Source of the DNA: a plasmid
Direction: 5' to 3' (one strand)
Sequence record: NZ_CP033968.1
Length of the DNA: 64,000 nucleotides
This document shows positions 1 to 64,000 of the stretch, piece by piece (position 1 is the stretch's first letter; each line of letters starts with the position of its first letter). The notes beneath the pieces are model-generated. The model did not search any database and was not told the DNA's origin. It worked only from the letters and a program-made list of their open reading frames with translations. The position numbers and the translations under genes are program-made.

Positions 1-310
1 CGACGCAGTGGACTTCCGTAAGAACATCAACGGCCTGGCACTGCTGGTCGAGCAGACGCTCGGGCTGGATCCGTTTGCATCGGCTGTATTTGTGTTCCGT
101 AACCAGCGGGCCGATCGCATCAAGATTCTCGGGTGGGATCGCAACGGCTTCTGGCTATTGTTGAAGCGATTGGAGGCGGACCGGTTTGCCTGGCCACGCG
201 AGGCGGCTGTGGCTACGCTGACGGTCGAACAGTTGCACTGGCTGCTCGAGGGAATCGACATCGAGGCGATGCGCCGGCACCCGCACCGAGAATACCATCG
301 CGCTGCGTGA
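1..310 (+). CDS. tnpB: IS66 Orf2/TnpB accessory protein (N-terminus cut by window edge)
   Basis: GLALLVEQTLGLDPFASAVFVFRNQRADRIKILGWDRNGFWLLLKRLE core typical of IS66 TnpB; 32 nt upstream of tnpC. Confidence 0.8.
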   Translation, partial: DAVDFRKNINGLALLVEQTLGLDPFASAVFVFRNQRADRIKILGWDRNGFWLLLKRLEADRFAWPREAAVATLTVEQLHWLLEGIDIEAMRRHPHREYHRAA

Positions 311-341
311 ACGCTGTTTGGCGGCAGCGGTCTAACCCGCC

Positions 342-1931
342 ATGCCATCCACGCCCGTCACCGTTACCGCCGCCGAGCTGCAACTGTTGCGAGACGCCGA
401 GCGCGAGCTCAAGGCAATACTCGCGGAACGCGAGGCAATCAAGGGCGAACTGCGTGTGATGACGGTCCAGCGAGACCTGCTCTTGGAACAGCTCAAGGCG
501 TTTCAGCGTAAGCTGTTCGCCGCAAAGAGCGAGGCGCGAGGCTCGGAGCAGAAGGACTTGTTCCTCAATGAGGCCGAGGCCTTGGCGACGGCGGCCGCGC
601 AGCCGGCGCAGGAAGAAGAAGGTACGCCCGAGACCGAAGTGGCCGGACACAAACGCAAGAAGCGCGGCCGCAAGCCGCTCGACCCGGCGCTGCCCCGTGT
701 CGAGGTTCGTCACGAACTACCCGAATCGGAACGCGTCTGCCCCCTCGATGGCCAGGCTCTGGTCGAGATTGGCGTCGAGGTCAGCGAACAGCTCGACATC
801 GTGCCGCAGCAGGTCCGCGTGATCCAGCACCAGCGGGTCAAGTACGCCTGCCCATGCTGCGACGGCGGCATCAAGACGACGCCGGCACCGGCGCGCATTA
901 TTCCCAAGGGACTCCTTACCGAATCGGCGCTGGCCTGGTGCATCACCTCGAAGTATCAGGATGGCCTGCCGCTGTACCGCCAGGCAGCGCTGCTGCATCG
1001 CTTCGGCGGGGACCTCTCTCGCGGCACCCTGGCCGCAAGCATAGTGCGAGTAGGCCAGGCGGTGCAGCCAATCATCAACCTGCTGCGTGACCATCTGCTG
1101 GAAGCAGACGTCGTGTACGGTGACGAGACAACGGTACAGGTGCTCAAGGAGCCCGGCAGGCCTGCCCAGAGAAAGAGCTTCCTATGGGCGCAGATGAATG
1201 GCACAGGGCCGCCGGTACGGTTGTTTGCCTATAGCCCGACACGCGAGACAAAGCAGGCTACGGCTCTCTATGCCGGCATCAAGCCTGGGGCGGTGTTGAT
1301 GACCGACGGCTATGCACCATACGACGACGTCGCAAACACCTATCAGTTGGTGCATCTCGGATGCTGGGCACACGCGCGCCGCTACCTGGTCGAGGCGGAG
1401 CAAGCCTTGCCCAAGGACAAGCGCCCCGACCACCCGGTCACCGGATTCCTGCAGCGCATCGGCAAGCTGTTTGCCATCGAAAGCCACACGCTCAAGATGA
1501 AGCCGGAACAACGGCAGCAGGTTCGCGCCGAACAAAGCCAGCCGCTGCTGGCCGAGATCGAAACGATGCTGCTGCAACATCTGCATACCGTGCTGCCGCA
1601 AAGCCTGTTCGGCAAGGCGCTGCACTACCTGCATGGGCAGTGGCCAAAGCTCGTGCGCTACATCGAGAACGGAACCTGGCCGATCTCGAACAATCCCTGC
1701 GAGAACGCGATTAGGCCATTCGTGATCGGACGGAGAAACTTCCTCTTCTGCGACACCGTGGCCGGTGCCAACGCTAGCGCAAGTCTTTACTCGCTGGTGG
1801 AAACCTGCAAGGCCAACGACGTCGATCCGTATCAGTATCTCGTTGCCTTGTTCAAGGCGTTGCCACACGCACAGACCGCCGACGACTACGAGGCTCTGCT
1901 GCCCTGGAGGCTCAAGCCCTCAACCGTCTAG
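342..1931 (+). CDS. tnpC: IS66-family transposase TnpC/Orf3
   Basis: 529 aa. N-terminal coiled-coil/leucine zipper, Cys cluster (CPLDGQ...CPCCDGG), central DDE-type region (YGDETTVQVL, MTDGYAPY, GCWAHARRY) and C-terminal IS66 domain. Confidence 0.9.
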   Translation: MPSTPVTVTAAELQLLRDAERELKAILAEREAIKGELRVMTVQRDLLLEQLKAFQRKLFAAKSEARGSEQKDLFLNEAEALATAAAQPAQEEEGTPETEVAGHKRKKRGRKPLDPALPRVEVRHELPESERVCPLDGQALVEIGVEVSEQLDIVPQQVRVIQHQRVKYACPCCDGGIKTTPAPARIIPKGLLTESALAWCITSKYQDGLPLYRQAALLHRFGGDLSRGTLAASIVRVGQAVQPIINLLRDHLLEADVVYGDETTVQVLKEPGRPAQRKSFLWAQMNGTGPPVRLFAYSPTRETKQATALYAGIKPGAVLMTDGYAPYDDVANTYQLVHLGCWAHARRYLVEAEQALPKDKRPDHPVTGFLQRIGKLFAIESHTLKMKPEQRQQVRAEQSQPLLAEIETMLLQHLHTVLPQSLFGKALHYLHGQWPKLVRYIENGTWPISNNPCENAIRPFVIGRRNFLFCDTVAGANASASLYSLVETCKANDVDPYQYLVALFKALPHAQTADDYEALLPWRLKPSTV

Positions 1932-1982
1932 CGGATACCGCCGGCGGCCGCAAGGGGCGCCCTTAAAAGACCGCTTACGGAC

Positions 1983-2624
1983 GTGTTCGGCGTCGAGCCG
2001 CCTTCCGACGAATGGCGTGCAGAGGCGTGGCGAGACTACCCTGCCCCGATCATCCGCGCCGGCGACCACGGCCAACGGGAATGCGTGCTGGCAGGTTTTG
2101 GGATGGTGCCCAAAGCGGAGATAAAGCGGCGCAATGAGGAGACGATGCAACGGACTGGCGCTCCCCCAAAGGTGCGGGACTACGACACCATGAACGCCCG
2201 CTTGGAAACCATTGGCAAGCTCCAGTCGTTTGCAAAGTACTGGCGTGAATGCCGGCTCGCGCTTGTGGGGGCCACCGCTGTGTATGAGCCCTGCTGGGAG
2301 ACAGGCAAGGCCGTGCGGTGGCGTATCGGGCTACCTGATGGCGAGCCCTTCGCCATTGCCGGCTTGTGGCGCGATTGGCCGGACGGCTCGGCCACCTTCA
2401 CGATGCCAACGGTTGCGGCCGAAACCCATGCTCTCATGCGGCGCATGCACGCGCCAGGCAAAGAGAAACGCAGCGTAGTGATCTTGCCTCGCGACGAGTG
2501 GGATGATTGGTTGAACTGCCGCGATCCGGAACTCGCCCGCAGCTTCCTGCGGCTCTATCCGGCTGATGCCATGGTGGCCGAGGCAGCACCGGCACCACCG
2601 CGCAAGAAAGCCGTCGAGGCCTAG
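1983..2624 (+). pseudogene. SRAP (SOS-response-associated peptidase, YedK/DUF159) gene, 5'-truncated by the IS66 insertion
   Basis: AIAGLWRDW, TFTMPT and RMHAPGKEKRSVVILP regions align to SRAP family. The ORF begins with GTG 3 nt after the IS right end and lacks the invariant N-terminal MCGR (catalytic Cys2). Confidence 0.55.
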
Positions 2625-3082
2625 AGCGTGGGCCACTCGATTTTCTCTTGGGGCCCAGTCTCGTCCTCCCAGGAGATCTTCACCTGGAACTTCCGTTCCG
2701 CGAGCCCTAGATGGGCAGTTGCAATCAGGTCCACCCCGCACTGTGGTTCCAGCCGCTCCAGCGGGAACGTGCTGCGCACCTGTGACTCGACCAGAATGCT
2801 ATTGCCGTCCACGAACTCGATGCGTACGTTCCTGGCAGCGGCCCGTCCCCGGTTGAAGACCTTGAAGCGCCTGTCGTTGGAACCGCGCATGGCAAACGCA
2901 GTGCTCACGTCAGCCTTTTTCTCTGCCGCTGCTTCCGCCTCCTCTCTGGCCAGCAGACGCTCGTTCAGCAACTTCTGGCTCTGATTGACACCCTTCTGCC
3001 GATGGTTGAAGAGCACCGACGCGCCCGTACCGACAACGGAAACGATCAGCGCCGCGGCTGCGATGAAGTCGCTCTCAGTCAT
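2621..3082 (-). CDS. hypothetical membrane-anchored protein (N-terminal TM helix, coiled-coil, C-terminal beta-rich domain)
   Basis: 153 aa ORF. Hydrophobic N-terminus AAALIVSVVGTGASVLF. Start overlaps stop of upstream gene by 4 nt (operon). Confidence 0.5.
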   Translation of the reverse strand: MTESDFIAAAALIVSVVGTGASVLFNHRQKGVNQSQKLLNERLLAREEAEAAAEKKADVSTAFAMRGSNDRRFKVFNRGRAAARNVRIEFVDGNSILVESQVRSTFPLERLEPQCGVDLIATAHLGLAERKFQVKISWEDETGPQEKIEWPTL

Positions 3083-3387
3083 TTCAGCTTGAACCCCGAG
3101 CCCTTGAAGATGTTGGCGATCTCTTTCTTGATGTCAGCCACTACCTCTGCCTTCACCTCATCTACATGGGCTTGTATGTGAGCACCGTTCTCGCTCACCA
3201 GGTTCTCGCGGGAAATCTCACGTCCGCAACGCGTGCACTTCAGCAGCTCCGGAACTGGCGCGTTCTCGATGCTGGCGAAGTCAGTGCCGCCACATGTGGG
3301 GCACTGCAGTTGGACTGTCCTGTCGTACTTTCCCTCTTGCAACATTTCTGATCCCTCTGTGGTGTAGTTCATTGGCCAGCACGGCAC
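3079..3387 (-). CDS. hypothetical zinc-ribbon protein
   Basis: 102 aa. Two CxxC pairs (CPTCGG ... CTRCG); translationally coupled to 2621..3082. Confidence 0.5.
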   Translation of the reverse strand: MPCWPMNYTTEGSEMLQEGKYDRTVQLQCPTCGGTDFASIENAPVPELLKCTRCGREISRENLVSENGAHIQAHVDEVKAEVVADIKKEIANIFKGSGFKLK

Positions 3388-3548
3388 TAAACCACACCAG
3401 AAGGTACGTGGCAGGCACTTGCTCGACAGCTCCCTGTCCGAGCTGCTTCTGCTCGTTGGTCGACCTCGTCAGATTCACCCGCCTAGATCAAAGCCGGCAC
3501 GGCTCGTCAAGTGCCTGACGTTCCACATCGTCCTCCCCGGCGCGATCA

Positions 3549-3593
3549 GTTCTATATGGTATTGCGTCGTTTTTTCCACTCACACCATATAGA
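3549..3593. promoter_or_regulatory. Inverted repeat TTCTATATGGT-N23-ACCATATAGAA upstream of parA; candidate ParA/ParB autoregulatory operator or promoter
   Basis: Perfect 11-bp inverted arms about 85 bp upstream of the parA start. ParA has an N-terminal HTH extension typical of autoregulating type Ia ParA. Confidence 0.4.
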
Positions 3594-3677
3594 ACGTGAC
3601 GTTTTTCCTTGCCCCGCTACCATCTAGCCCCTAGAATCGGCTCAAACTGCATTTTGTGACGTTTCATACTTGGAGGG

Positions 3678-4808
3678 TTGCCTATGACCGCAACTGAGGT
3701 AGAAATCGATCCCTATCCCTATACGGACTTTGCGAGCCTGGCTTACCCGCCTCAGTTTGCTGCCGAAGCACTAGGGGTTAGCCCACAAACACTCAAGATC
3801 ATCGAACGCGACAACGACCTGAAGATTTCTCGGGTGCCCCGGGGGTCGGTCGAAGTCCGCAACTACTCGCTGAACGATATCTTTCAGATCGCGCGAATTC
3901 GGCGAGAGAGCAAGCACATCAAGGGCTTCACGCGGCCCATCACCATTTCGGTCTTCGTCCCGAAGGGCGGTACCGCGAAAACCACCACCACTTGCAACCT
4001 GGCCATTCAGTTTTCCCTGATGGGTTTGAAGGTGCTGGTGATCGACAATGATCAGCAAGCTGACGTGTCGACCATGATGGGCTATGACCCTGACCTTACG
4101 GCGGAAGAACTCATTGACATGGGTATCCCTGGCGAAAGGTCCATCAATGGGCACATCGGCAACCTGATGCGCGTTGGCAACTTCTACCAACCGATGTCGC
4201 TTGAAGAGGTCGTCAAGAAGCCCTTTGGTGAGCACGGCCCGCACCTGATCCCTGCGGAAGACTCGTTGGACGATATGGACTCTGCTCTGCGCAGCGCCAA
4301 TGGCTCGGACTTCCGCTATTCGCTGTTCTTCGAGCAGGCTCGCACTGGCGCCCTGCCCCACTGCAACTTGTCCAGCTATGACGTGATCATCATGGACAAC
4401 GCACCAGCGGGTTCGCTGCTTTCCCGAAACTCGATGGTGGCTGCGGACTTCCTGATCTGCCCGATTCGCATGGACAAGTTCTCATTCCGGGCACTCTCCC
4501 GTCTCGCGTTCCGGCTGGGTGAGTTCGCCAAGGATTTCAAGCGTGCGCCGGAGATTGTCGCGATCCCCACGATGTACGTTCGCAACCGGCCGCGCGTTGA
4601 ACGGAACATGGCCAGCCTCATCAGCCTGTTTCCCGGTAAGGTGACTGAGAGCCGCTTGTACCATTCGGAGGACTACTCCAAGAGCCTCGAGGACGGCGTT
4701 CCGCTGTCGCTCTGGCGCACCGGCACTGAAAATTCGCTCGGGGCAATGCGGGAAGTCTTCGAGGAGTTGGTCGCGCGCATCCGCGCAGTTACGGAGGTCG
4801 CTAAATGA
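3678..4808 (+). CDS. parA: Type Ia partition ATPase ParA (SopA/P1-ParA-like, N-terminal HTH extension)
   Basis: Deviant Walker A KGGTAKTTTT, ParA/MinD fold motifs (VLVIDNDQQAD, IIMDNAPAG). About 95-aa N-terminal extension with HTH-like FAAEALGVSPQTLKIIER. Confidence 0.85.
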   Translation: MPMTATEVEIDPYPYTDFASLAYPPQFAAEALGVSPQTLKIIERDNDLKISRVPRGSVEVRNYSLNDIFQIARIRRESKHIKGFTRPITISVFVPKGGTAKTTTTCNLAIQFSLMGLKVLVIDNDQQADVSTMMGYDPDLTAEELIDMGIPGERSINGHIGNLMRVGNFYQPMSLEEVVKKPFGEHGPHLIPAEDSLDDMDSALRSANGSDFRYSLFFEQARTGALPHCNLSSYDVIIMDNAPAGSLLSRNSMVAADFLICPIRMDKFSFRALSRLAFRLGEFAKDFKRAPEIVAIPTMYVRNRPRVERNMASLISLFPGKVTESRLYHSEDYSKSLEDGVPLSLWRTGTENSLGAMREVFEELVARIRAVTEVAK

Positions 4809-5914
4809 AACAATCCCGACGCCTCGGCCACGATGCAGCACGGCCGCCAGCCGCTGAGGCCCCGCCTCAGCATATCCAGGGGGTTGTCGTACCCGCGGAG
4901 ATGCCATCGGCCAATCTGAATCGGCCGATGTCGGAGATTCTGCGCGAGCAGGGAATCTTGGACGAAGATCCGCTTGCCCCCCCTCCCCCGCTGCAGAGCA
5001 CGCCGGCACCAGCTGCTGCACCCACTCCGAGTCCTTCGCCTCGGACAGCTCCCGTCTCTGGGGGTGCATCGGGGGTTTCGCCCCCCCCGAAGGCCCTTCA
5101 CATCCCCATTGGGTCCCAGCAGATGTTGCCGATGGACCAGATTGATGTCAGCCCACATCAGCCTCGGCTCGTCTTTGATCAAGACGCCCTTGCTTCGCTG
5201 ACAAGCACCATTGATCTCGTTGGGCTGAACAATCCGATTACCGTCCGACGCAAGGATGACGGTCGTTTTGAGCTCATTGCCGGCGAGCGTCGCTTCAGGG
5301 CGTTCCAACTGAAGCATGAGGCATATATTCCAGGCTTTGTCCGTGATCTTGGCGAGAAGGAAGCCGCGATCCTCGCAATGACGGACAACGATGCCCGGGA
5401 AGACCTGTCTGATTTCGAACGAGCCCTGGGCTATCAGCGATTGCTGAAGTTGGGGCATTGCCTCAACCAAATGGATATCTCCCGGTGTGTCGGTCGAAGC
5501 ATGGCCACCGTCAGTCGGTGCTTGGCTTACTTCAAGTTGCCGCAGGTAGTGATTGACATGCTCATGCAGAGGCCGGGGCTGATTGGCACTAAGGTTGTGG
5601 CTGATTTCGTCGCGTTCCATGAGCAGGGCTGCACCGAGCTGGTGATAGCGGCCGTTGTTAAGGTAGAAAAGGGCATGTCCCAGGAGAATGCCTTGAACTG
5701 GCTGAAGGCCGAGGCCCGGAAGCTCACGAACCCCGCGGCTGTCGTGATCCCACGCCGCCTGCAGATGTCCGGGAAACCGGTCGCTGACGCCAAGATCGAC
5801 GGGCGGAACCTCATTCTGAAGTGTCCGAAAGACGTCAATCCGGAGCTGCTACTCCGTACGATCGAGAAATTCCTCTCCGAGGCTGCAGCGGATGACCTTG
5901 ACGAGGCAGCATAG
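4805..5914 (+). CDS. parB: Partition protein ParB (ParB/Srx N-terminal domain)
   Basis: NPITVRRKDDGRFELIAGERRFRAF ParB box. Proline/alanine-rich N-terminal linker. Start overlaps parA stop (ATGA). Confidence 0.8.
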   Translation: MKQSRRLGHDAARPPAAEAPPQHIQGVVVPAEMPSANLNRPMSEILREQGILDEDPLAPPPPLQSTPAPAAAPTPSPSPRTAPVSGGASGVSPPPKALHIPIGSQQMLPMDQIDVSPHQPRLVFDQDALASLTSTIDLVGLNNPITVRRKDDGRFELIAGERRFRAFQLKHEAYIPGFVRDLGEKEAAILAMTDNDAREDLSDFERALGYQRLLKLGHCLNQMDISRCVGRSMATVSRCLAYFKLPQVVIDMLMQRPGLIGTKVVADFVAFHEQGCTELVIAAVVKVEKGMSQENALNWLKAEARKLTNPAAVVIPRRLQMSGKPVADAKIDGRNLILKCPKDVNPELLLRTIEKFLSEAAADDLDEAA

Positions 5915-5921
5915 CCGCCTC

Positions 5922-6826
5922 GATTTCACCGTGAAAAGCCCGCGCAAATGACGCGGGCTTTTTTTGCTCTCGACCAACTCTCCGGGCCGCCTAGAGCGCG
6001 AGAGCATTCACGGTATCCCAGCCCGGAACGGGCTTGGCCTGTCCTGCGGGCGCGGGGACTGCGCAGCGGCGAACTTACGACAACGCCCCCGGGGGGATTC
6101 GCGAGAGATTTCACCGTGAAAACTGGTTGGATCACCGCCAGCATTTCGCGCCCGAATTCTACCCAGCGTTTTCACGGTGAAATCTGCGCCGGCGCCAACT
6201 AGGGCGGGCGTTGCCCACGCGAATTGGGCCCACTTCAAATAACTCGCTCATGGGAGCGTCGCGGTGAAGATTCGCTGACAGGCCACCCCAGGTGCATACG
6301 CGCCCAGCGGCTAGATTTTCACGGTGAAAACTGCCACGGCGGCTACTCAGCTGGACGCTGCCAACGCCTTGTCCCGGAAGCGGAAATGCCGGCAGGCCTT
6401 TATGTGGATGCGCTCCTCGATCTTTCACGGTGAAAAGCGCCAGGTAGCCCTCGCTGCGCAATCGTCCAGCGGCGTGGTTTTCACGGTGAAATCCCAACGT
6501 TGATGGCCCCCTCAACGTCTCAAAAGCATCACCGTCCTTGGTGCGAGCGGAGCTTTTTCACCGTGAAAAGTCAATGGTCGCTCAATCGGCGCCTGCGGTC
6601 AGGAAGCAATTTCAAGCCTGCCGTCAGCATTCAGGGGCGAGGACGCACGAGCCTACGCCAGGCTGGTCTTCGACGAAACCGCTCGGCGCGTTGCATTCCC
6701 AGCCAAGGCGCGCTAGGAGAACGCCCAGTCTCTGCGCATTGCGCAGAGCGCACTACACATTGCGTACTCTGTGCGTCATCGCGTTTTCACCGCGAAACCA
6801 GCGGCATCACAATTTTCACGGTGAAA
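5922..6826. repeat. Array of ~9 copies of the 13-bp palindrome TTTCAC(C/G)GTGAAA downstream of parB; candidate parS centromere
   Basis: Copies at ~5924, 6108, 6169, 6316, 6422, 6478, 6556, 6783 (degenerate), 6813. Arms TTTCAC/GTGAAA are inverted repeats around a single central base. Resembles the chromosomal parS core (tGTTtCACGTGAAACa) with one inserted base. Overlapping ORFs are spurious. Confidence 0.6.
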
Positions 6827-7168
6827 ACGAACGCGATCGCCGGCCGGGCATTAGGAATACCATACAACTATTGCTACGTGTTATGTATCGCTATTGTGAG
6901 AAACGAGGAGCTAGTTGCAGTTCGCAAATGGCAGGAGAGCACACTGGGCACTTCTCCGAGCACTAGCCATTCGGTCAAACGTGATCATCGCGAGATTGGA
7001 TATCGGCTTGCCGAGGTTGCACTCAGCAGGACACCAAGAATGAACACCGGGAATTTCGAGAAAGAGGCGGGAGGTTTCGTGCCTCGCGTAGGGAAGCACT
7101 AGCAAGCTCGACGAGCTCAACCGCGCGCACTCTGGCGGCGGTCTTTCGCATGTATTGAGGAGGGCAGG

Positions 7169-8527
7169 TCAGGCAGCCTTCTGTTCCTCTGCCTGTCGCT
7201 TCACGTATTGGGCCAGTTCGACCTTCAGTGCCTTACGAGCCATGATTGCCGCCTCATCCGGCCTAGCCTTTACCTTCTGCCGCCGCGCAGCCATCTGGAA
7301 CGTAGTCTCCTTGTACAGTCCATCAAGGACAGCAAGTCGTTCGTCGTCCGTCATCGAGGCGAAGATAGCCAGACCTTCTTCGATATCGCGCTCAAGATTG
7401 CGCGCAAACTCGATCTCAGCGACCGGTACCATTGGCTTACTCGGGACTGCTTCGGCTGGGCTACCAAACGCCGCCTCGCGCTCCATTTCGCTAAGTGCCC
7501 AACCCTCTTTGATCGCGGTCATTAGGTAGGCACCAGGCGATTTCACCCCTCCAACTTTGACTCGGTACCTCACGAGCTCAATCGCCGCACGGATTCGCTC
7601 ATCCGTGTTCACTTCGCGATTGCTGATGATCTCATTGATCTGCCTGGTGCTCAGCCCAAAGCCCTTAACGAGAGTCTCATACAGATCCTTCAGCTCATGT
7701 GGTTGCGCAAAGTCCAGAACGAGCTTGCCCTCTGCGTTGTCCCTAAGCTTGAATCGAATCGCCGCAACGCGTCGCGAACCCTGCGCGGTCTTCGTTTCGT
7801 ACTCAACGTAGAGATCGGTCAGTTCATTGATTTGGGCAATGTTCTTATCCAGAACCAACCGCTTGAACTGCTTGTACTCGGTGAGTGATTTGACCGCGTC
7901 AGCATTGACCCACTTCCTGACCTCTTCGATCGGAAGCCAGTTCGTAGTCCCCATGAATCGAAGGGCGCCCAAACGCTCATACAGGATGTACGCGTACTGG
8001 CTGAGTGCCGCAGACATGCGCAAGGATAGATAGGTATAGCGCTTCGGATCTTTGAGTTGTCGACGGATCATCTCGTCGACCTTGAACACAACGCGCCCGC
8101 CTGCGATCCCTACAGAACCAAGAAGCGGCACTGACACCCATTGCGGGTCGCCGCCGCCCTTGCGCTCAACAGAGACTTGAACCGATGAGCTCTGGCACTC
8201 GCGCAGGGCCTTCTTGAGGTGCGCGACGTTGTTCGATGTTTCGAACTTAGCGAGCCATTTGAAGTAGCCGAGCTCGATATCGTAATGCTCAAGATCCGGG
8301 TTCTCCGACACCGTGAGCCACAACGCATTGATGGCCCGCCTTGCCACGAGGGACATAGGGGTGACGTCAATCAGAACATTGGTTTTGCGGTACCCAATGT
8401 CGCGCGTGGATTCAGTGATTGCGGTACTAGGCCCGAGCTCCTCGCGGACAGCGTTGAAGATATCGAAACCCAGCTGCTCCTGGATGTTTTTTGGGAGATT
8501 AGACATGGCAGAGTGCGCCCAATGCAC
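7169..8527 (-). CDS. repA: Plasmid replication initiator protein (RepA/TrfA-like, winged-helix)
   Basis: 452 aa, basic, between parS array and iteron/DnaA-box field. Sequence character consistent with RPA-family initiators; no closer family assignment possible without a search. Confidence 0.65.
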   Translation of the reverse strand: MHWAHSAMSNLPKNIQEQLGFDIFNAVREELGPSTAITESTRDIGYRKTNVLIDVTPMSLVARRAINALWLTVSENPDLEHYDIELGYFKWLAKFETSNNVAHLKKALRECQSSSVQVSVERKGGGDPQWVSVPLLGSVGIAGGRVVFKVDEMIRRQLKDPKRYTYLSLRMSAALSQYAYILYERLGALRFMGTTNWLPIEEVRKWVNADAVKSLTEYKQFKRLVLDKNIAQINELTDLYVEYETKTAQGSRRVAAIRFKLRDNAEGKLVLDFAQPHELKDLYETLVKGFGLSTRQINEIISNREVNTDERIRAAIELVRYRVKVGGVKSPGAYLMTAIKEGWALSEMEREAAFGSPAEAVPSKPMVPVAEIEFARNLERDIEEGLAIFASMTDDERLAVLDGLYKETTFQMAARRQKVKARPDEAAIMARKALKVELAQYVKRQAEEQKAA

Positions 8528-8559
8528 TAAGAGACTGCCGTAATATCTCCGTAATGGTG

Positions 8560-9945
8560 TAATGAGTCAAGTATACGATTGCACCTTTGCGCAACACCGT
8601 TGCCAAGAGGCACCAATCAATGACACCGTCGAACCAACTGATGCCACCATGACTGAGCGCCACTCCCCGGAAACCTAGACTGGGCGCGCCTTTCCGGGAT
8701 ATACGCACATCAAGCCAACGGTTAACACCTTCCACCAATTCATTGCACCTTGGCACCAATGGATAGCACCGTAGGAAGCCAATTTCTTACACCTTTGCGG
8801 CCCAATGCGGTACACCAATCCCCCAACAGATATCACCTTGGCACCAACAGTTAACACTTTGCTGCTCGTAAGCCATTGAATTATTTAAGCAAAACGAGAC
8901 CCGTATACGTTGGTTGGTTTACGTAAACAAAGCTGCTAGCTCTCCGCAGAAAAATGCGGAACGTCAAAACCACCGGTACTTATCCACAGCCATCGGCACT
9001 TGCCGCTTCGTCACCGCGACCGCTATCGCAGTACGGTGCAATCTGTTGGACCGCAATGAGCTCCGCCACACAGAGATGCAATCAACTCGACGCAACCCTC
9101 CCTCTCTAAACCCCATGGTGCAATCAGTTGGTCCGCAATCTTCCATATCGGTATGGGTGCAATGTATTGGCCCGCAAAGCCCCAGGGGGAAAGGTGCAAT
9201 GTATTGGCCCGCAAAATCGGCGTTCACTTGCCGCTATGGTGCAACGTATTGGTCCGCAAGAGACTGGGCACATGGTGCAGTCAATTGGTCCGCAGAGTAC
9301 CTCTCAACGACATGGTGTAGTTTATTGGTCCGCAAACGGACTCTCTACCATGGTGCAATGAATTGGCCCGCAGGGGGCTAGAACCGATAGCGCAGTTCTT
9401 TAGTCCGCAGAAACCCTAGCGCGTCATGGGCCCGCTACCCCCAGGCAATATGGTGTATCTGATTGGTCCGCAACCGCACGAGTACCGGCTATGGTGCAGT
9501 CGATTGGTCCGCAACCATGGCGAATCAGCGGCGTTAGCAGCTCTGCGCAGGCTCAAACACGCGCAAGGTGGCATCCGTTGGTCCGCAAAATGTGAGGACA
9601 AATAAGCACTCGCCTCGAAAGGTGCAATGACTTGGTCCGCAAAGATTGGCCACTGATTCCAGCATCTCTTACAGCACCTGCACTGCGCAAAGGTGCAATG
9701 GTTTGGTCCGCAATTTCTCCCAGCGGGGTTCAACCGGCAAGGTTATGACAACAATTAGCGAGATCTAGCGATAGGAAGCACTCACTAAAGCTCCGCAAAT
9801 TGCGCCACGGTCCACCAAACCGTTACACCTTGCCCGCGGGAGCGGGCTTTGCGGTCCAAAACGCATCACCCTAGGTAGTGCTCCATGGGGCACCTCCGCA
9901 AACTTTTGCGGGTCTGCGGGCCAAATCGTTACACCTTTCACCGCT
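8560..9945. repeat. oriV-like iteron field: 12 direct copies of ~22-bp GGTGCAATnnnTTGGTCCGCAA plus at least 5 inverted/degenerate copies
   Basis: Direct copies at ~9115, 9154, 9193, 9237, 9273, 9313, 9351, 9451, 9492, 9567, 9620, 9690 (first seven at ~39-40-bp spacing). Inverted copies at ~9803, 9849, 9915 and degenerate inverted copies at 8560-8870. Immediately upstream of repA. Confidence 0.6.
8980..8988 (+). promoter_or_regulatory. Consensus DnaA box TTATCCACA next to an AT-richer stretch (8870-8940, candidate DNA unwinding element)
   Basis: Exact 9-mer match to the DnaA box consensus, located between repA and the iterons. Confidence 0.4.
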
Positions 9946-10051
9946 GCCGCGAGGCGTAGACAGCCTGGAGCATCAGTACGCGGGGAGGGCGAGTTCCGGA
10001 TCAGATCTTTGCTTGCCTGTCGGCTGAATGGAGGGGCGGAACACGTTTCTC

Positions 10052-10197
10052 GATCGTGCAATGCGCATTGCACCACCCGCCTTGTTCGGCAGCGTTCCTG
10101 CGGGTCTTACTGGCCGAAGCACTGCGCAATACGTAATGCGCCCTGGGCAGTGCTCAATACCCAATGCGCAATGCTCACTGCGCATTGGGTACTCATC
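10052..10197. promoter_or_regulatory. Cluster of (A)ATGCGCA(TT) palindromes: TGCAATGCGCATTGCA (perfect 16-bp) and ACCCAATGCGCA-N8-TGCGCATTGGGT
   Basis: Seen directly; lies between iterons and the DUF736 gene; candidate operator sites. Confidence 0.3.
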
Positions 10198-10433
10198 TCT
10201 GAACGCGCCGCCGTTTTCACTGTGAAAAGTGGCGCTACCACGGTATGCCAGCCCCGGAACTGTAATCAGTGACGGGGGCCATCCAAAGACGAGCGATCGC
10301 ACGCAAGACATGCAACTCCCAAGGACTCCTGCGCTAGGCGGCCGATACACGCTGTTGTCAGCCATATCGGAGTACCAGGGCAACCCGCAAGCTTGCCTCG
10401 GACATCCAACCTCAGAGCTTCCAGGAGAACCTC

Positions 10434-10919
10434 ATGTCAATCGCATTGATCCTCAAAGCCGGCGAAGGCTCCATCTTCCCGAACCACGCAAAGACGTCCG
10501 ACAAGGACCCGCTGTTCCTCGGGTGGATGGAGTTTCCCCTCGACGAACAGAAGAAGAACTCGCTCCGGCTCGATGTCGCTGTTTGGCGGAAAAATAACAG
10601 CGGCAAAGATTTCTACTCGCTGTCCATCGGCGGCATTCCTGCAACCCTCTTCAAGGAAGAGAAGCAGGACAGGCCGGAGAGCTCCCCTGACTATGCCGGC
10701 AGCTTTGGCTTCGGCCGAGAGATGCGAATCGCCGGCTGGCGCAAGAAAACGAAGGAGGGCGACAACCCTTACATCAGCATCTCAGTAGTGGAGAAGAAAG
10801 CCGCTGCGAACAGTGAGCGCGCGCAAACGCCGGCAGCCGCCCAGGAGCAAAAGGCTCCCCCCAGGCAACCGGCCCCGTCACAGGAAGCAGCAGGACATCC
10901 GGGATTTGACTTCATCTAA
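10434..10919 (+). CDS. DUF736-family protein (plasmid/ICE backbone protein commonly near rep genes)
   Basis: 161 aa; good RBS (CAGGAGAACCTC ATG); pattern ...GWMEF... DFYSLSI ... WRKKTKEGDNPYISISV recalled as DUF736-like. Confidence 0.5.
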   Translation: MSIALILKAGEGSIFPNHAKTSDKDPLFLGWMEFPLDEQKKNSLRLDVAVWRKNNSGKDFYSLSIGGIPATLFKEEKQDRPESSPDYAGSFGFGREMRIAGWRKKTKEGDNPYISISVVEKKAAANSERAQTPAAAQEQKAPPRQPAPSQEAAGHPGFDFI

Positions 10920-10927
10920 CCGCAACA

Positions 10928-10965
10928 TGCCCCCACGAGAGATTTCGTGGGGCTTTTTTTTGCCC
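10928..10965 (+). terminator. Rho-independent terminator after DUF736 gene
   Basis: Hairpin CCCCACGAGAGATTTCGTGGGG followed by T8. Confidence 0.55.
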
Positions 10966-11050
10966 CTTTTCCACGGATCGGGCGAGGCGACACGTCCCTA
11001 TAATCGCGCGTTCACTATATGAGGGCGGGCCAGAGGTCCGAGAGCGGACA

Positions 11051-13648
11051 GTGGAGGAGAAGAGACCATCACAAGGTACGGGCGGCCGATCGGCTCGCCG
11101 CCTTGCCATTGCTGCAGGCGTTCTGTCGAGCCTCTTGCTTACGAGCATCTCCATCCACGAAGTGATTGACTTCAGGCGACGGGAATACGCTGAAGCACGA
11201 GAGAGCCTGGCGGTCTTCTCATCCGCACTGACTCGACAGGCGGCTGAGATCCTGAGGAGCCAGAAGACCGTTGTTCGACAGGTAGCTCGCACTTTGAATG
11301 GCGACAGCAACGCTCTCAGCATTCAAGAACGGTTTGCAATCGCAAGGGCAACAACCGAGAACACCTGCGTTGCCCGACTCTTCCTATACACCTTGACTGG
11401 TGCACTTGAGCTCGATACTTCAGGCTCTCCTGAGCCACAAGCTCCTCTAGCGCCGAGCAAAGACCTCCTGACTCAAGCAGTCAGCTATATCGTTGATGGA
11501 CCAGTTCCGGGCCTGCCGTACCAAATCTCAATCTCTGAAGGCCTACTTGGCGGCAACGGCCAATACCGTTGGCTCGCAACATCCTGGATTGACTTCGCCC
11601 CCTTCGCGCAGACAGTGGCCGCGATCACACGCGATACCGGTTACCAGGTCGCACTTGCCACTGAAGAGGGTCGCATCCTCTATCGCTTTCCAGAGTCCGC
11701 TCGCTTTGATTCGCAGGAGATTCGCCAAGGAGCGTTCGACGCATGGGGTAAAGCCGCGAGCCACGCTCCGATTCGCGAGCTTCCCGCCGGCGCAGCCGCT
11801 GAGAGCGTCATAACACGGATCGAGGGCGCACCGCTTGCCTTACAGATCGCATTGCCGACGCAGACTGTGAACACGGCCTGGCAGCGCCGCGCATCGTACC
11901 TCGCGGTACTTTCAACGGCCGGCATAGGCCTGATCTGGCTTCTCATTGCCACAATCCTCCGCCAGGTTAAGCAAACAGAACGTGTCGCCGAGTCCGCGGA
12001 ACGCGGCGAAGCAATGTTCGTCGACGTCTTGTCGCGGCTACGTGAGGCCGTCATTGCTACCGACACAAAGGGCACGATTCGCTTTGCGAACTCGAATGCC
12101 TTTATTGCTCTAGCTGCCACCTCAACCCATCAACTGATTGGCCAGCAGATTCAGACCTTGCTCCCTCCTGAGGTATGGAAGGGCTCGCCTTTAGGCGCGG
12201 GCGGAAATCCACGCCAAGAGGCATCCCACGAGTGGGCGGGCTGCTTGCCGACCCTTGCGGGCTCTTCGTTCCATGCCGAAGTCCGCATCTGTGGCAACGG
12301 CCTCCACGGAACCGATGGTCTCGTCATTACAATTCATGACGCCAGCGAGAGAAAGGCCTACGAGGCTCGAGTTGTTGAGGCGGCCACCATCGATCCGGTC
12401 ACGAACGTCTCAAACATGCACGCGTTTCGCGACAGACTCGATCGACTATTCCTGTCCGAGAGCGATCGCGACCAATTCCACGCCGTTTTGGCGGTGCAGC
12501 TCTCCGCTCCTCAAGGGGCACCGCTTGATGACTCGATTTGCGCACTGGCGGCAGATCGATTGACCACGAGCATTCGCGATTCCGACTCAGTCGCTTCGGA
12601 GGGCAGCGGTCGCTTCTTTGTACTGGCAAGAAATGTGTCCGAGCCGATTGACGTTGCGATCATTGCGCGTCGGATAGCTGCATGCTATGAAGCGCCGCTT
12701 ACGCCAGGCGGAGAGACGCTGCGGCTTCGCGCACGGACAGGCATCGCGCTGTTCCCCGTCGATGCGGAAACCAGTGACGCCTTGGTCGCTTCGGCTAAGA
12801 AGGCCGCGGCAACAGCAAACGCCGAGCATTTTGTCTATGCGAATGAAGCTTGTTCACGGCAACTCGAAAGTTTGCGCGAGCAAGCCGATGCCCTGAGAAC
12901 GTCGTTCGGCGCCGACAACTTGAAGCTGAACTACGCCCCGATGGTCTGTCTGAAGAGTAACGTCATCGTCGGCGCTATCGTAACGCCACTGGTCAGCAGC
13001 AATGGGCGGTACATCCCACTCGCTCGTCTGAGCGCCATACTTGAAGAGACGCGCATCTCTGCCCTGGCCGACGAGTGCGTGCTGAGATCGTTGCTCGCAG
13101 ATCTTCGCGCCTGCCAAGCTATTCCCGCCCCACGCTTGCTGATCGTGCCTGTCCACCGCGATAGCTTCACGAGGCCCGGATTTCTCAACACATTGCGAGA
13201 AGCGGTCGACGCTCTTCCGACGAAATGGGCGCTCGGCGTCAGCATTCTGGAACCCGTTGAATCAGAACACTGGACACAGGCCACGGTAGCGATCAGTGAT
13301 CTCGCGACGTTCGGCGTCCAGGTGTTCCTATCTGACTATGGCAACGGCTTAGCGTCATTGCCGCGCCTCATTACTTCCGGAGTACAAGGCGCAATCCTCG
13401 ACCGATCGCAAGCGCCGTTTATGGCTGGGCGGGACGATGCCTTCGCCTTCGTTACCGCCGCCACGGCCGTTGCGGCTAATCTCGGCATCAAGCTCGTGGC
13501 CACGGGCGTCAAGGACGCTGAAGTCGCTTCGATGCTAGCAAAAATGGGAGTGTCGTACGCCTGCGGTCCCCTTTATGGGACCAGCTACACGGCACCAGTC
13601 CTACCCGAACCTGCGATTCGAGAGTCACAAACGACGAATGCGCGTTAG
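11051..13648 (+). CDS. Membrane sensor protein with periplasmic domain, PAS and degenerate GGDEF-EAL domains (probably catalytically inactive c-di-GMP sensor/receptor)
   Basis: 865 aa; two TM segments; GGDEF position reads SGRFF; EAL position reads YAP, but the EAL fold signature motifs are retained (SDYGNGLASL, ILDRS). GTG start; start uncertain. Confidence 0.6.
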   Translation: MEEKRPSQGTGGRSARRLAIAAGVLSSLLLTSISIHEVIDFRRREYAEARESLAVFSSALTRQAAEILRSQKTVVRQVARTLNGDSNALSIQERFAIARATTENTCVARLFLYTLTGALELDTSGSPEPQAPLAPSKDLLTQAVSYIVDGPVPGLPYQISISEGLLGGNGQYRWLATSWIDFAPFAQTVAAITRDTGYQVALATEEGRILYRFPESARFDSQEIRQGAFDAWGKAASHAPIRELPAGAAAESVITRIEGAPLALQIALPTQTVNTAWQRRASYLAVLSTAGIGLIWLLIATILRQVKQTERVAESAERGEAMFVDVLSRLREAVIATDTKGTIRFANSNAFIALAATSTHQLIGQQIQTLLPPEVWKGSPLGAGGNPRQEASHEWAGCLPTLAGSSFHAEVRICGNGLHGTDGLVITIHDASERKAYEARVVEAATIDPVTNVSNMHAFRDRLDRLFLSESDRDQFHAVLAVQLSAPQGAPLDDSICALAADRLTTSIRDSDSVASEGSGRFFVLARNVSEPIDVAIIARRIAACYEAPLTPGGETLRLRARTGIALFPVDAETSDALVASAKKAAATANAEHFVYANEACSRQLESLREQADALRTSFGADNLKLNYAPMVCLKSNVIVGAIVTPLVSSNGRYIPLARLSAILEETRISALADECVLRSLLADLRACQAIPAPRLLIVPVHRDSFTRPGFLNTLREAVDALPTKWALGVSILEPVESEHWTQATVAISDLATFGVQVFLSDYGNGLASLPRLITSGVQGAILDRSQAPFMAGRDDAFAFVTAATAVAANLGIKLVATGVKDAEVASMLAKMGVSYACGPLYGTSYTAPVLPEPAIRESQTTNAR

Positions 13649-13701
13649 AATTCATAACACGTACTTGTAATAACGTTCGCAAACTTTCACCTCGAATCGA
13701 C

Positions 13702-16368
13702 ATGCCCAGTGTTTCCATGACAGAACGACACGGTCGAAGCAAAAAGGCCACCACGCGGGTCTTCTTGCCGCTCGTCTATGTTGGCGCCGTCATCGGCACA
13801 CTAGTGACTGGCCTCGTAGCGTACGAGATCAACGACAGTCGAACGCAGGCGCTGAATGATGCGTCCAGGGATCTAACTGTCCTTTCGTCTGCTTCTGCAG
13901 CACAGCTAAAGAGCTATCTGGACTCGATAGGTGAAGTGCTATCGGCGGCGGGCTTGGCGAGTCAATCACTGCTGACGGCGGGCCCTGGAGGCGCGGACAA
14001 CGCGCTCAGTCAAGTTCGTGCAGCCGCAGTCGGCACCGCAATCGAAGGTATCGTGGTTGTTGGGAAGGCCGGCGTCCCTGTGCTGCATACGTACGACGAT
14101 CCGGTTCCGGCCTCATTTCTGCCAGGTCAACTCGCCGTGCAGAAGCTTGAGTATCAGCGCACTGCGGGCACAGAGATCGTTGGCCCGATACTGTCAGACT
14201 CGGGCGACCGGGTTAAGGTGTATGCGGTAAAGCGAATCAACGACCAAACAGGCGCGTTTCTCGGGGCTGTACTGACACCCCTTGATATTTCCTCGATCGC
14301 ACTTGTTGGCAAGGAGGCTCTTCGCAAAGATGGTGTGACCGTCGCGGTGCTGGGAGCCGAGAGGGGAAACCTAGTTGCGCGCCTACCAGATCCCGGCGTC
14401 CTCCGTTACTTGAAACAGTACACGGAGACGGAGATCAGTCCGCAGATGGCGGGCAAGCAGTCGGGGGTGGCAGTTGGCGCGAGCGCTGTTGACGGCGTCC
14501 GACGGCTGATGGCATTCGAGCGTGTCAAGGACTACCCACTTTTGGTCGTTACCTCGATGGACGAGCAAGTCGTCAATAGCGAATGGCACGCTGATGCGAA
14601 GCGAATCATAGGTATCGGTTACGCTTCACTAAGCGTGATTGCACTACTCCTGGTTGTAATGCATCGCCAGCTGAGACAGCTCATGCACCGGACAGAAGCG
14701 ATAACCGAAAGTGAGCAGCGCTTCGACCGCGTTGTGCAGCGTCTTACCGATGGCCTCTATGTACGCGACAAGGCAGGGAAGCTTCTCGTGGCCAATCGGC
14801 AGTTCGCGACGTTCTTCGGCGCGTCTGACGAAAGGGCGCTGGTCGGTGCCGACCTGGCGACAATCAACCCCCAAGCTACTTCAAAGTCCATCGCACGCCT
14901 CAATGATCAGGTGTTCTCGTCGCGTGGGAAACCCTACATCCTTGAGTTGGAGACGGAAAGCCATGATGGACGAATGGTGCCGATGGAGTACACGCTGAGT
15001 GCCGTAGAGATTGGTGGCGTCGACTACATACTTGGCCAGATGCGCGACATCACTGCACGGCGCCAGTACGAGAGCCGACTGGTAAAGCAAGCGACGTTTG
15101 ACGAGATCACCGGTTTGCCGAATCGCCGGCTGTACATGGATCGACTCTCGAATGCCCTGCACCGTGCGAAGCGCGATGGTCGGAACGTGGCCGTAATGTT
15201 CGTTGACCTCGACCATTTCAAGAGAGTGAACGACACGCTGGGCCACCGCACCGGCGACCAGCTCCTCGTTGCCGCGGCCGAGCGGCTTACGTCCCTTGTG
15301 CGCGATGGCGATACGATTGCCCGCTTCGGGGGCGATGAGTTCGTTGTTTTGCTTGCAGAGGTCACCTCACCGCTGGAATGTCGTTTGCTCGCTGAGCGCA
15401 TCGTCGAGGAGTTCCGGACGCCGTTCGAGCTGGCAGGCCGGCGGGTCTCTGTGACAGCGTCGGTTGGTGTAGCCGTAGCTCCGGGGGATGGAGCCGAGCC
15501 AGATCTGCTGCTGCAGCACGCTGATACCGCAATGTACGAGGCGAAATCTGGCGGCAGGAGCGGTTTCCGGTTCTTCAACAATGAGATGAACGTACGCGTT
15601 CACGAGATGCTGCAGATTGACGGTGAAATTCGATTCGCACTGGAGCGCAATGAGATGCGCGTCTTGTACCAGCCGATCGTTGATCCTATTGCCCGCAAAG
15701 TTGTTAAGGCAGAGGCTCTTGCGCGATGGGAGTCCACGCGTCTCGGGTCCGTGTCTCCCGACAAATTCATTCCTGCGGCCGAAGAGAACGGCACGATCGC
15801 GCAAATCGGTGATTGGGTCTTGTCCGAGGCTTGCAGGACTGCCGCCTTATGGGCCAGGGACTTGCCTGAGCCGATCGCCGTCAGCGTGAACGTCAGCGCA
15901 AAGCAGTTCAACGATCCGAGATTTGTCGACAGCGTCTTCTCGGCACTTGATGAATCCGGGCTTCCAGCTCACCTGTTGGAGTTGGAGCTCACGGAACGTA
16001 TTCTGATCTCAGACGATGAGACCGCATTCGAAACGATCGCTGCGCTGCGAGAGATGGGTGTCGGCCTGTCGCTGGACGATTTTGGCACTGGCTACTCGTC
16101 ACTGAGTTACTTGACCAGATTCCCTCTGAACACTATCAAGATCGATCGAGCGTTCGTCAGTGGCCTGGCGGAAGATTCGCAGACTCAGAACCTGACAAAG
16201 GCGATCATCGCTCTGGCAAAGAGCCTGGACCTTCAGCTAGTTGCCGAGGGCGTCGAGACGGCCGACCAAGCAAGAGTTCTGATCGCCTACGGGTGTGATC
16301 TCCAGCAAGGTTATCTCTATGGGCGACCGGCAGAGCCGTCGGCAATCCTGAATCCGAGTTGGGGGTAA
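13702..16368 (+). CDS. Sensor diguanylate cyclase/phosphodiesterase (Cache-like periplasmic domain-TM-PAS-GGDEF-EAL)
   Basis: 888 aa; canonical RFGGDEFVVLL, EALARW, DDFGTGYSSLSYL and QGYLYGRP motifs. Confidence 0.8.
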   Translation: MPSVSMTERHGRSKKATTRVFLPLVYVGAVIGTLVTGLVAYEINDSRTQALNDASRDLTVLSSASAAQLKSYLDSIGEVLSAAGLASQSLLTAGPGGADNALSQVRAAAVGTAIEGIVVVGKAGVPVLHTYDDPVPASFLPGQLAVQKLEYQRTAGTEIVGPILSDSGDRVKVYAVKRINDQTGAFLGAVLTPLDISSIALVGKEALRKDGVTVAVLGAERGNLVARLPDPGVLRYLKQYTETEISPQMAGKQSGVAVGASAVDGVRRLMAFERVKDYPLLVVTSMDEQVVNSEWHADAKRIIGIGYASLSVIALLLVVMHRQLRQLMHRTEAITESEQRFDRVVQRLTDGLYVRDKAGKLLVANRQFATFFGASDERALVGADLATINPQATSKSIARLNDQVFSSRGKPYILELETESHDGRMVPMEYTLSAVEIGGVDYILGQMRDITARRQYESRLVKQATFDEITGLPNRRLYMDRLSNALHRAKRDGRNVAVMFVDLDHFKRVNDTLGHRTGDQLLVAAAERLTSLVRDGDTIARFGGDEFVVLLAEVTSPLECRLLAERIVEEFRTPFELAGRRVSVTASVGVAVAPGDGAEPDLLLQHADTAMYEAKSGGRSGFRFFNNEMNVRVHEMLQIDGEIRFALERNEMRVLYQPIVDPIARKVVKAEALARWESTRLGSVSPDKFIPAAEENGTIAQIGDWVLSEACRTAALWARDLPEPIAVSVNVSAKQFNDPRFVDSVFSALDESGLPAHLLELELTERILISDDETAFETIAALREMGVGLSLDDFGTGYSSLSYLTRFPLNTIKIDRAFVSGLAEDSQTQNLTKAIIALAKSLDLQLVAEGVETADQARVLIAYGCDLQQGYLYGRPAEPSAILNPSWG

Positions 16369-16408
16369 GTTACGAAGATTGCATATCGTCGAAGCAGCCC
16401 GTGGTGTC

Positions 16409-17524
16409 CTATCGCAGTCCTCGCGCGGCACCTGTAGTGCCTGCTGCCACGCCGTGCCGGCCGTTGGAGTCGGTATCGGCCACTCGGCAAAACATCTCCC
16501 CCTGCGTTCTCACAAGCATGAGGAGTGACTCAGGGGTCAAGAATGGGTCATTCCGTAGCATCTGCCGCATGAGCAAAGTGCTGAGCGCGTAGGTGTCCCC
16601 GGCCATAATTGGCACCCCTCGTACTGCCTTGCCCTTGCAGTTGACCGACAAGAAGACCTTAGGGCCCTGATTCTCCAGGGTGAACCACTTCTCGTTTGCG
16701 GTACCGTGCCCCTTGCCCTCAAACTTCGGCACCCATTGCATGAGCGTTGCCAGGACAAGCGGCAATTCTCGCTGCGACAGCTGAATCGATACCTTGTCCG
16801 TCCAGTTGTATTGCCGAGAATTACCACTGGTTTGAGCCACCTCGATACGAACAGTTGCTTGGCCGGCGCGGGATACGTCAGTGGAGAAGCATGCCGCGGC
16901 ACTTCCGCCATATACGTGCTGGCTGATGATCTCTTTGCCTTGGCCAGACTGCCTTGCCGGTTCTTCCACCCCCGGCTCCTCGGACAGAGAGAGAGAGCTC
17001 ATCGGCGGGGGATTGCTCTCGCTCCTGCTCGGTTCCATCGGCCGCCCAGCCGGGATAGCCTCAGCGCCGGTGCCGGAGGGTCGAGTAGGGCTAGACTCCT
17101 GGCAGCGCCGACGAAAACCTGAGCGCTCCAGCTCGAGAAACTCGGCCATGGTCAGCCTGACATAGCGGGCGTCATCCCCCTCATTGCCGGTCTCATCCCA
17201 TCTCTTGAGTCGAGCCGCAAACTGGGGCCCTTCGTGCTTGCCGATCTCGATCAACACGCGCAGGGAAGGGATGCGGACATTCAGTCGCTGTAGACGTTGC
17301 TTCAGCTTCGGCGTAATCGAGAAGAAGATGCCCTGAAGGAATTTGAGTGCTTGCTCATTGCCTTGCTTTACATCTGCAACGGCTTGCGTAATGCGGTCTC
17401 CCTCGATGTCGTAGACGGACATGAGCATGCGGACATCGGGCGCAGGGATCTTGAGCTGCTGCAGGTCCGCACATAACGCCGCGGTATCCAAGGTCATGCT
17501 TGTTTCTCCGTCGAGTCGCTTCAT
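16409..17524 (-). CDS. hypothetical two-domain protein (N-terminal helical domain, Pro/Ser-rich linker, C-terminal domain)
   Basis: 371-aa ORF convergent with the GGDEF-EAL gene; no family recognised. Confidence 0.45.
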   Translation of the reverse strand: MKRLDGETSMTLDTAALCADLQQLKIPAPDVRMLMSVYDIEGDRITQAVADVKQGNEQALKFLQGIFFSITPKLKQRLQRLNVRIPSLRVLIEIGKHEGPQFAARLKRWDETGNEGDDARYVRLTMAEFLELERSGFRRRCQESSPTRPSGTGAEAIPAGRPMEPSRSESNPPPMSSLSLSEEPGVEEPARQSGQGKEIISQHVYGGSAAACFSTDVSRAGQATVRIEVAQTSGNSRQYNWTDKVSIQLSQRELPLVLATLMQWVPKFEGKGHGTANEKWFTLENQGPKVFLSVNCKGKAVRGVPIMAGDTYALSTLLMRQMLRNDPFLTPESLLMLVRTQGEMFCRVADTDSNGRHGVAAGTTGAARGLR

Positions 17525-17944
17525 ACAGTGACTTGACTATAGCAAACAAACAGACAGATTATCAATACGTGTTATTCCAATGACTTCGATATGGTCATTG
17601 GGCGAGGCGTTGAAAGTTCTCACAGTACCCACCAACTCTTCTCAGAGTTGGTGCTGACTGTTGTGACCCCTCATCGATGTGCAGAGTGCCGTTCCCGGGG
17701 CATTCGTGAACCTTCCGGCGGAGAAACAGCCGTTGAGCGAGGCGGGGCAGCGCTCGAAGGGCTGGTGGTCTCAGGCCCAGATAGTCTGCCCGCATGTCCC
17801 AAATTTGGAGGTTCCTTTGACACCACAGTCACAAAGTTGCATGGAACTTTGAGAACTCCTGTGCGAGTTCGTGTGAGTCATGTCAGCAGCTGAAAGCGGG
17901 GGACGCAACTGCTTTGGGTGTGCGTCGAAAGCGCGACCGATTGG

Positions 17945-18610
17945 CTACCAGATCTCGACTTCTAGCGCGGCATTGAGCTCATGCTCAATATCTATGCGGG
18001 TGCCGTGCAGCAGAAAATCCTCGTACTTCAGCAGGCCGAGGCCACCCATCACCATTGGGGTACCCACCTCCATCGCAGAGGCCATCAACTTGATCTCCTC
18101 GATGTCGCTCAGTTCGGGAGTTGCCACACCGTTCTTCCAGGCCAGGAGCTTGCGATAGCTTACGGCAACTTTGGTGCACGCTTCGGCAAGCGTCTTTGAC
18201 CAAGTGGCCGCAATAAACTCGCCAACGATGAACTCGGGCGACCCGAAAACATCAGCACTGACCACCGAGTGGAGGTAGAGGGCCGCCTCATTCGCTCGTG
18301 TGACATCAGCCGTGCTTGGGCCTGCAAACAGGCCTGATCCCGAGATCAGCGAGTAGTCTTCCCATTTGAAAACGTCGGCGAGGAGAAATACTCTGAAGCC
18401 AGAACAGTCCAGAAACGAACTGATTGCGTCTATTCTCCTTCGCGTCAGAACGTCATAGAGATCATGGGGCTTGGTATGCGTGGGCTCATCGAAACAACTC
18501 ATGAGGAGGTCGGCACCCACGCCACATGAGTGAGCCGCGGCATCGAAGTCGATGCCGAGAGCTTGGGATTGATCGATGATTGCCTGGTAAAGGCGAAGTC
18601 CTGTTTGCAC
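17945..18610 (-). CDS. hypothetical protein
   Basis: 221 aa, 14 nt downstream of the HDOD gene on the same strand. Confidence 0.45.
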   Translation of the reverse strand: MQTGLRLYQAIIDQSQALGIDFDAAAHSCGVGADLLMSCFDEPTHTKPHDLYDVLTRRRIDAISSFLDCSGFRVFLLADVFKWEDYSLISGSGLFAGPSTADVTRANEAALYLHSVVSADVFGSPEFIVGEFIAATWSKTLAEACTKVAVSYRKLLAWKNGVATPELSDIEEIKLMASAMEVGTPMVMGGLGLLKYEDFLLHGTRIDIEHELNAALEVEIW

Positions 18611-18623
18611 GGGAAACGGTCTC

Positions 18624-19445
18624 TCAGCTCGAAATCACGATCGCATCAACTGCATCTCGCACGGGGCCACGAAGACGTTCCAGCCGCTCTTGCGAGAGGC
18701 CCAGCGCCGATGCCAGTTTGCTGTCAAGCGATGCCATGATCAGTTCTTCCCTTACTCCTGACAGGGTGTACCACGAGTACTCGGAAGACGCACGCAATAT
18801 CTTACCGAGGATTGCTGCGCGGTCAGGCTCGGGGAAGTCCGCGATTGCAGTCCTAACGCTTTGCGGGAATCGCCAGCGGAGCAAGAGTTCCGCAGTGACA
18901 TCGTTGTGGGAAAATCCAAGGATTTCTCGCTCCACGCTTACGCGTTTGGCCAGATCCAGAGGGTGCACCAGAGTGCCAATCTGTTTGGCTTCCGCTGGGA
19001 GTCTCAGCTGGATAAGTAGGACGCCGAGCCCTTGCATGAGCCCGGCGGTGAAGGCCTCTTCGGCGTCCACGCCAAGGGTGCCAGCAATCTCTGCCCCCAT
19101 GTACGCACTGGTGAGGCCGTGCCGCCAGTAGTTGCCCATGCTTATCCCAGCCACCTGTGGGAAGGCACTCATAACCCCAGACGTGATCACCGTGGTGCGG
19201 AGTGTTTGCAGGCCAACCAGATTCACTGCACGTTCCACGCTGGCGATTCGGCCGCTTTCTCCGTAAAAGCTGGAGTTCGCGACACGGATGACCTTTGCGG
19301 CAATGGTTTGATCCCGCCGAACGAGATCGATGATATCGGACAGGTCAGTTTTCTCGTACCGCGTCATTTCGACAAGGTCGTACACCACCTGCGGAATCGT
19401 TGGCAGCTTGACGGTTTGATCAAAGACCTTGTTGAGGGGCATCAT
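18624..19445 (-). CDS. HDOD-domain signalling protein
   Basis: LPTIPQVVYDLVEM...DLSDIIDLVRRDQTIAAKVIRVANSSFYG...VERAVNLVGLQTLRTTV matches the HDOD domain; internal ATG (M67 of the longer ORF) chosen as start. Confidence 0.6.
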   Translation of the reverse strand: MMPLNKVFDQTVKLPTIPQVVYDLVEMTRYEKTDLSDIIDLVRRDQTIAAKVIRVANSSFYGESGRIASVERAVNLVGLQTLRTTVITSGVMSAFPQVAGISMGNYWRHGLTSAYMGAEIAGTLGVDAEEAFTAGLMQGLGVLLIQLRLPAEAKQIGTLVHPLDLAKRVSVEREILGFSHNDVTAELLLRWRFPQSVRTAIADFPEPDRAAILGKILRASSEYSWYTLSGVREELIMASLDSKLASALGLSQERLERLRGPVRDAVDAIVISS

Positions 19446-19500
19446 AAAACTCCAGCAGGGCGGCGAGGTGGGGGCGTGATTTCCGGGGTTTGAGGGTCCG

Positions 19501-20460
19501 TCATGTGCCAAGCCGAGCGATTGCAGCCTCCAGGTCACGTTGGCCAGGCCGACGTGTTGCCTCAATGAACGGCTCGATGAACTGACCAACATTGCGCAAG
19601 ATCGCCTGCAGCGAGAAATGCTCCACCCAGTCCGAGAAGACAACTTCGTCTAGTGGTTCGCAGGAAACCGTCACGTCGGATGCCCGGAGAACGGGAGCTC
19701 GGGAAAGGTCCATCAACTTCATGTTCCTTTCATACGTAGCCCGGCCTGCTGCCGAAGCAATGGCACCGAGAGTCTTCTTCTTTAAATCGACCTTGCCGGC
19801 CTCGACATGTGCATAGAAGCTCTCAATGGAGCCGCCATGCTGTCCAAACACCTTGAGTGCGGTTGGGATACCTACCCGCGGAAGACCTTCTATGGTATCA
19901 GACGCGTCGCCCGCCAATGCCTTGGCCTGAAGGTAGGTCCAAGGGTCTGGCGTCCCGACATGGTCATGCAAGTCGTCTGCTGTGGCGATCAGCTTTTTTG
20001 CGCGTGAATCGAACCAACCGATGCCGTGTCCGACGGCTTGGAGCAGGTCCGAATCGTTGGTCACGATAAGTACATCATGTCCACCGGCGGCCAAGACATT
20101 CGCGAGTTGGAACGCGACATCGTCCGTTTCAGCGTTCGGGGCCTCTAACTGCATGAGCCCGAGCTTCCCGGCCATCGTCTGAATGTGGGGGCGCTGCCTC
20201 TCGAAAGAGGCCCGCGCAGCTCGCGACGCCTCGCTCTTCAGGCACTCACTTTTATAGTCGGCATAGAGGTCATATCTCCACTGAGCTCGGCCATCCCAGG
20301 CGAGAACCGGGAAGAAGTCGTAGTGGGTGCGCAGCAGCACGGACAACGACCAGAGAGTGCCGCTGATCGCTTGTACCTCCATCCCTTGCGCGGTCAGGGT
20401 GTGAGAGTACTGATTTGCGTAACCAACTGCAGATCCATCCACGATCATGATTGCGGCCAT
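19501..20460 (-). CDS. 5'-3' exonuclease / flap endonuclease (Pol I 5'-exo, T5-exonuclease family)
   Basis: IMIVDGSAVGYA, ETDDVAF, TNDSDLLQAV and GLPRVGIPTALK (H3TH) motifs; start at internal ATG 20460. Confidence 0.7.
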   Translation of the reverse strand: MAAIMIVDGSAVGYANQYSHTLTAQGMEVQAISGTLWSLSVLLRTHYDFFPVLAWDGRAQWRYDLYADYKSECLKSEASRAARASFERQRPHIQTMAGKLGLMQLEAPNAETDDVAFQLANVLAAGGHDVLIVTNDSDLLQAVGHGIGWFDSRAKKLIATADDLHDHVGTPDPWTYLQAKALAGDASDTIEGLPRVGIPTALKVFGQHGGSIESFYAHVEAGKVDLKKKTLGAIASAAGRATYERNMKLMDLSRAPVLRASDVTVSCEPLDEVVFSDWVEHFSLQAILRNVGQFIEPFIEATRRPGQRDLEAAIARLGT

Positions 20461-20629
20461 CAGTGTTGCTCCCTCTACGCCTTTCACGTTTGATGTGTTC
20501 CCTTGTGCGACGCGCACAACTGGAGTATGCGTACATGATACTGCGGAAATGCGAGGGGTTATAGCTTGATGAGCTGCATCCCCTACGGGCAAGGCCTCGC
20601 ATGGCCTCCATCACAGGGAGATTCATAAC

Positions 20630-21838
20630 ATGGACATGTCCGTAGGAACGCAAGAACAAGCAATTCGCTTCATCACGCCGAAGTTCCTGGAAGGTGCCCC
20701 GGCCGGAAAGCCCAATCAGGTTGGTTTGTCGCCAGAGGTTGAATCCATGCTTGCCCGCGATGCGGTGGTGGCGGTCGGGGTCTCAGGCGGCAAGGATTCG
20801 GATGCCTGCGCTATTGCGGTGGCAAGGCACTTGGATCAGATCGGCCACAAGGGACCGCGGCTGCTGGTGCATTCCGACCTAGGCCGTATCGAGTGGAAGG
20901 ATAGCCTGCCTAGCTGCGAGCGGTTGGCACATCGATTGGGTTGGGAACTGCTGGTGGTTCGTCGGCAGGCTGGCGATATGCTGGACCGCTGGGAAGTACG
21001 GTGGCAGAACAGTGTCTCGCGGTACGAGGACATGTCCTGTGTGAAGCTCATCCTTCCCTGGAGCACGCCGTCGATGCGATTCTGCACGAGCGAAATGAAG
21101 ACACACCTCATATCCAGTGCGTTGCGAAAGCGCTTCCCGCAGGGAGACATTCTCAACGTGACGGGGATTCGCCGACAGGAAAGCAAGAACCGCAGCAAGA
21201 TGCCGATCTCGGCGCCGAACTCCGGACTGACCCGCAAGAGTGGGATTGGGATGACGTGGAACGCCATCATCGACTGGCCTGTCCAGGACGTGGTGCATGC
21301 GATCCATGATGCGGAACTCGAGCTCCATGAGGCTTACACGAAGTACGGTATGTCAAGGGTCTCATGTTCTTTCTGCATAATGTCATCCGAGGCCGATCTG
21401 ATAGCCTCCGCGATGTGCGAGGACAACCACGAGCCATACATCCGCATGGTGGAACTGGAGGCAAGGTCGTCATTTGCCTTCCAGGGGAACCGGTGGTTGT
21501 CCGACGTGGCGCCCCACGTCCTGCCGCCGTCGCTGCGAATCCGGGCCGACAAGGCCAAGGCAGTTGCGGCACAGCGACAGGTGATAGAGGCCGCGATCCC
21601 GGAACATCTACTCTATACGGCTGGTTGGCCGACGTGCCTTCCCTCGCGGGAAGAGGCGGGGCTCCTGGCTGGTGTTCGCACGGAGGTTTCGGCGCTACTC
21701 GGGCTCAACGCCCAGTGCCTCGATGCCACCAGCGTGCTGAACCGTTACGGCAGTTTGCTGGAGCTGAAAGTGGCCAAGGGCAAAGCTGGCTCGGCGGAGG
21801 ATACCTATCCCCAGCAGACGGAGCTTTGTTTTGGTTGA
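20630..21838 (+). CDS. PAPS-reductase-family PP-loop protein (DndC/IbrA-like) with C-terminal Cys-containing extension
   Basis: PP-loop VGVSGGKDSDACAIAV; TGIRRQESKNRSKMP; 402 aa; divergent from the exonuclease gene. Confidence 0.6.
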   Translation: MDMSVGTQEQAIRFITPKFLEGAPAGKPNQVGLSPEVESMLARDAVVAVGVSGGKDSDACAIAVARHLDQIGHKGPRLLVHSDLGRIEWKDSLPSCERLAHRLGWELLVVRRQAGDMLDRWEVRWQNSVSRYEDMSCVKLILPWSTPSMRFCTSEMKTHLISSALRKRFPQGDILNVTGIRRQESKNRSKMPISAPNSGLTRKSGIGMTWNAIIDWPVQDVVHAIHDAELELHEAYTKYGMSRVSCSFCIMSSEADLIASAMCEDNHEPYIRMVELEARSSFAFQGNRWLSDVAPHVLPPSLRIRADKAKAVAAQRQVIEAAIPEHLLYTAGWPTCLPSREEAGLLAGVRTEVSALLGLNAQCLDATSVLNRYGSLLELKVAKGKAGSAEDTYPQQTELCFG

Positions 21839-21883
21839 CGTGAAACCAAACCCAATATGGATGTGCGATGACAGAGACCGAAT

Positions 21884-22099
21884 TTGACGCCGCTTGTCGG
21901 CTTTGCCAAACGCTGGATACAAGGGCCAGTGACGTCGGAGTTCTTGAAGAAGGCCGATGAAAAGCGATTCATTTGGATTCGCGACGACTTCCTGACTGTT
22001 GAGCGTGTAGTGAGAACCGGCGAGAAGCTGGCTTTCTTGATGCACGTGGCCAAAGTCAAGAAGGAGGTGCGGGAAACTGGGTACGTGTTCTTCGCGTAG
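21884..22099 (+). CDS. small hypothetical protein
   Basis: 71 aa ORF followed by a strong terminator at 22132-22180. Confidence 0.3.
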   Translation: MTPLVGFAKRWIQGPVTSEFLKKADEKRFIWIRDDFLTVERVVRTGEKLAFLMHVAKVKKEVRETGYVFFA

Positions 22100-22131
22100 T
22101 CGGAACGCATCTGTTGCGTGAAACTCCCTCC

Positions 22132-22180
22132 AAGCCCGCTGACGCGACTTAGGTCGTGCAGCGGGCTTTTCTCTTTGGCG
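22132..22180 (+). terminator. Rho-independent terminator
   Basis: Hairpin AGCCCGCTGACGCGACTTAGGTCGTGCAGCGGGCT followed by TTTCTCTTT. Confidence 0.5.
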
Positions 22181-22337
22181 CTGGCGTGCGCCGGCCGGGC
22201 TGGGGGACGCCAACTGGATCGCCCCCCCCAACAGTCGGCTCATCCCACCCGTGCCGAGGTTCGTGCAACCGCGTGTGGTGCATCTCTCTCCATCTGATCA
22301 ATCGCGGCGCCGTCCGCACACCACAAGGAGAAGGGAA

Positions 22338-22706
22338 ATGACACTTAACCAATCGGAACAGCAAGGCCTGAAGAGCGCGATCTTGGTCCATGAATCCCAG
22401 GCTGGCGTGGTCGAGCATTGCTTCTGCACGAAGGAACAAGCCGAGGCGACGCTGCGCGCATCCCCCGACGCCGATACCGGCGCAAGCATGTTCGTCACTG
22501 AAGAAGCTCTCGAGGCGGAGATGGTGTACTCGACATCTCCAGATCTGCGAGCACGCGTTGAGGCTGCCAAGTCCAAACTTCAATTCGATATCGCTGTCCG
22601 CGACGCGCTGAATCGAAACGGTGTGCCGGCTGACCGCATCCTTCGGGTTGCAGTCTACAAAGCAATCAAGGAGCTGCGGGAGACCGTGCTTCGTCCGGTG
22701 TGCTAA
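22338..22706 (+). CDS. hypothetical protein
   Basis: SD AAGGAGAAGGGAA before ATG; 122 aa. Confidence 0.45.
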   Translation: MTLNQSEQQGLKSAILVHESQAGVVEHCFCTKEQAEATLRASPDADTGASMFVTEEALEAEMVYSTSPDLRARVEAAKSKLQFDIAVRDALNRNGVPADRILRVAVYKAIKELRETVLRPVC

Positions 22707-22730
22707 AGCCTATCGATCTCAGGAGAGACT

Positions 22731-23090
22731 GTGAAATCAACGATCATTGATTGCCTCGCGGAACTCGGCTGGCAGAAGGACAGCATTGTCGATGCCTTCA
22801 GCAAGACGTTCGAAACTGTCGTTGCACCGAAGAAGGCCAGCGTTTGGCTGAGTTTCGATCAGGAGGGCAATCGCTGGTGGCTCCGCAACGGTGAGTTCAC
22901 CAGTGCCGGAGAGAACGTACTGGCGGCCTGCCATGCGATCATTCCCATCGGGATGCCTCCCAATGAAATCCAGAAAGCTGTCGACGCGCTTGTTGCCGAG
23001 ATGGAGTACAGGATAACTGGAGCGTACTCGGTTCGCCTTCTACGTCAACGGGACGCAGATACCGCACCCAGCTCCACATCGCCGTTCTGA
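22731..23090 (+). CDS. hypothetical protein
   Basis: GTG start after AGGAGAGA; 119 aa; terminator ~23096-23138. Confidence 0.45.
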   Translation: MKSTIIDCLAELGWQKDSIVDAFSKTFETVVAPKKASVWLSFDQEGNRWWLRNGEFTSAGENVLAACHAIIPIGMPPNEIQKAVDALVAEMEYRITGAYSVRLLRQRDADTAPSSTSPF

Positions 23091-23237
23091 AGAGCTCCCC
23101 CCTCCCTACGCTACCAAGGCGTTCGGAGGGCTTTTTCATGGTCGACTCCAGAAGAGGAGGTGTCAACTGGACCGCCCCTCAATATGTCCCGGCGTTGCTC
23201 ATCTCCAGCAGCAACTCAACCCTACAAGGAGTCGGAC

Positions 23238-23678
23238 ATGAATCAACAGGAAAATATGGTGCCAGCAGTGACTGGCCAGGTGGTGCAGGGCTACGCGGAC
23301 TCGCCAGTGATTCTGGCGCCCTCTGGCCGGTTCATTACGGACAATCGAAACCGCAAGGTGGCTGAGGTATTCCAGCCGGGAGATTCCCCCGCGGAAGCCG
23401 AAGTGATGAAGCGGCGAATTGTAGGCTCGTTCAACGCGCTGCCAGACTTGGTTGGCGTTCTTCTTCGGGCGGACAAAGAGGGCAGCTTGTGGCAGGCCCT
23501 CTACAACGAGGGAATCACTGACGCCTACGATGAAGCACTGTCGCAGGCAGTGAAGGCATTGGGCGAGGAAGGCCTTACGACCGTCGCGCACCGTTACGAT
23601 CTCGACCTCGAAGCCATCCGGGCCAAAACCGATCCAGATCGGGGCATGAATACCCCTGAGCCGCCGGCGATCGCGTGA
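23238..23678 (+). CDS. hypothetical protein
   Basis: SD CAAGGAG then ATG; 146 aa; terminator 23695-23738 (GCCCACCGTTCTCTTTGAGGCGGTGGG + T-run). Confidence 0.45.
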   Translation: MNQQENMVPAVTGQVVQGYADSPVILAPSGRFITDNRNRKVAEVFQPGDSPAEAEVMKRRIVGSFNALPDLVGVLLRADKEGSLWQALYNEGITDAYDEALSQAVKALGEEGLTTVAHRYDLDLEAIRAKTDPDRGMNTPEPPAIA

Positions 23679-23840
23679 CACATTAACCAGCAGCATGCCC
23701 ACCGTTCTCTTTGAGGCGGTGGGATTTTTATTTCCTTCCTTCTTCCGTGCAGTGACGCTAGGCAGTGGCACGCCTATATCTCCCTGGTACGCATATCCCA
23801 TAGCAAGTCCAACCCTGAACTAACAAAGGAGAACTCCGCT

Positions 23841-24446
23841 ATGGGTTTCAAATCGCAGATCGCACTTTACAAGGCATTCTTGGTCGCCGGCTTCAGTCTG
23901 GCGAAGCTTCGCTCGGTGGAAGCGCAAGACGGGCTCTGCTGGGAGGTAACTCTGAAGAAGGGCAAGGTCGAGATCCTCCACATCAGCAATGGAGGTTTCG
24001 GCGGGCCGGACGAAGTTCGCAGCTTGCTGCAGAACGATGACGAGATCGGCCGCAATGTTGACGAACTGTACGCCGTCCCAGAGGTCGCTCAGATCATCCG
24101 AGACGCGATGATCGACGTACTGAAGGCGGAGAAGAAGTACGCGAAGGATGGCGAAACTCGCGACTTCGACGCTGAAATTGAAGCTGCCAAGGACGCCCCG
24201 CTCAAGCGCGCAGACGACACGACTGCCATGGTGATCGGAATCATGACGGATGCCAAACAGACGATCGATCAACTGAAGCGAGCTGCCAAGCGGAAGATCT
24301 GCTGGCTGGAGAAGTGCGAGGCCGGGGATTCCGATACGTACGTGTACATCAGCGCTCCGCTGAACGCGGAGACCCGTGCACACGTCCACCAGAAGTACGG
24401 CGAGACGCTCGACGTCATCCTCAATGACCTGATCGAAGGCCTTTAA
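23841..24446 (+). CDS. hypothetical protein (Lys/Glu-rich)
   Basis: SD AAAGGAGAA; 201 aa; minus-strand ORF 23820..24389 judged a shadow; terminator 24453-24488. Confidence 0.5.
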   Translation: MGFKSQIALYKAFLVAGFSLAKLRSVEAQDGLCWEVTLKKGKVEILHISNGGFGGPDEVRSLLQNDDEIGRNVDELYAVPEVAQIIRDAMIDVLKAEKKYAKDGETRDFDAEIEAAKDAPLKRADDTTAMVIGIMTDAKQTIDQLKRAAKRKICWLEKCEAGDSDTYVYISAPLNAETRAHVHQKYGETLDVILNDLIEGL

Positions 24447-24734
24447 CCCACGACGCCCCGGACTAGATCCGGGGCTATTTCTTTATGTGGCCTCAGGGTT
24501 TGCGGGGCGAGGCATCTCTCTTACTGTTCTACGCGCCCATGACATGCATTCATTAGTCAAGTTACGCCAATCTTTTGCCGCTTAGGCGCAGATGGCCGCA
24601 CCGGCGGCCCGGTGGCGGGCGGGGCGAGGGGGATAAGAGTGGGCTGCTTCGGGTGGTGCGTACAGAAGCCTGTTACGCATTTCCCTCTGTAAGGCGGTCA
24701 GGCGCCGAAGCCACAACCTATCTCGGAGAATTAC

Positions 24735-25364
24735 ATGACTACTGCTACTCACAACATTCTCACTCCGTCCAACATTCGCGATCTCACCATTTTCGGGTTC
24801 TACCCGAGTGGGCAGAAATTCTCCGGTACCGTGAAGGCCGGCTCCTCCTTCGAGGCAATGATTCGTGTTCTTGCAGACCGTCGCTATTCCGACGACGGTG
24901 GCGACCTTGCAGTCTCCAGCGTGATTGACGCGGAGACGGGCCGGGTGGTTGACGGTGCTCTGCTGTCGGCCCAGCACGACTTGTTGCCGGAAGTTGAAGC
25001 CATTGAAGGGGTAGTCCAGTGCGTCACTGATCTGATCTCCACCATGCAACCGCGCATGGATGGTGACCTCAGCGACCGCGATCGCCTCTTTGCCTACACT
25101 GAGTACGTTGGATTGCTGCTTGCCGAGGCACCGCTTGCGTTCGAAGGACTGACGCATGGTGCCATGGAGATGTCGGACGAGAACATGACCCTGGAATTCG
25201 AAGACTGTCGGGGTCACGTGCACTACTTTGAGCCAGCATTCGCGCTTCTTACACTTGCGGAGGCTGCGCTGCAGGTAGAGGTCACCACTGCCGCGCTTCA
25301 AGTGAAGACGCTCGCGACGGTGGCACGCAGCTCATTGAATCTTGCTGCGATCGATGCACTTTGA
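24735..25364 (+). CDS. hypothetical acidic protein
   Basis: 209 aa; SD GGAGAA; followed by terminator 25370-25408 (GGGAGATCCCTTCACCAGGGGTCTCCC + T8). Confidence 0.5.
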   Translation: MTTATHNILTPSNIRDLTIFGFYPSGQKFSGTVKAGSSFEAMIRVLADRRYSDDGGDLAVSSVIDAETGRVVDGALLSAQHDLLPEVEAIEGVVQCVTDLISTMQPRMDGDLSDRDRLFAYTEYVGLLLAEAPLAFEGLTHGAMEMSDENMTLEFEDCRGHVHYFEPAFALLTLAEAALQVEVTTAALQVKTLATVARSSLNLAAIDAL

Positions 25365-25422
25365 TGTCCACGGGAGATCCCTTCACCAGGGGTCTCCCAT
25401 TTTTTTTGCGCGAGCGTGCCTG

Positions 25423-25836
25423 CTAGTCCCACACGACGTGGACAGGCTCCATTGAGTTGATCCTGCCTACCAGGCGAGATCCATCACCCACTGCGTACGC
25501 CTTGATCAGGAGATGTTGCGACTTGAAGTTGCCGTCTTCCTGCCAGGCCGTCTTCCAGACCGGAATCGTGCACTGCAGCCGGCCGGTCAGATCCTCCACC
25601 CACAAGCTGTAGCAAAGCTCACCCTGGACGGTGGCTACGGTGGGGCGCTGCCTGAGGGTGTACAGCCCGTGGAAATGCAGGCCTGATGCCAGGGTGGCAA
25701 GGTGATCATGCTGCCCGCTCAATGCGAACTTTCGTGCGACGATGGTTTGCATCATTTGAGTACTGCCGTGGGTTTGAGTCCGCGATGGATTGATGGGAAA
25801 GCTATGCCCTTGGTGTTGATGGTCGCTGTTCGCCAT
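25423..25836 (-). CDS. doubtful ORF (His-rich motifs SGQHDHLATLASGLHFHG); possible metallo-hydrolase fragment or spurious
   Basis: Long ORF overlaps the methyltransferase start if extended; no convincing RBS. Confidence 0.2.
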   Translation of the reverse strand: MANSDHQHQGHSFPINPSRTQTHGSTQMMQTIVARKFALSGQHDHLATLASGLHFHGLYTLRQRPTVATVQGELCYSLWVEDLTGRLQCTIPVWKTAWQEDGNFKSQHLLIKAYAVGDGSRLVGRINSMEPVHVVWD

Positions 25837-25873
25837 TACGAGCTGCAAGGACCAACCAACAAGGAGCATACCC

Positions 25874-26926
25874 ATGCAATACGGCACCTGTCACTTTACT
25901 TCAAAGCAAGCAGCCGATCGCTACTATCAACAGATGGGCTATTCCTCTGCGGACATTCCACTTGCAGAGGGGAACATCCGGATCGGAGAGCCCGCGTTGC
26001 GGGAGGGCGAGATCGCGAAGCCGGATGAGGACGGTCGGTACCACGTCTGGGTTCCTGAGACCGTGGAGAAAGCGCCTGCAGTTAGGCCGTCTGCCACAGT
26101 TTCTGCGCCGCGGCGCCGCGAGGACGATCGCCTGGCATCTGAGCTGGAGCTGTTGACGATCGAAGAAGGCACGATTCAACTGCCGTCGGAGAGACTGCAA
26201 TGCTATGCGGAAATCAAGCGGCTGATCCAGAAGGGCGGGGGGCGCTACGATTCTCGCGGGTACTTCAAGTTCCCTGCGGGCATTGATGCTGCAGTCATCC
26301 TCGAGGAGTTGCGGTGCGGGAATGTCGTGAATGGAAAGAAGGATTCCCAATCGTTCTTTTCCCCCCAACCTGTTGCACGTCGGGTTTGTGAAGCAGCGAT
26401 GCCGAGACCCGGGAGGCGGTACTTGGAGCCGTCAGCTGGTGGTGGCGCATTGGCGGACATCGTGCGTGCGGCCGGGGCGGAGATTGTGGTCGTGGAGAAT
26501 CATGCGCCGAATGTGCATATCCTAGAAGGCAAAGGCTATGACGTTCTGGACCGTGATTTCCTCACAGTGTCGCCGAGCGAGATTGGTTTGTTCGATGGCG
26601 TGATCGCGAACCCGCCATTCAGCAACAACCAGGATATCGACCACATCCAGCACATGTGGTCGTTCTTGAAGCCAGGTGGTTGCTTGTCAGCGGTCGCATC
26701 AACGGGCTGGCAGCGAGGATCTCAGCGCAAGCATCGCGCGTTCATTGAGTTCCTCGAGCAGAACCATGCCGAGATCGCTGAGATCGAGGCGGGGGCATTC
26801 AAGGAGTCAGGAACTAGCGTTGCTACGGTCCACATTTGCGCCTGGAAGACCGTTCCGGAACGTGCGAAGGCTGAATCGAGCCCTCGCCCATCGGCCGCGG
26901 CTACTCAGTTGGCCCTCATGCTGTGA
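25874..26926 (+). CDS. Orphan DNA N6-adenine methyltransferase with ~150-aa N-terminal extension
   Basis: Motif I LEPSAGGGALADIV and motif IV VIANPPFS about 60 aa apart; strong SD AAGGAGCATACCC ATG; no adjacent restriction enzyme gene recognisable. Confidence 0.7.
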   Translation: MQYGTCHFTSKQAADRYYQQMGYSSADIPLAEGNIRIGEPALREGEIAKPDEDGRYHVWVPETVEKAPAVRPSATVSAPRRREDDRLASELELLTIEEGTIQLPSERLQCYAEIKRLIQKGGGRYDSRGYFKFPAGIDAAVILEELRCGNVVNGKKDSQSFFSPQPVARRVCEAAMPRPGRRYLEPSAGGGALADIVRAAGAEIVVVENHAPNVHILEGKGYDVLDRDFLTVSPSEIGLFDGVIANPPFSNNQDIDHIQHMWSFLKPGGCLSAVASTGWQRGSQRKHRAFIEFLEQNHAEIAEIEAGAFKESGTSVATVHICAWKTVPERAKAESSPRPSAAATQLALML

Positions 26927-26987
26927 AATTCTGAGCTCAACTCAGTCGGATGGCCCGGCCTGTCTCGGCAAGGTCGGCATCTGAAAA

Positions 26988-27030
26988 CTCCCGCCCGCCG
27001 GTCTCTACAGACGGCGGGCATTTTTTTGTC
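26988..27030 (+). terminator. Rho-independent terminator after the methyltransferase gene
   Basis: CCGCCCGCCGGTCTCTACAGACGGCGGGC hairpin + T7. Confidence 0.55.
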
Positions 27031-27186
27031 CGCCTTCGGTCCCGATCGCTGCGCCCACCCGAACACCTCGCGATTCATCGTCCCTCCACAGCACAGCATC
27101 CTGGCCGGTGCTGCCGTGCGCTAGGCACTTCACTGCCGCTGTGGTGCATTCCTTAGCTGCAAGGAACAACGCAAAGGAGAAGCAGA

Positions 27187-27578
27187 TGACGACAAGCAGT
27201 AAGGACCTGGTCTCAGGCGCGAAGCACGATGTCCTGGCCGGGCGCATTAAGCGATCGACGGGTCTGCAGTACTTCGGGTACCGAAAGGGAGCCGATTCGA
27301 TCTTGATCAAGATGGCGGAAGGAAACCTGTTCGAGATCCCGGTGACCCCCGCCGGCTCTGCAATCGTAGTAGTGGCTGCAGTTGCCAGTGCTTTCGACGC
27401 TGGATCTACCCCGGCCGATGTTCTGGATGACTTTCGGCGACGAGGGGAAGTGGAAGGAGCTGTGCAATACCTTGGAGCTGATCCATTTGTTGGCGAATGG
27501 GCCGAGTTGGTTCAGACGCCGATGGAGAAGGAGGCTTCCGCGGCTCCTGCAAACACTGCCTTCACCCTGGAGATCTGA
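27187..27578 (+). CDS. hypothetical protein
   Basis: SD AAAGGAGAAGCAG ATG; 130 aa. Confidence 0.4.
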
Positions 27579-27580
27579 AG

Positions 27581-28153
27581 ATGAACCAATCCGAACTTCG
27601 CGACACTTTCCAGAATCTTGGTTTGCCCCTGAGTGACGTACAGGAGCTCGATCCCGACTCGCTGTTTCCCGGCGTATCAAAGTGGCATGTGTTGATAGAG
27701 GCCGTCGAAGGGACGTTGGTGAACCTGATGGCCAATGCAGCAGTATCGGCGGTGTCCAGTCCACTATCGGTGCCAATCGAGTTCCGGCTGGACGGTAAGC
27801 CAAGCAAGCTGGAGGTCTGGAATGTGCGTCTCGTAAGCGGGGTGAGTCTGATCCTCAGTGCGACTGTTGAACCGAAGCCTCTCACCGCTGGCGAACTCGA
27901 CATCCGTGCGACGGTAAGTGTGGTTTCGGACCAGACCCTGATGCCGTTTGTTGAGGAGTTGGCGGTAGAGGGGCGACGAATCGAGGCGATCGATCGACTA
28001 AGGGCGGAGGTCAAAGGTGTTGCGTCAGCCATCGAGAGCCTACTCGATGGTGTAAAGCAGCCTCGCGCGACCTACATCTATCGGGAACGTCTGGAATGCA
28101 CGGCGATGGGTTGGGCCAGGCCCGATACACAGCAGCACGCCATCAACTCGTAA
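27581..28153 (+). CDS. hypothetical protein
   Basis: 190 aa, 2 nt after previous stop; terminator 28160-28198 (AGCCCCCTCTTCCAGAAGAGGGGGCT + T-run). Confidence 0.45.
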   Translation: MNQSELRDTFQNLGLPLSDVQELDPDSLFPGVSKWHVLIEAVEGTLVNLMANAAVSAVSSPLSVPIEFRLDGKPSKLEVWNVRLVSGVSLILSATVEPKPLTAGELDIRATVSVVSDQTLMPFVEELAVEGRRIEAIDRLRAEVKGVASAIESLLDGVKQPRATYIYRERLECTAMGWARPDTQQHAINS

Positions 28154-28302
28154 CCACAGTAGCCCCCTCTTCCAGAAGAGGGGGCTTTCTTTTCATTTCG
28201 CAGCGCGCAGAGGTTTCGGGCCCTCGCCGTTGTGGTCCCCTGTGAACCATCTCTCAGCACCAACAATCGCGGCATTGCCGCACCGAACTCAGGAGAACGA
28301 CC

Positions 28303-28542
28303 ATGGCAATCCACTACGACAATGCGGACGAGAACAAGGGCGGTTTCACGTCGGAGCAGATGAACGCACTGATTGAAGGGGCGAGCGAGCAGCAGGTCCG
28401 CCTTGCATTGCAGAAGGTGCTCCACGTTATGGCGAAGCTTGGCTTCGGCACGGACGAGGAGATCTCCGGGGCGGATGCTGTCGACGCAATCGGCGAAGTA
28501 TTCGCGGAAGTCACTGAGGAAGTGCTGCAAGGGCAGGGCTAA
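28303..28542 (+). CDS. small hypothetical acidic protein
   Basis: SD CAGGAGAACGACC ATG; 79 aa. Confidence 0.4.
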   Translation: MAIHYDNADENKGGFTSEQMNALIEGASEQQVRLALQKVLHVMAKLGFGTDEEISGADAVDAIGEVFAEVTEEVLQGQG

Positions 28543-28577
28543 CTCAGTTCAACCGAAGCAAATGGAGGGAGAACGAA

Positions 28578-28781
28578 TTGCCTACCAGTCCTGAACTCGC
28601 AAACATCGACGCGGCATTCGAGCGGCTCAACACGATTCTCGATACGACTGGGGCGCTAGATTCCGCGGCGACCCAGCATGCAGCCTACGCGTTGCGGCTC
28701 GCCATCGTGCAAGCGCTCGGTGACCAGGATCGAATCGAGGCCGCCGAAGCCTCTCTCGCGGAGCTGAAACTCAGTTCCTGA
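28578..28781 (+). CDS. small hypothetical protein (TTG start)
   Basis: SD ATGGAGGGAGAACGAA TTG; 67 aa; hairpin + T-tract at ~28795-28835. Confidence 0.3.
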   Translation: MPTSPELANIDAAFERLNTILDTTGALDSAATQHAAYALRLAIVQALGDQDRIEAAEASLAELKLSS

Positions 28782-29287
28782 ATTGTGTAGCCCGACGCCC
28801 GCGTGACCGACTCAGTCGGCCGCGGGCTTTTCAATTCAACGCCGGCGTTTCCCTGGGGCAACACCACGCCAAGCAATGTCGAAGCAGCAACTGCTGCTGC
28901 TGTTCATCGTGCGATGGCCATTGTAAGGACTTACACGAGCCTGTTCTGCATGCCCATTGTGCAAGGACTACGCAAAAAGCCCTTTGCACTTTCCCTCAGG
29001 ACACTCTGGAGTTGACAATGCTTGCTGCTATCGCCCTCTCGCTTTTCCTGTTCGCTTGCGGTTATCCGTTTGCGAAGAAGAACTGATCTTCGAATGTGGT
29101 TCGCTCCACGTCCGTCTGACGCCAACTAGGTCTTCTGATGCCATGCTTCGGTTGGCTATGCCACACCCAAGTTGAGCCGTGCTCACTTGGGTGTTTTTTG
29201 TCCGCACCCCCGCATGGAAAAGTTTTTTTGGCCTTTGTTGCAATAGGCTTTGCAGATCTATTGTTTCCCCACACTGCTGCAGCCGGG

Positions 29288-29320
29288 CAAAAAAAAAACC
29301 CACCGATTCCTCAGTGGGCT
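29288..29320 (-). terminator. Rho-independent terminator for the sigma-like gene (minus strand)
   Basis: On minus strand: CCCACTGAGGAATCGGTGGG followed by T10. Confidence 0.55.
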
Positions 29321-29339
29321 TGATGGCGCATGGAGAAGG

Positions 29340-30485
29340 TTAGCGCTGCTTGATGGCGGCAAGCCGATTCTTAAACGTCCGGACAACCTGCTCATATCGG
29401 TTCAGTGCAGTATTGTCCGGCTTGGTTTCATCCGTACGCCACCGGAAGATGGTCATCTTCGTGACGCCCAGGATGGTAGCAAGATCGGTGTCCGACTCGA
29501 CTTGCAGGTCGTTCGCCCAGCGCCCAAGGATATCGCTCATCGGCCGATTGAACATCTCGCGACGTGCCATGGCCTCAGGCTCTTCGTCGCGCAGCTTTCG
29601 GGCGGCGGTCATAATGTCTGCCGGCACCGAGGCCGTGCGGCCGTAGATATACGAGGAGAGCCGCGGCAGGCCGATGCCGAGTGCTGCGGCAAAGTCCTGG
29701 TTGCGCATTTGCAGATCTGCGCAGATTTGTACCAACTCGAGCTGGTCGGCCGAAAGAGTCTCGTTGCGGTTTGCACGGCGAACCCGCGGCTTAGGCGCGG
29801 CAGGGGCTGGGAGGGCCTCCAGATTCTTGTCCGCTGCGGCGGATTCGGGCGCCGGCGCGACGGGCGCAATCAGAGGATCAAGGTCGAAAACGCCGAGATT
29901 GCTCAATTTCTCTTCTCCATTCAAATGCCTTCGGAAGGCCAGGGCCATTTTCGCAGCAGCAGTCCTGGAATCGATGACCTGGTCCCTATCAATTGGTTCG
30001 CTGTCTACCAAGCCAACATTTTCCAGCTCTTCACCACGCTCTCGCATCTCTTCGATCGAATCGTGGTTGATGGTAAGTGCGAGAGCGTCACGAATGTGCT
30101 CCCGGCAAACATTGCTCGCAATTGCGTAGATTACCGCATAGATCGCGTTTGCCTCGCGCAGCTTATCCAGTTGCTTGGTGGCGAAGAAGACTACCACTAC
30201 TCGCTGCAGGATCTCGTCGACATCGCCAAGATCGACCTTAGACTTCAGAGCTCGTACGCGGCAAATCTTGTGCGTACGCTCATCTGCATACATCGCTTTG
30301 ATGAACCGATCGATGAAGGTCTTCGGGCGCTTGGGATTGTCCAGGAACTCGGCGCTCATGCGCTCAAGTTCCGACGGCTTGCCCGTTGCGGTAGGGGTGT
30401 CAAAGCCGTCAACCTCAGTGGTGTCCACAGGATCGACGCCTTCGTCTTCGGCAGGAATGAATTCGGCTACTTCTTCAGTCACCAT
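29340..30485 (-). CDS. Sigma-70-family-like protein (acidic N-terminus, region-2-like and region-4-like segments) with an extra C-terminal HTH
   Basis: LSADQLELVQICADLQMRNQDFAAALGIGLPRLSSYIYGR resembles sigma-70 region 4; DLATILGVTKMTIFRW is a second HTH; plus-strand ORF 29250..30488 is a shadow. Confidence 0.55.
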   Translation of the reverse strand: MVTEEVAEFIPAEDEGVDPVDTTEVDGFDTPTATGKPSELERMSAEFLDNPKRPKTFIDRFIKAMYADERTHKICRVRALKSKVDLGDVDEILQRVVVVFFATKQLDKLREANAIYAVIYAIASNVCREHIRDALALTINHDSIEEMRERGEELENVGLVDSEPIDRDQVIDSRTAAAKMALAFRRHLNGEEKLSNLGVFDLDPLIAPVAPAPESAAADKNLEALPAPAAPKPRVRRANRNETLSADQLELVQICADLQMRNQDFAAALGIGLPRLSSYIYGRTASVPADIMTAARKLRDEEPEAMARREMFNRPMSDILGRWANDLQVESDTDLATILGVTKMTIFRWRTDETKPDNTALNRYEQVVRTFKNRLAAIKQR

Positions 30486-30511
30486 TGAATGGAGTTAGAT
30501 GGACTGTGTTC

Positions 30512-30796
30512 CTAGGTAGCAACCCGGTCAACCACTCGGTCCAGGCGCGGTAGAACTGCGCGTTGCACTTGCTCCACTGAATCCACCAGGTCGAGCATGA
30601 TATGCACGCCGGCTACCAGGATGTCTGACTTCATCTCTGGGTAGAGCAACATTGCGCGTTCCATACGCTTGTTCACAAGAGCGACCGCCTGATCGGCCGA
30701 TTTACCTTCGAGCCGGAGTGCAAGGACCGGGTTTTGGTTCTCTCGCACGCCGAGCGCGTCAAGGCCGATTTCGATAGGGCTGTACTCACGTTGCAT
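30512..30796 (-). CDS. hypothetical protein
   Basis: 94 aa ORF. Confidence 0.4.
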   Translation of the reverse strand: MQREYSPIEIGLDALGVRENQNPVLALRLEGKSADQAVALVNKRMERAMLLYPEMKSDILVAGVHIMLDLVDSVEQVQRAVLPRLDRVVDRVAT

Positions 30797-30980
30797 GACT
30801 GTTCCATCCTTGGCCGCCTTCTGCCGAGCGACGCTTTAACAATTATACCTACGGGGCAACACGTGTCAATAAACCAACCAGGCAGATGGTTGGGATACAT
30901 AACACGTACGAATGACCGGAGGGTAATCCCTCAGGCCGGCTTTGGCGCGACTACAGCAGATGCGATCGCGCGGGAACGGA

Positions 30981-31265
30981 TCAGGCTGTGACCTGGACAG
31001 CCATCTCCATGCGGGGGACGAACTTCCGGATCTCGAGGATGTTCTTGGAGGATTTGCTTACAACGGTGAGGCCTGCCAACAAGATTTCCGCACGCGCCTC
31101 GGGGTAGTCCTGGAGCGCATTGCTCATACACGTCATTGCTCGCATCCCCGAGCAGCTGGCGTTCACAAACTTGGAGCACTTCGGTTGACCCTCGGAGTCG
31201 ATGCATCCCATGGATGCCATCCCGATTGTTGTGGCGAGCGACGTTTCCCCGGCGGTTTTGTTCAT
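30981..31265 (-). CDS. hypothetical Cys-rich protein
   Basis: 94 aa, 8 Cys (GCIDSEGQPKCSKFVNASCSGMRAMTCMS). Confidence 0.4.
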   Translation of the reverse strand: MNKTAGETSLATTIGMASMGCIDSEGQPKCSKFVNASCSGMRAMTCMSNALQDYPEARAEILLAGLTVVSKSSKNILEIRKFVPRMEMAVQVTA

Positions 31266-31541
31266 CGTGACCTTCCTTGCAGCTATTCGTTTTTGGTTTG
31301 TGCTTGGCCCTTGTTATGTTGGTAACAAGGTGAGATGCATTATAGATACGTGACAAATGTCAGGTCAATTGAAATCGTCCGTAAGTTGTTGTTTTTAAAG
31401 GGGTTTGTTTGCAAAAACGCGTAATGCAAGTTTGGTCACCGAAAACACGTCTGCGTTTTTTCGCTTCTGTAAGTGGCTTAAACGACGCGCGTCGAGCGTT
31501 TTGGTCCAGATTCGGTTTCTCGGCCAGAAAACGGGGCAAAG

Positions 31542-31578
31542 CAAAAGAAAAACGCCACCCTACAAAGGAGGGTGGCGG
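31542..31578 (-). terminator. Rho-independent terminator (minus strand) after gene 31584..32234
   Basis: On minus strand: CGCCACCCTCCTTTGTAGGGTGGCG followed by TTTTTCTTTTGC. Confidence 0.5.
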
Positions 31579-31583
31579 GCCAG

Positions 31584-32234
31584 TTAAAGGAAAGGATCTT
31601 CGCTGGAGATGTTCGCGTTCAGTGCCCTCTCTTCCTCAGGGAACAGAGGTAACGAGAACTCATCTGGATGCCGAGCTTGGCGATGGAGCTTGGCCTGCCA
31701 GTAATCCTTAGCGGCGTCGGTCGTTTCTTCAGCGTGGTCGGTCATCGCTGCCGCTGCCCCAGGCAAGCCTGTCGGTACAGTCGGTACAGAGTGCTTCGAG
31801 ACCGAGGCGCGCTTCCCATTCATTGGCTTGTCAGCCATTTCTGGTGTGGGCAGAGTTGCCGGCCGTTGAGCAGCAGGCACCCGTTTCGGAGTTCGCGCCT
31901 CCGGCGGAGATGGTTGCCGCTGGTGCTCCATGGGCGCCCGTCGAAGCAGCTCCAGAGAGCTTGGTCCTCGCCGGCGCACGGGGCGCTCGACTTCGATGCA
32001 AGGCAATTGCGTCTCGTCGCATCGCAGCTCGATCGGTTCGACGTAGTGCGGTGTAAACTGAAATTTTCCGCAGTAATACCACATGAAGAATGGCCAACTC
32101 ATTAGCGCATACAGGAGGGGAGGGGCCCACCAGTACCCGTGGCCAGGATTGGCTTTAACCGTGATCACAACACAGATTGCCACGGCGTAGAACATTGCGT
32201 AGCACATCCATCGTTTTGCTTTCATCTGCTGCAC
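31584..32234 (-). CDS. hypothetical membrane protein (2 TM) with disordered basic/Pro-rich C-terminal tail
   Basis: 216 aa; hydrophobic AMFYAVAICVVITV and LLYALMSWPFFMWYY. Confidence 0.5.
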   Translation of the reverse strand: MQQMKAKRWMCYAMFYAVAICVVITVKANPGHGYWWAPPLLYALMSWPFFMWYYCGKFQFTPHYVEPIELRCDETQLPCIEVERPVRRRGPSSLELLRRAPMEHQRQPSPPEARTPKRVPAAQRPATLPTPEMADKPMNGKRASVSKHSVPTVPTGLPGAAAAMTDHAEETTDAAKDYWQAKLHRQARHPDEFSLPLFPEEERALNANISSEDPFL

Positions 32235-32396
32235 CCTTGCGCGGTAGTCTGGACGCGAGAGAGATGACGAACATCCGCGAAGAATGGGTACTTGTCTCGG
32301 GTGGAGAACGAGAAGGTGGCTTCCATGTCAGCCGTTGGGGGCGCAGCAATGAGAAAACCCGGCCACGAAATGTGGCCGGGTCGGAGGGGTTACCAA

Positions 32397-33140
32397 TCAG
32401 ACGAGCGATTTGAGTCGGTTCCACTCGGCGTCAACGTCCCAGGCTGAGACTGCGGAGAATCTCGCGACAAGTTCGTGGATGGTGATGTCGTGGGTGGGCT
32501 CATCAAGCGTGAGTATCGCGCTCAACTGGGGAGCGCCGCTTTCAAACGCCTCAAGGCAAGTGAAGACATGATCAATCTCGCTCGGCCACCCGCTTGTGCC
32601 CTGCAGCTGAAGACTCGGCGTCGGCAGTCCAACCTGTTGCGCAATTAGCAGCCCGCCTTGTTGCAGCTTTCCGGCGATCAAAGCAAGCTGGTCATTGGAG
32701 ATCGCTCCTGCGACGACGACACACTCACTTACCTGGCAGCTAGCAGCGTCGCAATACACCAGCTCAAGTTTTGTGTTCTCACCTTGGTACCGTATGCCAT
32801 GGTGGTGGGGATCGTCGAACACCGTGGTGACCAGTTCGCGATACGCTTCCGGAAGGAGGCGCGTGTCGAGGCCGGCGGCCGTATCAAAGTCGATCACCTC
32901 GATGGTGACCTGTCCATCGTGAGCGGTGTTGAGGATACCGTCCTTGGTGGTGACAAGAACGATAGCCGGACTGACTGCCCCGGTGCCAGCCTCGAGCTCA
33001 ATCAAAGTGATTGCGGCTTCGAGGCCAATGATGTCGTTTTCCTTTGGATCATACAGGTTCGCTTCGATGCCGCTCCTGATATCTTCCAATTGCGCCTTGG
33101 CGGCTTCGATGACTCTCACGAGTGCTGCTTGCTGATTCAT
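32397..33140 (-). CDS. hypothetical acidic protein
   Basis: 247 aa ORF downstream of the YqaJ gene, same strand. Confidence 0.5.
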   Translation of the reverse strand: MNQQAALVRVIEAAKAQLEDIRSGIEANLYDPKENDIIGLEAAITLIELEAGTGAVSPAIVLVTTKDGILNTAHDGQVTIEVIDFDTAAGLDTRLLPEAYRELVTTVFDDPHHHGIRYQGENTKLELVYCDAASCQVSECVVVAGAISNDQLALIAGKLQQGGLLIAQQVGLPTPSLQLQGTSGWPSEIDHVFTCLEAFESGAPQLSAILTLDEPTHDITIHELVARFSAVSAWDVDAEWNRLKSLV

Positions 33141-33269
33141 GCTGGGTCTCCGTGAAAGGGGAGGTTGAAGGCCGAGATGGAAAGCCTTGTGAGGAGAAAT
33201 GGCGCACAGCTCTGCGTAGATCTGGCCGCGAAGAAGAAAAAAAGCCTCCCGGGTGTGGGAGGCTTGGGG

Positions 33270-34265
33270 TTAGATGACAAGCTCGACGGTGTCTCGATAC
33301 TTGCCAAGATTCGGTGGAGCGTCGGGCACTGCGATCGCCTTCGGACGATGAATCTGCAAGGGCGTCGTATCCACGTCAGTGAGATTGAAGTCCTTTGCAA
33401 CGGTGATTCGGAAGGACTCTTTGCCTTTGCCGCGGTACGAATCCACATCCGTGTCGGTCACTACCACGCCTTTGTCAGCAAGCAGCTTTGTGTAGTCCAC
33501 TTCGCCTTTCTTGTTGGTTCTGGATAGAAGCACGCCACAGCCTTCTCGCAGCTTTTCACCAGGTGCCAACAATGCAATGAGTGCTTCACGGGCCAACTGC
33601 TCTCGTTCCTCCAACTCGTCTCTCTCGCGCTTGATAAGGAGGTAGTGAGTCGCTGCTGCTGCCCACTCATCGGACTCCCATATCCCAGACTGTACTCGCT
33701 CCCAGAAGATGACCTCTGCGGCGACAATCTGGTCAATGCGGGCCTGATCGCGAGGCACTCGCAACAAGACGCCGTCCTGGCCGTCAAACGAGTAGTAGTT
33801 CCCGTAGTCAGCCTCAGCAACGAAAATCTGTTGCTGGACCTGGTCGACGTACTCCTCAGGCACCAGGCCGCTGAGGGCCAGTTTGTGGGCACGTTCACCA
33901 GGACACTTGACCTCGAGCGGCTCGCCCGAGAACAAGTCGAAACCGTCGAACGACGCCCGAATGAACGGGTGGACGGCACTCTCGGCGACGAGGGGGGTGA
34001 CTGTGGTGTTCGTCAGCTTCTCGTACTGCGCCCGCGCAAGAGGTTCTAGGAGTTTTCCCCGCTCGCGGATCTTCTGAAGGATGGGATTGCGTTTCGGGTC
34101 GGTACCCTTACCCGTCTTATGCTTGAAAAGCTCATAAGCGCGAGTGTAGTGCGACTTTCCCATGATGATTGGGGCATCTGATGCTCCGATGCCCTTGAAG
34201 CGCCAAGCAAGCCATTCAGGTGAGCCCTGAATAGTTGCTGGCCCTGACAGGACTTGCATTGCCAT
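33270..34265 (-). CDS. YqaJ-type viral recombination exonuclease (lambda-Exo-like PD-(D/E)XK)
   Basis: GSPEWLAWRFKGIGASDAPIIMGKS matches the YqaJ domain N-terminal signature; SD AAGGAGATCTCC ATG at 34265. Confidence 0.75.
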   Translation of the reverse strand: MAMQVLSGPATIQGSPEWLAWRFKGIGASDAPIIMGKSHYTRAYELFKHKTGKGTDPKRNPILQKIRERGKLLEPLARAQYEKLTNTTVTPLVAESAVHPFIRASFDGFDLFSGEPLEVKCPGERAHKLALSGLVPEEYVDQVQQQIFVAEADYGNYYSFDGQDGVLLRVPRDQARIDQIVAAEVIFWERVQSGIWESDEWAAAATHYLLIKRERDELEEREQLAREALIALLAPGEKLREGCGVLLSRTNKKGEVDYTKLLADKGVVVTDTDVDSYRGKGKESFRITVAKDFNLTDVDTTPLQIHRPKAIAVPDAPPNLGKYRDTVELVI

Positions 34266-34573
34266 GGAGATCTCCTTGGGGTTGCCATGCCATAGCACGG
34301 CGTCTTCGCTTGACCCAAGGAGATGTCGAACGTGTGCAGCTAAGCCGCGCTGGTGGCCAACGGAGGGCCGCGCTAGAACGGCCTAGACAATTCCGGTGAT
34401 GATGTGAGAGGCATCGACACGGCGTAACGACCGGGGCTCCTGGGCGACGAAACCCGCGCCAACGTGATCCAGGGAAAACCGTTCCCGAAGCCGGGCCGAC
34501 AGAACGAGACGTAGGGGAAGTTACTGTCCAGCAGACAGCGGAAGTATCTAGCTGGCAGAAAACGTATTTCAGA

Positions 34574-34608
34574 TTGAAAAAGCCCTCCGCTACGAATAGC
34601 GAAGGGCG
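34574..34608 (-). terminator. Rho-independent terminator (minus strand) after the lipoprotein gene
   Basis: On minus strand: GCCCTTCGCTATTCGTAGCGGAGGGC followed by TTTTTC. Confidence 0.45.
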
Positions 34609-34639
34609 TGTCTTACTTGCGCGGGCTTGCGAACGGTGC

Positions 34640-35074
34640 TTACTCCTTTAGGAAGAGCCCAGGCAGGATGCCAACTCCGGCACCCGAACGTAGCCTCTCG
34701 CAGTCTTGGCACCAGAAGGACTTCTTGTTACCCATCAACGTTGTGGTCAGCGGGTTCAGCCCAAGCACGAATGCGTCCTTACGGCTTGGCACCAAGATCA
34801 TGAACTCGTGCCCCTGGCTATCCCAACTCTTCCAGGTGACGTCGAACGTTCCGACGGACCCTGCCCATTGGCTGCTTGGGTCCTTCGTGACCTCGAGAGT
34901 TCCGGTTCCTTCCTTGGCATCACCACCGAAATTGTTGAGGGAGAGTTTCGCCGTGACACCGACAGAACTTCCCCCAAACATATTCGTCGCGGTGTACACC
35001 GCAGGCTTGTCCGAGCACGCAGAGACCCCAATGGCTCCAATGGCCACCAGCAGGGCGAGGAAGAGCTTTCTCAT
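34640..35074 (-). CDS. Lipoprotein (signal peptide with lipobox VSAC)
   Basis: MRKLFLALLVAIGAIGVSAC...; SD GGAGAAAAAATAC ATG. Confidence 0.55.
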   Translation of the reverse strand: MRKLFLALLVAIGAIGVSACSDKPAVYTATNMFGGSSVGVTAKLSLNNFGGDAKEGTGTLEVTKDPSSQWAGSVGTFDVTWKSWDSQGHEFMILVPSRKDAFVLGLNPLTTTLMGNKKSFWCQDCERLRSGAGVGILPGLFLKE

Positions 35075-35247
35075 GTATTTTTTCTCCGATAGGTTGGTTG
35101 GACGCAAGTTCATCGTCATGTCCTTGCGCGGAAGGAATGACTCACAGGAAGCCATAACTGGCGTCACGTATATGCGGTTGTCGGGCATCTCAGAGGGTCC
35201 TGCTATGCCGAATCGTCGGCACAACCTTCATTAACGGAGAGATACCC

Positions 35248-35919
35248 ATGACGCTTTACTCGAAACCATGTTCGATTCACAACCAGCTCCGGACTGGGGC
35301 TCATATGCTGAGTGGTGACGTACGCGCCTTCGTGGAGAGTCAGGCGTTCACTGATGGCTTAGTCACCGCTGAGAAGTACGATGTTGAGAAGGCCAGAATG
35401 ACCATCGCCATGCTGAAATGCGTCGCCCTGGACCCCCTGCGCGGAGCAGATCTCCATGCGTTCATCACGCAGGGGGAGGGAAAGCTTCGCTGCAACCTCG
35501 CGTTTGACCGCCTGGCAAACTTTGTGGGTTTGTTCGAGATCGATTTGGCGGCTCCGCTCGCCAAAGCACTGGTCGATGCCGTCGAACAGAACCTGCGCGG
35601 CCGAATGTTCAAAGCGGCGCAAACTAGTCGGCGTATTGAGCGTAGGTCAGTAGGCATGCTGGCAAAGGCGGCCAGGAGGGGGAATGCCGCTTATCGGGCC
35701 TCGCTTGACGCCGCCATGCCAAAAGGAGTGCTTCGCTGGAGCCCTACGCCAGAGGACTACTTCCGCGCCAACGCAGAGTTTGATCGAGCGTACGGTAATG
35801 CCAGGGAGAACATCGAGCGCCGACTTAGCGCTCTGGGCCGAGTGGCTTCGCCGGGGTTCACCGGCGGCTACACGGAAGCCGTCGCTGGATTCCTGCACAG
35901 TTACCTTTCGAGCAACTAG
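35248..35919 (+). CDS. hypothetical protein
   Basis: SD ACGGAGAGATACCC ATG; 223 aa. Confidence 0.5.
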   Translation: MTLYSKPCSIHNQLRTGAHMLSGDVRAFVESQAFTDGLVTAEKYDVEKARMTIAMLKCVALDPLRGADLHAFITQGEGKLRCNLAFDRLANFVGLFEIDLAAPLAKALVDAVEQNLRGRMFKAAQTSRRIERRSVGMLAKAARRGNAAYRASLDAAMPKGVLRWSPTPEDYFRANAEFDRAYGNARENIERRLSALGRVASPGFTGGYTEAVAGFLHSYLSSN

Positions 35920-35933
35920 GCGTTTGCAGTCCA

Positions 35934-35981
35934 TAAACAAAAAGGGCCCGCTTGTGTTACAAGCGGGCCTTCTTCTTTGTC
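35934..35981. terminator. Bidirectional Rho-independent terminator between convergent genes
   Basis: AAACAAAAAGG GCCCGCTTGTGTTACAAGCGGGC CTTCTTCTTTGT. Confidence 0.55.
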
Positions 35982-35993
35982 GGTTATCCTGGC

Positions 35994-36668
35994 CTACTGG
36001 GCAATCTTGAGATTGATAGCGCGGCTGAGTCCTTCGCTGGCGTTCACCAGCCGCAGATCGTCGAGCGTCAGTTCAGGATTGTAGGAAGCCGCCACGGAAG
36101 TCGCGCAGCTGCGGCCCACCCGGCAAACCTCATACTCCACGACGAGCACGGGCTTCTTTACGGCCGCCGCGGAGCCTGCTGCCGCAGGATCGGTAGTCGC
36201 TGGATTCTGGCTAGTGAGGTCCTTATTCACGTGGTCCAGATTCACCAGCACATCGTTGGCCATATAGCTTGGGTCGGAACAAGTGCCAAAAGCCAGGCAA
36301 AGTCCAATTGAGGCTGCGATTCCAACCCCTGTGCTCAGGCTGACTTTACCGTCTTTGCCTTGTGGTGTGTACTTGTCTGCCTCGCCGGCGTAAAGCTCGC
36401 GCACGGAGTAGCGGATGCCTGGGTCGTCGTTGGAGACGTTGTACCCAGCCGCGGCAATCTTCTGGCTTAGCTTTTCAGCTACTGCCTCTTGTCCCTCTGG
36501 AGCAGTGACCCCAACCTTGCCCGAAAAGGAGCCGAGATTGGTATTCACATGCGCAGCGATAACTCGATAGTCGTCAGTCGCAACAATTGACGGCTTTGCT
36601 GCGAATGCAGGGGAACTGCAGGCCGTGATCAGGACCGCGATGGCGGCGAAAACTCCTCGAAAGTTCAT
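35994..36668 (-). CDS. Lipoprotein (signal peptide, lipobox ITAC)
   Basis: MNFRGVFAAIAVLITACSSP...; 224 aa. Confidence 0.55.
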   Translation of the reverse strand: MNFRGVFAAIAVLITACSSPAFAAKPSIVATDDYRVIAAHVNTNLGSFSGKVGVTAPEGQEAVAEKLSQKIAAAGYNVSNDDPGIRYSVRELYAGEADKYTPQGKDGKVSLSTGVGIAASIGLCLAFGTCSDPSYMANDVLVNLDHVNKDLTSQNPATTDPAAAGSAAAVKKPVLVVEYEVCRVGRSCATSVAASYNPELTLDDLRLVNASEGLSRAINLKIAQ

Positions 36669-37617
36669 GTGACCCTCCTAGTAACACGTATGTATATTAT
36701 TGCTGGGGTTGATTGTATATGGATTGTCAAGTTTTGGGGAAGTTACCCCGGGGATGTGTGATACGACTGCGCTGTGTGAGAGCTCATAAAAAAACTGGGC
36801 TCGCGTATCACGTGAGCCCAGTCTTGAGAACATCGAACGCCGTAGCATTCGACCAAAGGGTGCCGAGGCACCGTTTCAAGACTGGGCCCATAGCTTTACC
36901 TGATTGGATTCGTCGACAGCAGTACGACGTTTCTAGGCTAGGTGTGCCTTTGCGACTCCCCACCAGTATGCACATGGCCGCTGTGTGATGGACTTTGCGT
37001 CCGGGGATAGTCATTGGCGCTTGCTCCCGTAGGGGGGAGCACTTGAGGGTTTGTATCTCTACGACCCATTCCTCCGTTGGTTCCGTGCGGAATCACGTGT
37101 TGTCCAACGCTCGGGAGACACCCGGCGTGCGACAGTTGTCGGTTCTCAGCGAATCCAGTGACCGAAGTCACGTTCATCTAAGACATCGGCGTGCATAGCC
37201 GTCGTCGAGCACACAAAACAATCACGTGGGAGGCGTTGGGGAAAGATACGCTCAAGCGGTGATGGGGCATTGCGCTGGCCCGTCACCCTAGATGACTACA
37301 AGGGAGGCGTCGCTACCTCGGATCAGCCTGGTGTCTCCAGTTCCTGCATCCGTTGAACCTTGCCCTTGGTGATGTGCAACATCCGCGCATACAGGGACTG
37401 GGCGGGTATGCCGTGTGACCTCTCCTTCTCCTTCCTTTCCTTCCTGTGCTGCAGCCTGCCTGTTCCTATCTTGCTGGGAGGGTGAGACCAGACCCGATGG
37501 GGAAGGGTGTCCGCGCCCGACCACCCACCGAAGCCGACCGGGGACAGTTGCTAATTCATGTGACTCATCTCTCCAGAGTCAAACAACAGCGGCGCTGCCG
37601 CCCCCTAGGAGCTTTGG

Positions 37618-37887
37618 ATGGACACTAACGAAACTCACTCTGGCGAAACGCGAATCGAGCGCATCACTGGCGGCCACAATCGCGTTCTCGTGCTGCATAC
37701 CAAGGACTCGGAAACCACCATTGTCATTCCGCCTGGTGTCAACGAGCACGATTGGATGGGACTGGAAGCCGAGCGGAACAGGCGAGAGGCGGCAAGTCTC
37801 TTCGATCGAGCACAGCAGCTGGCGGCTCGTGCTAAGCGGCTGGATTTGGCCGCCGGCTTGTGCAAGCCGTCAAATCCGTCGAACTGA
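37618..37887 (+). CDS. small hypothetical protein
   Basis: 89 aa; followed by hairpin CCCACCG...CGGTGGG + T-run at ~37928-37975. Confidence 0.35.
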   Translation: MDTNETHSGETRIERITGGHNRVLVLHTKDSETTIVIPPGVNEHDWMGLEAERNRREAASLFDRAQQLAARAKRLDLAAGLCKPSNPSN

Positions 37888-38096
37888 ATGGGGATCGCCT
37901 CGGCGATCGCTCCTCCTGTAACCGTGGTGCCCACCGAGTACCCTCTCACGAGGTACCGGTGGGTTTTTCTTTTCAGGGGACTCAAATGGCTACCAACTGC
38001 ATGAACTCGCCTCCCGCTCCGGCGCCGCGGCATCACCGCCACATGGCGTGTCCAAGCACCAATGAGAAAGGCCCCTCAAAGAGGGGCCGGTGGGAG

Positions 38097-38324
38097 TTAG
38101 AAGCCTTGCTGGGCCATGAGAGACCTAACAAGGGCGGGGGCCACACTGACGATGATGCCAATCAGTGCCAGTTTGAAGCCCAGAGACTGAGCGTCCAGAC
38201 TGGCCACGAATGCGCGAAGGTGGAAGGCGACAAAGACGACCTTGTACATGAAGTCAAGAATCTCTTTGGCTACCCACCCTGCGATGTTCGCGCCGGCGAT
38301 GATGATTTGGACGAATTTGTCCAT
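38097..38324 (-). CDS. small hydrophobic (holin-like?) membrane protein
   Basis: 75 aa from internal ATG; two hydrophobic segments. Confidence 0.3.
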   Translation of the reverse strand: MDKFVQIIIAGANIAGWVAKEILDFMYKVVFVAFHLRAFVASLDAQSLGFKLALIGIIVSVAPALVRSLMAQQGF

Positions 38325-38514
38325 TGGTGCTGCTCCACGCGAGAGGTTGGCCGGCTTGCGCCGGGTGCCCGGGAAATGGGCCACCCACCGGATCGGGGGT
38401 GAGAGCGGCCAGCTCGCTGGTCTGGCGTTCGATCAAACTACTGAACTGCTCTCTCGCGTATAGCTAGGACGATTTGGACGCCTGCATCCGAACCACATTC
38501 CTTCAATCGGCTTG

Positions 38515-38850
38515 TCAAACCTGGCCTGTAGCCGCCGTTCTCAGGTAGCCGGCGTGATACGGGGCGCAGCCCATAATCCAGCGGCCTTCTAGTTCGAGGT
38601 CGTAGTCCGAGAACGACGTTCCCGACGCATTGCATCTGGCCTCGTTCTCGATGACGGCATCGAGGCGGACAATCTCTGTCTCATTAAGCGGTCGAATGCC
38701 TGTCTGGCGGGAGCTGCTAGCCCAAGCCTTGTACTCGGGAGTACCGTGCTCGTCGAGCCAATCTCGATGCTTGAACATCTCCCTGTCCGTGGTGAAGCCG
38801 AGGGCGACCGCTTCGTCGCTGACGCCTGAAATTGCTGCTTTTCCTGTCAT
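38515..38850 (-). CDS. hypothetical protein
   Basis: SD GAAGGAGTACGAA ATG; 111 aa. Confidence 0.45.
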   Translation of the reverse strand: MTGKAAISGVSDEAVALGFTTDREMFKHRDWLDEHGTPEYKAWASSSRQTGIRPLNETEIVRLDAVIENEARCNASGTSFSDYDLELEGRWIMGCAPYHAGYLRTAATGQV

Positions 38851-38873
38851 TTCGTACTCCTTCGAGTTGAACC

Positions 38874-40061
38874 GTGCAAGCTGATATGCCGCACACGAAG
38901 GAAGAAGGGCGAGACCTGCTCCGGCAAAAAAAGCCCGCTCCGGATGAACCGGCAGCGGGCTGGGCGGGAGTCAACGGGTGTATTGTTAAAGCCGACCAAG
39001 TTCGACGCTGCCGGGCAGCGGCAAATCGGGGTGAGACCGTGATTCAGTTCCTTGCAGACCAGATAGACCAGCTCGACCTTGCTCTAGACCAGCTCGCGTT
39101 GCAGGATCGGAACTTTGACCGGTTCGCTATGATGCTGACGGACAATGTCGTCGAACTGACATTGCACCGGCATGCAGAAGACACTCGAGTACTTGAATCG
39201 GATCTGCGCCTTGGGGGCCAGACTCCAGGAATCGATCAGAAGATTGTGTCGGAAGCTTTGGGGGCGAGGTTCGACGGCAAGGTAAAGTTGGCGCGTACGA
39301 CCGGGCTGATTGATGCGGAATTGAGCGCGACGCTGCTTTATCTCCATGGTTTCCGGAATACTGCGTACCACCGCGGTGCCCGGCATGAGGGCGTTCTGCA
39401 TTCGGTTTCGCTCTTCTACGTGCGGTGCGCCTGCGAGATTCTTGCGCGGTACCAGCCCCTTGGGTGGTACTCAGCGAGCGGGGACAAGATCTCGCACCGC
39501 GCTGTGAAGTACCTTGGCTCCATGAAAGGAAAATTGCCAACCGAACCTTTCGGGCGCGCATGGGCCCAGATATCGGAAGTCGCACTGCATCTGGGGGACA
39601 GGCTCGTAGCTGATCTGCACTGCGACATGCAGAAGACTATAGAGACGTTCGCCGAAAGCCTGGGATTGCTTGCGCAGTACCCTGAGCCTGGTGGTACACC
39701 GCGCAGCACTGTGATCATTGAGAGTCAGGTGTGGCACGTTGCCTTTTCGTCCGTGGGGGAAGACTATGCTCGAGTCCACGGTGGACCGACGTCGCCGTCG
39801 GCTGACTACGTGCGCTGGATAGAAGCCAACTTCCCATGGATCGACCGCGTTGACCCGGTTCCGTCGTGGCGAAGGCGAGCCGCCACACTCGCGAAGGAAA
39901 AGAATCCGCATTCGGCCGTTAAGAAGTACTGCGACTTCATGCGGCAGTCTGAAATGTTGCGTGAAGCGATCGATGCGGCTGCTGCTCAGCTCAACGCCCA
40001 TCTGAACAACCTGGTGGATTCGTACCTCGAAGAACAGGCTCTTCAGCGAGGGAAGCCGTGA
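38874..40061 (+). CDS. hypothetical protein (start uncertain)
   Basis: 395-aa ORF; no recognisable domain. Confidence 0.45.
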   Translation: MQADMPHTKEEGRDLLRQKKPAPDEPAAGWAGVNGCIVKADQVRRCRAAANRGETVIQFLADQIDQLDLALDQLALQDRNFDRFAMMLTDNVVELTLHRHAEDTRVLESDLRLGGQTPGIDQKIVSEALGARFDGKVKLARTTGLIDAELSATLLYLHGFRNTAYHRGARHEGVLHSVSLFYVRCACEILARYQPLGWYSASGDKISHRAVKYLGSMKGKLPTEPFGRAWAQISEVALHLGDRLVADLHCDMQKTIETFAESLGLLAQYPEPGGTPRSTVIIESQVWHVAFSSVGEDYARVHGGPTSPSADYVRWIEANFPWIDRVDPVPSWRRRAATLAKEKNPHSAVKKYCDFMRQSEMLREAIDAAAAQLNAHLNNLVDSYLEEQALQRGKP

Positions 40062-40098
40062 AGGAAAAAAATGAAAACGCCCCTTCGGAAAGGGGCGT
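40062..40098 (-). terminator. Rho-independent terminator closing the minus-strand small-gene array
   Basis: On minus strand: CGCCCCTTTCCGAAGGGGCG followed by TTTTCATTTTTTT. Confidence 0.5.
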
Positions 40099-40110
40099 CA
40101 CAGCGGTTGA

Positions 40111-40284
40111 TTAAGCATCCTGAGCGGCGTCGCGCATCAGTGAAGTGGCCTCAGCGTACGAGAGCCCATTGTCACGATAGTAGAGCGCACCCTGATGGAT
40201 GGCGCCGTCGTGGCTGTAGCCTTCCTTGCGGTACTCGAGATACTTGTCGGTTGCCCGAGCGAGCTGTTCGAGGGTGAACTGCAT
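40111..40284 (-). CDS. unlisted small ORF, 57 aa (MQFTLEQLARATDKYLEYRKEGYSHDGAIHQGALYYRDNGLSYAEATSLMRDAAQDA)
   Basis: Hand-translated; SD GAGGCAGAA ATG; directly followed by the terminator; below the 60-aa ORF-track cutoff. Confidence 0.35.
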   Translation of the reverse strand: MQFTLEQLARATDKYLEYRKEGYSHDGAIHQGALYYRDNGLSYAEATSLMRDAAQDA

Positions 40285-40332
40285 TTCTGCCTCACTTGGT
40301 GGTGCGTTGCAAAGCGCCGCGAGAACGACGGA

Positions 40333-40605
40333 CTAGAGTTGATATGCGATTGCCTGACGCAGGGCAGAGGCGTCCATGTAGGCGCCATGCTTCGCGATGT
40401 AGCGGCCGATTGCTACGTCCAGCTTGACTACTTTCAGCTTTCGCATGCTGTTCAATGCTCTGAACGCTTCTTCGCGAGTGCATCCCGTGATCTCCTGTAC
40501 TGTTTCCACGAAGTTCTCTTCAGCGTTCGCAATGCGTTGGGCGACGGGTTTCGCTCCAGGGAGCCGTGCGTTCTGGTGCATACCTGCCTTGGCCTTAGCG
40601 GTCAT
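40333..40605 (-). CDS. hypothetical protein
   Basis: 90 aa; start overlaps stop of 40605..40823. Confidence 0.4.
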   Translation of the reverse strand: MTAKAKAGMHQNARLPGAKPVAQRIANAEENFVETVQEITGCTREEAFRALNSMRKLKVVKLDVAIGRYIAKHGAYMDASALRQAIAYQL

Positions 40606-40823
40606 CAGATGCCGCCTCCGTACCCAAGCTGGGACATGATCCAGTCGCAGACAAAGCGGCGCTTCACCTGATCAGCTTTCAGCTCCGAGTCCTCACCTGC
40701 TTCACGAATCACCACCGCTGCAATGTCACCGCGCGTGCGATCGTGGCCGACGGTAGGCAAAGAGCGAACAACTGCGCTGAAGACTCGCTTGCCCGCCGTT
40801 GCCTTGACTGCGTCAAAGTCCAT
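40605..40823 (-). CDS. hypothetical protein
   Basis: 72 aa. Confidence 0.4.
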   Translation of the reverse strand: MDFDAVKATAGKRVFSAVVRSLPTVGHDRTRGDIAAVVIREAGEDSELKADQVKRRFVCDWIMSQLGYGGGI

Positions 40824-40885
40824 TTCTTTCCTTTGTGTTTCGACCGCAACGGCGGCCGTCGCATATGCCTGGTTGTCGATAATCG

Positions 40886-41116
40886 TCAGATCACTTGCCC
40901 ATGAAGAGCTTGAACCTCGCGATAGTTGTTGGCCATGTCATGAAGCCAGCACACCTTGATGCGTAGATCGTCCGATGAGGGAGACACGTCCCACTCAACA
41001 AGGCTGTAGCAATGCCCGCCTTCATCGAACACTCGTGCTTCTGAACTTCCCATGGAGATGCGGTTGAACCCCTTGTTTCTAAGAAATTTCTGAACGCGCT
41101 TCCCGTTTGCGGTCAT
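40886..41116 (-). CDS. hypothetical protein
   Basis: SD AGGGAAAGAACG ATG; 76 aa; stable hairpin CGCCCGCCGAAGCGGGCGGG just upstream (41150-41169). Confidence 0.4.
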   Translation of the reverse strand: MTANGKRVQKFLRNKGFNRISMGSSEARVFDEGGHCYSLVEWDVSPSSDDLRIKVCWLHDMANNYREVQALHGQVI

Positions 41117-41175
41117 CGTTCTTTCCCTTGAATGTTGTGTTGTTCCATCGCCCGCCGAAGCGGGCGGGTCGGGTG

Positions 41176-41373
41176 CTAGATCTTGCGAACGGTACCGCTC
41201 GCGATGTTCCAGCCGTTAGGCGCGAAACCTTTGCGGTTTCCCCACTTGTCGCTTTCGATGAAGGAGCCGTCGTTCAGGTTGAACTGCTCGCCGCCATCCT
41301 GCAGCGGCTTTACGCTGCGAGAGTTGGCGCGAAGAAACGTGCTGGATTTCAAGATGAAGTCTTTGGCCTGCAT
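41176..41373 (-). CDS. small hypothetical protein
   Basis: SD GAAGGGAATCGAGAA ATG; 65 aa. Confidence 0.4.
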   Translation of the reverse strand: MQAKDFILKSSTFLRANSRSVKPLQDGGEQFNLNDGSFIESDKWGNRKGFAPNGWNIASGTVRKI

Positions 41374-41414
41374 TTCTCGATTCCCTTCGCCCGGGTTTGC
41401 GGGCAGATTTGTGG

Positions 41415-41954
41415 TTAGCGTTCCGCGGATTCGCCGTCGATCTCGAAGCAATATGGGTTGCTCTCGTCCGTGGAGACTTCCGCGAGGATCGGCTCGCCGT
41501 TAGGCCATGAACCAAGGTTGGCGGAGTTGCCTTGAATACGGTCGAGCAACTTGATTGCTTCCGCCTTGCTGGTGGCCTTGACGCGCACCGCGCAGGACAG
41601 CCGTACATCAAACGCGTACTCGTGAATCTCTGTCGTAGTACCGATGGTCACCGGGTCCGTCGACATGTCGGTCAGTGCGGTCGCAAAGTAGTGACCGTAT
41701 GCCAGCGGATCGGGGTCACTTGGCATCGAAACCAGGAATAGCAGTTCATCGCATTTGGCCAATCCGTTGACCTCCATGCCGACGGCTGCAATGGAGACCC
41801 GTTGGCCGCGGTACTTCTCCAGGTTGGGCAGCTTCTGAATTGCCTCGTCAGAGAAACGAGCCGATTTGAGACTGGCAGCAAATGCAGCTGCCTTGCTCGG
41901 GTCCTTGAAAATGCTGTCTGCTCCGCAGACGAGTTTGTTGCGGGCTTCTGCCAT
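41415..41954 (-). CDS. hypothetical protein
   Basis: SD CAAGAGGAGAGATCC ATG (inside duplicated cassette A); 179 aa. Confidence 0.5.
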   Translation of the reverse strand: MAEARNKLVCGADSIFKDPSKAAAFAASLKSARFSDEAIQKLPNLEKYRGQRVSIAAVGMEVNGLAKCDELLFLVSMPSDPDPLAYGHYFATALTDMSTDPVTIGTTTEIHEYAFDVRLSCAVRVKATSKAEAIKLLDRIQGNSANLGSWPNGEPILAEVSTDESNPYCFEIDGESAER

Positions 41955-42060
41955 GGATCTCTCCTCTTGAAGGTTGGACTTGCATGAGGCAATGAGACAC
42001 AGGCAAGACTATGTGCCAGCGGAAAGGAAAACGCCCCTCACTGGCTGGCCAGGAGGGGCG
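41951..42060 (-). repeat. Duplicated terminator-promoter-5'UTR cassette, copy A
   Basis: CATGGATCTCTCCTCTTGAAGGTT..CTTGCA..AGGCAATGAGACACAGGC..GACT ... CCCCTCACTGGCTGGCCAGGAGGGG is nearly identical to 42729-42840. Confidence 0.6.
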
Positions 42061-42082
42061 GGGGAGTTGGGAGGTCAGAGCA

Positions 42083-42253
42083 TCAAGCCGTGTTGGAGGG
42101 CTGGTCGACGCAGAGCTCCTCGAAAGCCGGGCAGCTTTCAACTTCATCTACGTCTTCGGTTGGCCAGTTCTTCGAGCACTGGCTCAACTCTCCAGGCCTG
42201 TACGTGCAGTGCGCGCAGGTCGCGCACAGATCATCATCGGAAATTGAGCGCAT
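42083..42253 (-). CDS. unlisted small Cys-rich ORF, 56 aa (MRSISDDDLCATCAHCTYRPGELSQCSKNWPTEDVDEVESCPAFEELCVDQPSNTA)
   Basis: Hand-translated; excellent SD AAGGAGACGAGAAAA ATG; ends just before the terminator hairpin of cassette A. Confidence 0.4.
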   Translation of the reverse strand: MRSISDDDLCATCAHCTYRPGELSQCSKNWPTEDVDEVESCPAFEELCVDQPSNTA

Positions 42254-42285
42254 TTTTCTCGTCTCCTTGCGTGGTGTTCCGTGGT

Positions 42286-42510
42286 TCAGTGGCCGCCGAG
42301 TAGCGCGGGTTGTGGTTCGGCAGTGAGGCTAGCCTTGTATTGACGGGCAAGCTTGAGGCTGTACGACGCGTTCGCCCGTGTTCTGTCCGCCAGCCAGGTT
42401 CCGGCCAGTTGGCCGCGCGCCCGGTGGATGCGAGCCCAGCGGGCGAGATATCGAGCGTCACGTACGAGCCACTCAATAGCCTCGCGGATTTCAGCCTGAG
42501 TCATGGTCAT
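42286..42510 (-). CDS. hypothetical protein
   Basis: 74 aa; start overlaps stop of 42507..42731. Confidence 0.4.
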   Translation of the reverse strand: MTMTQAEIREAIEWLVRDARYLARWARIHRARGQLAGTWLADRTRANASYSLKLARQYKASLTAEPQPALLGGH

Positions 42511-42731
42511 CCCCTTGCCTGGTGACCCGGCTCAGACTTGCCCAGGTTGATGAGCGCCGCGCGAAGCTCGTTGTGGTCCATGCGGTTGATAGCTACTTGT
42601 GCCTCGATCTTCCGCTCCAGCGGCAAGAGCGCGTGGATGTTCGCCTTCAAAACCTTGCGCGCCGTTTCGCAGAATTTGATGGCGTCCAGGCCTGCTTGGT
42701 TCGGACTGTGTTGGCTGGGGATTTGTGGCAT
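42507..42731 (-). CDS. hypothetical protein
   Basis: SD CAAGAGGAGAGATCC ATG (inside cassette B); 74 aa. Confidence 0.4.
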   Translation of the reverse strand: MPQIPSQHSPNQAGLDAIKFCETARKVLKANIHALLPLERKIEAQVAINRMDHNELRAALINLGKSEPGHQARG

Positions 42732-42840
42732 GGATCTCTCCTCTTGAAGGTTTATCTTGCAAGAGGCAATGAGACACAGGCGGGACTAAGCGTAGACGGG
42801 AAGGGAAGAAAAACCCCTCACTGGCTGGCCAGGAGGGGGT
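42729..42840 (-). repeat. Duplicated terminator-promoter-5'UTR cassette, copy B
   Basis: See copy A. The inverted repeat CCCCTC-ACTGGCTGGCCAG-GAGGGG followed (minus strand) by a T-rich run forms an intrinsic terminator. Confidence 0.6.
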
Positions 42841-42845
42841 GGAGG

Positions 42846-43235
42846 CTAGTTGGCAGGTACGATCCGGAGCGTGAAGGTATCCGGAAGCTTTCGCCCGAGG
42901 ATGACGGAGGCGCACTGTCGGAATCGCTCCGACCAGGCTCCGGTTGTTCGGCGCCCGCTAGGTGCGCAGATCTTCCAGGCAGTTTCAATCTGGTCGTGCT
43001 GATCCTGAGTGACTTCGATGATCGAAGCGATTTCCTTCTCAATCCACGCGTCCGCAACTTCCACAGCGCGGCAGCGCGATGATTCGGTTCCCGCCGCGAC
43101 CCAGTCGCCGCCGATTTCGCCTAGGACTTCAAACGTGCCAAGGATTCTGTTGGACGGTACGGCATGGATTACGCGAACGACGATTTCGCCCTCGACGCGC
43201 GAATACACTTCAGTTCGCTCTACTTGGTTCGGCAT
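42846..43235 (-). CDS. hypothetical protein
   Basis: 129 aa; ends 6 nt before cassette B. Confidence 0.45.
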   Translation of the reverse strand: MPNQVERTEVYSRVEGEIVVRVIHAVPSNRILGTFEVLGEIGGDWVAAGTESSRCRAVEVADAWIEKEIASIIEVTQDQHDQIETAWKICAPSGRRTTGAWSERFRQCASVILGRKLPDTFTLRIVPAN

Positions 43236-43350
43236 CAGTTACTCCCTACGGGTTGGTTTGCAGAGGAGTAATGCGGCGCATGTGGGAATAACCGCGGTGC
43301 CGTAGTCGCGGGCAGGGGCACGCTGATGTGCAGGTGCCCGCAGGGCGGAC

Positions 43351-43620
43351 CTATCCATTGCTTCCACTGAACGGATTGGGTGCAACTCCCGGGGGTGCCA
43401 CGGCAACTTGATCTGGCAACGGCCCGGCCTCGAGCGAAGCGACAATCAGGTCGAGGTTTGCTTTCAATGCCTTTGCCATGCTGAGGCCCGCTTTGTCCCT
43501 TGTCAGGTCTAAGCTTCCATAGATGGATACGCGATCAAGGCGGTTCTCGATGGTCATCTCGCCGATGGCTACGACCTCGGACTCGTTTGCAAACGGGCTG
43601 AGCGTTTGTGAGGTGGACAT
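43351..43620 (-). CDS. small hypothetical protein
   Basis: SD AAAGGATCTGAG ATG; 89 aa; start overlaps stop of 43622..44221. Confidence 0.4.
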   Translation of the reverse strand: MSTSQTLSPFANESEVVAIGEMTIENRLDRVSIYGSLDLTRDKAGLSMAKALKANLDLIVASLEAGPLPDQVAVAPPGVAPNPFSGSNG

Positions 43621-43621
43621 C

Positions 43622-44221
43622 TCAGATCCTTTGTTCGGCCTTGCCGAGCTTTGGGGCGATCGCCTTTGCCTTGGCGACAACGTTGGTCCCGGGAATGAAG
43701 TCGTGCAGGAACTGGCCGTTTGCACTCATCAGGGGGATGAGAAGCAGCAGGCCAGCCACTGCAGCGAGGAAAGCCGGCGAAGCGATGAAGAGGAGGCAAG
43801 TCAGGGTAACCACCTTCATCGCACTTCGCAGCAGAATTTCCCCAAAGCGCAGCTTTCGGTCGGCCGCGCTGCGCGTGGCCAGTCGGAACAGCCACTTGCC
43901 GGGAGTTCCTTCCATCCGCAGCTTGGCAAACATTGATTCGTAGGCCCACCAGATGGCGGGGAGGCCGGCCATCACGTATGGCGCGATACCTCGCGCGATC
44001 GCTTCGTACCAGGCAAAAGTCAGGTGGTCAGCAGGCACACCCGCAAAGATCACCTGCAGCTGCTCGGCTGACGGCATATCCATCATCATCGCCGCTATCC
44101 ACGCTGCACCGATGGTTGCTGCGGCCACTACCGCTGCGAGGATACATGCATCTACGGCATTTGCGCCCAGCCGCCTACTGATGAGCAGGACCCTTGGCAG
44201 GACGTTTCGTTTCGTGATCAT
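43622..44221 (-). CDS. multi-pass membrane protein (RDD-family-like)
   Basis: 199 aa, 4-5 hydrophobic helices; start overlaps the nuclease gene stop. Confidence 0.4.
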   Translation of the reverse strand: MITKRNVLPRVLLISRRLGANAVDACILAAVVAAATIGAAWIAAMMMDMPSAEQLQVIFAGVPADHLTFAWYEAIARGIAPYVMAGLPAIWWAYESMFAKLRMEGTPGKWLFRLATRSAADRKLRFGEILLRSAMKVVTLTCLLFIASPAFLAAVAGLLLLIPLMSANGQFLHDFIPGTNVVAKAKAIAPKLGKAEQRI

Positions 44222-45075
44222 TGGGAATTTCCTATCGCGTGAGTAGTTGTGCTGCCCGGGAAAAGGTCTTTCAGGACCCGCTCGGCAGATTTTTCGATCC
44301 CCCGATCCGATCTGCCGCGGAGTTCGGGGCGGGGGAGGGGGAGCTTCGATGCCTTGGCTTCTGCCGGCAAACTTGGGAAGAAGACCAAGCCGGCCATCGC
44401 TTCAAGCTCAGGGAGTGAGACGACCTCGTAGGCTGTCCCGGGTTCGTTGTTGACAACGTAGGCCGCTCCCTTCTGTGCGGCTGGGTCGAAGACGACCTTG
44501 AAAATTCGGTCCGGGACCAGGACGCGCCCATTGAGCTGTTTGACCTTGGCGCCGGTGAAGAGTGGGCCGGTGATGACATAGAGCGAGCCGCGACGCTCGA
44601 CAAGGTTGCGGACAGCCATCTCGATTCCGGCAAAAAGGTGGCGGTTGTTGTCCGGGTCCTGAGCGACGATGTTGCTGAGTGTGAAGCTCTCATACCGGGC
44701 CTCGGGAGTGCTCATGTCGCCACTTGGGGCGAGGTGACCTCGGTCTAGCCCCGACCGTGCAAAGTCCGCTAGTTCGGCGCGGTCCTTGGATGGGAGGCGC
44801 GAATCAGGGTGAAACGCGTCCGCCCGCTGCAGCGATCGGGCGGCGCGAATACGCGAAGGCGTGAGATGTTCCGCCGACCAGATAGCCGCACGGCTTAGGG
44901 GCGAATGCATGACGGCGAACTCGGTAAAGCAGAGCTCCGTAGCGCCCTGCGCCAGGCGGGCGTTTGCGACGATAGGAGCCGTGCCCTGGTAGTAGCTTCG
45001 CGCGCAGGCTGGGTCTTGGGCGTACCCCGGGATTGCCAGCACGCACAGCAGGGCGGCGAGCAGGTGCGATTTCAT
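44218..45075 (-). CDS. Secreted non-specific DNA/RNA endonuclease (Serratia nuclease/EndoG family, DRGH motif)
   Basis: Signal peptide MKSHLLAALLCVLAIPGYAQ; catalytic SGLDRGHLAPSGD; start overlaps VRR-NUC stop (ATGA). Confidence 0.75.
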   Translation of the reverse strand: MKSHLLAALLCVLAIPGYAQDPACARSYYQGTAPIVANARLAQGATELCFTEFAVMHSPLSRAAIWSAEHLTPSRIRAARSLQRADAFHPDSRLPSKDRAELADFARSGLDRGHLAPSGDMSTPEARYESFTLSNIVAQDPDNNRHLFAGIEMAVRNLVERRGSLYVITGPLFTGAKVKQLNGRVLVPDRIFKVVFDPAAQKGAAYVVNNEPGTAYEVVSLPELEAMAGLVFFPSLPAEAKASKLPLPRPELRGRSDRGIEKSAERVLKDLFPGSTTTHAIGNSQ

Positions 45076-45587
45076 CGTAATCTGGTCCTCTTTGGCGGCT
45101 CGTACACAGTGCAAGGAGAGATCCCCTGGCCAATGCGTGCAGGAATGAAGTTGGCAAGTTGAGATGCGTCATCGACCCAGCCGGCCAATCCTCCGTTCTG
45201 CGCCACGTTCTGAAGGAATGCCCATTGATCGTCGGTGGGCTCCTTTCCCGGGCGCTTCACTTCCACAGCGAAGAATCGACCATCTTTCAGTTGTCCGACG
45301 ATGTCTGAGACGCCAGGGATAGAGAACCGGACAAAGCGCTTCTGATCCCCTTCGCCGTACACAGCCACGCCTGTGTTCATGCGCATGACCCAAGCAACGC
45401 TGGGATGCTGCTCGAGCAGCTCCATGCATGCCAGCAGTACTTTGGTTTCGCGCGGCGACGGCGGATCGGTCGGCTTCGCTCTCGCCGCCCGCTTCGTGGG
45501 CTTCTCCTGGGGAACCACCGGCGTGCTGGTCTTCTGAGCACGACCGAGCAGCGCCTCGTACTCCTTCTCGCTGAGCCGTTTTCCCAT
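45072..45587 (-). CDS. VRR-NUC domain PD-(D/E)XK nuclease
   Basis: GVSDIVGQLKDGRFFAVEVKRPGKEPTDDQWAFL fits the VRR-NUC signature (D...E.K...Q). Confidence 0.65.
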   Translation of the reverse strand: MGKRLSEKEYEALLGRAQKTSTPVVPQEKPTKRAARAKPTDPPSPRETKVLLACMELLEQHPSVAWVMRMNTGVAVYGEGDQKRFVRFSIPGVSDIVGQLKDGRFFAVEVKRPGKEPTDDQWAFLQNVAQNGGLAGWVDDASQLANFIPARIGQGISPCTVYEPPKRTRLR

Positions 45588-45589
45588 TG

Positions 45590-46180
45590 CTAGCCGAACA
45601 TGTCGCCAAGTTTTTCCAGTGCTTCGAGCGCTACGGGGTCGATGCTCTGGGGGCTCGCCGGCGCCGGATGCGCGGCTGGGACGGTTCCAGGGTTTGCGGC
45701 AACGGCAATGGCAGGGGGCACGATCGTGGCAGGCGTTTCCGCTTCCTCCATACCCTGCGCGAGAAGTGGTTGGATGGGCTCGACCACTGTTTCGCGCAAG
45801 GGTGGTGGTTGCTCCGCCGGCGCCTCTGCTACCGGAGACGGGGTAGCAGGACGGGCAGCCGGCCGGGCTGAAATTGCGCGGGGCTTCAGCACCCTGGCAG
45901 AGCGTCCCTTGGCGCCTCGGCGCACCTGCTTGTCGTGCGGTGCGGATTCGATGAGACCCCCGGGACCAGCCAGTGCCTCCTCAATGGCGTCATCCAATGT
46001 TCCTGCATCCCGGTGCTTGATGAACCACTGATACAGGACGCCCCGGATGAGAGGGGTTTCGGTCCGGTATGGCATTTCTGCGAGGAACTCCAGAGCCCCG
46101 GGGCAGGTTGCCTCCGCGATCACCAGGTTGATGCGCCGCTCCGGTTCGTCTGGGTCGAACACCCGGATGAGCTTAGGCAT
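45590..46180 (-). CDS. hypothetical protein directly downstream of the ParM-like gene (possible ParR-like adaptor; N-terminal RINLVI beta-strand-helix, Pro/Ala-rich tail)
   Basis: 196 aa; start overlaps the ParM-like stop by 8 nt; position equivalent to parR in parMR operons. Confidence 0.4.
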   Translation of the reverse strand: MPKLIRVFDPDEPERRINLVIAEATCPGALEFLAEMPYRTETPLIRGVLYQWFIKHRDAGTLDDAIEEALAGPGGLIESAPHDKQVRRGAKGRSARVLKPRAISARPAARPATPSPVAEAPAEQPPPLRETVVEPIQPLLAQGMEEAETPATIVPPAIAVAANPGTVPAAHPAPASPQSIDPVALEALEKLGDMFG

Positions 46181-47201
46181 CTACGGTTTCCTGTTGGCTC
46201 TGCCGCTTCATCGCTTGGCGCAGCGCCACGCCCATGCCGTAACGGCCGAAGCCATTGGCTACTGACATGCGGGGGTTGTCAAGGAGAATGCAGTGCGACC
46301 ACTTCTTCTTGATTTCCTCATAGAGCAGCGGGGCGCCACCGCCGGCCAGGATCACGCCGTGCAACTTCCGCACGTCCATGGACAGCAAGGAGTCGGCCTT
46401 GGCGTTGATCTTCTGGGCAACGTGCGAGACCGCCTTTGCAACTTCTTCGGAGATGTCGATTTCTTGACCAAACTGCAAAATCGATTTGGTCCGGATCGCG
46501 GTTTCGCACTCGATGAGATTCGAGTGAATCCCGCGGCCATCGAGAATGCGTACCAGATGCTCCGCGGCGAAATTCAGCCCTTCGCATGTGCCGGCGCCGC
46601 GTTCAACGTACTGCCCTTCGAGCATCAGCAGAAAGTCGGTCGTGAAGTGGCCGACTTCGATGACAGCCCAACTCTTCGTCCGCCCGGATGCGTCAGTGAT
46701 ATGACTCCGGATCGGGAGCCCCTTTTCGTCGAGGTAGAAGTCGCAATACGCGCCCATCGGTTGGGGCAGGACCCGCATCTCGGCCTTAACGACACGTTCC
46801 GTGACCTCTTTGAGCCGAGCTTGCTGGGAAGAGAACAAGTTCGCTGGGGTACCGATCACCAGAAGCGGCTTGTCGAGGCCCGGAACCCCCATGGCTTCAA
46901 AGCGCTTCATGGTCGAGGCGACCAACACCTGGTACTCGGGGGTGTTGATCCAGTCGTTCGACAGGCCGGCATTGGCGCCGGGGCTGCCCTGCAACCGAGC
47001 AGTGTCGCCCGTGAAGAACTGCTTTCCCTCGATTTCGACGGTTTCGATGGCGGCTCGTCGAGCGGTCGTCTCGTCGGAGATCCCGATGGCGGGCGAGACG
47101 ATGGAGGGGAAGGTGAGGGGGTAGGACTCGCCTTGGGCAAAGGCGACGGCCTTGACGGCGCTACGGCCCACGTCGAGGCCAATGATGGTTTGGGTCAGCA
47201 T
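46173..47201 (-). CDS. Actin-like ATPase of the ParM/StbA family (type II segregation or phage actin)
   Basis: N-terminal phosphate-1 motif IIGLDVGRSAVKAV, later actin-fold motifs (VIEVGHFTTD, ILAGGGAPL); start at internal ATG 47201. Confidence 0.65.
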   Translation of the reverse strand: MLTQTIIGLDVGRSAVKAVAFAQGESYPLTFPSIVSPAIGISDETTARRAAIETVEIEGKQFFTGDTARLQGSPGANAGLSNDWINTPEYQVLVASTMKRFEAMGVPGLDKPLLVIGTPANLFSSQQARLKEVTERVVKAEMRVLPQPMGAYCDFYLDEKGLPIRSHITDASGRTKSWAVIEVGHFTTDFLLMLEGQYVERGAGTCEGLNFAAEHLVRILDGRGIHSNLIECETAIRTKSILQFGQEIDISEEVAKAVSHVAQKINAKADSLLSMDVRKLHGVILAGGGAPLLYEEIKKKWSHCILLDNPRMSVANGFGRYGMGVALRQAMKRQSQQETVDA

Positions 47202-47436
47202 GAAATTCTCACAGTGCAGAGTCGAAAAGGCCCCGCAACCGGGGCCGGCCACCGATGCGCAATCCGCTGTGCGCAATGTGTACTGCTCATTGTTCACTGC
47301 AGATACCGCACCTGTTACGCGTCCGCATTTTAGAATACATAACACGTATTGACAAGACGACTGTAGCGAACGGAGAATTGCCCCCCCGGGGTTGTTTACG
47401 CAATGTGATAAGCAACCCCCAAAGGACGCTTAATAC

Positions 47437-47961
47437 ATGGTGCGTAACCAACCCCCCGAGATCGACGATTTTGCAGTTGCCCTGACCGCGGCCCGAAAGG
47501 CGGTCGAGGAGACGGAAAACCTTATCCGAATCATTGATTCAACCCTCGAACGTATTGATTCCCTGATGTACGTGATGCAGCCGTTTCAGTCCGGCCGAAT
47601 TGGCATAAAGCGGGTGTTCAGTAACGGGAGATTGCGCTGGCAAGTGCGAATCTTTCGGCAGCTCCGTAGCCGCAAGTGGGTCTCCTCGTTTGCGAGCCAC
47701 AAGGGGTTGCGGCGCCGCGTGAAGCGTTCCCGGGAGTGGGAGGCAAACTACAAGTTCCTGCAGTTGCTCTGCGATCGAGTCACCCTGCTGTTTGAGTTGC
47801 GGTCGCAAGCGGTGGACCGGCTCTGGCGTTTCTCGCATGGATCGACCCGTTCCACCAGGGCCCGAGAGGCTGCGATAAGCGACACGGTCGCCCTAGTGGA
47901 CGGGCTGCTGGAGCGGATCGAGGCACGGTTCGAAGGCGATATGGAACTTGAGGACGAATAG
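47437..47961 (+). CDS. hypothetical basic protein (Arg-rich, possible DNA-binding)
   Basis: SD AAAGGACGCTTAATAC ATG; 174 aa; terminator-like hairpin at ~47975-48015. Confidence 0.45.
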   Translation: MVRNQPPEIDDFAVALTAARKAVEETENLIRIIDSTLERIDSLMYVMQPFQSGRIGIKRVFSNGRLRWQVRIFRQLRSRKWVSSFASHKGLRRRVKRSREWEANYKFLQLLCDRVTLLFELRSQAVDRLWRFSHGSTRSTRAREAAISDTVALVDGLLERIEARFEGDMELEDE

Positions 47962-48019
47962 GCTAAGCGGGATCAATGCCGACCAAGGCCCTGGTGCAGA
48001 GACTGTGCCGGGGCTTTTT

Positions 48020-49500
48020 CTTTATGGGTAGCGAGTGTCTCGGCCGGGCCGGATATTGGGCGAAGATTGGATTGAGGCGGACGTAGAGGAGATAGCTGCC
48101 AGGCGGAGGTCCTGTGGGGAGTCGGGATTTCTGCCACGCGGGGTATTGGGCGGAGGGAGTCCTGGGCTCTGTGCGATGGGAGACGGGACTGGCTCTGGCG
48201 GGATCTCGGGTTTGGCCTGTTCTGCGGCTTTGCGTAGTGCGCTGTTCTGCGGGCGGGTGGATGGGCTGGTTGTCTCACTCTGCCGACCGGTGGTCGTTCT
48301 CTCGCCTGCGCGGGTGTCCGCCTTGTTCCCTTGTTCTCTCTCTGTCCGATTGGGCGGCCGGTGGTCCTGTGCTTGTTGCGGTGGGGCGGGGAGGTAGCCG
48401 GCGATGGCTTGGTGCGGAGTGAGCTTGGGCGCGGAGTGAGAACTTCGGTTGGCGGTGGCTTGGGTTTGGTGTCCCTCGGCGGCCCGTGGTCCGCCGGAGG
48501 CTTTGGTGTCGCCGGCGCATCAGCGCGGGCCCCGTGAGGGGCTATGGTTCTGCCGACGGGATAACTATTTGTCCTGCCGGGGCTCGTTCTGGTGGTGTGC
48601 GGGCTGGGCTTGTGCGCCCTCCTGCGTCGGGGTTGTTGCGCCGCCGTGAGCATAACCATTTGTCCTCTTCCTTCCTTGTGTCGCCGCGGGATCTCGCTCC
48701 CTGTTCTTCCTGAGAGCCGGGTGCGCTGCTGCTGTCCTGCTGCCGGGGCGGGATTGGGCTGCTCCTTCTTGCCCGGTCATCTCTCACCGGAACTGTGGAT
48801 GGGATCGAATGGATCTAATGGATGAAGGGGAGGGGCGGCCGGTGTCGTTCTGCCGATGGCGTGTCGGGGAGCCGGGTGGATCTGTCGGCGGGGCGGAGGT
48901 CTTGGGCTGGGGTGGTTGTTCTGCTGGCGTGGGAATGGTGCTGGTGGTGGATGGTTGTGGCGCTGGGTGGCTGGTTCTGTCGGCGGGGGATCGGGTGGAG
49001 CGGCGTTGTGCTGGCGGGAGACTGATGGTGTTGGTTCTGAGAGTGGCGGCGGTGCGGTGGTGGTGTCAGGCGGAGTGAGAAGTTTCGCTGGCGATGGTGC
49101 GAGAGAAGTCGGGTATGAGCTCGGATCGAGTGGGGCTGGTGTATCGGCAGGCGATGGCGTGGGTGAAGTCGGGTATGGGCGGGGCGGGGGCGGGAGATTG
49201 GCTGGCGATGGCGTGTTGCGGTGTGGTTGTTGGGCAGGCGGTTGTTTTGGCCGTGTGGGGGAGGGCTGGCGTACCTGGTGCCGTAGCCGCCGGCGCCGTG
49301 GGGGCGACGCCCGGCGAAGCCGGGCTGGGGTGTTGCCCCGGGGTAAATGTTTGGCCGGAGGGCTTCTCTTGGGCGCTCCCCTGTGGGTAAATGGTTGCCC
49401 CTGCTACCGGGTTCTATGACCGGCGTCGGTGAGTAAATGCTTGGCCGTTGCTGTTTCGCTGGTCTGGGTGCGGTGTATGTTGGTGTTGCTCTACCCATGC
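48020..49500 (+). repeat. ~1.45 kb strongly A-depleted, G+T-rich, repeat-rich apparently non-coding block
   Basis: Sampled 60-nt window at 48241-48300: A 5%, T 32%, G 40%, C 23%. Short motifs recur (GGATATTGGGCG x2, GTTCTGCCGAyGG x3, ATAACyATTTGTCCT x2, ~35-bp GGCGATGGCGTGGGTGAAGTCGGGTATG x2). The many overlapping low-complexity ORFs on both strands are explained by the absence of stop-codon-forming bases. Confidence 0.5.
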
Positions 49501-49578
49501 GTAACACGTATGCATAATTTGCTTGATTGATCTAAGTACTGTGCGTATGATGGGTATAAATGGTTGGCCACATATGAA
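49343..49578 (+). repeat. Four copies of GTAAATGnTTGGCC-like motif flanking the TAACACGTATGCAT site upstream of gene 49589
   Basis: Copies at ~49343, 49387, 49433, 49564. Confidence 0.45.
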
Positions 49579-49588
49579 GGGGTATGAG

Positions 49589-49858
49589 ATGCGTACGAAG
49601 GTGAAGGTTGGTCTGATGATTGGAGGTGTCGTGCTGGTAGCAGCGGCGATCGTGCTGGCGCCCGTGCTGCGCGACCTGCCTTGGCTGAAGTGGACCCTGT
49701 ACGTGTGCGCTGCACTGATGCTGTCCCCGCTGTTCATGGGCGGTCTCGTGGACGTGCCCGCCACCACCCCGGAAGATCCGACCTTCGAAAAGAATCGCAT
49801 CGGCGATGCAAGGCAGGACGTCTGGGGGTTCAACGGCCAAGACAGCAACAACGACTAA
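49589..49858 (+). CDS. small membrane protein (2 TM)
   Basis: SD AAGGGGTATGAG ATG; 89 aa. Confidence 0.4.
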   Translation: MRTKVKVGLMIGGVVLVAAAIVLAPVLRDLPWLKWTLYVCAALMLSPLFMGGLVDVPATTPEDPTFEKNRIGDARQDVWGFNGQDSNND

Positions 49859-49893
49859 GCGCGGCGAAACTGGAAAGGATGAAAGGGGTCGAG

Positions 49894-51687
49894 ATGAGCA
49901 AGGCTACGCACGAACAACTTACCGCGATCAACAGCGCCGTCCGTCGCCTGGTGGTCCAGGCCTGCCCGGGTGCCGGCAAGACGTTCACCCTGAGGGAGTA
50001 CGCCCTGGTGCGTCCCTCGGAGCGCATCCTGTACCTCACCTACACGAAGTCTCTCCAGACTGAAGCCGAGGGCAAGTTCCCCCAGAACGTCGAATGCCGC
50101 ACCACTCACTCCCTTGCGTGGTCGTTCGGCCGTCGCTTCAAGGACGCCGGTAAGCTGGGCGACCTGCGCCCGAGCGACTTCGCCCGCGCCTTCGGCATCG
50201 AGATCGGCTTTGCCAGTATCCTGGTGACGACTGTCACGAGCTTTCTGTTCTCCGCGGATACCGACTTCGAGCCGCACCATGTGCCGGACACGATCGCCGA
50301 GGCAGATGTCGCTGAGACCCTGAAGTGGGGCCGGCTCGCTTGGGAGGCCATGCAGGATCTCGGCCGCAAGAACGTTCCCATGCCCCATGACGGCTATCTC
50401 AAGCTGTTCCAGCTTTCGAAGCCGGACCTGTCGCGTCGCTACGATCGCATCCTGTTCGACGAAGGCCAGGACGCCAACCCGGTCACGACCTCGATCGTTC
50501 TTGCCCAGAATTGCCCTGTGGTGATCGTCGGCGACCGGTATCAGGCGATCTTTGCCTTCCGGGGTGCCGTCAATGCCATGGACATGATCCAACCGGATGA
50601 AACGGTCTACCTCACCCAGAGCCATCGCTTCGGCCCTGGCATTGCCCGGCTGGCCACGATGCTCCTCTCCGCGTTCCGCGGCGAAGAGCGACCTGTGTAC
50701 AGTGCCTTCCCGGATCGGCCGACTGGCTACACGGTCGACGTTTCCAAGCCGTACGCGGTCATCGGCCGCACGAACGCCAAGCTGTTCGACAAGGCTGTCG
50801 CCATGCTGGGCAACAAGCGTCTGCACTTTGTCGGTGGGCTCAGTAATTACCCATTTGACAAGTTGGTGGACGTTTGGAACCTGATGAGCGGCCAGCCGGC
50901 CGCCGTCAAGGACCAGTTGCTCAAGACCTTTGGTTCGCTGGAGAAGCTCGAGGAGTACGCGACGGGCGTTGACGACAAGGAGATTCTCTCCCTGATCGGT
51001 GTGGTGAAGGAGTACCGCAGCGCGATCCCGTCGCTGGTCGAGAGGATCAAGGCGGAAGCAGTGGAACAAGCAGAGCACGCTGACGTTCTGCTCTCGACGG
51101 CCCATCGTGCGAAGGGTCTCGAATTCAGCCAGGTACTGCTGCTCGACGACTTTGAAGACTTCGTCACGGCCAATGGCGAGCTGCTGACTCTGGATACGCC
51201 CGAACTGGTCCAGGAACTGCACCTGCTGTTCGTGGCACTCACCCGAGCCGAGGACGTTATCGAGCTCAACGCCCAGATGCAGGACATCATCGCGATCCTA
51301 GGGGATCGCGTGCCTGAAGCTCAGCCAACCCCGGGCGAGAGGAGCACCGAACAAGTGGGGGAGCAGCTTGGCCAGATTCCGGGTTTTGATTACGTGCCGG
51401 TTGTGTATACGTGTGATGTAGCGGAAAATGTCACACGTGAACAAAAGGCACCGGTGGTCGCGCTGGCGCAAGTGCCGGTTGGTGCTGGCACTGACATTGA
51501 GAAATCGGTGGAGCTGGCGATCCTCCGGCAAGGCCTCCTCCACGTTCCGCGGCTGGCGCAAGAGGTTGGCGTGAGCCGCGAGGTGATGGCGGATGTCATC
51601 GTCGAGATGATCCGGAAGGGCCTGCTGGCCGAGTCGCTCTTCCTGGGTAGCCCGGAAGTAGTCAGCCGGCTGCGGGTGGCTGCGTGA
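49894..51687 (+). CDS. UvrD/REP superfamily I DNA helicase
   Basis: Walker A CPGAGKTFT, DEGQD, motif VI STAHRAKGLEFSQVLL; start at ATG 49894 (SD AAAGGGGTCGAG). Confidence 0.8.
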   Translation: MSKATHEQLTAINSAVRRLVVQACPGAGKTFTLREYALVRPSERILYLTYTKSLQTEAEGKFPQNVECRTTHSLAWSFGRRFKDAGKLGDLRPSDFARAFGIEIGFASILVTTVTSFLFSADTDFEPHHVPDTIAEADVAETLKWGRLAWEAMQDLGRKNVPMPHDGYLKLFQLSKPDLSRRYDRILFDEGQDANPVTTSIVLAQNCPVVIVGDRYQAIFAFRGAVNAMDMIQPDETVYLTQSHRFGPGIARLATMLLSAFRGEERPVYSAFPDRPTGYTVDVSKPYAVIGRTNAKLFDKAVAMLGNKRLHFVGGLSNYPFDKLVDVWNLMSGQPAAVKDQLLKTFGSLEKLEEYATGVDDKEILSLIGVVKEYRSAIPSLVERIKAEAVEQAEHADVLLSTAHRAKGLEFSQVLLLDDFEDFVTANGELLTLDTPELVQELHLLFVALTRAEDVIELNAQMQDIIAILGDRVPEAQPTPGERSTEQVGEQLGQIPGFDYVPVVYTCDVAENVTREQKAPVVALAQVPVGAGTDIEKSVELAILRQGLLHVPRLAQEVGVSREVMADVIVEMIRKGLLAESLFLGSPEVVSRLRVAA

Positions 51688-51808
51688 TGGTTTCCCAGGA
51701 GGGATGGCTGGTTGCGGCACCCGCGTGGCGTCGCCATAGCCGTCGGTGGCTCCTGAAGGTGGAACATCTCATGTCGTTGGATTGGTCAAGTTTCGGAGAA
51801 TTGGGACG

Positions 51809-52213
51809 ATGAAGAACAAGGTCCGAGCACTCACCGAGCAGCAGGCGAAAGAAGTCTGGGCGATTCTCGTGCGCTGCTGCGGCGCACGAGATGTCGTCAC
51901 GACGGCCGCAATCTTTGCGCGGCTCATGTCCGGTTGCACAGTCCCCATCCGATGGACGTTCGATAGCGCCAATGGCAGCGCGGTGTTCTGCGCTCCGGAG
52001 ATGCGTGTCATCCCACGGGTGTCCATTCCGACCGGCACCTGGGTGGCGATGCTCCTGCGGGCGAACGAAGAGCTCTCTTTCATCGTGCCCGCCGGCGCCG
52101 AGATCGACTGCCGCTCGCTGGCGGAGCTCGCTTCGTGTGACCGGACCCAGGCCGCGGCGTCACTGGACGCACAGGGGGCAGGGGCTCAAGCCACTGCGCG
52201 CGTCGCAATCTGA
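51809..52213 (+). CDS. hypothetical protein
   Basis: SD GGAGAATTGGGACG ATG; 134 aa. Confidence 0.4.
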   Translation: MKNKVRALTEQQAKEVWAILVRCCGARDVVTTAAIFARLMSGCTVPIRWTFDSANGSAVFCAPEMRVIPRVSIPTGTWVAMLLRANEELSFIVPAGAEIDCRSLAELASCDRTQAAASLDAQGAGAQATARVAI

Positions 52214-52215
52214 TT

Positions 52216-52230
52216 TTGACGTTTGGTCAA
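52216..52230. promoter_or_regulatory. Inverted repeat TTGAC-GTTTG-GTCAA upstream of gene 52244; a second copy (TCGACGTTTGGTCAA) at ~52791-52805 and a partial (TTGGTCAAG) at ~51785
   Basis: Seen directly ~20-30 nt upstream of three consecutive starts. Confidence 0.4.
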
Positions 52231-52243
52231 GAAACCAAGAATC

Positions 52244-52774
52244 ATGAGCTCCATTGAACTTCATACTCGCTGCGGCCTAAAGTGCGTTCGTCTCGGCGGC
52301 GGCTGGTACTTCAATCCGAAGGTCAGCACGCAGGGCTTCTGCTACGTCGGCGATTCGACGGCACCCGATACCGAGATCGGCCCCGGCAGTCGCTACTACG
52401 GTCCCGACGTATGGGAGTCCAAAGACGGACCCATGTACGGGCGTGAACTACTCAAGGTTCGCCCGGTGCACTGGGATGCATGGTTTGCCGGTCACCTCAA
52501 CGAAGCATATGGCGGCGATCGCCAGTACGACCGCATGAAGGCGTGGCCTGCGAAACTCGAGCTCACCGATGCCGGGCGCGACAAGGGGCTCCACGAACTG
52601 GATGGCCTGGTGGTGGGCAGCGAGGAAGAGTTCGTTGCTCGCCTGAAGTTCTTCGCCCAGGTGCCTGCCGTGGCAGTGCGCAAATCGGGTGTCACCGAAC
52701 AGAAGGGCGCTTTCCCGCGACCGAATCCAGTCGTGGCAGTCACGTCCGCTGCGTGGCTCGGCGCCCAGCTCTGA
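52244..52774 (+). CDS. hypothetical protein
   Basis: 176 aa. Confidence 0.45.
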   Translation: MSSIELHTRCGLKCVRLGGGWYFNPKVSTQGFCYVGDSTAPDTEIGPGSRYYGPDVWESKDGPMYGRELLKVRPVHWDAWFAGHLNEAYGGDRQYDRMKAWPAKLELTDAGRDKGLHELDGLVVGSEEEFVARLKFFAQVPAVAVRKSGVTEQKGAFPRPNPVVAVTSAAWLGAQL

Positions 52775-52831
52775 CGATGGCACATCTGGATTCGACGTTT
52801 GGTCAAGTCGGAACGGGTTTGGGGGGATTCG

Positions 52832-53395
52832 ATGGAAAGGCTTGATCACGAGCCATCGAGCCGCACGGCGCGGAAGGCGCAACGGCTGCTGTCATTGGGT
52901 TTGCCAAGCGACGAGACAGCAGGGCGCCGAGGTGAATCCCGGAGCGCGGCCTGGCCTGTCGAGCCGGACCCCGCCGCGATCGACCTCGCAAAGGGGATTC
53001 TCGGTGCCCGATTCGAGGCGGACCACAAAGACCTGAATGCCATGCAGCGGGCCGCGCGAGATGCAGGGCTCGCGTTCGAGCTCACGCTCTTCGGCCCGGA
53101 TGCAGCGGATGCGAGGTGCGTTGTCACGGAGGTGGCGGCATGGAACCTGCGCATAGCGCCGGCGGCGCGAATCCATCGACGGATTGGCGCCTTGTCGCGG
53201 AAGGTGAGCAGATCGGTCGCCGCATCGGTTGCTCGTGTAGACCCGACCACCCTGGGCGGCCGTGGGGCAGCCGGCCGTCAGCGCGATCACAGCCGCGCTG
53301 CAGAAGGCCGCGCCATCCTGCGCGGCCAGATCGCCCGGCTTGAGGCCGAACTCACTCGGCGAGCAGCTGAGTCGTCAGCGGACGACCAGCGATGA
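52832..53395 (+). CDS. hypothetical protein
   Basis: 187 aa from internal ATG. Confidence 0.4.
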   Translation: MERLDHEPSSRTARKAQRLLSLGLPSDETAGRRGESRSAAWPVEPDPAAIDLAKGILGARFEADHKDLNAMQRAARDAGLAFELTLFGPDAADARCVVTEVAAWNLRIAPAARIHRRIGALSRKVSRSVAASVARVDPTTLGGRGAAGRQRDHSRAAEGRAILRGQIARLEAELTRRAAESSADDQR

Positions 53396-53436
53396 TCGCC
53401 CGTATCCAATTCTGCGAGATCAACGGAGAACGAAGC

Positions 53437-54012
53437 ATGCCGCGCACCACCACCGAACGCCCACGCATCGACGCGCTGTACTTCGGCGAACGCCTGGAGC
53501 GCGTGCTGTCCGGCATCCACCGTTACACGCCGGCGGAGCTAGCCCGCGAGTTGACCCGCATGGCCATGGTCGCCGCTCCGGACATTGCCGTGAGGGAAAT
53601 CGAAGAGCGCCGCGCGTCGATCGGTAGCGCCGCAGCGGACGCTCCGCCGACAGAAGCTTGCAGCGAGGACGGCGTGGCCACGACCGAGGCCGCGTGTGCC
53701 GATCCGAACGGCACCGCGCTGCGCAAAGCTGTTCTTGCGGGTTTGGTCAAGCTGGGCCACGAAATCGACGATGACCGCGTCACCATCTACCGGGCAAAGG
53801 AGGATTCGGGCAACGCGCTTCACCAGGTAACCGAGGCGATCGTGAGTGCGGTGAGCGCCGTTCTCGCTCGAACGGATCTGGTATGCCGGCCGGCGTCCTA
53901 CGCAAGCCTGTTTGAAATGGACTTCGGCAATGCGGAGATCGTGGCGCTCTCCCGAGACGGGGAAAAGCAGGGCGCCGTACAGGCCGCGGCAGCCGTGGAG
54001 GCCGGACGATGA
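53437..54012 (+). CDS. hypothetical protein
   Basis: SD ACGGAGAACGAAGC ATG; 191 aa; stop overlaps next start. Confidence 0.45.
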   Translation: MPRTTTERPRIDALYFGERLERVLSGIHRYTPAELARELTRMAMVAAPDIAVREIEERRASIGSAAADAPPTEACSEDGVATTEAACADPNGTALRKAVLAGLVKLGHEIDDDRVTIYRAKEDSGNALHQVTEAIVSAVSAVLARTDLVCRPASYASLFEMDFGNAEIVALSRDGEKQGAVQAAAAVEAGR

Positions 54013-54803
54013 ACCACAATCTTTCGCCGAAGCCAGTGCCGGCGATTGCCGTTCTGAGATGGGCACGACAGGCCGGGGACCTGATTCGTCGCGGCTTCAT
54101 CGCCTGGGTGGCGCTGATGGCTGTGTTCTGCATCGCCGCCAGCCTGGTCCGGACATCCGTCGTGCTGGCCACCGTGTTGTCTTCAATGGCGTTCCTCTTT
54201 GGCATTCGCGTCGCTGCACTTGTTGACGACACATCGGAACGCACGATCGGTGAGATGGTGGGCGTGGTAATGGGCGGGTTTGGCGTGACACTGCGCTACG
54301 CGGGTGTTGTCGTACTCACGGTGGCCGTACTGAACGCGCTGCCGGCGCTGCTGCTCGGCAACATCACGGCCGCCTTGCGTCCATTCCACAACCCGGGCCT
54401 GCAGTCGATCTGGAGCGCCACCGACACGTTCACCGCGATCAACGAAATGTTCGTTCTGCCGATCGCAGGAATGCTGATGTTCCTGTGCTGCTTCATCATG
54501 CCGCTCGTGGCGTCGACCTTCCAGTACCACCTGATCAGCTTCTTTGGCGTCAACTGGCGTCAGGCGTACCGAACCGGTCGAGCGGGGCTGCCGCGCATGA
54601 ACATCGGCGCCATCTTTGGCTTCTACCTGGTTGCCTTTGGACTTCTCGCCCTGACGGTCGCGTTCGCGCCGATCGCGGCGCCGGTAGTCTTCGCTTTCCT
54701 TTCCGCCTTCTCGTACGTCGCGTTCCGAGAGATCTATCTCGGAATCGGCACGAATCGGAAGGTCGCCCTGGCCGAGTTGCGTGCCGCGGCTTCCTTTACC
54801 TAA
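54009..54803 (+). CDS. integral membrane protein (6-7 TM)
   Basis: 264 aa, multiple long hydrophobic helices. Confidence 0.55.
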   Translation: MNHNLSPKPVPAIAVLRWARQAGDLIRRGFIAWVALMAVFCIAASLVRTSVVLATVLSSMAFLFGIRVAALVDDTSERTIGEMVGVVMGGFGVTLRYAGVVVLTVAVLNALPALLLGNITAALRPFHNPGLQSIWSATDTFTAINEMFVLPIAGMLMFLCCFIMPLVASTFQYHLISFFGVNWRQAYRTGRAGLPRMNIGAIFGFYLVAFGLLALTVAFAPIAAPVVFAFLSAFSYVAFREIYLGIGTNRKVALAELRAAASFT

Positions 54804-54819
54804 CAAACAGGAGATCCTC

Positions 54820-55047
54820 ATGCATGCAGGACAAGTCAGTATGTCCAACGGAGTCACCATCGACGTGGTGCAACAGGAAACCGGTGCCGTTTTGCTCGAG
54901 TTCGGACGAGCAGGGAACTACACGGGTTTGCTGATGGCGGGCAATACCCGTGACGAGGTCCTCGCCAAGCTGGGTGAGCTCACTGCCTTGGTCGCCGCTC
55001 TGCCGCAGACGGCGCAGGCGGAAGAGCCCGCTCTGGCCGGTGCCTGA
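54820..55047 (+). CDS. small hypothetical protein
   Basis: SD CAGGAGATCCTC ATG; 75 aa. Confidence 0.4.
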   Translation: MHAGQVSMSNGVTIDVVQQETGAVLLEFGRAGNYTGLLMAGNTRDEVLAKLGELTALVAALPQTAQAEEPALAGA

Positions 55048-55100
55048 CGGCGGCCGGTCAACCACCAGAATCCAGAAGAGACCGCGCAAGGGAGCGGGCC

Positions 55101-55469
55101 ATGGCCAAAGACGATTTCATCCGCATCAAGTACACCCGCGAAGTCGACGGGCGCAAGAAGCGCAGCTCGGTTTCCGTGGACCCAGACCTCTTCGAGATCT
55201 TTGCGAAGATCCGCGGCACTGTTCCGGCAGCTCGCGCAGTGCTGCGTGAATGGGCGGTTGCGGTCGACGCGGACCGCCAGTGGCAGGATGGCCTGGGTGT
55301 CGATGGCGGCATCGGCCTTTCTCGCATGGTGCAGAGGCGGATGTTCTCCGAGATCAACACGTTCGTCGACAAGGGCATGGTGGTGATCCAGAAGGAGGAT
55401 GCGGATCTGCATCCGAACGCCCCGCGTCCGACAAGGAGCGCGGCCCGCCGGCGGAGTGTCTCAGCCTGA
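55101..55469 (+). CDS. hypothetical protein (basic C-terminal tail)
   Basis: SD AAGGGAGCGGGCC ATG; 122 aa. Confidence 0.45.
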   Translation: MAKDDFIRIKYTREVDGRKKRSSVSVDPDLFEIFAKIRGTVPAARAVLREWAVAVDADRQWQDGLGVDGGIGLSRMVQRRMFSEINTFVDKGMVVIQKEDADLHPNAPRPTRSAARRRSVSA

Positions 55470-55549
55470 GTGAAGCTTATCGGCTTGACAACATTTACCA
55501 CTCACGTATTATACATACGTGTTATTAATCTATTTTCAGGATTGCGGCG

Positions 55550-55777
55550 ATGAGTGCAGAGTCGGGACGTTCGAAGTTCCCCCAGTTCGTTACCAAGGAA
55601 GCTGAGCTTCGCCACAGGGAAGAAGCCTGCATCGCCAGGATCGAGAGCCTGCAACGCAAGCTTGCTGAAGGCAGTGTCATTCCGGTACCGGAGCTGCGCT
55701 CGGATCTGGCTACTGCGAAGCGGGAGTTGGCCGAGGTACGTGCGAGCATGGCGGAAGAGGGCATTGCGGCCCTGTAA
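55550..55777 (+). CDS. small coiled-coil protein
   Basis: 75 aa. Confidence 0.35.
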   Translation: MSAESGRSKFPQFVTKEAELRHREEACIARIESLQRKLAEGSVIPVPELRSDLATAKRELAEVRASMAEEGIAAL

Positions 55778-55932
55778 TGCGAGACCTCGAGAGCAATCAA
55801 CCATGAAAAAGTACGCCATGGAGTTCTATCGCCGAAACTCGGTTGTGCTGCTCGCGTTGGCGGTAACCGTGGCAAGCGTTGTATTGACTATCGGTGCTGC
55901 GCATCTGGTCCACACATTCATCCTGACGTGAC

Positions 55933-56331
55933 ATGAAACCGCAAGAACTGGCAAAAAATCCGGCAGGACAAGACCAAATTGCACGAGCGCGGGAGCTTTG
56001 CGATGGATCTCTAGCATTGACCGCACGGTTGTCTGCGCTACTGAGGACGAAACCGACACGAGGGCAGATGCTCGACTTTCTCGAAGAGTTGAACAAGTCG
56101 GCAAAACAAACGGCGTACGAGGAAGGCATCAAGCGCATCTGTGAGGCGGTCGGCATCCTGGAGCCGTCTCCACAAGACAGGCTCATGGCTATGCAAGTAG
56201 GCATGCTTCGCGAGCAGAACGAGTTACTGCATCACATTGCAACCGGCGTTGGCGCGATTCCGAAAGACAAGCCACTTAGCTTCACCGGTGCGGTAGGCGC
56301 GGCGATTGTTGGCACCCTGCTCACACGCTGA
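55933..56331 (+). CDS. hypothetical protein
   Basis: 132 aa. Confidence 0.45.
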   Translation: MKPQELAKNPAGQDQIARARELCDGSLALTARLSALLRTKPTRGQMLDFLEELNKSAKQTAYEEGIKRICEAVGILEPSPQDRLMAMQVGMLREQNELLHHIATGVGAIPKDKPLSFTGAVGAAIVGTLLTR

Positions 56332-56516
56332 GCCGTGCTCCGTCTGGAATTCTCCTCTCCTTGATAGTGCTCGGCAGCCGCTGAAATGCATGCTGCTAAA
56401 CAAGGGAAAAGACGGAAGAGTAGGTCGCTGCAAGGTTGCGGTGCGTGGCCCGCGTGAGGCAAACCAACAACGACTGTAGTCCAAGTACACACAATCGACA
56501 CGTAAGGAATCGCGCA

Positions 56517-56723
56517 ATGGCAACGCACATCGACAACGACACTGCTGACCTCATCAATACTGTCGTGGACTTCGCGGCACAGTCGCGCAAGCAGTATGCG
56601 GACAGCAAGGAATGGACGACGACCGATTCGCATGGATGTGAAACCATCCGTGTTCCTGTGGCCCTGCTGAACCGCATTCGCGACCTCGGCATCGCCATCC
56701 AAAGCGCAACCTCTCACGCCTAA
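56517..56723 (+). CDS. small hypothetical protein
   Basis: SD AAGGAATCGCGCA ATG; 68 aa. Confidence 0.35.
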   Translation: MATHIDNDTADLINTVVDFAAQSRKQYADSKEWTTTDSHGCETIRVPVALLNRIRDLGIAIQSATSHA

Positions 56724-56741
56724 CCATCTGAGTGGCAGAAG

Positions 56742-57173
56742 ATGACCATCGAGATCAACATTTTTGGCGACCCGCCGACGCAGTCGGAGATTGACGGGAA
56801 CCTCCGTGCAGACAGGAGGAGCCTTACGACCGGAGAGAAGATAGCACTTGGCCCAGGCGTACTAGGCCTTGAGGTTCTGGTCGGTGCGGCCGTCGACGCA
56901 TTCAATGGTGAGTCCAACCGCATCACCGGGAAGAGCTCTCCGTGGGAAGCCGCTCCGGGCGCCATTGACTGGGACTGGTCCAGATCGATCTTTGCGGAAA
57001 GCTACGCAAACAAAGTGCGTGCCATGAAGCGCGATCTGGTGCGATGTGAAGTGACAGCATTGACGCGCCAGTTCAACCTGGAGCAAAAGGCGATCTCTGC
57101 TGTGAAGGAAGCCGGGGCGGTCGCGGGAAGCATTGCTGATACGATTCTATCCAGCGTCGTCGGCAAGAAGTGA
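56742..57173 (+). CDS. hypothetical protein
   Basis: 143 aa. Confidence 0.45.
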   Translation: MTIEINIFGDPPTQSEIDGNLRADRRSLTTGEKIALGPGVLGLEVLVGAAVDAFNGESNRITGKSSPWEAAPGAIDWDWSRSIFAESYANKVRAMKRDLVRCEVTALTRQFNLEQKAISAVKEAGAVAGSIADTILSSVVGKK

Positions 57174-57223
57174 TCACCAGGGGCGGCGCTTAGGCTGAGG
57201 GTCTCACCGGAGGGTGCTCAAGC

Positions 57224-57520
57224 ATGGTCAATATCCTGGTTGCCGCTCTGGCAGCCTTTGGCGTTTCGGGCTGCATCGAACTTCCTGATTTCGGGGCGGA
57301 ATCCGCCGCACGCGAGGTGGCACAGGCCTATATCAGCGAGGTGACCGGCACCGACCCGGTCGCAATCAAGCAAAGTGTCCGGATCGCCGGTAGCAAGGCC
57401 TACGTTAGCGCCGAGCACGGCAACGGATTCAAAAGATGCGAGTTGGTTCTCAGACGGACCATCCAAGACAACATGACGGGCTGGCGGGTCGAGCATGCGA
57501 CTTGCGGCTACGCAACCTGA
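57224..57520 (+). CDS. small putative lipoprotein (lipobox VSGC)
   Basis: MVNILVAALAAFGVSGC...; SD GGAGGGTGCTCAAGC ATG. Confidence 0.4.
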   Translation: MVNILVAALAAFGVSGCIELPDFGAESAAREVAQAYISEVTGTDPVAIKQSVRIAGSKAYVSAEHGNGFKRCELVLRRTIQDNMTGWRVEHATCGYAT

Positions 57521-57831
57521 AATGCCAAAGAGAGAAATAGACATTCAAGACGTGCTCAGGGAGCAATTTGAGTCCGGCGAAGCGGTCCTGGTACTGCAGG
57601 CGGAAATGCCTGATGCGGCCCTCTTGTTGGCGATCAGAACAGCCCTTTCGTATGGCGCCGCATTCAAGGTGGTGCCGGGGCAGCAGCTGCGACAGTTGAA
57701 CTGAGCGCCGGTGATCGCCGGGGCTCGCATACCAGGAGAGCAGTGAGAATAATGGAAATGGCACAACGCGAAGCGGCACCTCACCGTCCGATTAGTTTCG
57801 AGCTCGCTCAGCAACCCATGAAGCCGGCATC

Positions 57832-58140
57832 GTGATGACCGAGATCGAAAAGCGTGCGTGCGAGGCCTTGCACCAGGCATTCTGCCGGCTCCGCCACTTC
57901 TCCACGCGGGACCTGAACGAGTTGGGCCGAGAGCACTTGTTCATGGTCGCCGACGCGGCGCACAACATTCCGGATGCGTTGGCGGGGAACGCGTGCCATC
58001 GAGCGAATCTGGAGCGAGACGTTTTGGAGCTCGAGGCCCTGCTTGTGGAACCATACGAGATCGCTATCGACAGATACCTTGGTCGAGAGGAAACACGGGT
58101 GTCGTTCTTCGAGAGCCTTCGGTCCGCCATTGGATTCTGA
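57832..58140 (+). CDS. hypothetical protein
   Basis: 102 aa. Confidence 0.4.
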   Translation: MMTEIEKRACEALHQAFCRLRHFSTRDLNELGREHLFMVADAAHNIPDALAGNACHRANLERDVLELEALLVEPYEIAIDRYLGREETRVSFFESLRSAIGF

Positions 58141-58198
58141 CTAGCCGCACAGTCCCGATAAACTACCTAAGTCCGCTAACTGATTCCCCTTTCAACGT

Positions 58199-59020
58199 AT
58201 GCATACGTGTAATGTAGCGAATAGTGGTCAACAAGCGGCGCCGGTGCAGGGTCCAGTGGATTTGGATGCGACCAGGCGCGATGCCGCCAATCTTCCGCCC
58301 GAATGGCAAAGCGGGGTGATTGCCCTGGCGGAAGAACTGGCTGGGGCACGAGCCTTGATCGAGAACTCGAGCAAGGATGCGGTTGACGCTGCCGCGTATC
58401 GTCGAATCAATACCCCGGAAGTGGCGCACTTCGTGCACGCTTCGTACAACGAGGCGATGCACCAGCGATTGCGCTGGGGGCCTGCGCACGACATGGCCAA
58501 GTCCAATGAGGACTGGTATGCGCTCCTGGGTTACCTCGCCGGCAAGGCGCAACAGCCTGACATCCCGCTCGATAAGCGCCTCCACCATGTCATCGCGACG
58601 TCCGCGGCCTGCTTTAACTGGCACGGGGTCCTGACGGGCAGTTGGTCGGACCGTGAAGCCGCCGATGCCCTCGAGCGAGCGCGGACCCAACCCCGAGGCC
58701 CCATCCAACACTCCCTGAAATGTGACAGTGAAGTCTTCAACGCCGTTGCGGACGGGCGGAAGACGCATGAGATCCGGTTCGACGACCGTGATTACAGGCT
58801 AGGTGACGTACTGCTCCTCAAGGAGACTGTCTACTCCGCTGCGGAAATGCAGACCGGAGCACCGGTGCTCTTCACAGGGCAGGAGATCTGGCGAGTCGTC
58901 TCGCACGTGCTGACGGGATACGGCCTTTTCCCGGGTTGGGTTTGCCTCTCCCTTGAGTCCCCGAACACAAAGCGGGCCGCGCTGGGCCCGGACACCGCAG
59001 CGAATTCACCGGAGGCTTGA
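58199..59020 (+). CDS. Two-domain protein with C-terminal ASCH-like DUF3850 domain; N-terminal ~180-aa helical domain of unknown function
   Basis: HSLKCDSEVFNAVADGRKTHEIRFDDRDYRLGDVLLLKE matches the DUF3850 pattern (H.LK..P.yF.A...G.KtfE.R.NDR....GD.L.L.E). Confidence 0.5.
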   Translation: MHTCNVANSGQQAAPVQGPVDLDATRRDAANLPPEWQSGVIALAEELAGARALIENSSKDAVDAAAYRRINTPEVAHFVHASYNEAMHQRLRWGPAHDMAKSNEDWYALLGYLAGKAQQPDIPLDKRLHHVIATSAACFNWHGVLTGSWSDREAADALERARTQPRGPIQHSLKCDSEVFNAVADGRKTHEIRFDDRDYRLGDVLLLKETVYSAAEMQTGAPVLFTGQEIWRVVSHVLTGYGLFPGWVCLSLESPNTKRAALGPDTAANSPEA

Positions 59021-59022
59021 AG

Positions 59023-59694
59023 ATGACCACCATTCAGGAAGATGTCCCACAGAAACTTCTCGCGTTCGAGGTCCACGACGGTGACGATGGCTGGGCGATT
59101 CGCTTTGCGAGCACCAATGTCGTTGCTCGGCGGGAAGGCGCCGCAGAAATGGGTACGGACTTCGAGTCGGTCGAGCACTGCAAGCGCTCACCGAAGTTCG
59201 ACCAGTACGCTCCGGGCCCGGTGCCGGCTTCTGCCCTGATCGAGAACGGCTGGACCATCCAATGCAGCCACTGCGAGCGCGAGGTGGGCCAGCACATGTT
59301 CGACGCACTGGCAGACGAGGACCTCGATCCCGACGACTTCGAGATTGTCACGGAGGGGCAACGAGCCTTCTGCTCGCGAACGTGTCAGGCGGAGCACCGC
59401 GCGTGGTTCCGCGGCCGTGCCGCCGCAGAATCAGCACTGATCGAGCTCGTACTAGCGAAGTACCCGCAGGCGACGATCAAGCGGGTCCATATCTGCGGTT
59501 CCACGCTGGAACCCACCGAGCCTGGCGGTGGAATGCGATGTCTTGCGGAGTTTCTCTTCCCCGGCGCGAAGTACGGCGGCGCAACCTTCGTGTTTGGCGA
59601 CAAGAGCGTCTATGTCGCTCGCGGTGATGTCGACGCTTTCAATGCCCTCTATGGCAAATCCACGAAGACACAGGGCGAGGAGGTATCAGCATGA
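59023..59694 (+). CDS. hypothetical Cys-containing protein (possible zinc ribbon: CSHCE...CSRTC)
   Basis: SD GGAGGCTTGAAG ATG; stop overlaps next start. Confidence 0.5.
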   Translation: MTTIQEDVPQKLLAFEVHDGDDGWAIRFASTNVVARREGAAEMGTDFESVEHCKRSPKFDQYAPGPVPASALIENGWTIQCSHCEREVGQHMFDALADEDLDPDDFEIVTEGQRAFCSRTCQAEHRAWFRGRAAAESALIELVLAKYPQATIKRVHICGSTLEPTEPGGGMRCLAEFLFPGAKYGGATFVFGDKSVYVARGDVDAFNALYGKSTKTQGEEVSA

Positions 59695-61106
59695 CCCGAG
59701 CACCAGTAGTCGTCGGCTCGTCCGCCGCGATAGCGGCCATTGCGTACGCCGTCAAAGCCGACGAAGGCCTTACGTTCTTGCGCTGCTGGCAGCACGGCGA
59801 CTTCGACGAAATTCGGGCCGATTGGCCTGATGCCCCTGAAGCGGTGTTCATCGGCGCCGAGGCGTTCTCGCCGGCGACTGCTGGCCGGAGCGATTTGGCC
59901 CAGGAGCGATCGGCGTTTGCGGAGCAAGTCATCGCGATTCTGGAGGGTAGCGCATCTGCCTGGGACGAAATGCTGGCCGGCGAACCTGACGAGGTTGTCC
60001 GGGATCGGATGCGTGCGCGATCGAATGAGAACCGGGGGAACATCGAGCGCATCCGGATGCTGCTGTCGGAGCCGGGTACTCCGGCGCCGCATAGCAATTG
60101 TCCGATACCGGTAGATGCCACGGAAGCCAAAGAGCGCGAGCAGGTGGGATGCGCGCACTACGGGACGGGGGTGTATGCCGCGGGGCTGGCCCGTGCGGCG
60201 GACATCGCGGAAAGCACCTGCTCTCAAAGCCGCAACCATCTTTTCCGAAGCGCCGCAAAGATCATCGCCGGGAAGATCCGTGCAGAGTCGCCAGAGCCGG
60301 CGCCACGCGCAGGGGACGCCATGCTGCAGGCCTTCAATGCATCGGGCCTCAAGCCGTCGGCGGGGAATCGCAGGGCCTTCCGTGCCGGGTTTGTCGCCGC
60401 CGCTCCACCACCAGTCGTTTGGGATGGGCAACCGGCCGAGACTATTCTCTACTGGGCAGAGGCGTACTCCGGAAACGGGTTTGGTGGCGGGCACGGCATG
60501 GTCGTCAAGCTCCTGAACGAGTATGCGGATCTATGCGAGCTTGTTGCCGCGTTCGGTGCCTCGATTCGCCTTGCGCCATTCCAATGGCGTGTTCAGCCCT
60601 GGATGCTCGAGTGCTTCGGCGCGAAGATCGCCGCGGATCGCGCAGAGCGCAACCATCGCTTCTATGAAGAGGCAACCGAGCTCGTACAAGCCAACGGCAT
60701 GACATGCAGCGAAGCCCATCAGCTGGTCGACTACACGTTCGGCCGCCCGCCCGGTGAACTGAAACAGGAGATCGGGGGTGTGATGGTGACTCTCGCTGCT
60801 CTGTGCCTCGCAAGCGGCGCGGACATGCACCTGGCAGGCGAAACTGAACTGGCCAGGATCTGGACCATCGTCGAGAAGATTCGCGCGAAGCAGGCTGCAA
60901 AGCCGAAGCACTCGCCGCTTCCAGAGTACGTCCCAGCCGCGGTCTCGATGGATCGCTCCCTAAGCGATCGCATTTCACAGATCGCAATGGAAGCCGACGC
61001 AGCAGCGAACCTCGGTGGCAACCACCACCTAGCAACCACGCTAGGTGATATCAGTGAGCGGCTTCTGATGCTTGTCCATGCGTTGGAAGTACCAGCCAAA
61101 CAGTAA
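59691..61106 (+). CDS. Protein with C-terminal MazG-like all-alpha NTP-pyrophosphohydrolase domain and N-terminal domain of unknown function
   Basis: ERNHRFYEEATELVQA ... EAHQLVDYTFGRPPGELKQEIGGVMVTLAALC resembles the MazG/NTP-PPase EExxE helix pair. Confidence 0.45.
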   Translation: MTRAPVVVGSSAAIAAIAYAVKADEGLTFLRCWQHGDFDEIRADWPDAPEAVFIGAEAFSPATAGRSDLAQERSAFAEQVIAILEGSASAWDEMLAGEPDEVVRDRMRARSNENRGNIERIRMLLSEPGTPAPHSNCPIPVDATEAKEREQVGCAHYGTGVYAAGLARAADIAESTCSQSRNHLFRSAAKIIAGKIRAESPEPAPRAGDAMLQAFNASGLKPSAGNRRAFRAGFVAAAPPPVVWDGQPAETILYWAEAYSGNGFGGGHGMVVKLLNEYADLCELVAAFGASIRLAPFQWRVQPWMLECFGAKIAADRAERNHRFYEEATELVQANGMTCSEAHQLVDYTFGRPPGELKQEIGGVMVTLAALCLASGADMHLAGETELARIWTIVEKIRAKQAAKPKHSPLPEYVPAAVSMDRSLSDRISQIAMEADAAANLGGNHHLATTLGDISERLLMLVHALEVPAKQ

Positions 61107-61175
61107 GCAGCTCCGGGTCAGCATCAACGTGAAGGCGGATCTGGCCCCCACCCACTGCAGGAACCACAGATTGAC

Positions 61176-63929
61176 ATGACTGAGACCAGAGACACGCAGG
61201 AGGCGCAGCGAGCTATCGATGCCCGCATCGAACGGATGCGGGCCGATTTCGTGCGGCACTATAAGGCAAAAGGCTGGCCGAACTCCTACTTCGTCCCGCA
61301 CAGCGGTGGGTCGATCGATTTCGGCCGGGCGGAAACGCAGGCCAAATGGGAGGGCTGGCGGGATCACGAGATCTTCGAGTGCTCGGCCTCGCCACATCCT
61401 GGCAAGCGCGTGCTGGCGACGTTGACTGAGCTAGTGGGCGCGTTGGACAAAGCCAATATCACCGTCTCCCAGGAAGTTCGCACAGTGATAGCGGAAGCCA
61501 GCGCTGCCGCGGCACCTGGCTGGGTGCTGAGCGAAGAAGAGGTCAAAGCGATTGGGCTTTCGCACGGGCTGATCGTGCGTGAGGAAGGGCGCTTATTCGT
61601 TGCGGCGTTGGACTTTCCCGGAATGATGGAGGCTATCCGTTCCCTGGTTGCTACGCGGATCTGTGAATCGGATGGGCAAGCAACTTACGAGACCAGGAAG
61701 GCGGCAATCGTTCGTGCGCTCCTCACGGAACAGTTGCTTACCCTCCAACAGCACTTGGCTCACATTCCGCACAAGGATGACGGCATCAGGCGCATCAGTC
61801 AGAAGGCGGTTCAGGAGATGATCGAGACAGAGATCGAACATGTTGCGCAGCTCCCTGACTTCAAGCTGATCCCGTATCACGAGAACGCGCCCGTCGCGCC
61901 AGCGCCGACTGAGGCCGAGATTGCGCAGGCATGGGCAACATACAGCCAGCAGCAACGGATCGGCAAGCCGACGGTCGCCGCATTCGTGCTGGACATGCTG
62001 AGGAAGTACCCCGCGCCAGTGCAGACCGAATGCCAGTGCCGCCGTTTGGGTGGATGGGATGGCGAGCATCATCCGTTGTGCGATGCCGCCCCGGCACCCG
62101 TCGCACCGGCGAGCGATCCTGCGGCGAATAGCCAGTGTACGCATGGGTATGGCTATTTGTGCGGCAGATGCACTTCTGGCGCCGCCACGGCACCCGCTGC
62201 GAAGGCGGATGGCGAGACGATCTACAAGAAGGTCGTTGAGGCTATCAGGCTTGCGGACAACGTGGGCCGGTCACGTGGATCGAACAATTACGCACTGAAC
62301 CGTCGCGCAGTCGAAAAGCTCGTTGACCTGAAAATGGAGATTGCCGCCATGCTGCAGGCCCACCGGCACCAGAGCGGCGAGGCGGGGGAACACGCTGGCG
62401 ACACCTATCTATGCAAAGCGTGGGGCGAAACCGATCTACCTGCGGCGGCTATCGTCGTCGGCATGGCTGGCGTGCGCGCTTTCCTGATCTCGGAATGGAT
62501 CGGGTCTACGGACGCCGCTCAGGACGACGGCACGAATTCGCTGGAGGACGCCCTGCAAGACATGCAAGAGCAATGGGCGCGGGAAGGTGAAGCGTGGGAA
62601 TGGGCGCTGAGGTTCGAGATTGGCGGCGTTAGCGTGCAGAAGGTCGGATGCGCAGCCCCGGCACCCACTGCGCTGGCGGATCTCAGGGCGGTGTTGGTTG
62701 GCGCCATTGTCGAGCATACAGATTCGTCGGAAAGCTGGGCGGAAGGCATTGTTCAGCAGGCGATGCTGGCCGGGCCTTTCGGAGCGCCCGCGGCACGTTT
62801 GCCGAGCGGCGCGCCTACGGCGCAGGCGGGAGAACTCGGGCTCAAACGCACCTTCAAACGGTACGACGCGGACGGGAAGGAAGATCCGCACGGGGTGTTT
62901 GTGTACTTTCTCGACATGCTCGAAGCAGTCAGCATCGCAACGGCACTTCCCGGAGAACCAGATGTCGCGCTCCTGGCCAGCATGGCAACTTGTCTGAACC
63001 ACGGCTTTGGAATACTCCCAGCAGAAGCGCAGCGCAATATGCTTTATGACATGCGCAAGCTCTACAACGAGGTGGCGGGCCAAGGCTACTATCGCCCTGA
63101 AAGCCGGCAGACTTATACCCGTTGGCTATCCATGGAGATCGACGGCGGAGAGCGCGCGTCGGGCGGAATGGCGGACCTATTCGCATCGCAAGCCATTGCG
63201 CCGGAGCCGATCTACCAACTGCGTAGGGCAGACGGCTCATGGATTGACCAGGCCGAGCAGAGCTACCGAAACAACATTCAGTACGCAGCCAACATAGTGC
63301 GAATTGTCTATGAGGCCCCCGCAAGCGTCCAGCGCGTGGGTGGCCTCGCTAGTCATCCAGTCGTAGTCAAGCTGATCGAAGTTGCCCGATGTGCGTACCT
63401 CGCAATGGACGACTCGGAAGAGCAAGTGGTCGCACAACGGCGTTGTCACGTTGTGGATGCCGGGTCTTTCGATTCTCTGTCCAATGCGCTTGATGCTCTT
63501 GACGAACTGCCAGACGACCAACCCGGCCACGCCATGGGCCCCGCTCAAAAAGCAGAGTGGGCGCTGCGCGGGTCGGCGACAGGTGTTCATCAACCCAGCG
63601 CTGCGCCGCCGCCGGCGCCCGATCTGGAGGCGCCTGCTTCAGGCGCTGCGCCAGTTGAGCTCAAGGTGACGCCGGCCATGCGCGGCTGGCTTGAGCACAT
63701 CGGGCGTGGAGGCGAGATCCGGCGCTCTGCCCAGTTTTTCACGGGCCCATACTCGACTCCTGGTCGCGGCGGCTTGACCTATGTGATGGTCGGAAAGCTC
63801 GAGGATGCGGGTCTGATCGAATGGGAGCAGGACGAGCCATTGGGGACTATTCAGCACGTTCGTGCTCGCCTGACCGATGCGGGTCGCGCCGCCATTGAAA
63901 CGAAGAATGCGCGGGGTCGAAATGGCTGA
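61176..63929 (+). CDS. large hypothetical protein (917 aa) with internal Cys clusters
   Basis: Uninterrupted 917-aa ORF; CQCRRLGGWDGEHHPLCD and CTHGYGYLCGRC motifs; no family recognised. Confidence 0.55.
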   Translation: MTETRDTQEAQRAIDARIERMRADFVRHYKAKGWPNSYFVPHSGGSIDFGRAETQAKWEGWRDHEIFECSASPHPGKRVLATLTELVGALDKANITVSQEVRTVIAEASAAAAPGWVLSEEEVKAIGLSHGLIVREEGRLFVAALDFPGMMEAIRSLVATRICESDGQATYETRKAAIVRALLTEQLLTLQQHLAHIPHKDDGIRRISQKAVQEMIETEIEHVAQLPDFKLIPYHENAPVAPAPTEAEIAQAWATYSQQQRIGKPTVAAFVLDMLRKYPAPVQTECQCRRLGGWDGEHHPLCDAAPAPVAPASDPAANSQCTHGYGYLCGRCTSGAATAPAAKADGETIYKKVVEAIRLADNVGRSRGSNNYALNRRAVEKLVDLKMEIAAMLQAHRHQSGEAGEHAGDTYLCKAWGETDLPAAAIVVGMAGVRAFLISEWIGSTDAAQDDGTNSLEDALQDMQEQWAREGEAWEWALRFEIGGVSVQKVGCAAPAPTALADLRAVLVGAIVEHTDSSESWAEGIVQQAMLAGPFGAPAARLPSGAPTAQAGELGLKRTFKRYDADGKEDPHGVFVYFLDMLEAVSIATALPGEPDVALLASMATCLNHGFGILPAEAQRNMLYDMRKLYNEVAGQGYYRPESRQTYTRWLSMEIDGGERASGGMADLFASQAIAPEPIYQLRRADGSWIDQAEQSYRNNIQYAANIVRIVYEAPASVQRVGGLASHPVVVKLIEVARCAYLAMDDSEEQVVAQRRCHVVDAGSFDSLSNALDALDELPDDQPGHAMGPAQKAEWALRGSATGVHQPSAAPPPAPDLEAPASGAAPVELKVTPAMRGWLEHIGRGGEIRRSAQFFTGPYSTPGRGGLTYVMVGKLEDAGLIEWEQDEPLGTIQHVRARLTDAGRAAIETKNARGRNG

Positions 63930-64000
63930 CAACAGAGCCGGACATGCCGTTGCAATAGGGGACTCGAACGAGAAGACGCTTCGGGAGTTGCTGCAGCTAC

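What the first reader, a model, noticed from the sequence alone, without database searches (positions are those of the whole stretch)
43351..47201. Operon coupling an actin-like ParM/StbA protein to VRR-NUC, a secreted DRGH endonuclease, an RDD-like membrane protein and two unknowns
Six minus-strand genes overlap or abut: ParM-like actin, 196-aa unknown (ParR-like position), VRR-NUC nuclease, signal-peptide Serratia-type non-specific nuclease (DRGH), polytopic membrane protein, 89-aa protein. A second (type II-like) segregation ATPase on a replicon that already has type I parAB is notable. Its tight linkage to an exported non-specific nuclease and a PD-(D/E)XK nuclease is not a described partition-system architecture. 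Candidates: an actin-driven DNA processing or defence module, or an extracellular-DNA nuclease system exploiting a cytomotive filament.
Basis: partly seen in the sequence, partly recalled or inferred. Interest (0 to 1): 0.7.

Follow-up and report, generated by a model that had tools for sequence, protein, structure and literature searches.

The report
ParMR partition operon carrying nuclease cargo
This is a second, actin-type (ParM/ParR) plasmid-segregation locus on a Cupriavidus megaplasmid. Optional nuclease genes have been slotted in behind it, an arrangement already known from IncL/M plasmids, so there is no sign of a new actin-driven nuclease machine.

Summary
The six tightly packed minus-strand genes exist exactly as described, and every domain call holds. 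They do not behave as one co-evolving machine.

- **Conserved core.** In 22 species-level relatives the conserved unit is a divergent 174-aa gene, a shared promoter, ParM, and the 196-aa protein.
- **The 196-aa protein looks like ParR.** It has a conserved N-terminal domain whose best match in the whole PDB is the pSK41 ParR ribbon-helix-helix. A variable linker and a conserved C-terminal peptide follow.
- **Candidate parC.** An array with 7/14-bp periodicity (TGCGCA-type heptads) lies between the -10 box and parM.
- **Variable slot after parR.** It holds RDD alone (11/22 loci), an exported PLD-type nuclease (3/22), NucA-RDD-p89 (pM7012), or VRR-NUC-NucA-RDD-p89 (only Cupriavidus, Burkholderia and Caballeronia plasmids).
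- **NucA plus the 89-aa protein is an independent pair.** In 54 of 56 unrelated metagenomic loci the 89-aa homologue sits directly behind an exported Endonuclease_NS gene, never with ParM. It is probably a new cytoplasmic inhibitor family.
- **Precedent.** IncL/M plasmids already show parM-parR-nuc.

Verdict: a new variant of a known kind, of modest interest.

The parts
46173..47201 (-). parM-like actin-fold segregation ATPase (342 aa)
   Evidence: Pfam ALP_N and MreB-like_C are above cutoff. The family profile hits pCBH ParM at 1e-21, pSK41 ParM at 3.5e-9 and Alp12. PHROG 'partition protein' scores 1.2e-28. Invariant D10/G12, T188-D189 and G287-G288, positions I read from my own knowledge as the actin-fold nucleotide-binding motifs, are seen in 22 homologues. 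The ATG at 47201 is supported by the family alignment and by the promoter lying downstream of the alternative GTG at 47345.
45590..46180 (-). parR-like centromere-binding adaptor (196 aa)
   Evidence: It always directly follows ParM in the 22 relatives whose ParM is at least 39% identical. The architecture is a conserved N-terminal 75 aa, a variable Pro/Ala linker and a conserved C-terminal peptide IDxxALxALxxLDxMF. The N-terminal profile's best hit in the whole PDB is 2q2k_A, the pSK41 ParR RHH-DNA complex, at E 0.013. The AF2 model was low confidence (pLDDT 47), but its secondary structure is strand-helix-helix.
47251..47312 (-). candidate parC: about 7 degenerate tandem heptads (TGCGCA-type, strongest at 14-bp spacing) in the parM leader
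   Evidence: Autocorrelation at lags 7, 14 and 21 gives z = 3.7-5.8 in the window, pBVIE01, Cupriavidus TMH.W2 and two Pseudomonas plasmids. The position is the same in each while the sequence drifts. pM7012 shows clean TGCGCAG repeats on reading its sequence. TRF found no array in the window, so the evidence is comparative.
47327..47355 (-). parM operon promoter (-35 TTGTCA at 47355-47350, 17-nt spacer, -10 TAAAAT at 47332-47327)
   Evidence: Promoter scan, 10 of 12 matches. The block TTGTCAATACGTGTTATGTATCnTAgAAT is almost invariant from Cupriavidus to Pseudomonas plasmids.
47349..47378 (+). divergent promoter-like site for the 174-aa gene, sharing the -35 region with the parM promoter
   Evidence: Promoter scan, 10 of 12 matches.
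47437..47961 (+). conserved divergent 174-aa gene of unknown function (up174)
   Evidence: It is co-conserved with ParM and ParR in Cupriavidus, Burkholderia, Pseudomonas, Noviherbaspirillum, Herbaspirillum, Piscinibacter and Methylibium. It has no Pfam, PHROG, PADLOC or PDB match.
45072..45587 (-). stand-alone VRR-NUC (PD-(D/E)XK) nuclease, lineage-specific insert
   Evidence: Pfam 23.5 bits against a cutoff of 23.8. PDB 4qbo 'Nuclease' at E 0.0036 with D...EVK aligned. PHROG endonuclease at 3e-14 and Holliday junction resolvase at 7.7e-5. It is present in only 8 related plasmids in PLSDB and absent from pM7012, RPME01 and the Pseudomonas plasmids.
44218..45075 (-). exported Serratia/Anabaena-type non-specific endonuclease (NucA-like, 285 aa; signal peptide about 45019-45075)
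   Evidence: Pfam Endonuclease_NS at 9.5e-42. It aligns to EXOG, EndoG, Anabaena NucA and Serratia nuclease with DRGH and SN...N conserved. The N-terminus is hydrophobic and signal-like, and the mature protein has pI 8.9.
43622..44221 (-). RDD-family polytopic membrane protein, the most frequent third gene of this ParMR family
   Evidence: Pfam RDD at 7.7e-14. An RDD gene follows parR in 11 of 22 species-level loci and in RPME01 and the Pseudomonas contigs, with no nuclease present.
43351..43620 (-). 89-aa acidic protein, the cognate partner of the NucA-type nuclease (candidate cytoplasmic inhibitor)

Best explanation
The locus is a type II (ParM/ParR/parC) partition cassette. It acts as a second, accessory segregation system for a conjugative Cupriavidus megaplasmid that also has parAB next to rep.

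**Proposed mechanism of the core (inferred).** ParR (the 196-aa protein) binds, through an N-terminal ribbon-helix-helix domain, to the heptad array in the parM leader. This both autoregulates the strongly conserved promoter and forms the segrosome. The conserved C-terminal peptide of ParR captures the ends of ATP-dependent ParM filaments, which push sister plasmids apart.

**Downstream genes.** These ride on the same transcript in a variable slot.
- The RDD membrane protein is the commonest occupant.
- In the Burkholderiaceae plasmids the slot additionally acquired an autonomous two-gene module: a Sec-exported non-specific endonuclease NucA plus a small acidic cytoplasmic partner (p89). The partner probably neutralises any nuclease that folds before export, by analogy with NucA/NuiA.
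- A stand-alone VRR-NUC, a structure-specific nuclease resembling a Holliday-junction resolvase, was also acquired.

The nucleases are co-expressed cargo, possibly helping plasmid maintenance as reported for IncL/M nuc. They are not mechanically coupled to the actin filament.

**Shown here:** gene content, domain identities, modular presence and absence, NucA-p89 linkage, and the periodic array.

**Inferred:** DNA binding, filament function, inhibition, and co-transcription.
For: **ParM identity.** Pfam families are above cutoff. Profile hits are to plasmid-segregation ParMs: pCBH at 1e-21 and pSK41 at 3.5e-9. PHROG 'partition protein' scores 1e-28.

**ParR identity.** Its position directly after ParM is invariant in 22 loci. 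It has the three-part architecture. The top PDB hit of the N-terminal profile is pSK41 ParR RHH at E 0.013.

**parC.** A conserved promoter is followed by arrays with 7/14/21-nt periodicity, z 3.7-5.8, in five plasmids.

**Modularity.** Among 22 species-level loci, RDD is present in 11, a PLD nuclease in 3, and Endonuclease_NS in 2. pM7012 lacks VRR-NUC. RPME01 and the Pseudomonas plasmids have RDD only.

**NucA-p89 autonomy.** The two are adjacent in 54 of 56 loci without any par gene. This holds in unrelated contigs and in a Rhodoferax plasmid, and p89 homologues occur in 52 plasmid records of many genera.

**Dispensability.** pMOL30 shares the replicon type but lacks window positions from about 38.5 to 49.4 kb, including this operon.

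**Precedent.** The IncL/M parM-parR-nuc operon is documented (PMC8125031).

**Operon structure.** The genes have overlapping or abutting junctions and no internal terminator.
Against: - The ParR assignment rests on a marginal E-value (0.013) and on architecture. The AF2 model was unreliable (pLDDT 47).
- The heptad array in this particular plasmid is degenerate, and TRF does not call it.
- Exported nucleases of two non-homologous families occupy the same slot in this ParM family. A PLD nuclease also follows an unrelated ParMR in IncL/M plasmids. This recurrence hints at a real functional link rather than pure hitch-hiking.
- RDD sits between NucA and p89, which a simple cassette-insertion history does not explain.
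- No experiment here shows stabilisation, export or inhibition.
Confidence: 0.7

Rival explanations
1. Exported nucleases are genuine accessory components of type II partition or stability operons. ParMR loci repeatedly recruit a periplasmic or secreted DNase, and here also a membrane RDD protein, because it raises plasmid persistence. It could do this by destroying incoming or competing DNA or extracellular DNA, or by an unknown effect on segregation, as reported for nuc of pCTX-M3.
For: - In pCTX-M3, nuc lies just downstream of the ParR homologue and was reported to contribute to stabilising unstable vectors (PMC8125031, citing Mierzejewska 2007).
- pEL60 shows ParM-ParR-PLD nuclease directly.
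- Within this ParM family the same slot holds either Endonuclease_NS or a signal-peptide PLD nuclease.
- The PLD nucleases are 38% identical, while the two ParMs are not detectably similar by BLASTP. The association has therefore arisen with different partners.
Against: - Seventeen of the 22 species-level relatives of this ParMR carry no recognised nuclease in the slot.
- NucA-p89 is overwhelmingly found away from any par locus.
- No enrichment statistic against a matched background was computed.
- R64 nuc inactivation had no effect on transfer (PMC8125031).
Confidence: 0.25
2. The six genes form one integrated machine in which a cytomotive actin-like filament drives or positions nucleases, as an actin-driven DNA-processing or anti-phage/anti-plasmid defence module or an extracellular-DNA nuclease system.
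For: The genes are tightly coupled on one strand under one promoter. Two nucleases and a membrane protein sit in one operon with an ATPase.
Against: - The genes are not co-conserved.
- ParM and ParR have the hallmarks of an ordinary segregation pair.
- NucA is exported and travels with its own partner independently of ParM.
- There are no PADLOC matches.
- pMOL30, with the same replicon type, lacks the block.
Confidence: 0.04
3. The block is part of a conjugative leading-region-like gene set that is expressed early in a new host. ParMR, the nucleases and neighbours such as a UvrD-like helicase, a YqaJ exonuclease, a SAM methyltransferase and a PAPS-reductase-like protein mainly serve plasmid establishment or anti-defence after transfer, rather than steady-state segregation.
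For: - The surroundings are a long run of small, mostly unannotated genes together with a UvrD-like helicase, a YqaJ-type exonuclease, an orphan methyltransferase and a PAPS-reductase-family protein.
- This synteny is shared by Pseudomonas, Herbaspirillum, Burkholderia and Methylibium megaplasmids.
- In pEL60, ParMR-nuc lies just before the antirestriction and ssb genes and oriT/mob.
- R1 ParM/ParR are reported to enhance conjugative transfer (PMC4949242, title and abstract only).
Against: oriT and the transfer direction were not located in this plasmid, and no expression data exist. This reading is compatible with the best explanation rather than exclusive of it.
Confidence: 0.15

Closest known systems
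ParMRC type II partition loci, pSK41 / pCBH lineage (and the R1 paradigm)
   Same: An actin-fold ATPase is followed by a small adaptor with an RHH-like N-terminus, a disordered linker and a conserved C-terminal tail. A repeat array lies at the autoregulated promoter upstream of parM. The closest solved relatives are pCBH ParM, pSK41 ParM and pSK41 ParR.
   Different: - Sequence identity to any characterised ParM or ParR is very low.
- The repeats are degenerate 7-bp units placed downstream of the -10 box, rather than flanking the promoter.
- A divergently transcribed 174-aa gene is conserved with the pair.
- Extra genes are co-transcribed.
IncL/M parM(parA)-parR(parB)-nuc operon (pCTX-M3, pEL60)
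   Same: A ParM/ParR pair is followed immediately by an exported nuclease gene in the same operon, on a plasmid backbone. The nuclease is reported to contribute to stabilisation (PMC8125031).
   Different: - The nuclease here is Endonuclease_NS (a ββα-Me, DRGH enzyme), not PLD-type.
- The ParMs are not detectably similar by BLASTP.
- This operon also has VRR-NUC, RDD and a nuclease partner protein.
- Noviherbaspirillum members of this ParM family do carry the PLD type.
Anabaena NucA / NuiA nuclease-inhibitor pair
   Same: An exported Serratia-family non-specific nuclease is encoded next to a small cytoplasmic protein. The small protein is acidic. The NucA/NuiA paradigm is described in PMC13522737 and PMC2790893.
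   Different: p89 shows no sequence or fold similarity to NuiA or to any PDB entry. Inhibition is untested. In this plasmid an RDD gene separates the pair.
Stand-alone bacterial/viral VRR-Nuc proteins (Holliday-junction-resolvase-like; PMC4103454)
   Same: It has a single PD-(D/E)XK VRR-NUC domain with D...EVK intact, and its best PDB match is 4qbo.
   Different: It carries an N-terminal basic extension of about 50-70 aa. Its Pfam score is just below the gathering cutoff, and its substrate is unknown.
Plasmids with dual (type I + type II) partition systems, e.g. Shigella pINV (PMC6519299)
   Same: parAB next to rep, plus a separate ParM/ParR locus, on one large low-copy plasmid.
   Different: The host and plasmid family are different, and the contribution of each system here is unknown. 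pMOL30 manages without the type II locus.

Membership tests
Type II ParMRC partition system | Actin-fold ATPase (ParM) with intact nucleotide-binding motifs | tested here: met
   ALP_N scores 48.7 bits and MreB-like_C 44.4 bits, both above cutoff. PDB profile hits are to ParMs. D10, G12, T188-D189 and G287-G288 (read as these motifs from my own knowledge) are invariant in the family alignment.
Type II ParMRC partition system | Adaptor ParR encoded directly downstream, with an N-terminal RHH DNA-binding domain and a C-terminal ParM-binding tail | tested here: inconclusive
   Position and three-part architecture are met. The best PDB hit is pSK41 ParR RHH, but at E 0.013. The AF2 model has pLDDT 47 and could not be used for a fold search.
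Type II ParMRC partition system | Centromere parC made of tandem repeats at or near the parM promoter | tested here: inconclusive
   Periodicity at 7, 14 and 21 nt gives z 3.7-5.8 in five related plasmids at the same position. The array in the window is degenerate and TRF does not call it. Binding was not tested.
Type II ParMRC partition system | ParM polymerisation and plasmid stabilisation | not testable with these tools
   This needs stability assays and in vitro polymerisation.
IncL/M-type parM-parR-nuc operon | Exported nuclease gene in the same operon downstream of parR | tested here: met
   NucA with a signal peptide lies two genes after parR, with overlapping junctions.
IncL/M-type parM-parR-nuc operon | Nuclease of the PLD (Nuc) family and ParM/ParR homologous to the IncL/M proteins | tested here: not met
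   The window's nuclease is Endonuclease_NS. The window ParM against pEL60 ParM gives BLASTP E 0.48.
Serratia/Anabaena non-specific nuclease family (Endonuclease_NS) | ββα-Me domain with the DRGH catalytic motif and the Mg-binding Asn | tested here: met
   Pfam 143.6 bits. The alignment to EXOG, NucA and Serratia nuclease shows RGH and SN...NN conserved.
NucA/NuiA-type nuclease-inhibitor pair | Small cytoplasmic partner gene obligately adjacent to the nuclease gene | tested here: met
   Adjacent in 54 of 56 loci. The partner has no signal peptide, while the nuclease has one in at least 46 of 54 cases.
NucA/NuiA-type nuclease-inhibitor pair | Homology of the partner to NuiA | tested here: not met
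NucA/NuiA-type nuclease-inhibitor pair | Inhibition of the nuclease by the partner | not testable with these tools
   This needs co-expression rescue and an in vitro DNase assay.
VRR-NUC (PD-(D/E)XK) nucleases | VRR-NUC domain with the catalytic D...(D/E)xK | tested here: met
   The Pfam score of 23.5 bits is just under the 23.8 cutoff. Support comes from 4qbo at E 0.0036 with D and EVK aligned and from PHROG families at 3e-14 and 7.7e-5.
PRTRC system (protein D) | Score above the TIGR03739 cutoff | tested here: not met
   68 bits against a cutoff of 214.8.
Known anti-phage defence systems (PADLOC) | Any component matching a defence-system model | tested here: not met
   No hits for the seven proteins at E <= 0.01.
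RDD family membrane proteins | RDD domain, polytopic | tested here: met
   Pfam 52.6 bits against a cutoff of 24.1.

The most novel reading that the evidence does not exclude
Type II (ParM/ParR) partition operons have a recurrent envelope-directed accessory arm. An RDD membrane protein is a conserved third gene. Exported DNases of at least two non-homologous families (Endonuclease_NS with a previously unrecognised inhibitor-like partner, and PLD-type Nuc) have been recruited independently to the same slot. The PLD type has also been recruited to an unrelated ParMR in IncL/M plasmids. This would mean the nuclease and membrane components contribute functionally to plasmid persistence, through establishment, exclusion of competing DNA, or segregation itself, rather than being passengers.
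Probability: 0.2. Interest if true: 0.6.

Novelty: new variant of a known kind. Interest (0 to 1): 0.37.

Why it matters
- **It demystifies the locus.** The actin-like gene belongs to an ordinary second ParMRC-type partition system of a widespread Burkholderiales/Pseudomonas megaplasmid backbone. It is not part of a new nuclease machine.
- **A new protein family.** An unannotated family of about 85 aa (813 representatives at 50% identity) is almost always encoded directly after exported Serratia-type nucleases. It is a strong candidate for a new nuclease inhibitor, which could be useful for expressing such nucleases.
- **A testable recurrence.** Exported nucleases recur behind ParMR pairs, and an RDD membrane protein is a frequent third gene. 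This makes the old, unexplained observation that IncL/M nuc helps plasmid stability testable in a second system.

Tried and rejected
- **AF2 of the 196-aa protein.** With a 9-sequence alignment the model had pLDDT 47, too poor for a fold search.
- **Tandem Repeats Finder** on 47150-47500 found nothing, so the parC evidence had to come from comparative periodicity.
- **Rfam** on 43000-50000 gave only a chance snoRNA hit at E 0.43.
- **PADLOC** gave no hits.
- **NCBIfam** gave only a sub-threshold PRTRC_D hit for ParM, so PRTRC membership was rejected.
- **The afdb50 fold library** was unavailable.
- **The divergent 174-aa protein** had no Pfam, PHROG, PADLOC or PDB hit.
- **tblastn with an RDD protein** against plasmids was unproductive, returning only the near-identical Methylibium RPME01 copy.
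- **pCTX-M3 (AF550415) and pOXA-48 (JN626286)** are not in the plasmid collection, so pEL60 was used instead.
- **The Chi-site array idea** for the A-poor region. GCTGGCG is enriched and strand-specific, but this is not separable from the G/T composition, so it was left unexplained.
- **A Holliday-junction-resolvase role for VRR-NUC** is only inferred from family knowledge (PMC4103454).

Full report
**1. Observation**

The window is part of a conjugative Cupriavidus megaplasmid. Positions 43351-47400 are 100% identical to C. metallidurans BS1 plasmid p1 (364 kb, MOBP/MPF_F) and are nearly identical in three other Cupriavidus plasmids.

- The ParM-like protein (46173-47201) matches Pfam ALP_N and MreB-like_C above their cutoffs.
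- The Endonuclease_NS protein (44218-45075) scores 9.5e-42.
- The RDD protein (43622-44221) scores 7.7e-14.
- VRR-NUC (45072-45587) scores 23.5 bits against a cutoff of 23.8. It is backed by a PDB match to the VRR-Nuc structure 4qbo, with the D...EVK residues aligned, and by PHROG endonuclease and resolvase families.
- The 196-aa and 89-aa proteins match no family.

The junctions are an 8-nt overlap, a 2-nt gap, two ATGA overlaps and a 1-nt gap. No terminator-like site lies inside the block. A type I parA/parB pair lies next to a Rep3-type rep gene at 3678-8527. Only the 3' limit is open, because the next minus-strand terminator-like hairpin is at 40099-40076.

**2. What is conserved and what is not**

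A search with ParM found 171 relatives. A profile scan of one genome per species returned 80 loci. I searched these with all the window's proteins.

In the 22 loci whose ParM is at least about 39% identical, two neighbours are always there. These loci come from Cupriavidus, Pseudomonas, Noviherbaspirillum, Herbaspirillum, Achromobacter/Bordetella and Piscinibacter; Burkholderia and Caballeronia relatives are known from plasmid records. The first constant neighbour is a homologue of the 196-aa protein directly downstream. The second, in most loci, is a homologue of the 174-aa gene transcribed divergently upstream (47437-47961).

The genes after the 196-aa protein vary.
- VRR-NUC plus NucA plus RDD plus p89 occur only in Cupriavidus, Burkholderia and Caballeronia plasmids where ParM is at least about 73% identical.
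- Burkholderia pM7012 has NucA-RDD-p89 without VRR-NUC.
- Methylibium RPME01, Piscinibacter, one Noviherbaspirillum and all the Pseudomonas megaplasmids have RDD alone.
- Three Noviherbaspirillum loci have a PLD-family protein with a signal peptide.
- The rest have none of these.

Among the 22 species-level loci, RDD is present in 11, PLD in 3, Endonuclease_NS in 2 and VRR-NUC in 2. pMOL30 shares the replicon cluster and the flanking genes but lacks window positions from about 38.5 to 49.4 kb altogether. The six genes are therefore not a co-evolving unit. The unit is up174, the shared promoter, ParM and the 196-aa protein.

**3. The core is a ParMRC-type partition locus**

The ParM family profile hits plasmid-segregation ParMs in the PDB: pCBH ParM at 1e-21, a second putative plasmid-segregation ParM entry (6izr) at 1.8e-20, Desulfitobacterium cParM, pSK41 ParM at 3.5e-9, and Alp12. 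The PHROG family 'partition protein' scores 1e-28. Invariant positions that I read, from my own knowledge of actin-fold ATPases, as the nucleotide-binding residues are conserved.

The 196-aa protein has a conserved N-terminal domain of about 75 aa, a hypervariable Pro/Ala-rich linker, and a conserved C-terminal amphipathic peptide, IDxxALxALxxLDxMF. This is the ParR plan. A 21-sequence profile of the N-terminal domain, searched against every PDB sequence, has 2q2k_A as its best hit at E 0.013, aligned over the strand and both helices. 2Q2K is the pSK41 ParR ribbon-helix-helix domain bound to centromere DNA (PMC3074162). The AF2 model was unreliable (pLDDT 47), although its secondary structure is strand-helix-helix followed by a C-terminal helix. 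I treat the ParR assignment as probable, not proven.

Upstream, a sigma-70-like promoter (-35 at 47355-47350, -10 at 47332-47327) shares its -35 region with a divergent promoter-like site for up174. The block TTGTCAATACGTGTTATGTATCnTAgAAT is almost invariant from Cupriavidus to Pseudomonas plasmids.

Between the -10 box and the parM start, each plasmid has its own array of about 7-bp units. pM7012 has TGCGCAG repeats and pBVIE01 has TGCGCAT/TGCACAT/AGCGCAT. In the window, CTGCAG, TGAGCA, TGCGCA and TGCGCA lie at exact 14-bp spacing (47254-47302). Autocorrelation at lags 7, 14 and 21 gives z = 3.7-5.8 in five plasmids. TRF does not call the degenerate array in the window. A repeat array that keeps its position while its sequence drifts along with the adaptor is what a parC centromere and operator looks like.

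**4. NucA and the 89-aa protein form an autonomous module**

The 89-aa protein has many homologues of about 84 aa. In two unrelated contigs the homologue lies about 20 nt behind an Endonuclease_NS gene.

A scan of metagenome contigs found 234 loci, of which 80 were fetched. Of the 56 with at least 900 nt of upstream sequence, 54 have a NucA homologue directly upstream on the same strand. None has ParM, ParR, VRR-NUC or RDD. The same pair is on a Rhodoferax plasmid, and p89 homologues occur in 52 plasmid records from alpha-, beta-, gamma-, delta- and epsilon-proteobacteria.

The nucleases carry signal peptides in at least 46 of 54 cases, and p89 does not. p89 is acidic (family median pI 4.7), while the mature NucA is basic (pI 8.9).

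The most economical reading is a cytoplasmic inhibitor that protects the producer from nuclease that folds before export. That is the logic of Anabaena NucA/NuiA (PMC13522737, PMC2790893), carried out by an unrelated protein. This is an inference from gene context, not a demonstration. Why RDD lies between the two genes in the megaplasmids remains unexplained.

**5. Comparison with what is known**

A ParM/ParR pair followed by an exported nuclease has been described. In IncM plasmid pCTX-M3 the ParM/ParR homologues (there named parA-parB) are followed by nuc, which was reported to help stabilise unstable vectors (PMC8125031, citing Mierzejewska et al. 2007). I saw the same order directly in the related pEL60: ParM, a partitioning/stability protein, then a phospholipase D family protein.

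That Nuc is 38% identical to the PLD protein that follows ParMR in Noviherbaspirillum. The IncL/M ParM and the window's ParM are not detectably similar by BLASTP.

Large plasmids with both type I and type II partition systems are also known (PMC6519299). Stand-alone VRR-Nuc proteins resemble Holliday-junction resolvases (PMC4103454). Such an activity would suit a plasmid maintenance region, but it is untested here. The ParM scores far below the PRTRC_D cutoff, and none of the seven proteins scanned matches a PADLOC defence model.

**6. Interpretation**

Best explanation (about 0.7): this is an accessory type II partition cassette whose transcript also carries modular cargo. The cargo is RDD, the commonest third gene, and in Burkholderiaceae plasmids a NucA-inhibitor module and a VRR-NUC nuclease.

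Main rival (about 0.25, and not fully exclusive): exported nucleases are recruited to ParMR operons because they add to plasmid persistence. The evidence for this is that two non-homologous exported nucleases occupy one slot in this family, and that a PLD nuclease follows an unrelated ParMR in IncL/M plasmids. I did not compute an enrichment against a matched background, so this remains a hint.

**7. Novelty and score**

This is a new variant of a known kind. The partition core is ordinary. The combination with Endonuclease_NS, VRR-NUC and RDD is new in detail but not in principle. The most useful by-products are the p89 family as a candidate new nuclease inhibitor, RDD as a recurrent third gene of a ParMR family, and a conserved A-depleted non-coding element next to the locus (listed under things noticed). 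Interest is about 0.37.

Noticed in passing
window 47970-49500: A non-coding stretch of about 1.5 kb has extreme strand asymmetry: the + strand is A 10%, G 43%, T 25%, with GC skew +0.31 and AT skew -0.45. The equivalent gap between the up174 homologue and the small gene plus UvrD-like helicase has the same A-depleted composition in pM7012, RPME01, pBVIE01, Cupriavidus TMH.W2 and Piscinibacter, and more weakly in Pseudomonas. GCTGGCG and CTGGCGG are about 5-6 times over-represented and occur on one strand only. Only 48475-48669 is conserved at the nucleotide level with Burkholderia plasmids. There is no Rfam hit. pMOL30 lacks this region together with the ParM operon. Its function is unknown. 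The two long minus-strand ORFs here (47973-48659 and 48815-49507) are explained by T depletion of that strand.
   Followed up: partly
window 47437-47961 (+): A 174-aa protein with no detectable family is divergently transcribed from a promoter that shares its -35 region with the parM promoter. It is co-conserved with ParM/ParR across genera. Its 5' leader has a conserved C-run followed by ACGCTTAA(T/A)AC just before the ATG. It may be a further component or regulator of the partition locus.
   Followed up: partly
window 47225-47246 (-): A G+C-rich hairpin (GGCCCCG-GTTG-CGGGGCC) followed by TTTT lies in the parM leader, between the heptad array and the parM ribosome-binding site, in the sense orientation. 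It falls below the terminator scan's T-run threshold and is not clearly conserved in pBVIE01 or TMH.W2.
   Followed up: no
L011 8025-9048, L016 8025-9039, L038 8025-8963: Noviherbaspirillum plasmids carry two tandem ParR-like genes after ParM. In L011 and L016 the ORFs were read: a short copy (about 130 aa) that lacks the C-terminal peptide, then a full-length copy (about 200 aa). In L038 only two tblastn segments plus a single full-length 196-aa ORF (8373-8963) were seen.
   Followed up: no
L016 9218-9850: The PLD-type nuclease downstream of ParMR in an uncultured Noviherbaspirillum MAG is split into two ORFs (123 and 72 aa). This is either a pseudogene or an assembly error.
   Followed up: no
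L090 (Rhodoferax ferrireducens plasmid) 4477-8776: A NucA-p89 pair lies next to two bactofilin genes annotated as 'polymer-forming cytoskeletal protein'. This is a second case of a nuclease near a cytoskeletal gene and is probably coincidental.
   Followed up: no
window 1-9000 compared with NZ_CP037902.1: The window is not collinear with the 100%-matching reference plasmid around rep/parAB. The IS66 transposase (342-1931, +), parA/parB (3678-5914) and rep (7169-8527) lie in a different order and orientation from that predicted by the record. This points to an IS66-associated rearrangement or a different source plasmid.
   Followed up: no
window ~20600-52000: The ParM locus sits in a long, mostly same-strand run of small unannotated genes. 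The run also contains a PAPS-reductase-family protein (20630-21838), a SAM methyltransferase, a YqaJ/lambda-exonuclease-like protein (33270-34298) and a UvrD-like helicase (49879-51687). This synteny is shared with Pseudomonas, Herbaspirillum, Burkholderia and Methylibium megaplasmids and resembles a conjugative leading region. oriT was not located.
   Followed up: partly
P0172, P0173, P0188, P0210 and others: Some members of the p89 family are tandem duplications of about 150-165 aa with two matched stretches.
   Followed up: no

Follow-up and report, generated by a model that had tools for sequence, protein, structure and literature searches.

In F sopC and P1 parS the centromere array follows immediately on the gene whose product binds it, and sopC consists of twelve 43-bp direct repeats. 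The type II centromeres known to date are more compact than the array described here, are located upstream of parM and contain its promoter; in R1 parC, two sets of five 11-bp iterons flank the parMR promoter core within ~160 bp immediately upstream of parM. In the deo, gal and lac systems, one repressor bridges operators that are hundreds of base pairs apart. RecA engages DNA three nucleotides at a time and has a preference for GT-rich sequence. The Chi site of Pseudomonas syringae was experimentally defined as GCTGGCGC, with GCTGGCG as its 7-nt core, and GCTGGCG followed by T or G is partly recognised in vitro (PMC5959072).

Here we analyse a gene-free block at positions 48020-49500 of the window, by which we mean the whole 64-kb stretch of Cupriavidus megaplasmid DNA studied. 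The block is a conserved, non-coding element of a plasmid module, and its architecture consists of two repeat fields and a set of palindromic operators. Tentatively, and at somewhat less than an even chance, we read it as a cis-acting array of protein-binding sites comparable to a centromere or an operator field.

A conserved block within a plasmid module

The features of the module, with their coordinates in the window and the evidence for each, are listed below.

46317-47345, minus strand: ParM-like actin-type ATPase gene (Pfam ALP_N and MreB-like_C; phrog_691 'partition protein', E 1e-28; PGAP in near-identical plasmids, the coordinates being those of the PGAP gene call)
47437-47961, plus strand: basic-protein gene, 174 aa, family unassigned (open reading frame; directly upstream of the block in every lineage)
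47985-48017, plus strand: intrinsic terminator of the basic-protein gene, a 15-pair stem followed by a T run, forming the left edge of the block (terminator scan)
48025-48475, plus strand: left repeat field, four same-orientation 27-nt units at 48041, 48131, 48246 and 48445 (position-matrix scan)
48477-48496, no strand assigned: inverted repeat CGGCGG-N8-CCGCCG in the conserved core (invariant in an alignment of six betaproteobacterial lineages)
48559-48574, no strand assigned: central operator copy 1, GGATAACTATTTGTCC, a form of the palindromic operator in which the central 4 bp are inverted (repeat families)
48650-48665, no strand assigned: central operator copy 2, GCATAACCATTTGTCC (repeat families)
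48666-48826, plus strand: pyrimidine-rich (CT) tracts and then an ATGGAT/GGATC cluster, up to the start of the right array (sequence reading, alignment)
48830-49320, plus strand: G-rich right repeat field, six 27-nt units at 48920, 48976, 49007, 49084, 49144 and 49231 (position matrix; GC skew up to +0.58)
48923, 49010, 49087, 49201 and 49265, plus strand (none on the minus strand): GCTGGCG heptamers in the right field (motif count)
49341-49446, plus strand: three tandem operators GGGTAAATGNTTGSCC at 49341, 49385 and 49431, 44 and 46 bp apart (repeat family)
49502-49518, plus strand: helicase-operon promoter, TAACACGTA box at 49502-49510 and -10-like CATAAT at 49513-49518 (motif search)
49554-49569, plus strand: fourth operator, past the promoter and ahead of the small gene's ribosome-binding site (repeat family)
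49589-49858, plus strand: gene for an 89-aa hydrophobic, probably membrane, protein, first in the rightward operon (open reading frame, Pfam search, annotation)
ending at 51687, plus strand: UvrD-like helicase gene, after the 89-aa gene (phrog_1967, E 8e-74)

The left-to-right order is always the same: basic-protein gene, terminator, left repeats, core with palindromic operators, G-rich right array, three operators, TAACACGTA-box promoter, one operator, small membrane-protein gene and UvrD-like helicase gene. The ParM-like gene is divergent at the left of the module, 0.7 kb from the block in every lineage, and heads a leftward operon that continues with genes for a 196-aa protein, a VRR-NUC protein, a non-specific endonuclease and an RDD protein; no second repeat array was seen beside it in the lineages examined. 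An earlier, sequence-only reading of this DNA correctly placed the block between a basic-protein gene and the helicase operon, but described the former gene as divergent, while it in fact reads toward the block and diverges instead from the ParM-like gene to its left. Syntenic homologues of the basic protein, at 25-100% identity, were found in 26 plasmid records and nine genome loci. The protein gave no match in Pfam, NCBIfam or PHROG, and its AlphaFold model (pLDDT 83), with long helices either side of a three-stranded sheet, returned no significant match in a fold search and presents no recognisable DNA-binding fold. The terminator-like hairpin and T run behind its gene align in all five lineages compared.

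The block recurs in related plasmids. Gene-free blocks of 1.5-2.35 kb with 10-16% A were identified in at least 13 lineages of MPF_F megaplasmids, and equivalents with the same position and bias are present in Cupriavidus, Ralstonia, Burkholderia, Caballeronia, Methylibium and Pseudomonas. The module occurs on large conjugative plasmids in two proteobacterial classes; its hosts are typed as MOBP (Cupriavidus, Methylibium) or MOBF (Burkholderia, Pseudomonas) and belong to replicon clusters 332, 219 and 398. Some of the records derive from metal-contaminated sites (a gold-copper mine, a zinc-factory sedimentation pond), soil, sewage and clinical Pseudomonas isolates. Identity of the flanking basic protein drops to as little as 25% among the block-bearing lineages, and the A depletion persists; composition is kept across lineages while sequence is not. 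In a comparison of five near-identical plasmids, variable sites are scarcer in the block than in the genes on either side, with zero variable columns at 47800-48499. Plasmid pMOL30 lacks the region upstream of 49405, with neither block nor basic-protein gene at the site, and is nevertheless maintained; its state is suggestive of a deletion, because its upstream neighbours lie ~10 kb further left in BS1 p1. Literature searches on pM7012, on GT-rich intergenic plasmid regions and on the locus tags of in-block ORFs yielded nothing relevant, and a search with the bare octamer returned primer sequences only.

Strand asymmetry of the block

The plus-strand composition of 48020-49500 is A 0.093, C 0.223, G 0.431 and T 0.253, compared with an A content of 0.202 in the whole window. 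All eight of the most A-poor 1-kb segments are inside the block (minimum 0.081; window-wide mean 0.202, sd 0.023), and its A content lies ~5 SD under the window mean. The order G>T>C>>A with normal overall GC, as read from the sequence beforehand, survived a recount (G 43, T 25, C 22, A 9.3%), and so did the strong asymmetry itself; the accompanying figure of about 5% A was too low, since the content is 9.3% and no single 200-nt segment goes down to 5%. A sliding-window plot, suggested by the same reading, confirmed the skew, which reaches extremes of -0.77 (AT) and +0.58 (GC). The flanks have normal skew, the edges of the block are sharp in strand asymmetry, and its total GC is normal for the replicon.

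The depletion is equally strong between the repeats and inside them, with 8.8% A outside the 27-nt units of the window block vs 10.3% within. When recent substitutions were polarised by parsimony, 44 A gains and 19 A losses were counted, an excess of the kind that skewed composition inflates. A mutational origin of the skew was rejected, and regional mutation bias appears unlikely, because skew in the flanks is normal and the polarised changes go toward more A, subject to the same parsimony caveat. If the excess of A gains is real, some process keeps removing adenines.

One reading of these data, which we judge unlikely, is that the block is a composition-coded element, whose function would come from a near-A-free strand over >1 kb and not from a particular sequence. 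It draws on the depletion at 25% flank identity, the depletion between repeats and the parsimony-inflated excess of A gains. Such an element might be read as a single strand after unwinding by the UvrD-like helicase, after resection or upon conjugative entry, and might provide a strand-specific landing pad for a recombinase, a single-strand-binding protein (SSB) or the adjacent basic protein. To our knowledge, cis elements of this kind have not yet been described for plasmids, and if composition itself is selected, the block would point to a strand-specific mechanism so far undescribed in plasmid biology.

Coding capacity

The block is non-coding. Long ORFs are present in all six frames, and the proposal that they are compositional artefacts is supported by codon-phase GC, shuffles, indels and six-frame comparison alike. 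The spread of GC between codon phases is 0.01-0.08 over 47950-48850 and 0.13-0.15 over 48700-49300, compared with 0.3-0.47 in the neighbouring genes. The longest open frame of the window block (267 codons) was equalled in 38 of 300 shuffles, and in a comparison of five lineages the longest frame was inside the shuffle range in three and marginally above it in two. Every frame is interrupted by 4-26 stops in every lineage, none being open across the block. No annotation of the block is given by PGAP in any RefSeq copy.

It is extremely improbable that low-complexity proteins are nevertheless encoded here, either by the Pro/His/Arg/Thr-rich minus-strand ORFs at 47973-48659 and 48815-49507 or by the Gly/Trp/Val-rich plus-strand ORF at 48856-49419. 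Long ORFs do exist and are named in older annotations and by automatic callers, but the callers place them on different strands and at different positions from lineage to lineage, no frame is kept open, and their lengths are like those of shuffles or at most marginally above. The weak codon-phase signal at 48700-49300 has the sign expected of a minus-strand ORF, a local period-3 signal is present (window z 2.3; Pseudomonas z up to 6.8), and a T-poor coding strand would give a protein without hydrophobic residues. Against these points, single-base indels are frequent among close relatives: the block differs from its 82%-related counterpart L026 by 14 indels (12 of 1 bp, one of 2 bp and one of 6 bp), while the two flanking genes have none. 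Six-frame blastp between lineages found translated similarity equal in all frames, with the best-matching frames shifting by lineage, and a Pfam search of the block ORFs gave no matches. On codon-phase GC, ORF length relative to shuffles, the indel spectrum, six-frame blastp and Pfam, a protein-coding block was rejected. Annotators are thus given a reason to stop calling Pro/His-rich and Gly/Trp-rich ORFs in such regions, where annotation pipelines at present leave 1.5-2.3 kb blank or fill it with spurious ORFs; the blank is a conserved, structured, non-coding element.

Repeat fields, operators and promoter

A position matrix for the 27-nt unit TnnGCnGGCGGGGGATtGGGcGGAGTG detected ten plus-strand sites in the window block, against a shuffle mean of 0.5 and maximum of 3, and within the 64 kb these sites are confined to the block. 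The plus/minus counts were 10/1 in the window, 14/0 in L014, 15/0 in Burkholderia vietnamiensis pBVIE01 (L006) and 11/0 in L025, with shuffle means of 0.5-0.7 and a maximum of 3. The earlier description of the block as packed with short repeats is accordingly true of the 27-nt matrix sites, which are clearly over chance, but hardly of 12-mers, which are only marginally so: the repeats are degenerate in the window itself, with 8 copies at the 12-mer level where shuffles average 5.8 and reach at most 7. Among the individual motifs listed from the sequence, GGrTATTGGGCG and ATAACyATTTGTCCT are each present twice as stated; GTTCTGCCGAYGG, given as a motif in three copies, occurs exactly only twice in the block (48547 and 48847). 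The reported pair of ~35 bp at 49085-49190 exists as two 34-nt copies (49087-49120 and 49147-49180) that are 82% alike, but 60 bp from start to start and hence not a head-to-tail tandem.

The best-preserved arrays have 31-33 bp (~three helical turns) or ~60 bp between units. In pBVIE01 the left field has six units at 59-62 bp spacing, and in the right fields of pBVIE01, TMH.W2 and Ralstonia the spacings are 31-33 bp and multiples thereof. The repeats all have one orientation and their sequences differ by lineage: the 27-nt unit is common to Cupriavidus, Ralstonia and B. vietnamiensis, pM7012 carries ATGGGATTAGGC ten times in a single orientation, and the units of Pseudomonas and Methylibium are different again. 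Such a constant architecture filled with lineage-specific motifs is what one would expect if the sites co-evolve with the protein that binds them.

In the core, the CGGCGG/CCGCCG pairs are invariant and so provide no covariation evidence either way. Conservation of the block is highest in the part that holds central operator copy 1, where identity to L026 is 92-95%, ATAACCA is found in seven of eight lineages with ~0 expected, and the CT-rich part extends to ~550 nt in Pseudomonas. The 16-bp palindromic operator is present in every lineage as 3+1 copies at the promoter and 1-3 in the core, the core copies being 0.8-0.9 kb from the helicase-operon promoter, and the arrangement of three operators 45 bp apart is likewise kept in all lineages. 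An exact nine-base TAACACGTA was found at 14 of the 17 loci searched, the others being L018 (no exact copy), L013 (which ends before the promoter) and Methylibium (a variant); the wider promoter string GTAACACGTAnnnATAAT is present in most, not all, lineages. The 64-kb window contains TAACACGTA exactly eight times, six of them directly before a -10-like hexamer.

Candidate replication and transfer origins

Direct repeats with helical-turn spacing, in 10-15 same-orientation units, resemble iterons, a helicase gene is adjacent, and the strand composition is like that of regions which spend time single-stranded. A replication or transfer origin, be it an oriT, an iteron-type secondary oriV or a region of single-strand initiation, is nonetheless very unlikely; the sequence-only reading had entertained an oriT/nic site or a secondary origin. 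Beyond the iteron-like direct repeats, the parts of an oriV are missing: DnaA boxes are not found consistently, the scattered hits with one mismatch overlapping the operator; no AT-rich stretch that could serve for unwinding occurs in betaproteobacterial lineages, where the most AT-rich 30-mer is the promoter; and no initiator gene adjoins the block, its neighbours having no Rep-like family match. The window has its own repA with a 1.9 kb gap beside it, 40 kb off, and pMOL30 is maintained without the block. With respect to transfer, no relaxase gene is annotated within the 64-kb window, conservation does not extend to an RP4-like TCCTG/CC string at 48571, and the block is found on differing relaxase (both MOBP and MOBF) and replicon (all three clusters) backgrounds.

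Possible transcripts and DNA structures

A long non-coding transcript or R-loop zone would require rightward transcription that either passes the terminator or starts at a promoter not recognised as such; the G/U-rich, A-poor RNA could then act as such, or form a stable hybrid with the C-rich template that would regulate the helicase operon or prime DNA synthesis. The clustered Gs of a G-rich non-template strand resemble R-loop-prone DNA, the block lies between a gene and an operon of the same strand, its composition is conserved and its sequence is not, and the composition yields very stable folds (-242 kcal/mol for 501 nt). We consider this reading quite unlikely, as a strong terminator stands ahead of the block, the block itself contains neither a promoter-like site nor a TAACACGTA box, and GGA is not enriched in Pseudomonas or Methylibium. 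The earlier suggestion of a highly biased non-coding RNA found no positive evidence: Rfam gave no match at E <= 1 on either strand of 46000-51000, fold z-scores of three segments were -2.0, -0.35 and -1.7, and the covariation term of the conserved-core alignment (alifold) was -1.32 kcal/mol, the best stems being invariant. A G-quadruplex-prone region had been suggested as well, but motifs are as numerous as in shuffles (G3+N1-7 x4: two in the window, 2.1 on average in its shuffles), and none was found in seven of the 12 tested lineages.

Several more specific candidates were rejected. GGA motifs have z of 2.5-4.0 in seven Cupriavidus/Ralstonia/Burkholderia lineages including pM7012, of -1.8 to 0 in Pseudomonas and of -3.1 in Methylibium; with enrichment limited to one lineage group, an RNA that sequesters CsrA/Rsm is therefore not a general explanation. 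Purine-pyrimidine alternation (Z-DNA) is at or under the shuffle level, FtsK KOPS (GGGNAGGG) number 11 with 8.9 expected, and (GGN)3 runs of Pur-alpha type are unenriched in betaproteobacterial lineages and only modestly enriched in Pseudomonas.

Chi-related heptamers and single-stranded DNA

We know of no dedicated 1.5 kb Chi island on plasmids. Chi-like octamers had been noted in the block, but GCTGGTGG occurs once in the window block, and the GNTGGTGG family that includes it is not over shuffles (19 vs 16.3) across relatives; E. coli or Haemophilus-type Chi was rejected on this ground. An equivalent block with E. coli Chi beside the enterobacterial helicase relative is absent from the Salmonella island. 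A Chi-like cluster is left as a weak candidate through a related heptamer: the 12 lineages together carry 48 plus-strand copies and one minus-strand copy of GCTGGCG, where context-preserving shuffles give 14.2 (3.4-fold), and it ranks among the top enriched shared heptamers (29 observed vs 5.8 expected; reverse complement once).

The heptamer bears on the possibility, which we regard as unlikely, of a strand-specific single-stranded DNA element, in which the G/T-rich, A-poor strand would act once unwound, resected or transferred. RecA or an ssDNA-binding protein might, for example, land on it, and Chi-like heptamers would switch RecBCD from degradation to RecA loading, so that the island would protect or recombine the plasmid after breaks. 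Conservation of composition beyond any motif would suit a feature that is read from a single strand, a local 3-nt periodicity is not accompanied by a reading frame, the neighbours include DNA-processing genes (UvrD-like helicase, VRR-NUC, endonuclease), and the plus orientation agrees with rightward replication from the repA region at ~6-9 kb, an agreement with even odds by chance. GCTGGCG is the core of P. syringae Chi (PMC5959072), though it may not be that of Cupriavidus, Burkholderia or Methylibium. The single orientation of the heptamer accords with Chi, but it is not present in every lineage, being missing from the plus strand in L009, L015, L017 and L028 (Methylibium), and the full octamer GCTGGCGC is rare, the eighth base being mostly G, T or A and not C. 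E. coli-type Chi is unenriched, and the left half of the Pseudomonas blocks is C/T-rich and not G/T-rich. In the arrays the heptamer position varies (GCTGGCG, GCGGGCG, GTCGACG, CCATGCG), and a degenerate protein site therefore fits better than an exact Chi.

A putative nucleoprotein assembly site

For the reading of the block as a protein-binding array, we infer protein binding, looping and a partition role from the arrangement of the sites. The block would be a non-coding cis element of a module made up of the ParM-like operon, the divergent basic-protein gene, the block and the small-protein/UvrD-helicase operon. Its two same-orientation repeat fields around an operator-bearing core may form a large nucleoprotein assembly site, in which a plasmid-encoded protein would coat the repeat fields and a second, dimeric protein would bind the operators and bridge the core to the promoter 0.8-0.9 kb off. 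Candidate coat proteins are the upstream basic protein, predicted to be a coiled coil, and the 196-aa protein co-transcribed with ParM. The most probable use of such a complex would be as a centromere-like handle for the ParM-type system next to it, with control of the helicase operon linked to that role. Direct repeats of one orientation beside a partition NTPase gene, with lineage-specific sequence, are features of centromeres; a type II centromere, however, lies upstream of parM, includes its promoter and spans ~0.1-0.5 kb, and the present array of ~1.3 kb is beyond a separate gene, 0.7 kb from parM. Further points against an array are that these plasmids already have ParA/ParB and that pMOL30 persists without the block, that the modelled candidate basic protein has no recognisable DNA-binding fold, that the repeats are degenerate in the window, and that a duplex-binding protein gives no reason for strand-specific composition between sites. 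Should the block prove to be the centromere or the control region of a ParM-type system, no larger or more unusual site of this kind would be known. For experimental work, the conserved non-coding element is a defined target.

Comparison with known systems

Immunoglobulin class-switch regions offer an analogy only: they share with the block a kilobase scale, degenerate repeats of 30-60 bp and G clusters on one strand, but in the block G4 motifs are unenriched, the left halves in Pseudomonas are C/T-rich and transcription is hypothetical. Pseudomonas Chi (5'-GCTGGCGC-3') is approached by the enrichment of GCTGGCG on one strand in 10 of the 14 lineages examined and by the GT-rich nature of the block, whereas the full octamer is rare and the heptamer varies between repeat units.

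As in the looping systems deo, gal and lac, copies of one 16-bp palindrome lie hundreds of base pairs apart: every lineage has 3+1 of them at the promoter and a further 1-3 at 0.8-0.9 kb upstream; unlike in those systems, the DNA between the operators is a conserved repeat field and the regulator is here only postulated. R1 parC is matched by two repeat fields around a conserved core, a ParM-family neighbour and spacing in helical-turn multiples. It differs in that the fields of the block are 0.7 kb from parM past another gene, that no promoter is detectable in the core, and that the core carries operators shared with the helicase operon.

Compared with F sopC and P1 parS, the block has an actin-like NTPase (ParM type) beside it in place of a ParA-type one, neither a ParB nor a ribbon-helix-helix signature is present in the candidate binding protein, and the field is ~3x longer, split by an operator core and skewed even between repeats. 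As in those sites, however, the direct repeats begin just past the stop codon and terminator of a small basic-protein gene, a partition-type NTPase gene adjoins them, and the repeat sequence varies by lineage while the architecture is constant.

Strand composition and coding potential

The gene-free stretch between the basic-protein gene and the helicase operon (48020-49500, hereafter the block) contains 9.3% A, 22.3% C, 43.1% G and 25.3% T on the plus strand, compared with 20.2% A in the whole window. All eight of the A-poorest 1-kb windows fall in it (lowest 8.1%), and it lies about five standard deviations off the window-wide mean (20.2%, standard deviation 2.3%). Both skews peak in the block (AT -0.77, GC +0.58) and are normal again at its edges. 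A recount therefore confirmed the strand asymmetry noticed in the sequence-only reading, although its value of about 5% A was too low. GTTCTGCCGAYGG, claimed three times, was found twice, the supposedly repeated Chi-like octamer GCTGGTGG is present as a single copy, and the "35-bp tandem pair" does consist of two related copies, but these are of 34 nt each and 60 bp apart. The repeat units alone were ruled out as the source of the skew, since A is equally low inside and outside them (10.3% and 8.8%, respectively, with three other lineages alike), and regional mutation bias was judged unlikely because the skew of the flanks is normal. Outgroup-polarised changes comprised 44 A gains and 19 A losses, an excess of the kind that parsimony inflates under skewed composition; if real, it would imply that the low A content is kept up against mutation.

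The block is firmly established as non-coding, and the earlier view that its long open reading frames are compositional artefacts was borne out by several tests. The GC spread between codon phases is 0.01-0.08 over most of its length and 0.13-0.15 at 48700-49300, compared with 0.3-0.47 in neighbouring genes. The longest open frame (267 codons) was matched by 38 of 300 composition-matched shuffles; across lineages such frames mostly stay within shuffle length, two of five being marginally above, and no relative has a frame open across the whole block. Relative to L026, a metagenomic relative with an 82% identical basic protein, the block is 75-95% identical and shows 14 indels (12 single-base, plus a 2-bp and a 6-bp one), compared with none in either flanking gene. 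Translated comparison between lineages gave equal scores in all six frames, with the matching frames shifting from lineage to lineage. PGAP leaves the block blank in every RefSeq copy; where older annotations and automatic callers do place ORFs, the strand differs by lineage. No Pfam family matches the long ORFs. Local spectral analysis (48025-49330) detected a specific 3-nt periodicity inside the block with a z of 2.3, compared with 3.9 in the block of pM7012, 3.3-6.8 in Pseudomonas, 7.6 for the parM gene and 12 for the helicase gene; the loci whose equivalent blocks share it are L008, L009, L010, L016, L017 and L019. As all frame-based coding tests fail, this periodicity was tentatively attributed to trinucleotide-like micro-repeats (e.g. 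CTTCTT, GGTGGT, GCTGCT), and a coding function is extremely improbable.

Conservation across plasmids and nearest copies

Relatives were recovered by searches with the block and with the flanking basic protein. The gene order is kept in several lineages of Cupriavidus, Ralstonia pseudosolanacearum, Burkholderia vietnamiensis pBVIE01, Burkholderia sp. YI23 and SFA1, Caballeronia grimmiae, Burkholderia sp. M701 pM7012, Methylibium petroleiphilum RPME01 and many Pseudomonas megaplasmids, including pSTY, which answers positively the earlier suggestion to look for the block in related plasmids. The module opens with a leftward operon that encodes the ParM-like protein, then a protein of 190-215 aa, in most cases VRR-NUC and/or a non-specific endonuclease, and RDD. 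Next come the basic-protein gene and a gap of 1.5-2.35 kb without genes, after which a small hydrophobic protein and a UvrD-like helicase are encoded. In all cases the gap is A-poor on the helicase-operon strand (10-16% overall and 4-12% locally, compared with 17-22% in the flanks), also in lineages whose basic protein shows no more than 25% identity. The carrier plasmids differ in replicon cluster and relaxase type, and their transfer type is MPF_F throughout. No prior description of the element was found in Rfam, carrier-plasmid annotations or the searchable literature.

Plasmid p1 of Cupriavidus metallidurans BS1 matches the region at 99.9% identity, and three further Cupriavidus megaplasmids do so at 97.8-98.5%. 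Among five near-identical Cupriavidus copies the block is less variable than the flanking genes, with no variable column at 47800-48499. Plasmid pMOL30 of strain CH34 has only the sequence rightwards from 49405 in common with the window: it retains the helicase operon with its promoter and two of the operators, and further upstream carries ordinary genes without the skew. In BS1 p1 these upstream neighbours are found about 10 kb more to the left, so that the comparison suggests that pMOL30 lost about 10.5 kb (window about 38850-49405) by deletion; having neither block nor basic-protein gene at this site, it indicates that the module is dispensable for maintenance in CH34.

G runs differ in length between close relatives (window 49175-49195; L026 2198-2217; about 6920-6932 in L014, Cupriavidus sp. 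TMH.W2). Compared with its four nearest relatives, the window has an extra G at 49186, and runs of 11 G and about 10 G occur in L026 and L014, respectively; slippage-prone tracts or homopolymer sequencing error could be responsible. In plasmid p352-2 of Cupriavidus sp. EM10 (695-3062), the parM, 196-aa and basic-protein genes are all shortened or split and the block has a 1-bp deletion equivalent to window 48530; these indels are probably assembly errors and are thus unfit as evidence. The left end of the window carries plasmid repA, an IS66 element and parA/parB. A second gene-free gap of 1.9 kb (about 7191-9120; NZ_CP037902.1 267527-269456) adjoins the replication-initiator gene and presumably serves as the vegetative origin; its composition lacks the skew of the block, with no extreme-A window.

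Architecture, operators and repeat units

In multiple alignment only the two ends of the block are well conserved, while its architecture is constant.

Features of the block and its surroundings
46317-47345 (-): ParM-like gene
within 47327-47378 (+): promoter-like site, TTGACA-18-GAGAAT
within 47327-47378 (-): promoter-like site, TTGTCA-17-TAAAAT
47437-47961 (+): basic-protein gene, 174 aa
47985-48017: 15-pair terminator closing the basic-protein gene; left edge of the block
Left repeat field: degenerate in the window; pBVIE01 has six units 59-62 bp apart, Pseudomonas 55-bp units and Methylibium 66-bp units
Core, about 300 bp: mean column identity 65% over six betaproteobacterial lineages; invariant inverted repeat, 1-3 operator copies, pyrimidine tracts, ATGGAT/GGATC cluster
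Right repeat field: G-rich
Right edge: three operators at intervals of about 45 bp, then the promoter and a fourth operator before the small gene
49878-51687: UvrD-like helicase gene

The basic-protein gene, previously described as divergent, in fact shares its strand with the helicase operon and is aimed into the block. The operator, a palindrome of 16 bp with the sequence GCAYAA-ATGG-TTRTGC, reads GGGTAAATGGTTGSCC in the window; in the core copies its central four bases are inverted. An exact copy of the nine-base promoter box TAACACGTA with a -10-like hexamer after it was found in 14 of the 17 loci searched; of the exceptions, L018 has none that is exact, L013 stops short of the promoter and Methylibium has a variant.

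With pBVIE01 and Cupriavidus sp. TMH.W2 as its training set, a position matrix (consensus TnnGCnGGCGGGGGATtGGGcGGAGTG) found sites almost exclusively in one orientation, compared with 0.4-0.7 (maximum 3) in shuffles.

Matrix sites per locus (plus, minus)
Window: 10, 1
L026, metagenomic relative: 9, 2
L022: 6, 1
TMH.W2 (L014): 14, 0
Ralstonia (L025): 11, 0
pBVIE01 (L006): 15, 0

Within the 64 kb window strong sites are confined to the block. Their spacings cluster at 31-33, 54-65, 86-94 and 123 bp, roughly multiples of three helical turns. There were no matrix sites in pM7012 and at most one per Pseudomonas lineage. Instead, pM7012 has ten copies of ATGGGATTAGGC in a single orientation, one base off GGGATTGGGC, the core of the lineages with the TnnGCnGGCGGGGGATtGGGcGGAGTG unit, and the Pseudomonas lineages have further units of their own. 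Such lineage-specific repeats on a fixed architecture look like sites co-evolving with a binding protein.

Neighbouring genes and a putative promoter family

The ParM-like protein has matches to ALP_N and MreB-like_C in Pfam and to 'partition protein' in PHROG. Its best NCBIfam match, 'PRTRC system protein D' (68 bits), is below the cut-off of 215, so that it is not a member of that family and may be a distant relative; the PRTRC system, a cassette of mobile elements, has been little studied. Relatives of the UvrD-like helicase from the same family occur in IncC-type plasmids and in large phages; the family's plasmid records exceed 1,500, and many of them come from Klebsiella, Salmonella and Escherichia. 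In L027, the single Salmonella genomic island that was inspected, it lies directly upstream of traF-traH-traG, which hints at a role tied to F-type conjugation. The basic protein has no family assignment and no significant fold-search match. In its predicted structure (pLDDT 83), a three-stranded sheet and a short helix are inserted into a long helical hairpin, and the suggestive matches to PC4-like and Pur-alpha-like single-strand binders (E 0.36-0.9) are a lead rather than a result.

The two promoter-like sites at 47327-47378 overlap face-to-face between parM and the basic-protein gene and are both kept in pBVIE01; the leader of the latter gene contains a hairpin with a 7-bp stem (GGGGTTG...CAACCCC). 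TAACACGTA occurs exactly eight times in the window (6875, 13655, 17566, 30900, 36682, 47340, 49502 and 55516) and with one mismatch at 11811, 22082, 51408 and 58204, giving 12 sites compared with 3.3 expected from shuffles. Six of the eight exact copies directly precede a -10-like hexamer (e.g. TAACACGTAtgtATAAT); one copy adjoins repA and one sits between parM and the basic-protein gene. These copies look like a plasmid-wide promoter/operator family for some regulator or sigma factor.

Possible functions

The block is firmly shown to be an intergenic, non-coding element that is built of repeats and carries shared operators, and that is conserved, as is its strand composition. Its role is open to several readings, of which a cis-acting array of predicted protein-binding sites is tentatively favoured. 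The array would be coupled to the helicase-operon promoter via the shared palindromic operator, and the adjacent ParM-type system would be its most plausible partner. However, this model gives no reason for the avoidance of A between sites, and explanations based on single-strand reading or on transcription therefore stay in play.

The block could act as a single strand, through Chi/RecA-type recognition or a broader composition-coded signal. In an unbiased heptamer count over eight lineages the operator ranks first, followed by CGGTGGT (20 observed, 2.8 expected), CTGGCGG (26, 4.7) and GCTGGCG (29, 5.8), all three almost absent from the other strand. GCTGGCG, with 48 occurrences compared with 14.2 in context-preserving shuffles (12 lineages), is the core of the biochemically determined Chi of Pseudomonas syringae RecBCD, GCTGGCGC, and with T or G added is partially active with that enzyme (PMC5959072). 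For the Chi-like cluster proposed earlier, enrichment was seen with this core and not with the E. coli-type octamer family. Moreover, GCTGGCG is missing from three Pseudomonas lineages and Methylibium, the full octamer GCTGGCGC is rare in blocks, and the heptamer position varies within arrays (GCTGGCG, GCGGGCG, GTCGACG, CCATGCG) like a degenerate protein site. The Chi/RecA-type variant is accordingly rather unlikely.

That the block is transcribed is unlikely; it matches no Rfam family, and comparisons of RNA fold stability with shuffles and of covariation in the conserved core gave no persuasive signal. Origin functions, also proposed earlier, are very unlikely, as tests for DnaA boxes and AT-rich stretches gave no support. 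Nor did motif tests favour the suggested G-quadruplex-prone region, purine-pyrimidine alternation, KOPS or, as a general feature of blocks, GGA motifs.

As a protein-binding array, the block would be closest in kind to a plasmid centromere or iteron field. The sopC site lies downstream of its binding-protein gene, and parC consists of two arrays around a core; the block resembles the former in having a repeat field downstream of a candidate binding-protein gene and the latter in its two arrays flanking a core. The element is classed with the repeat-array cis elements of plasmids, among which its conserved strand composition could yet mark it as something more unusual.
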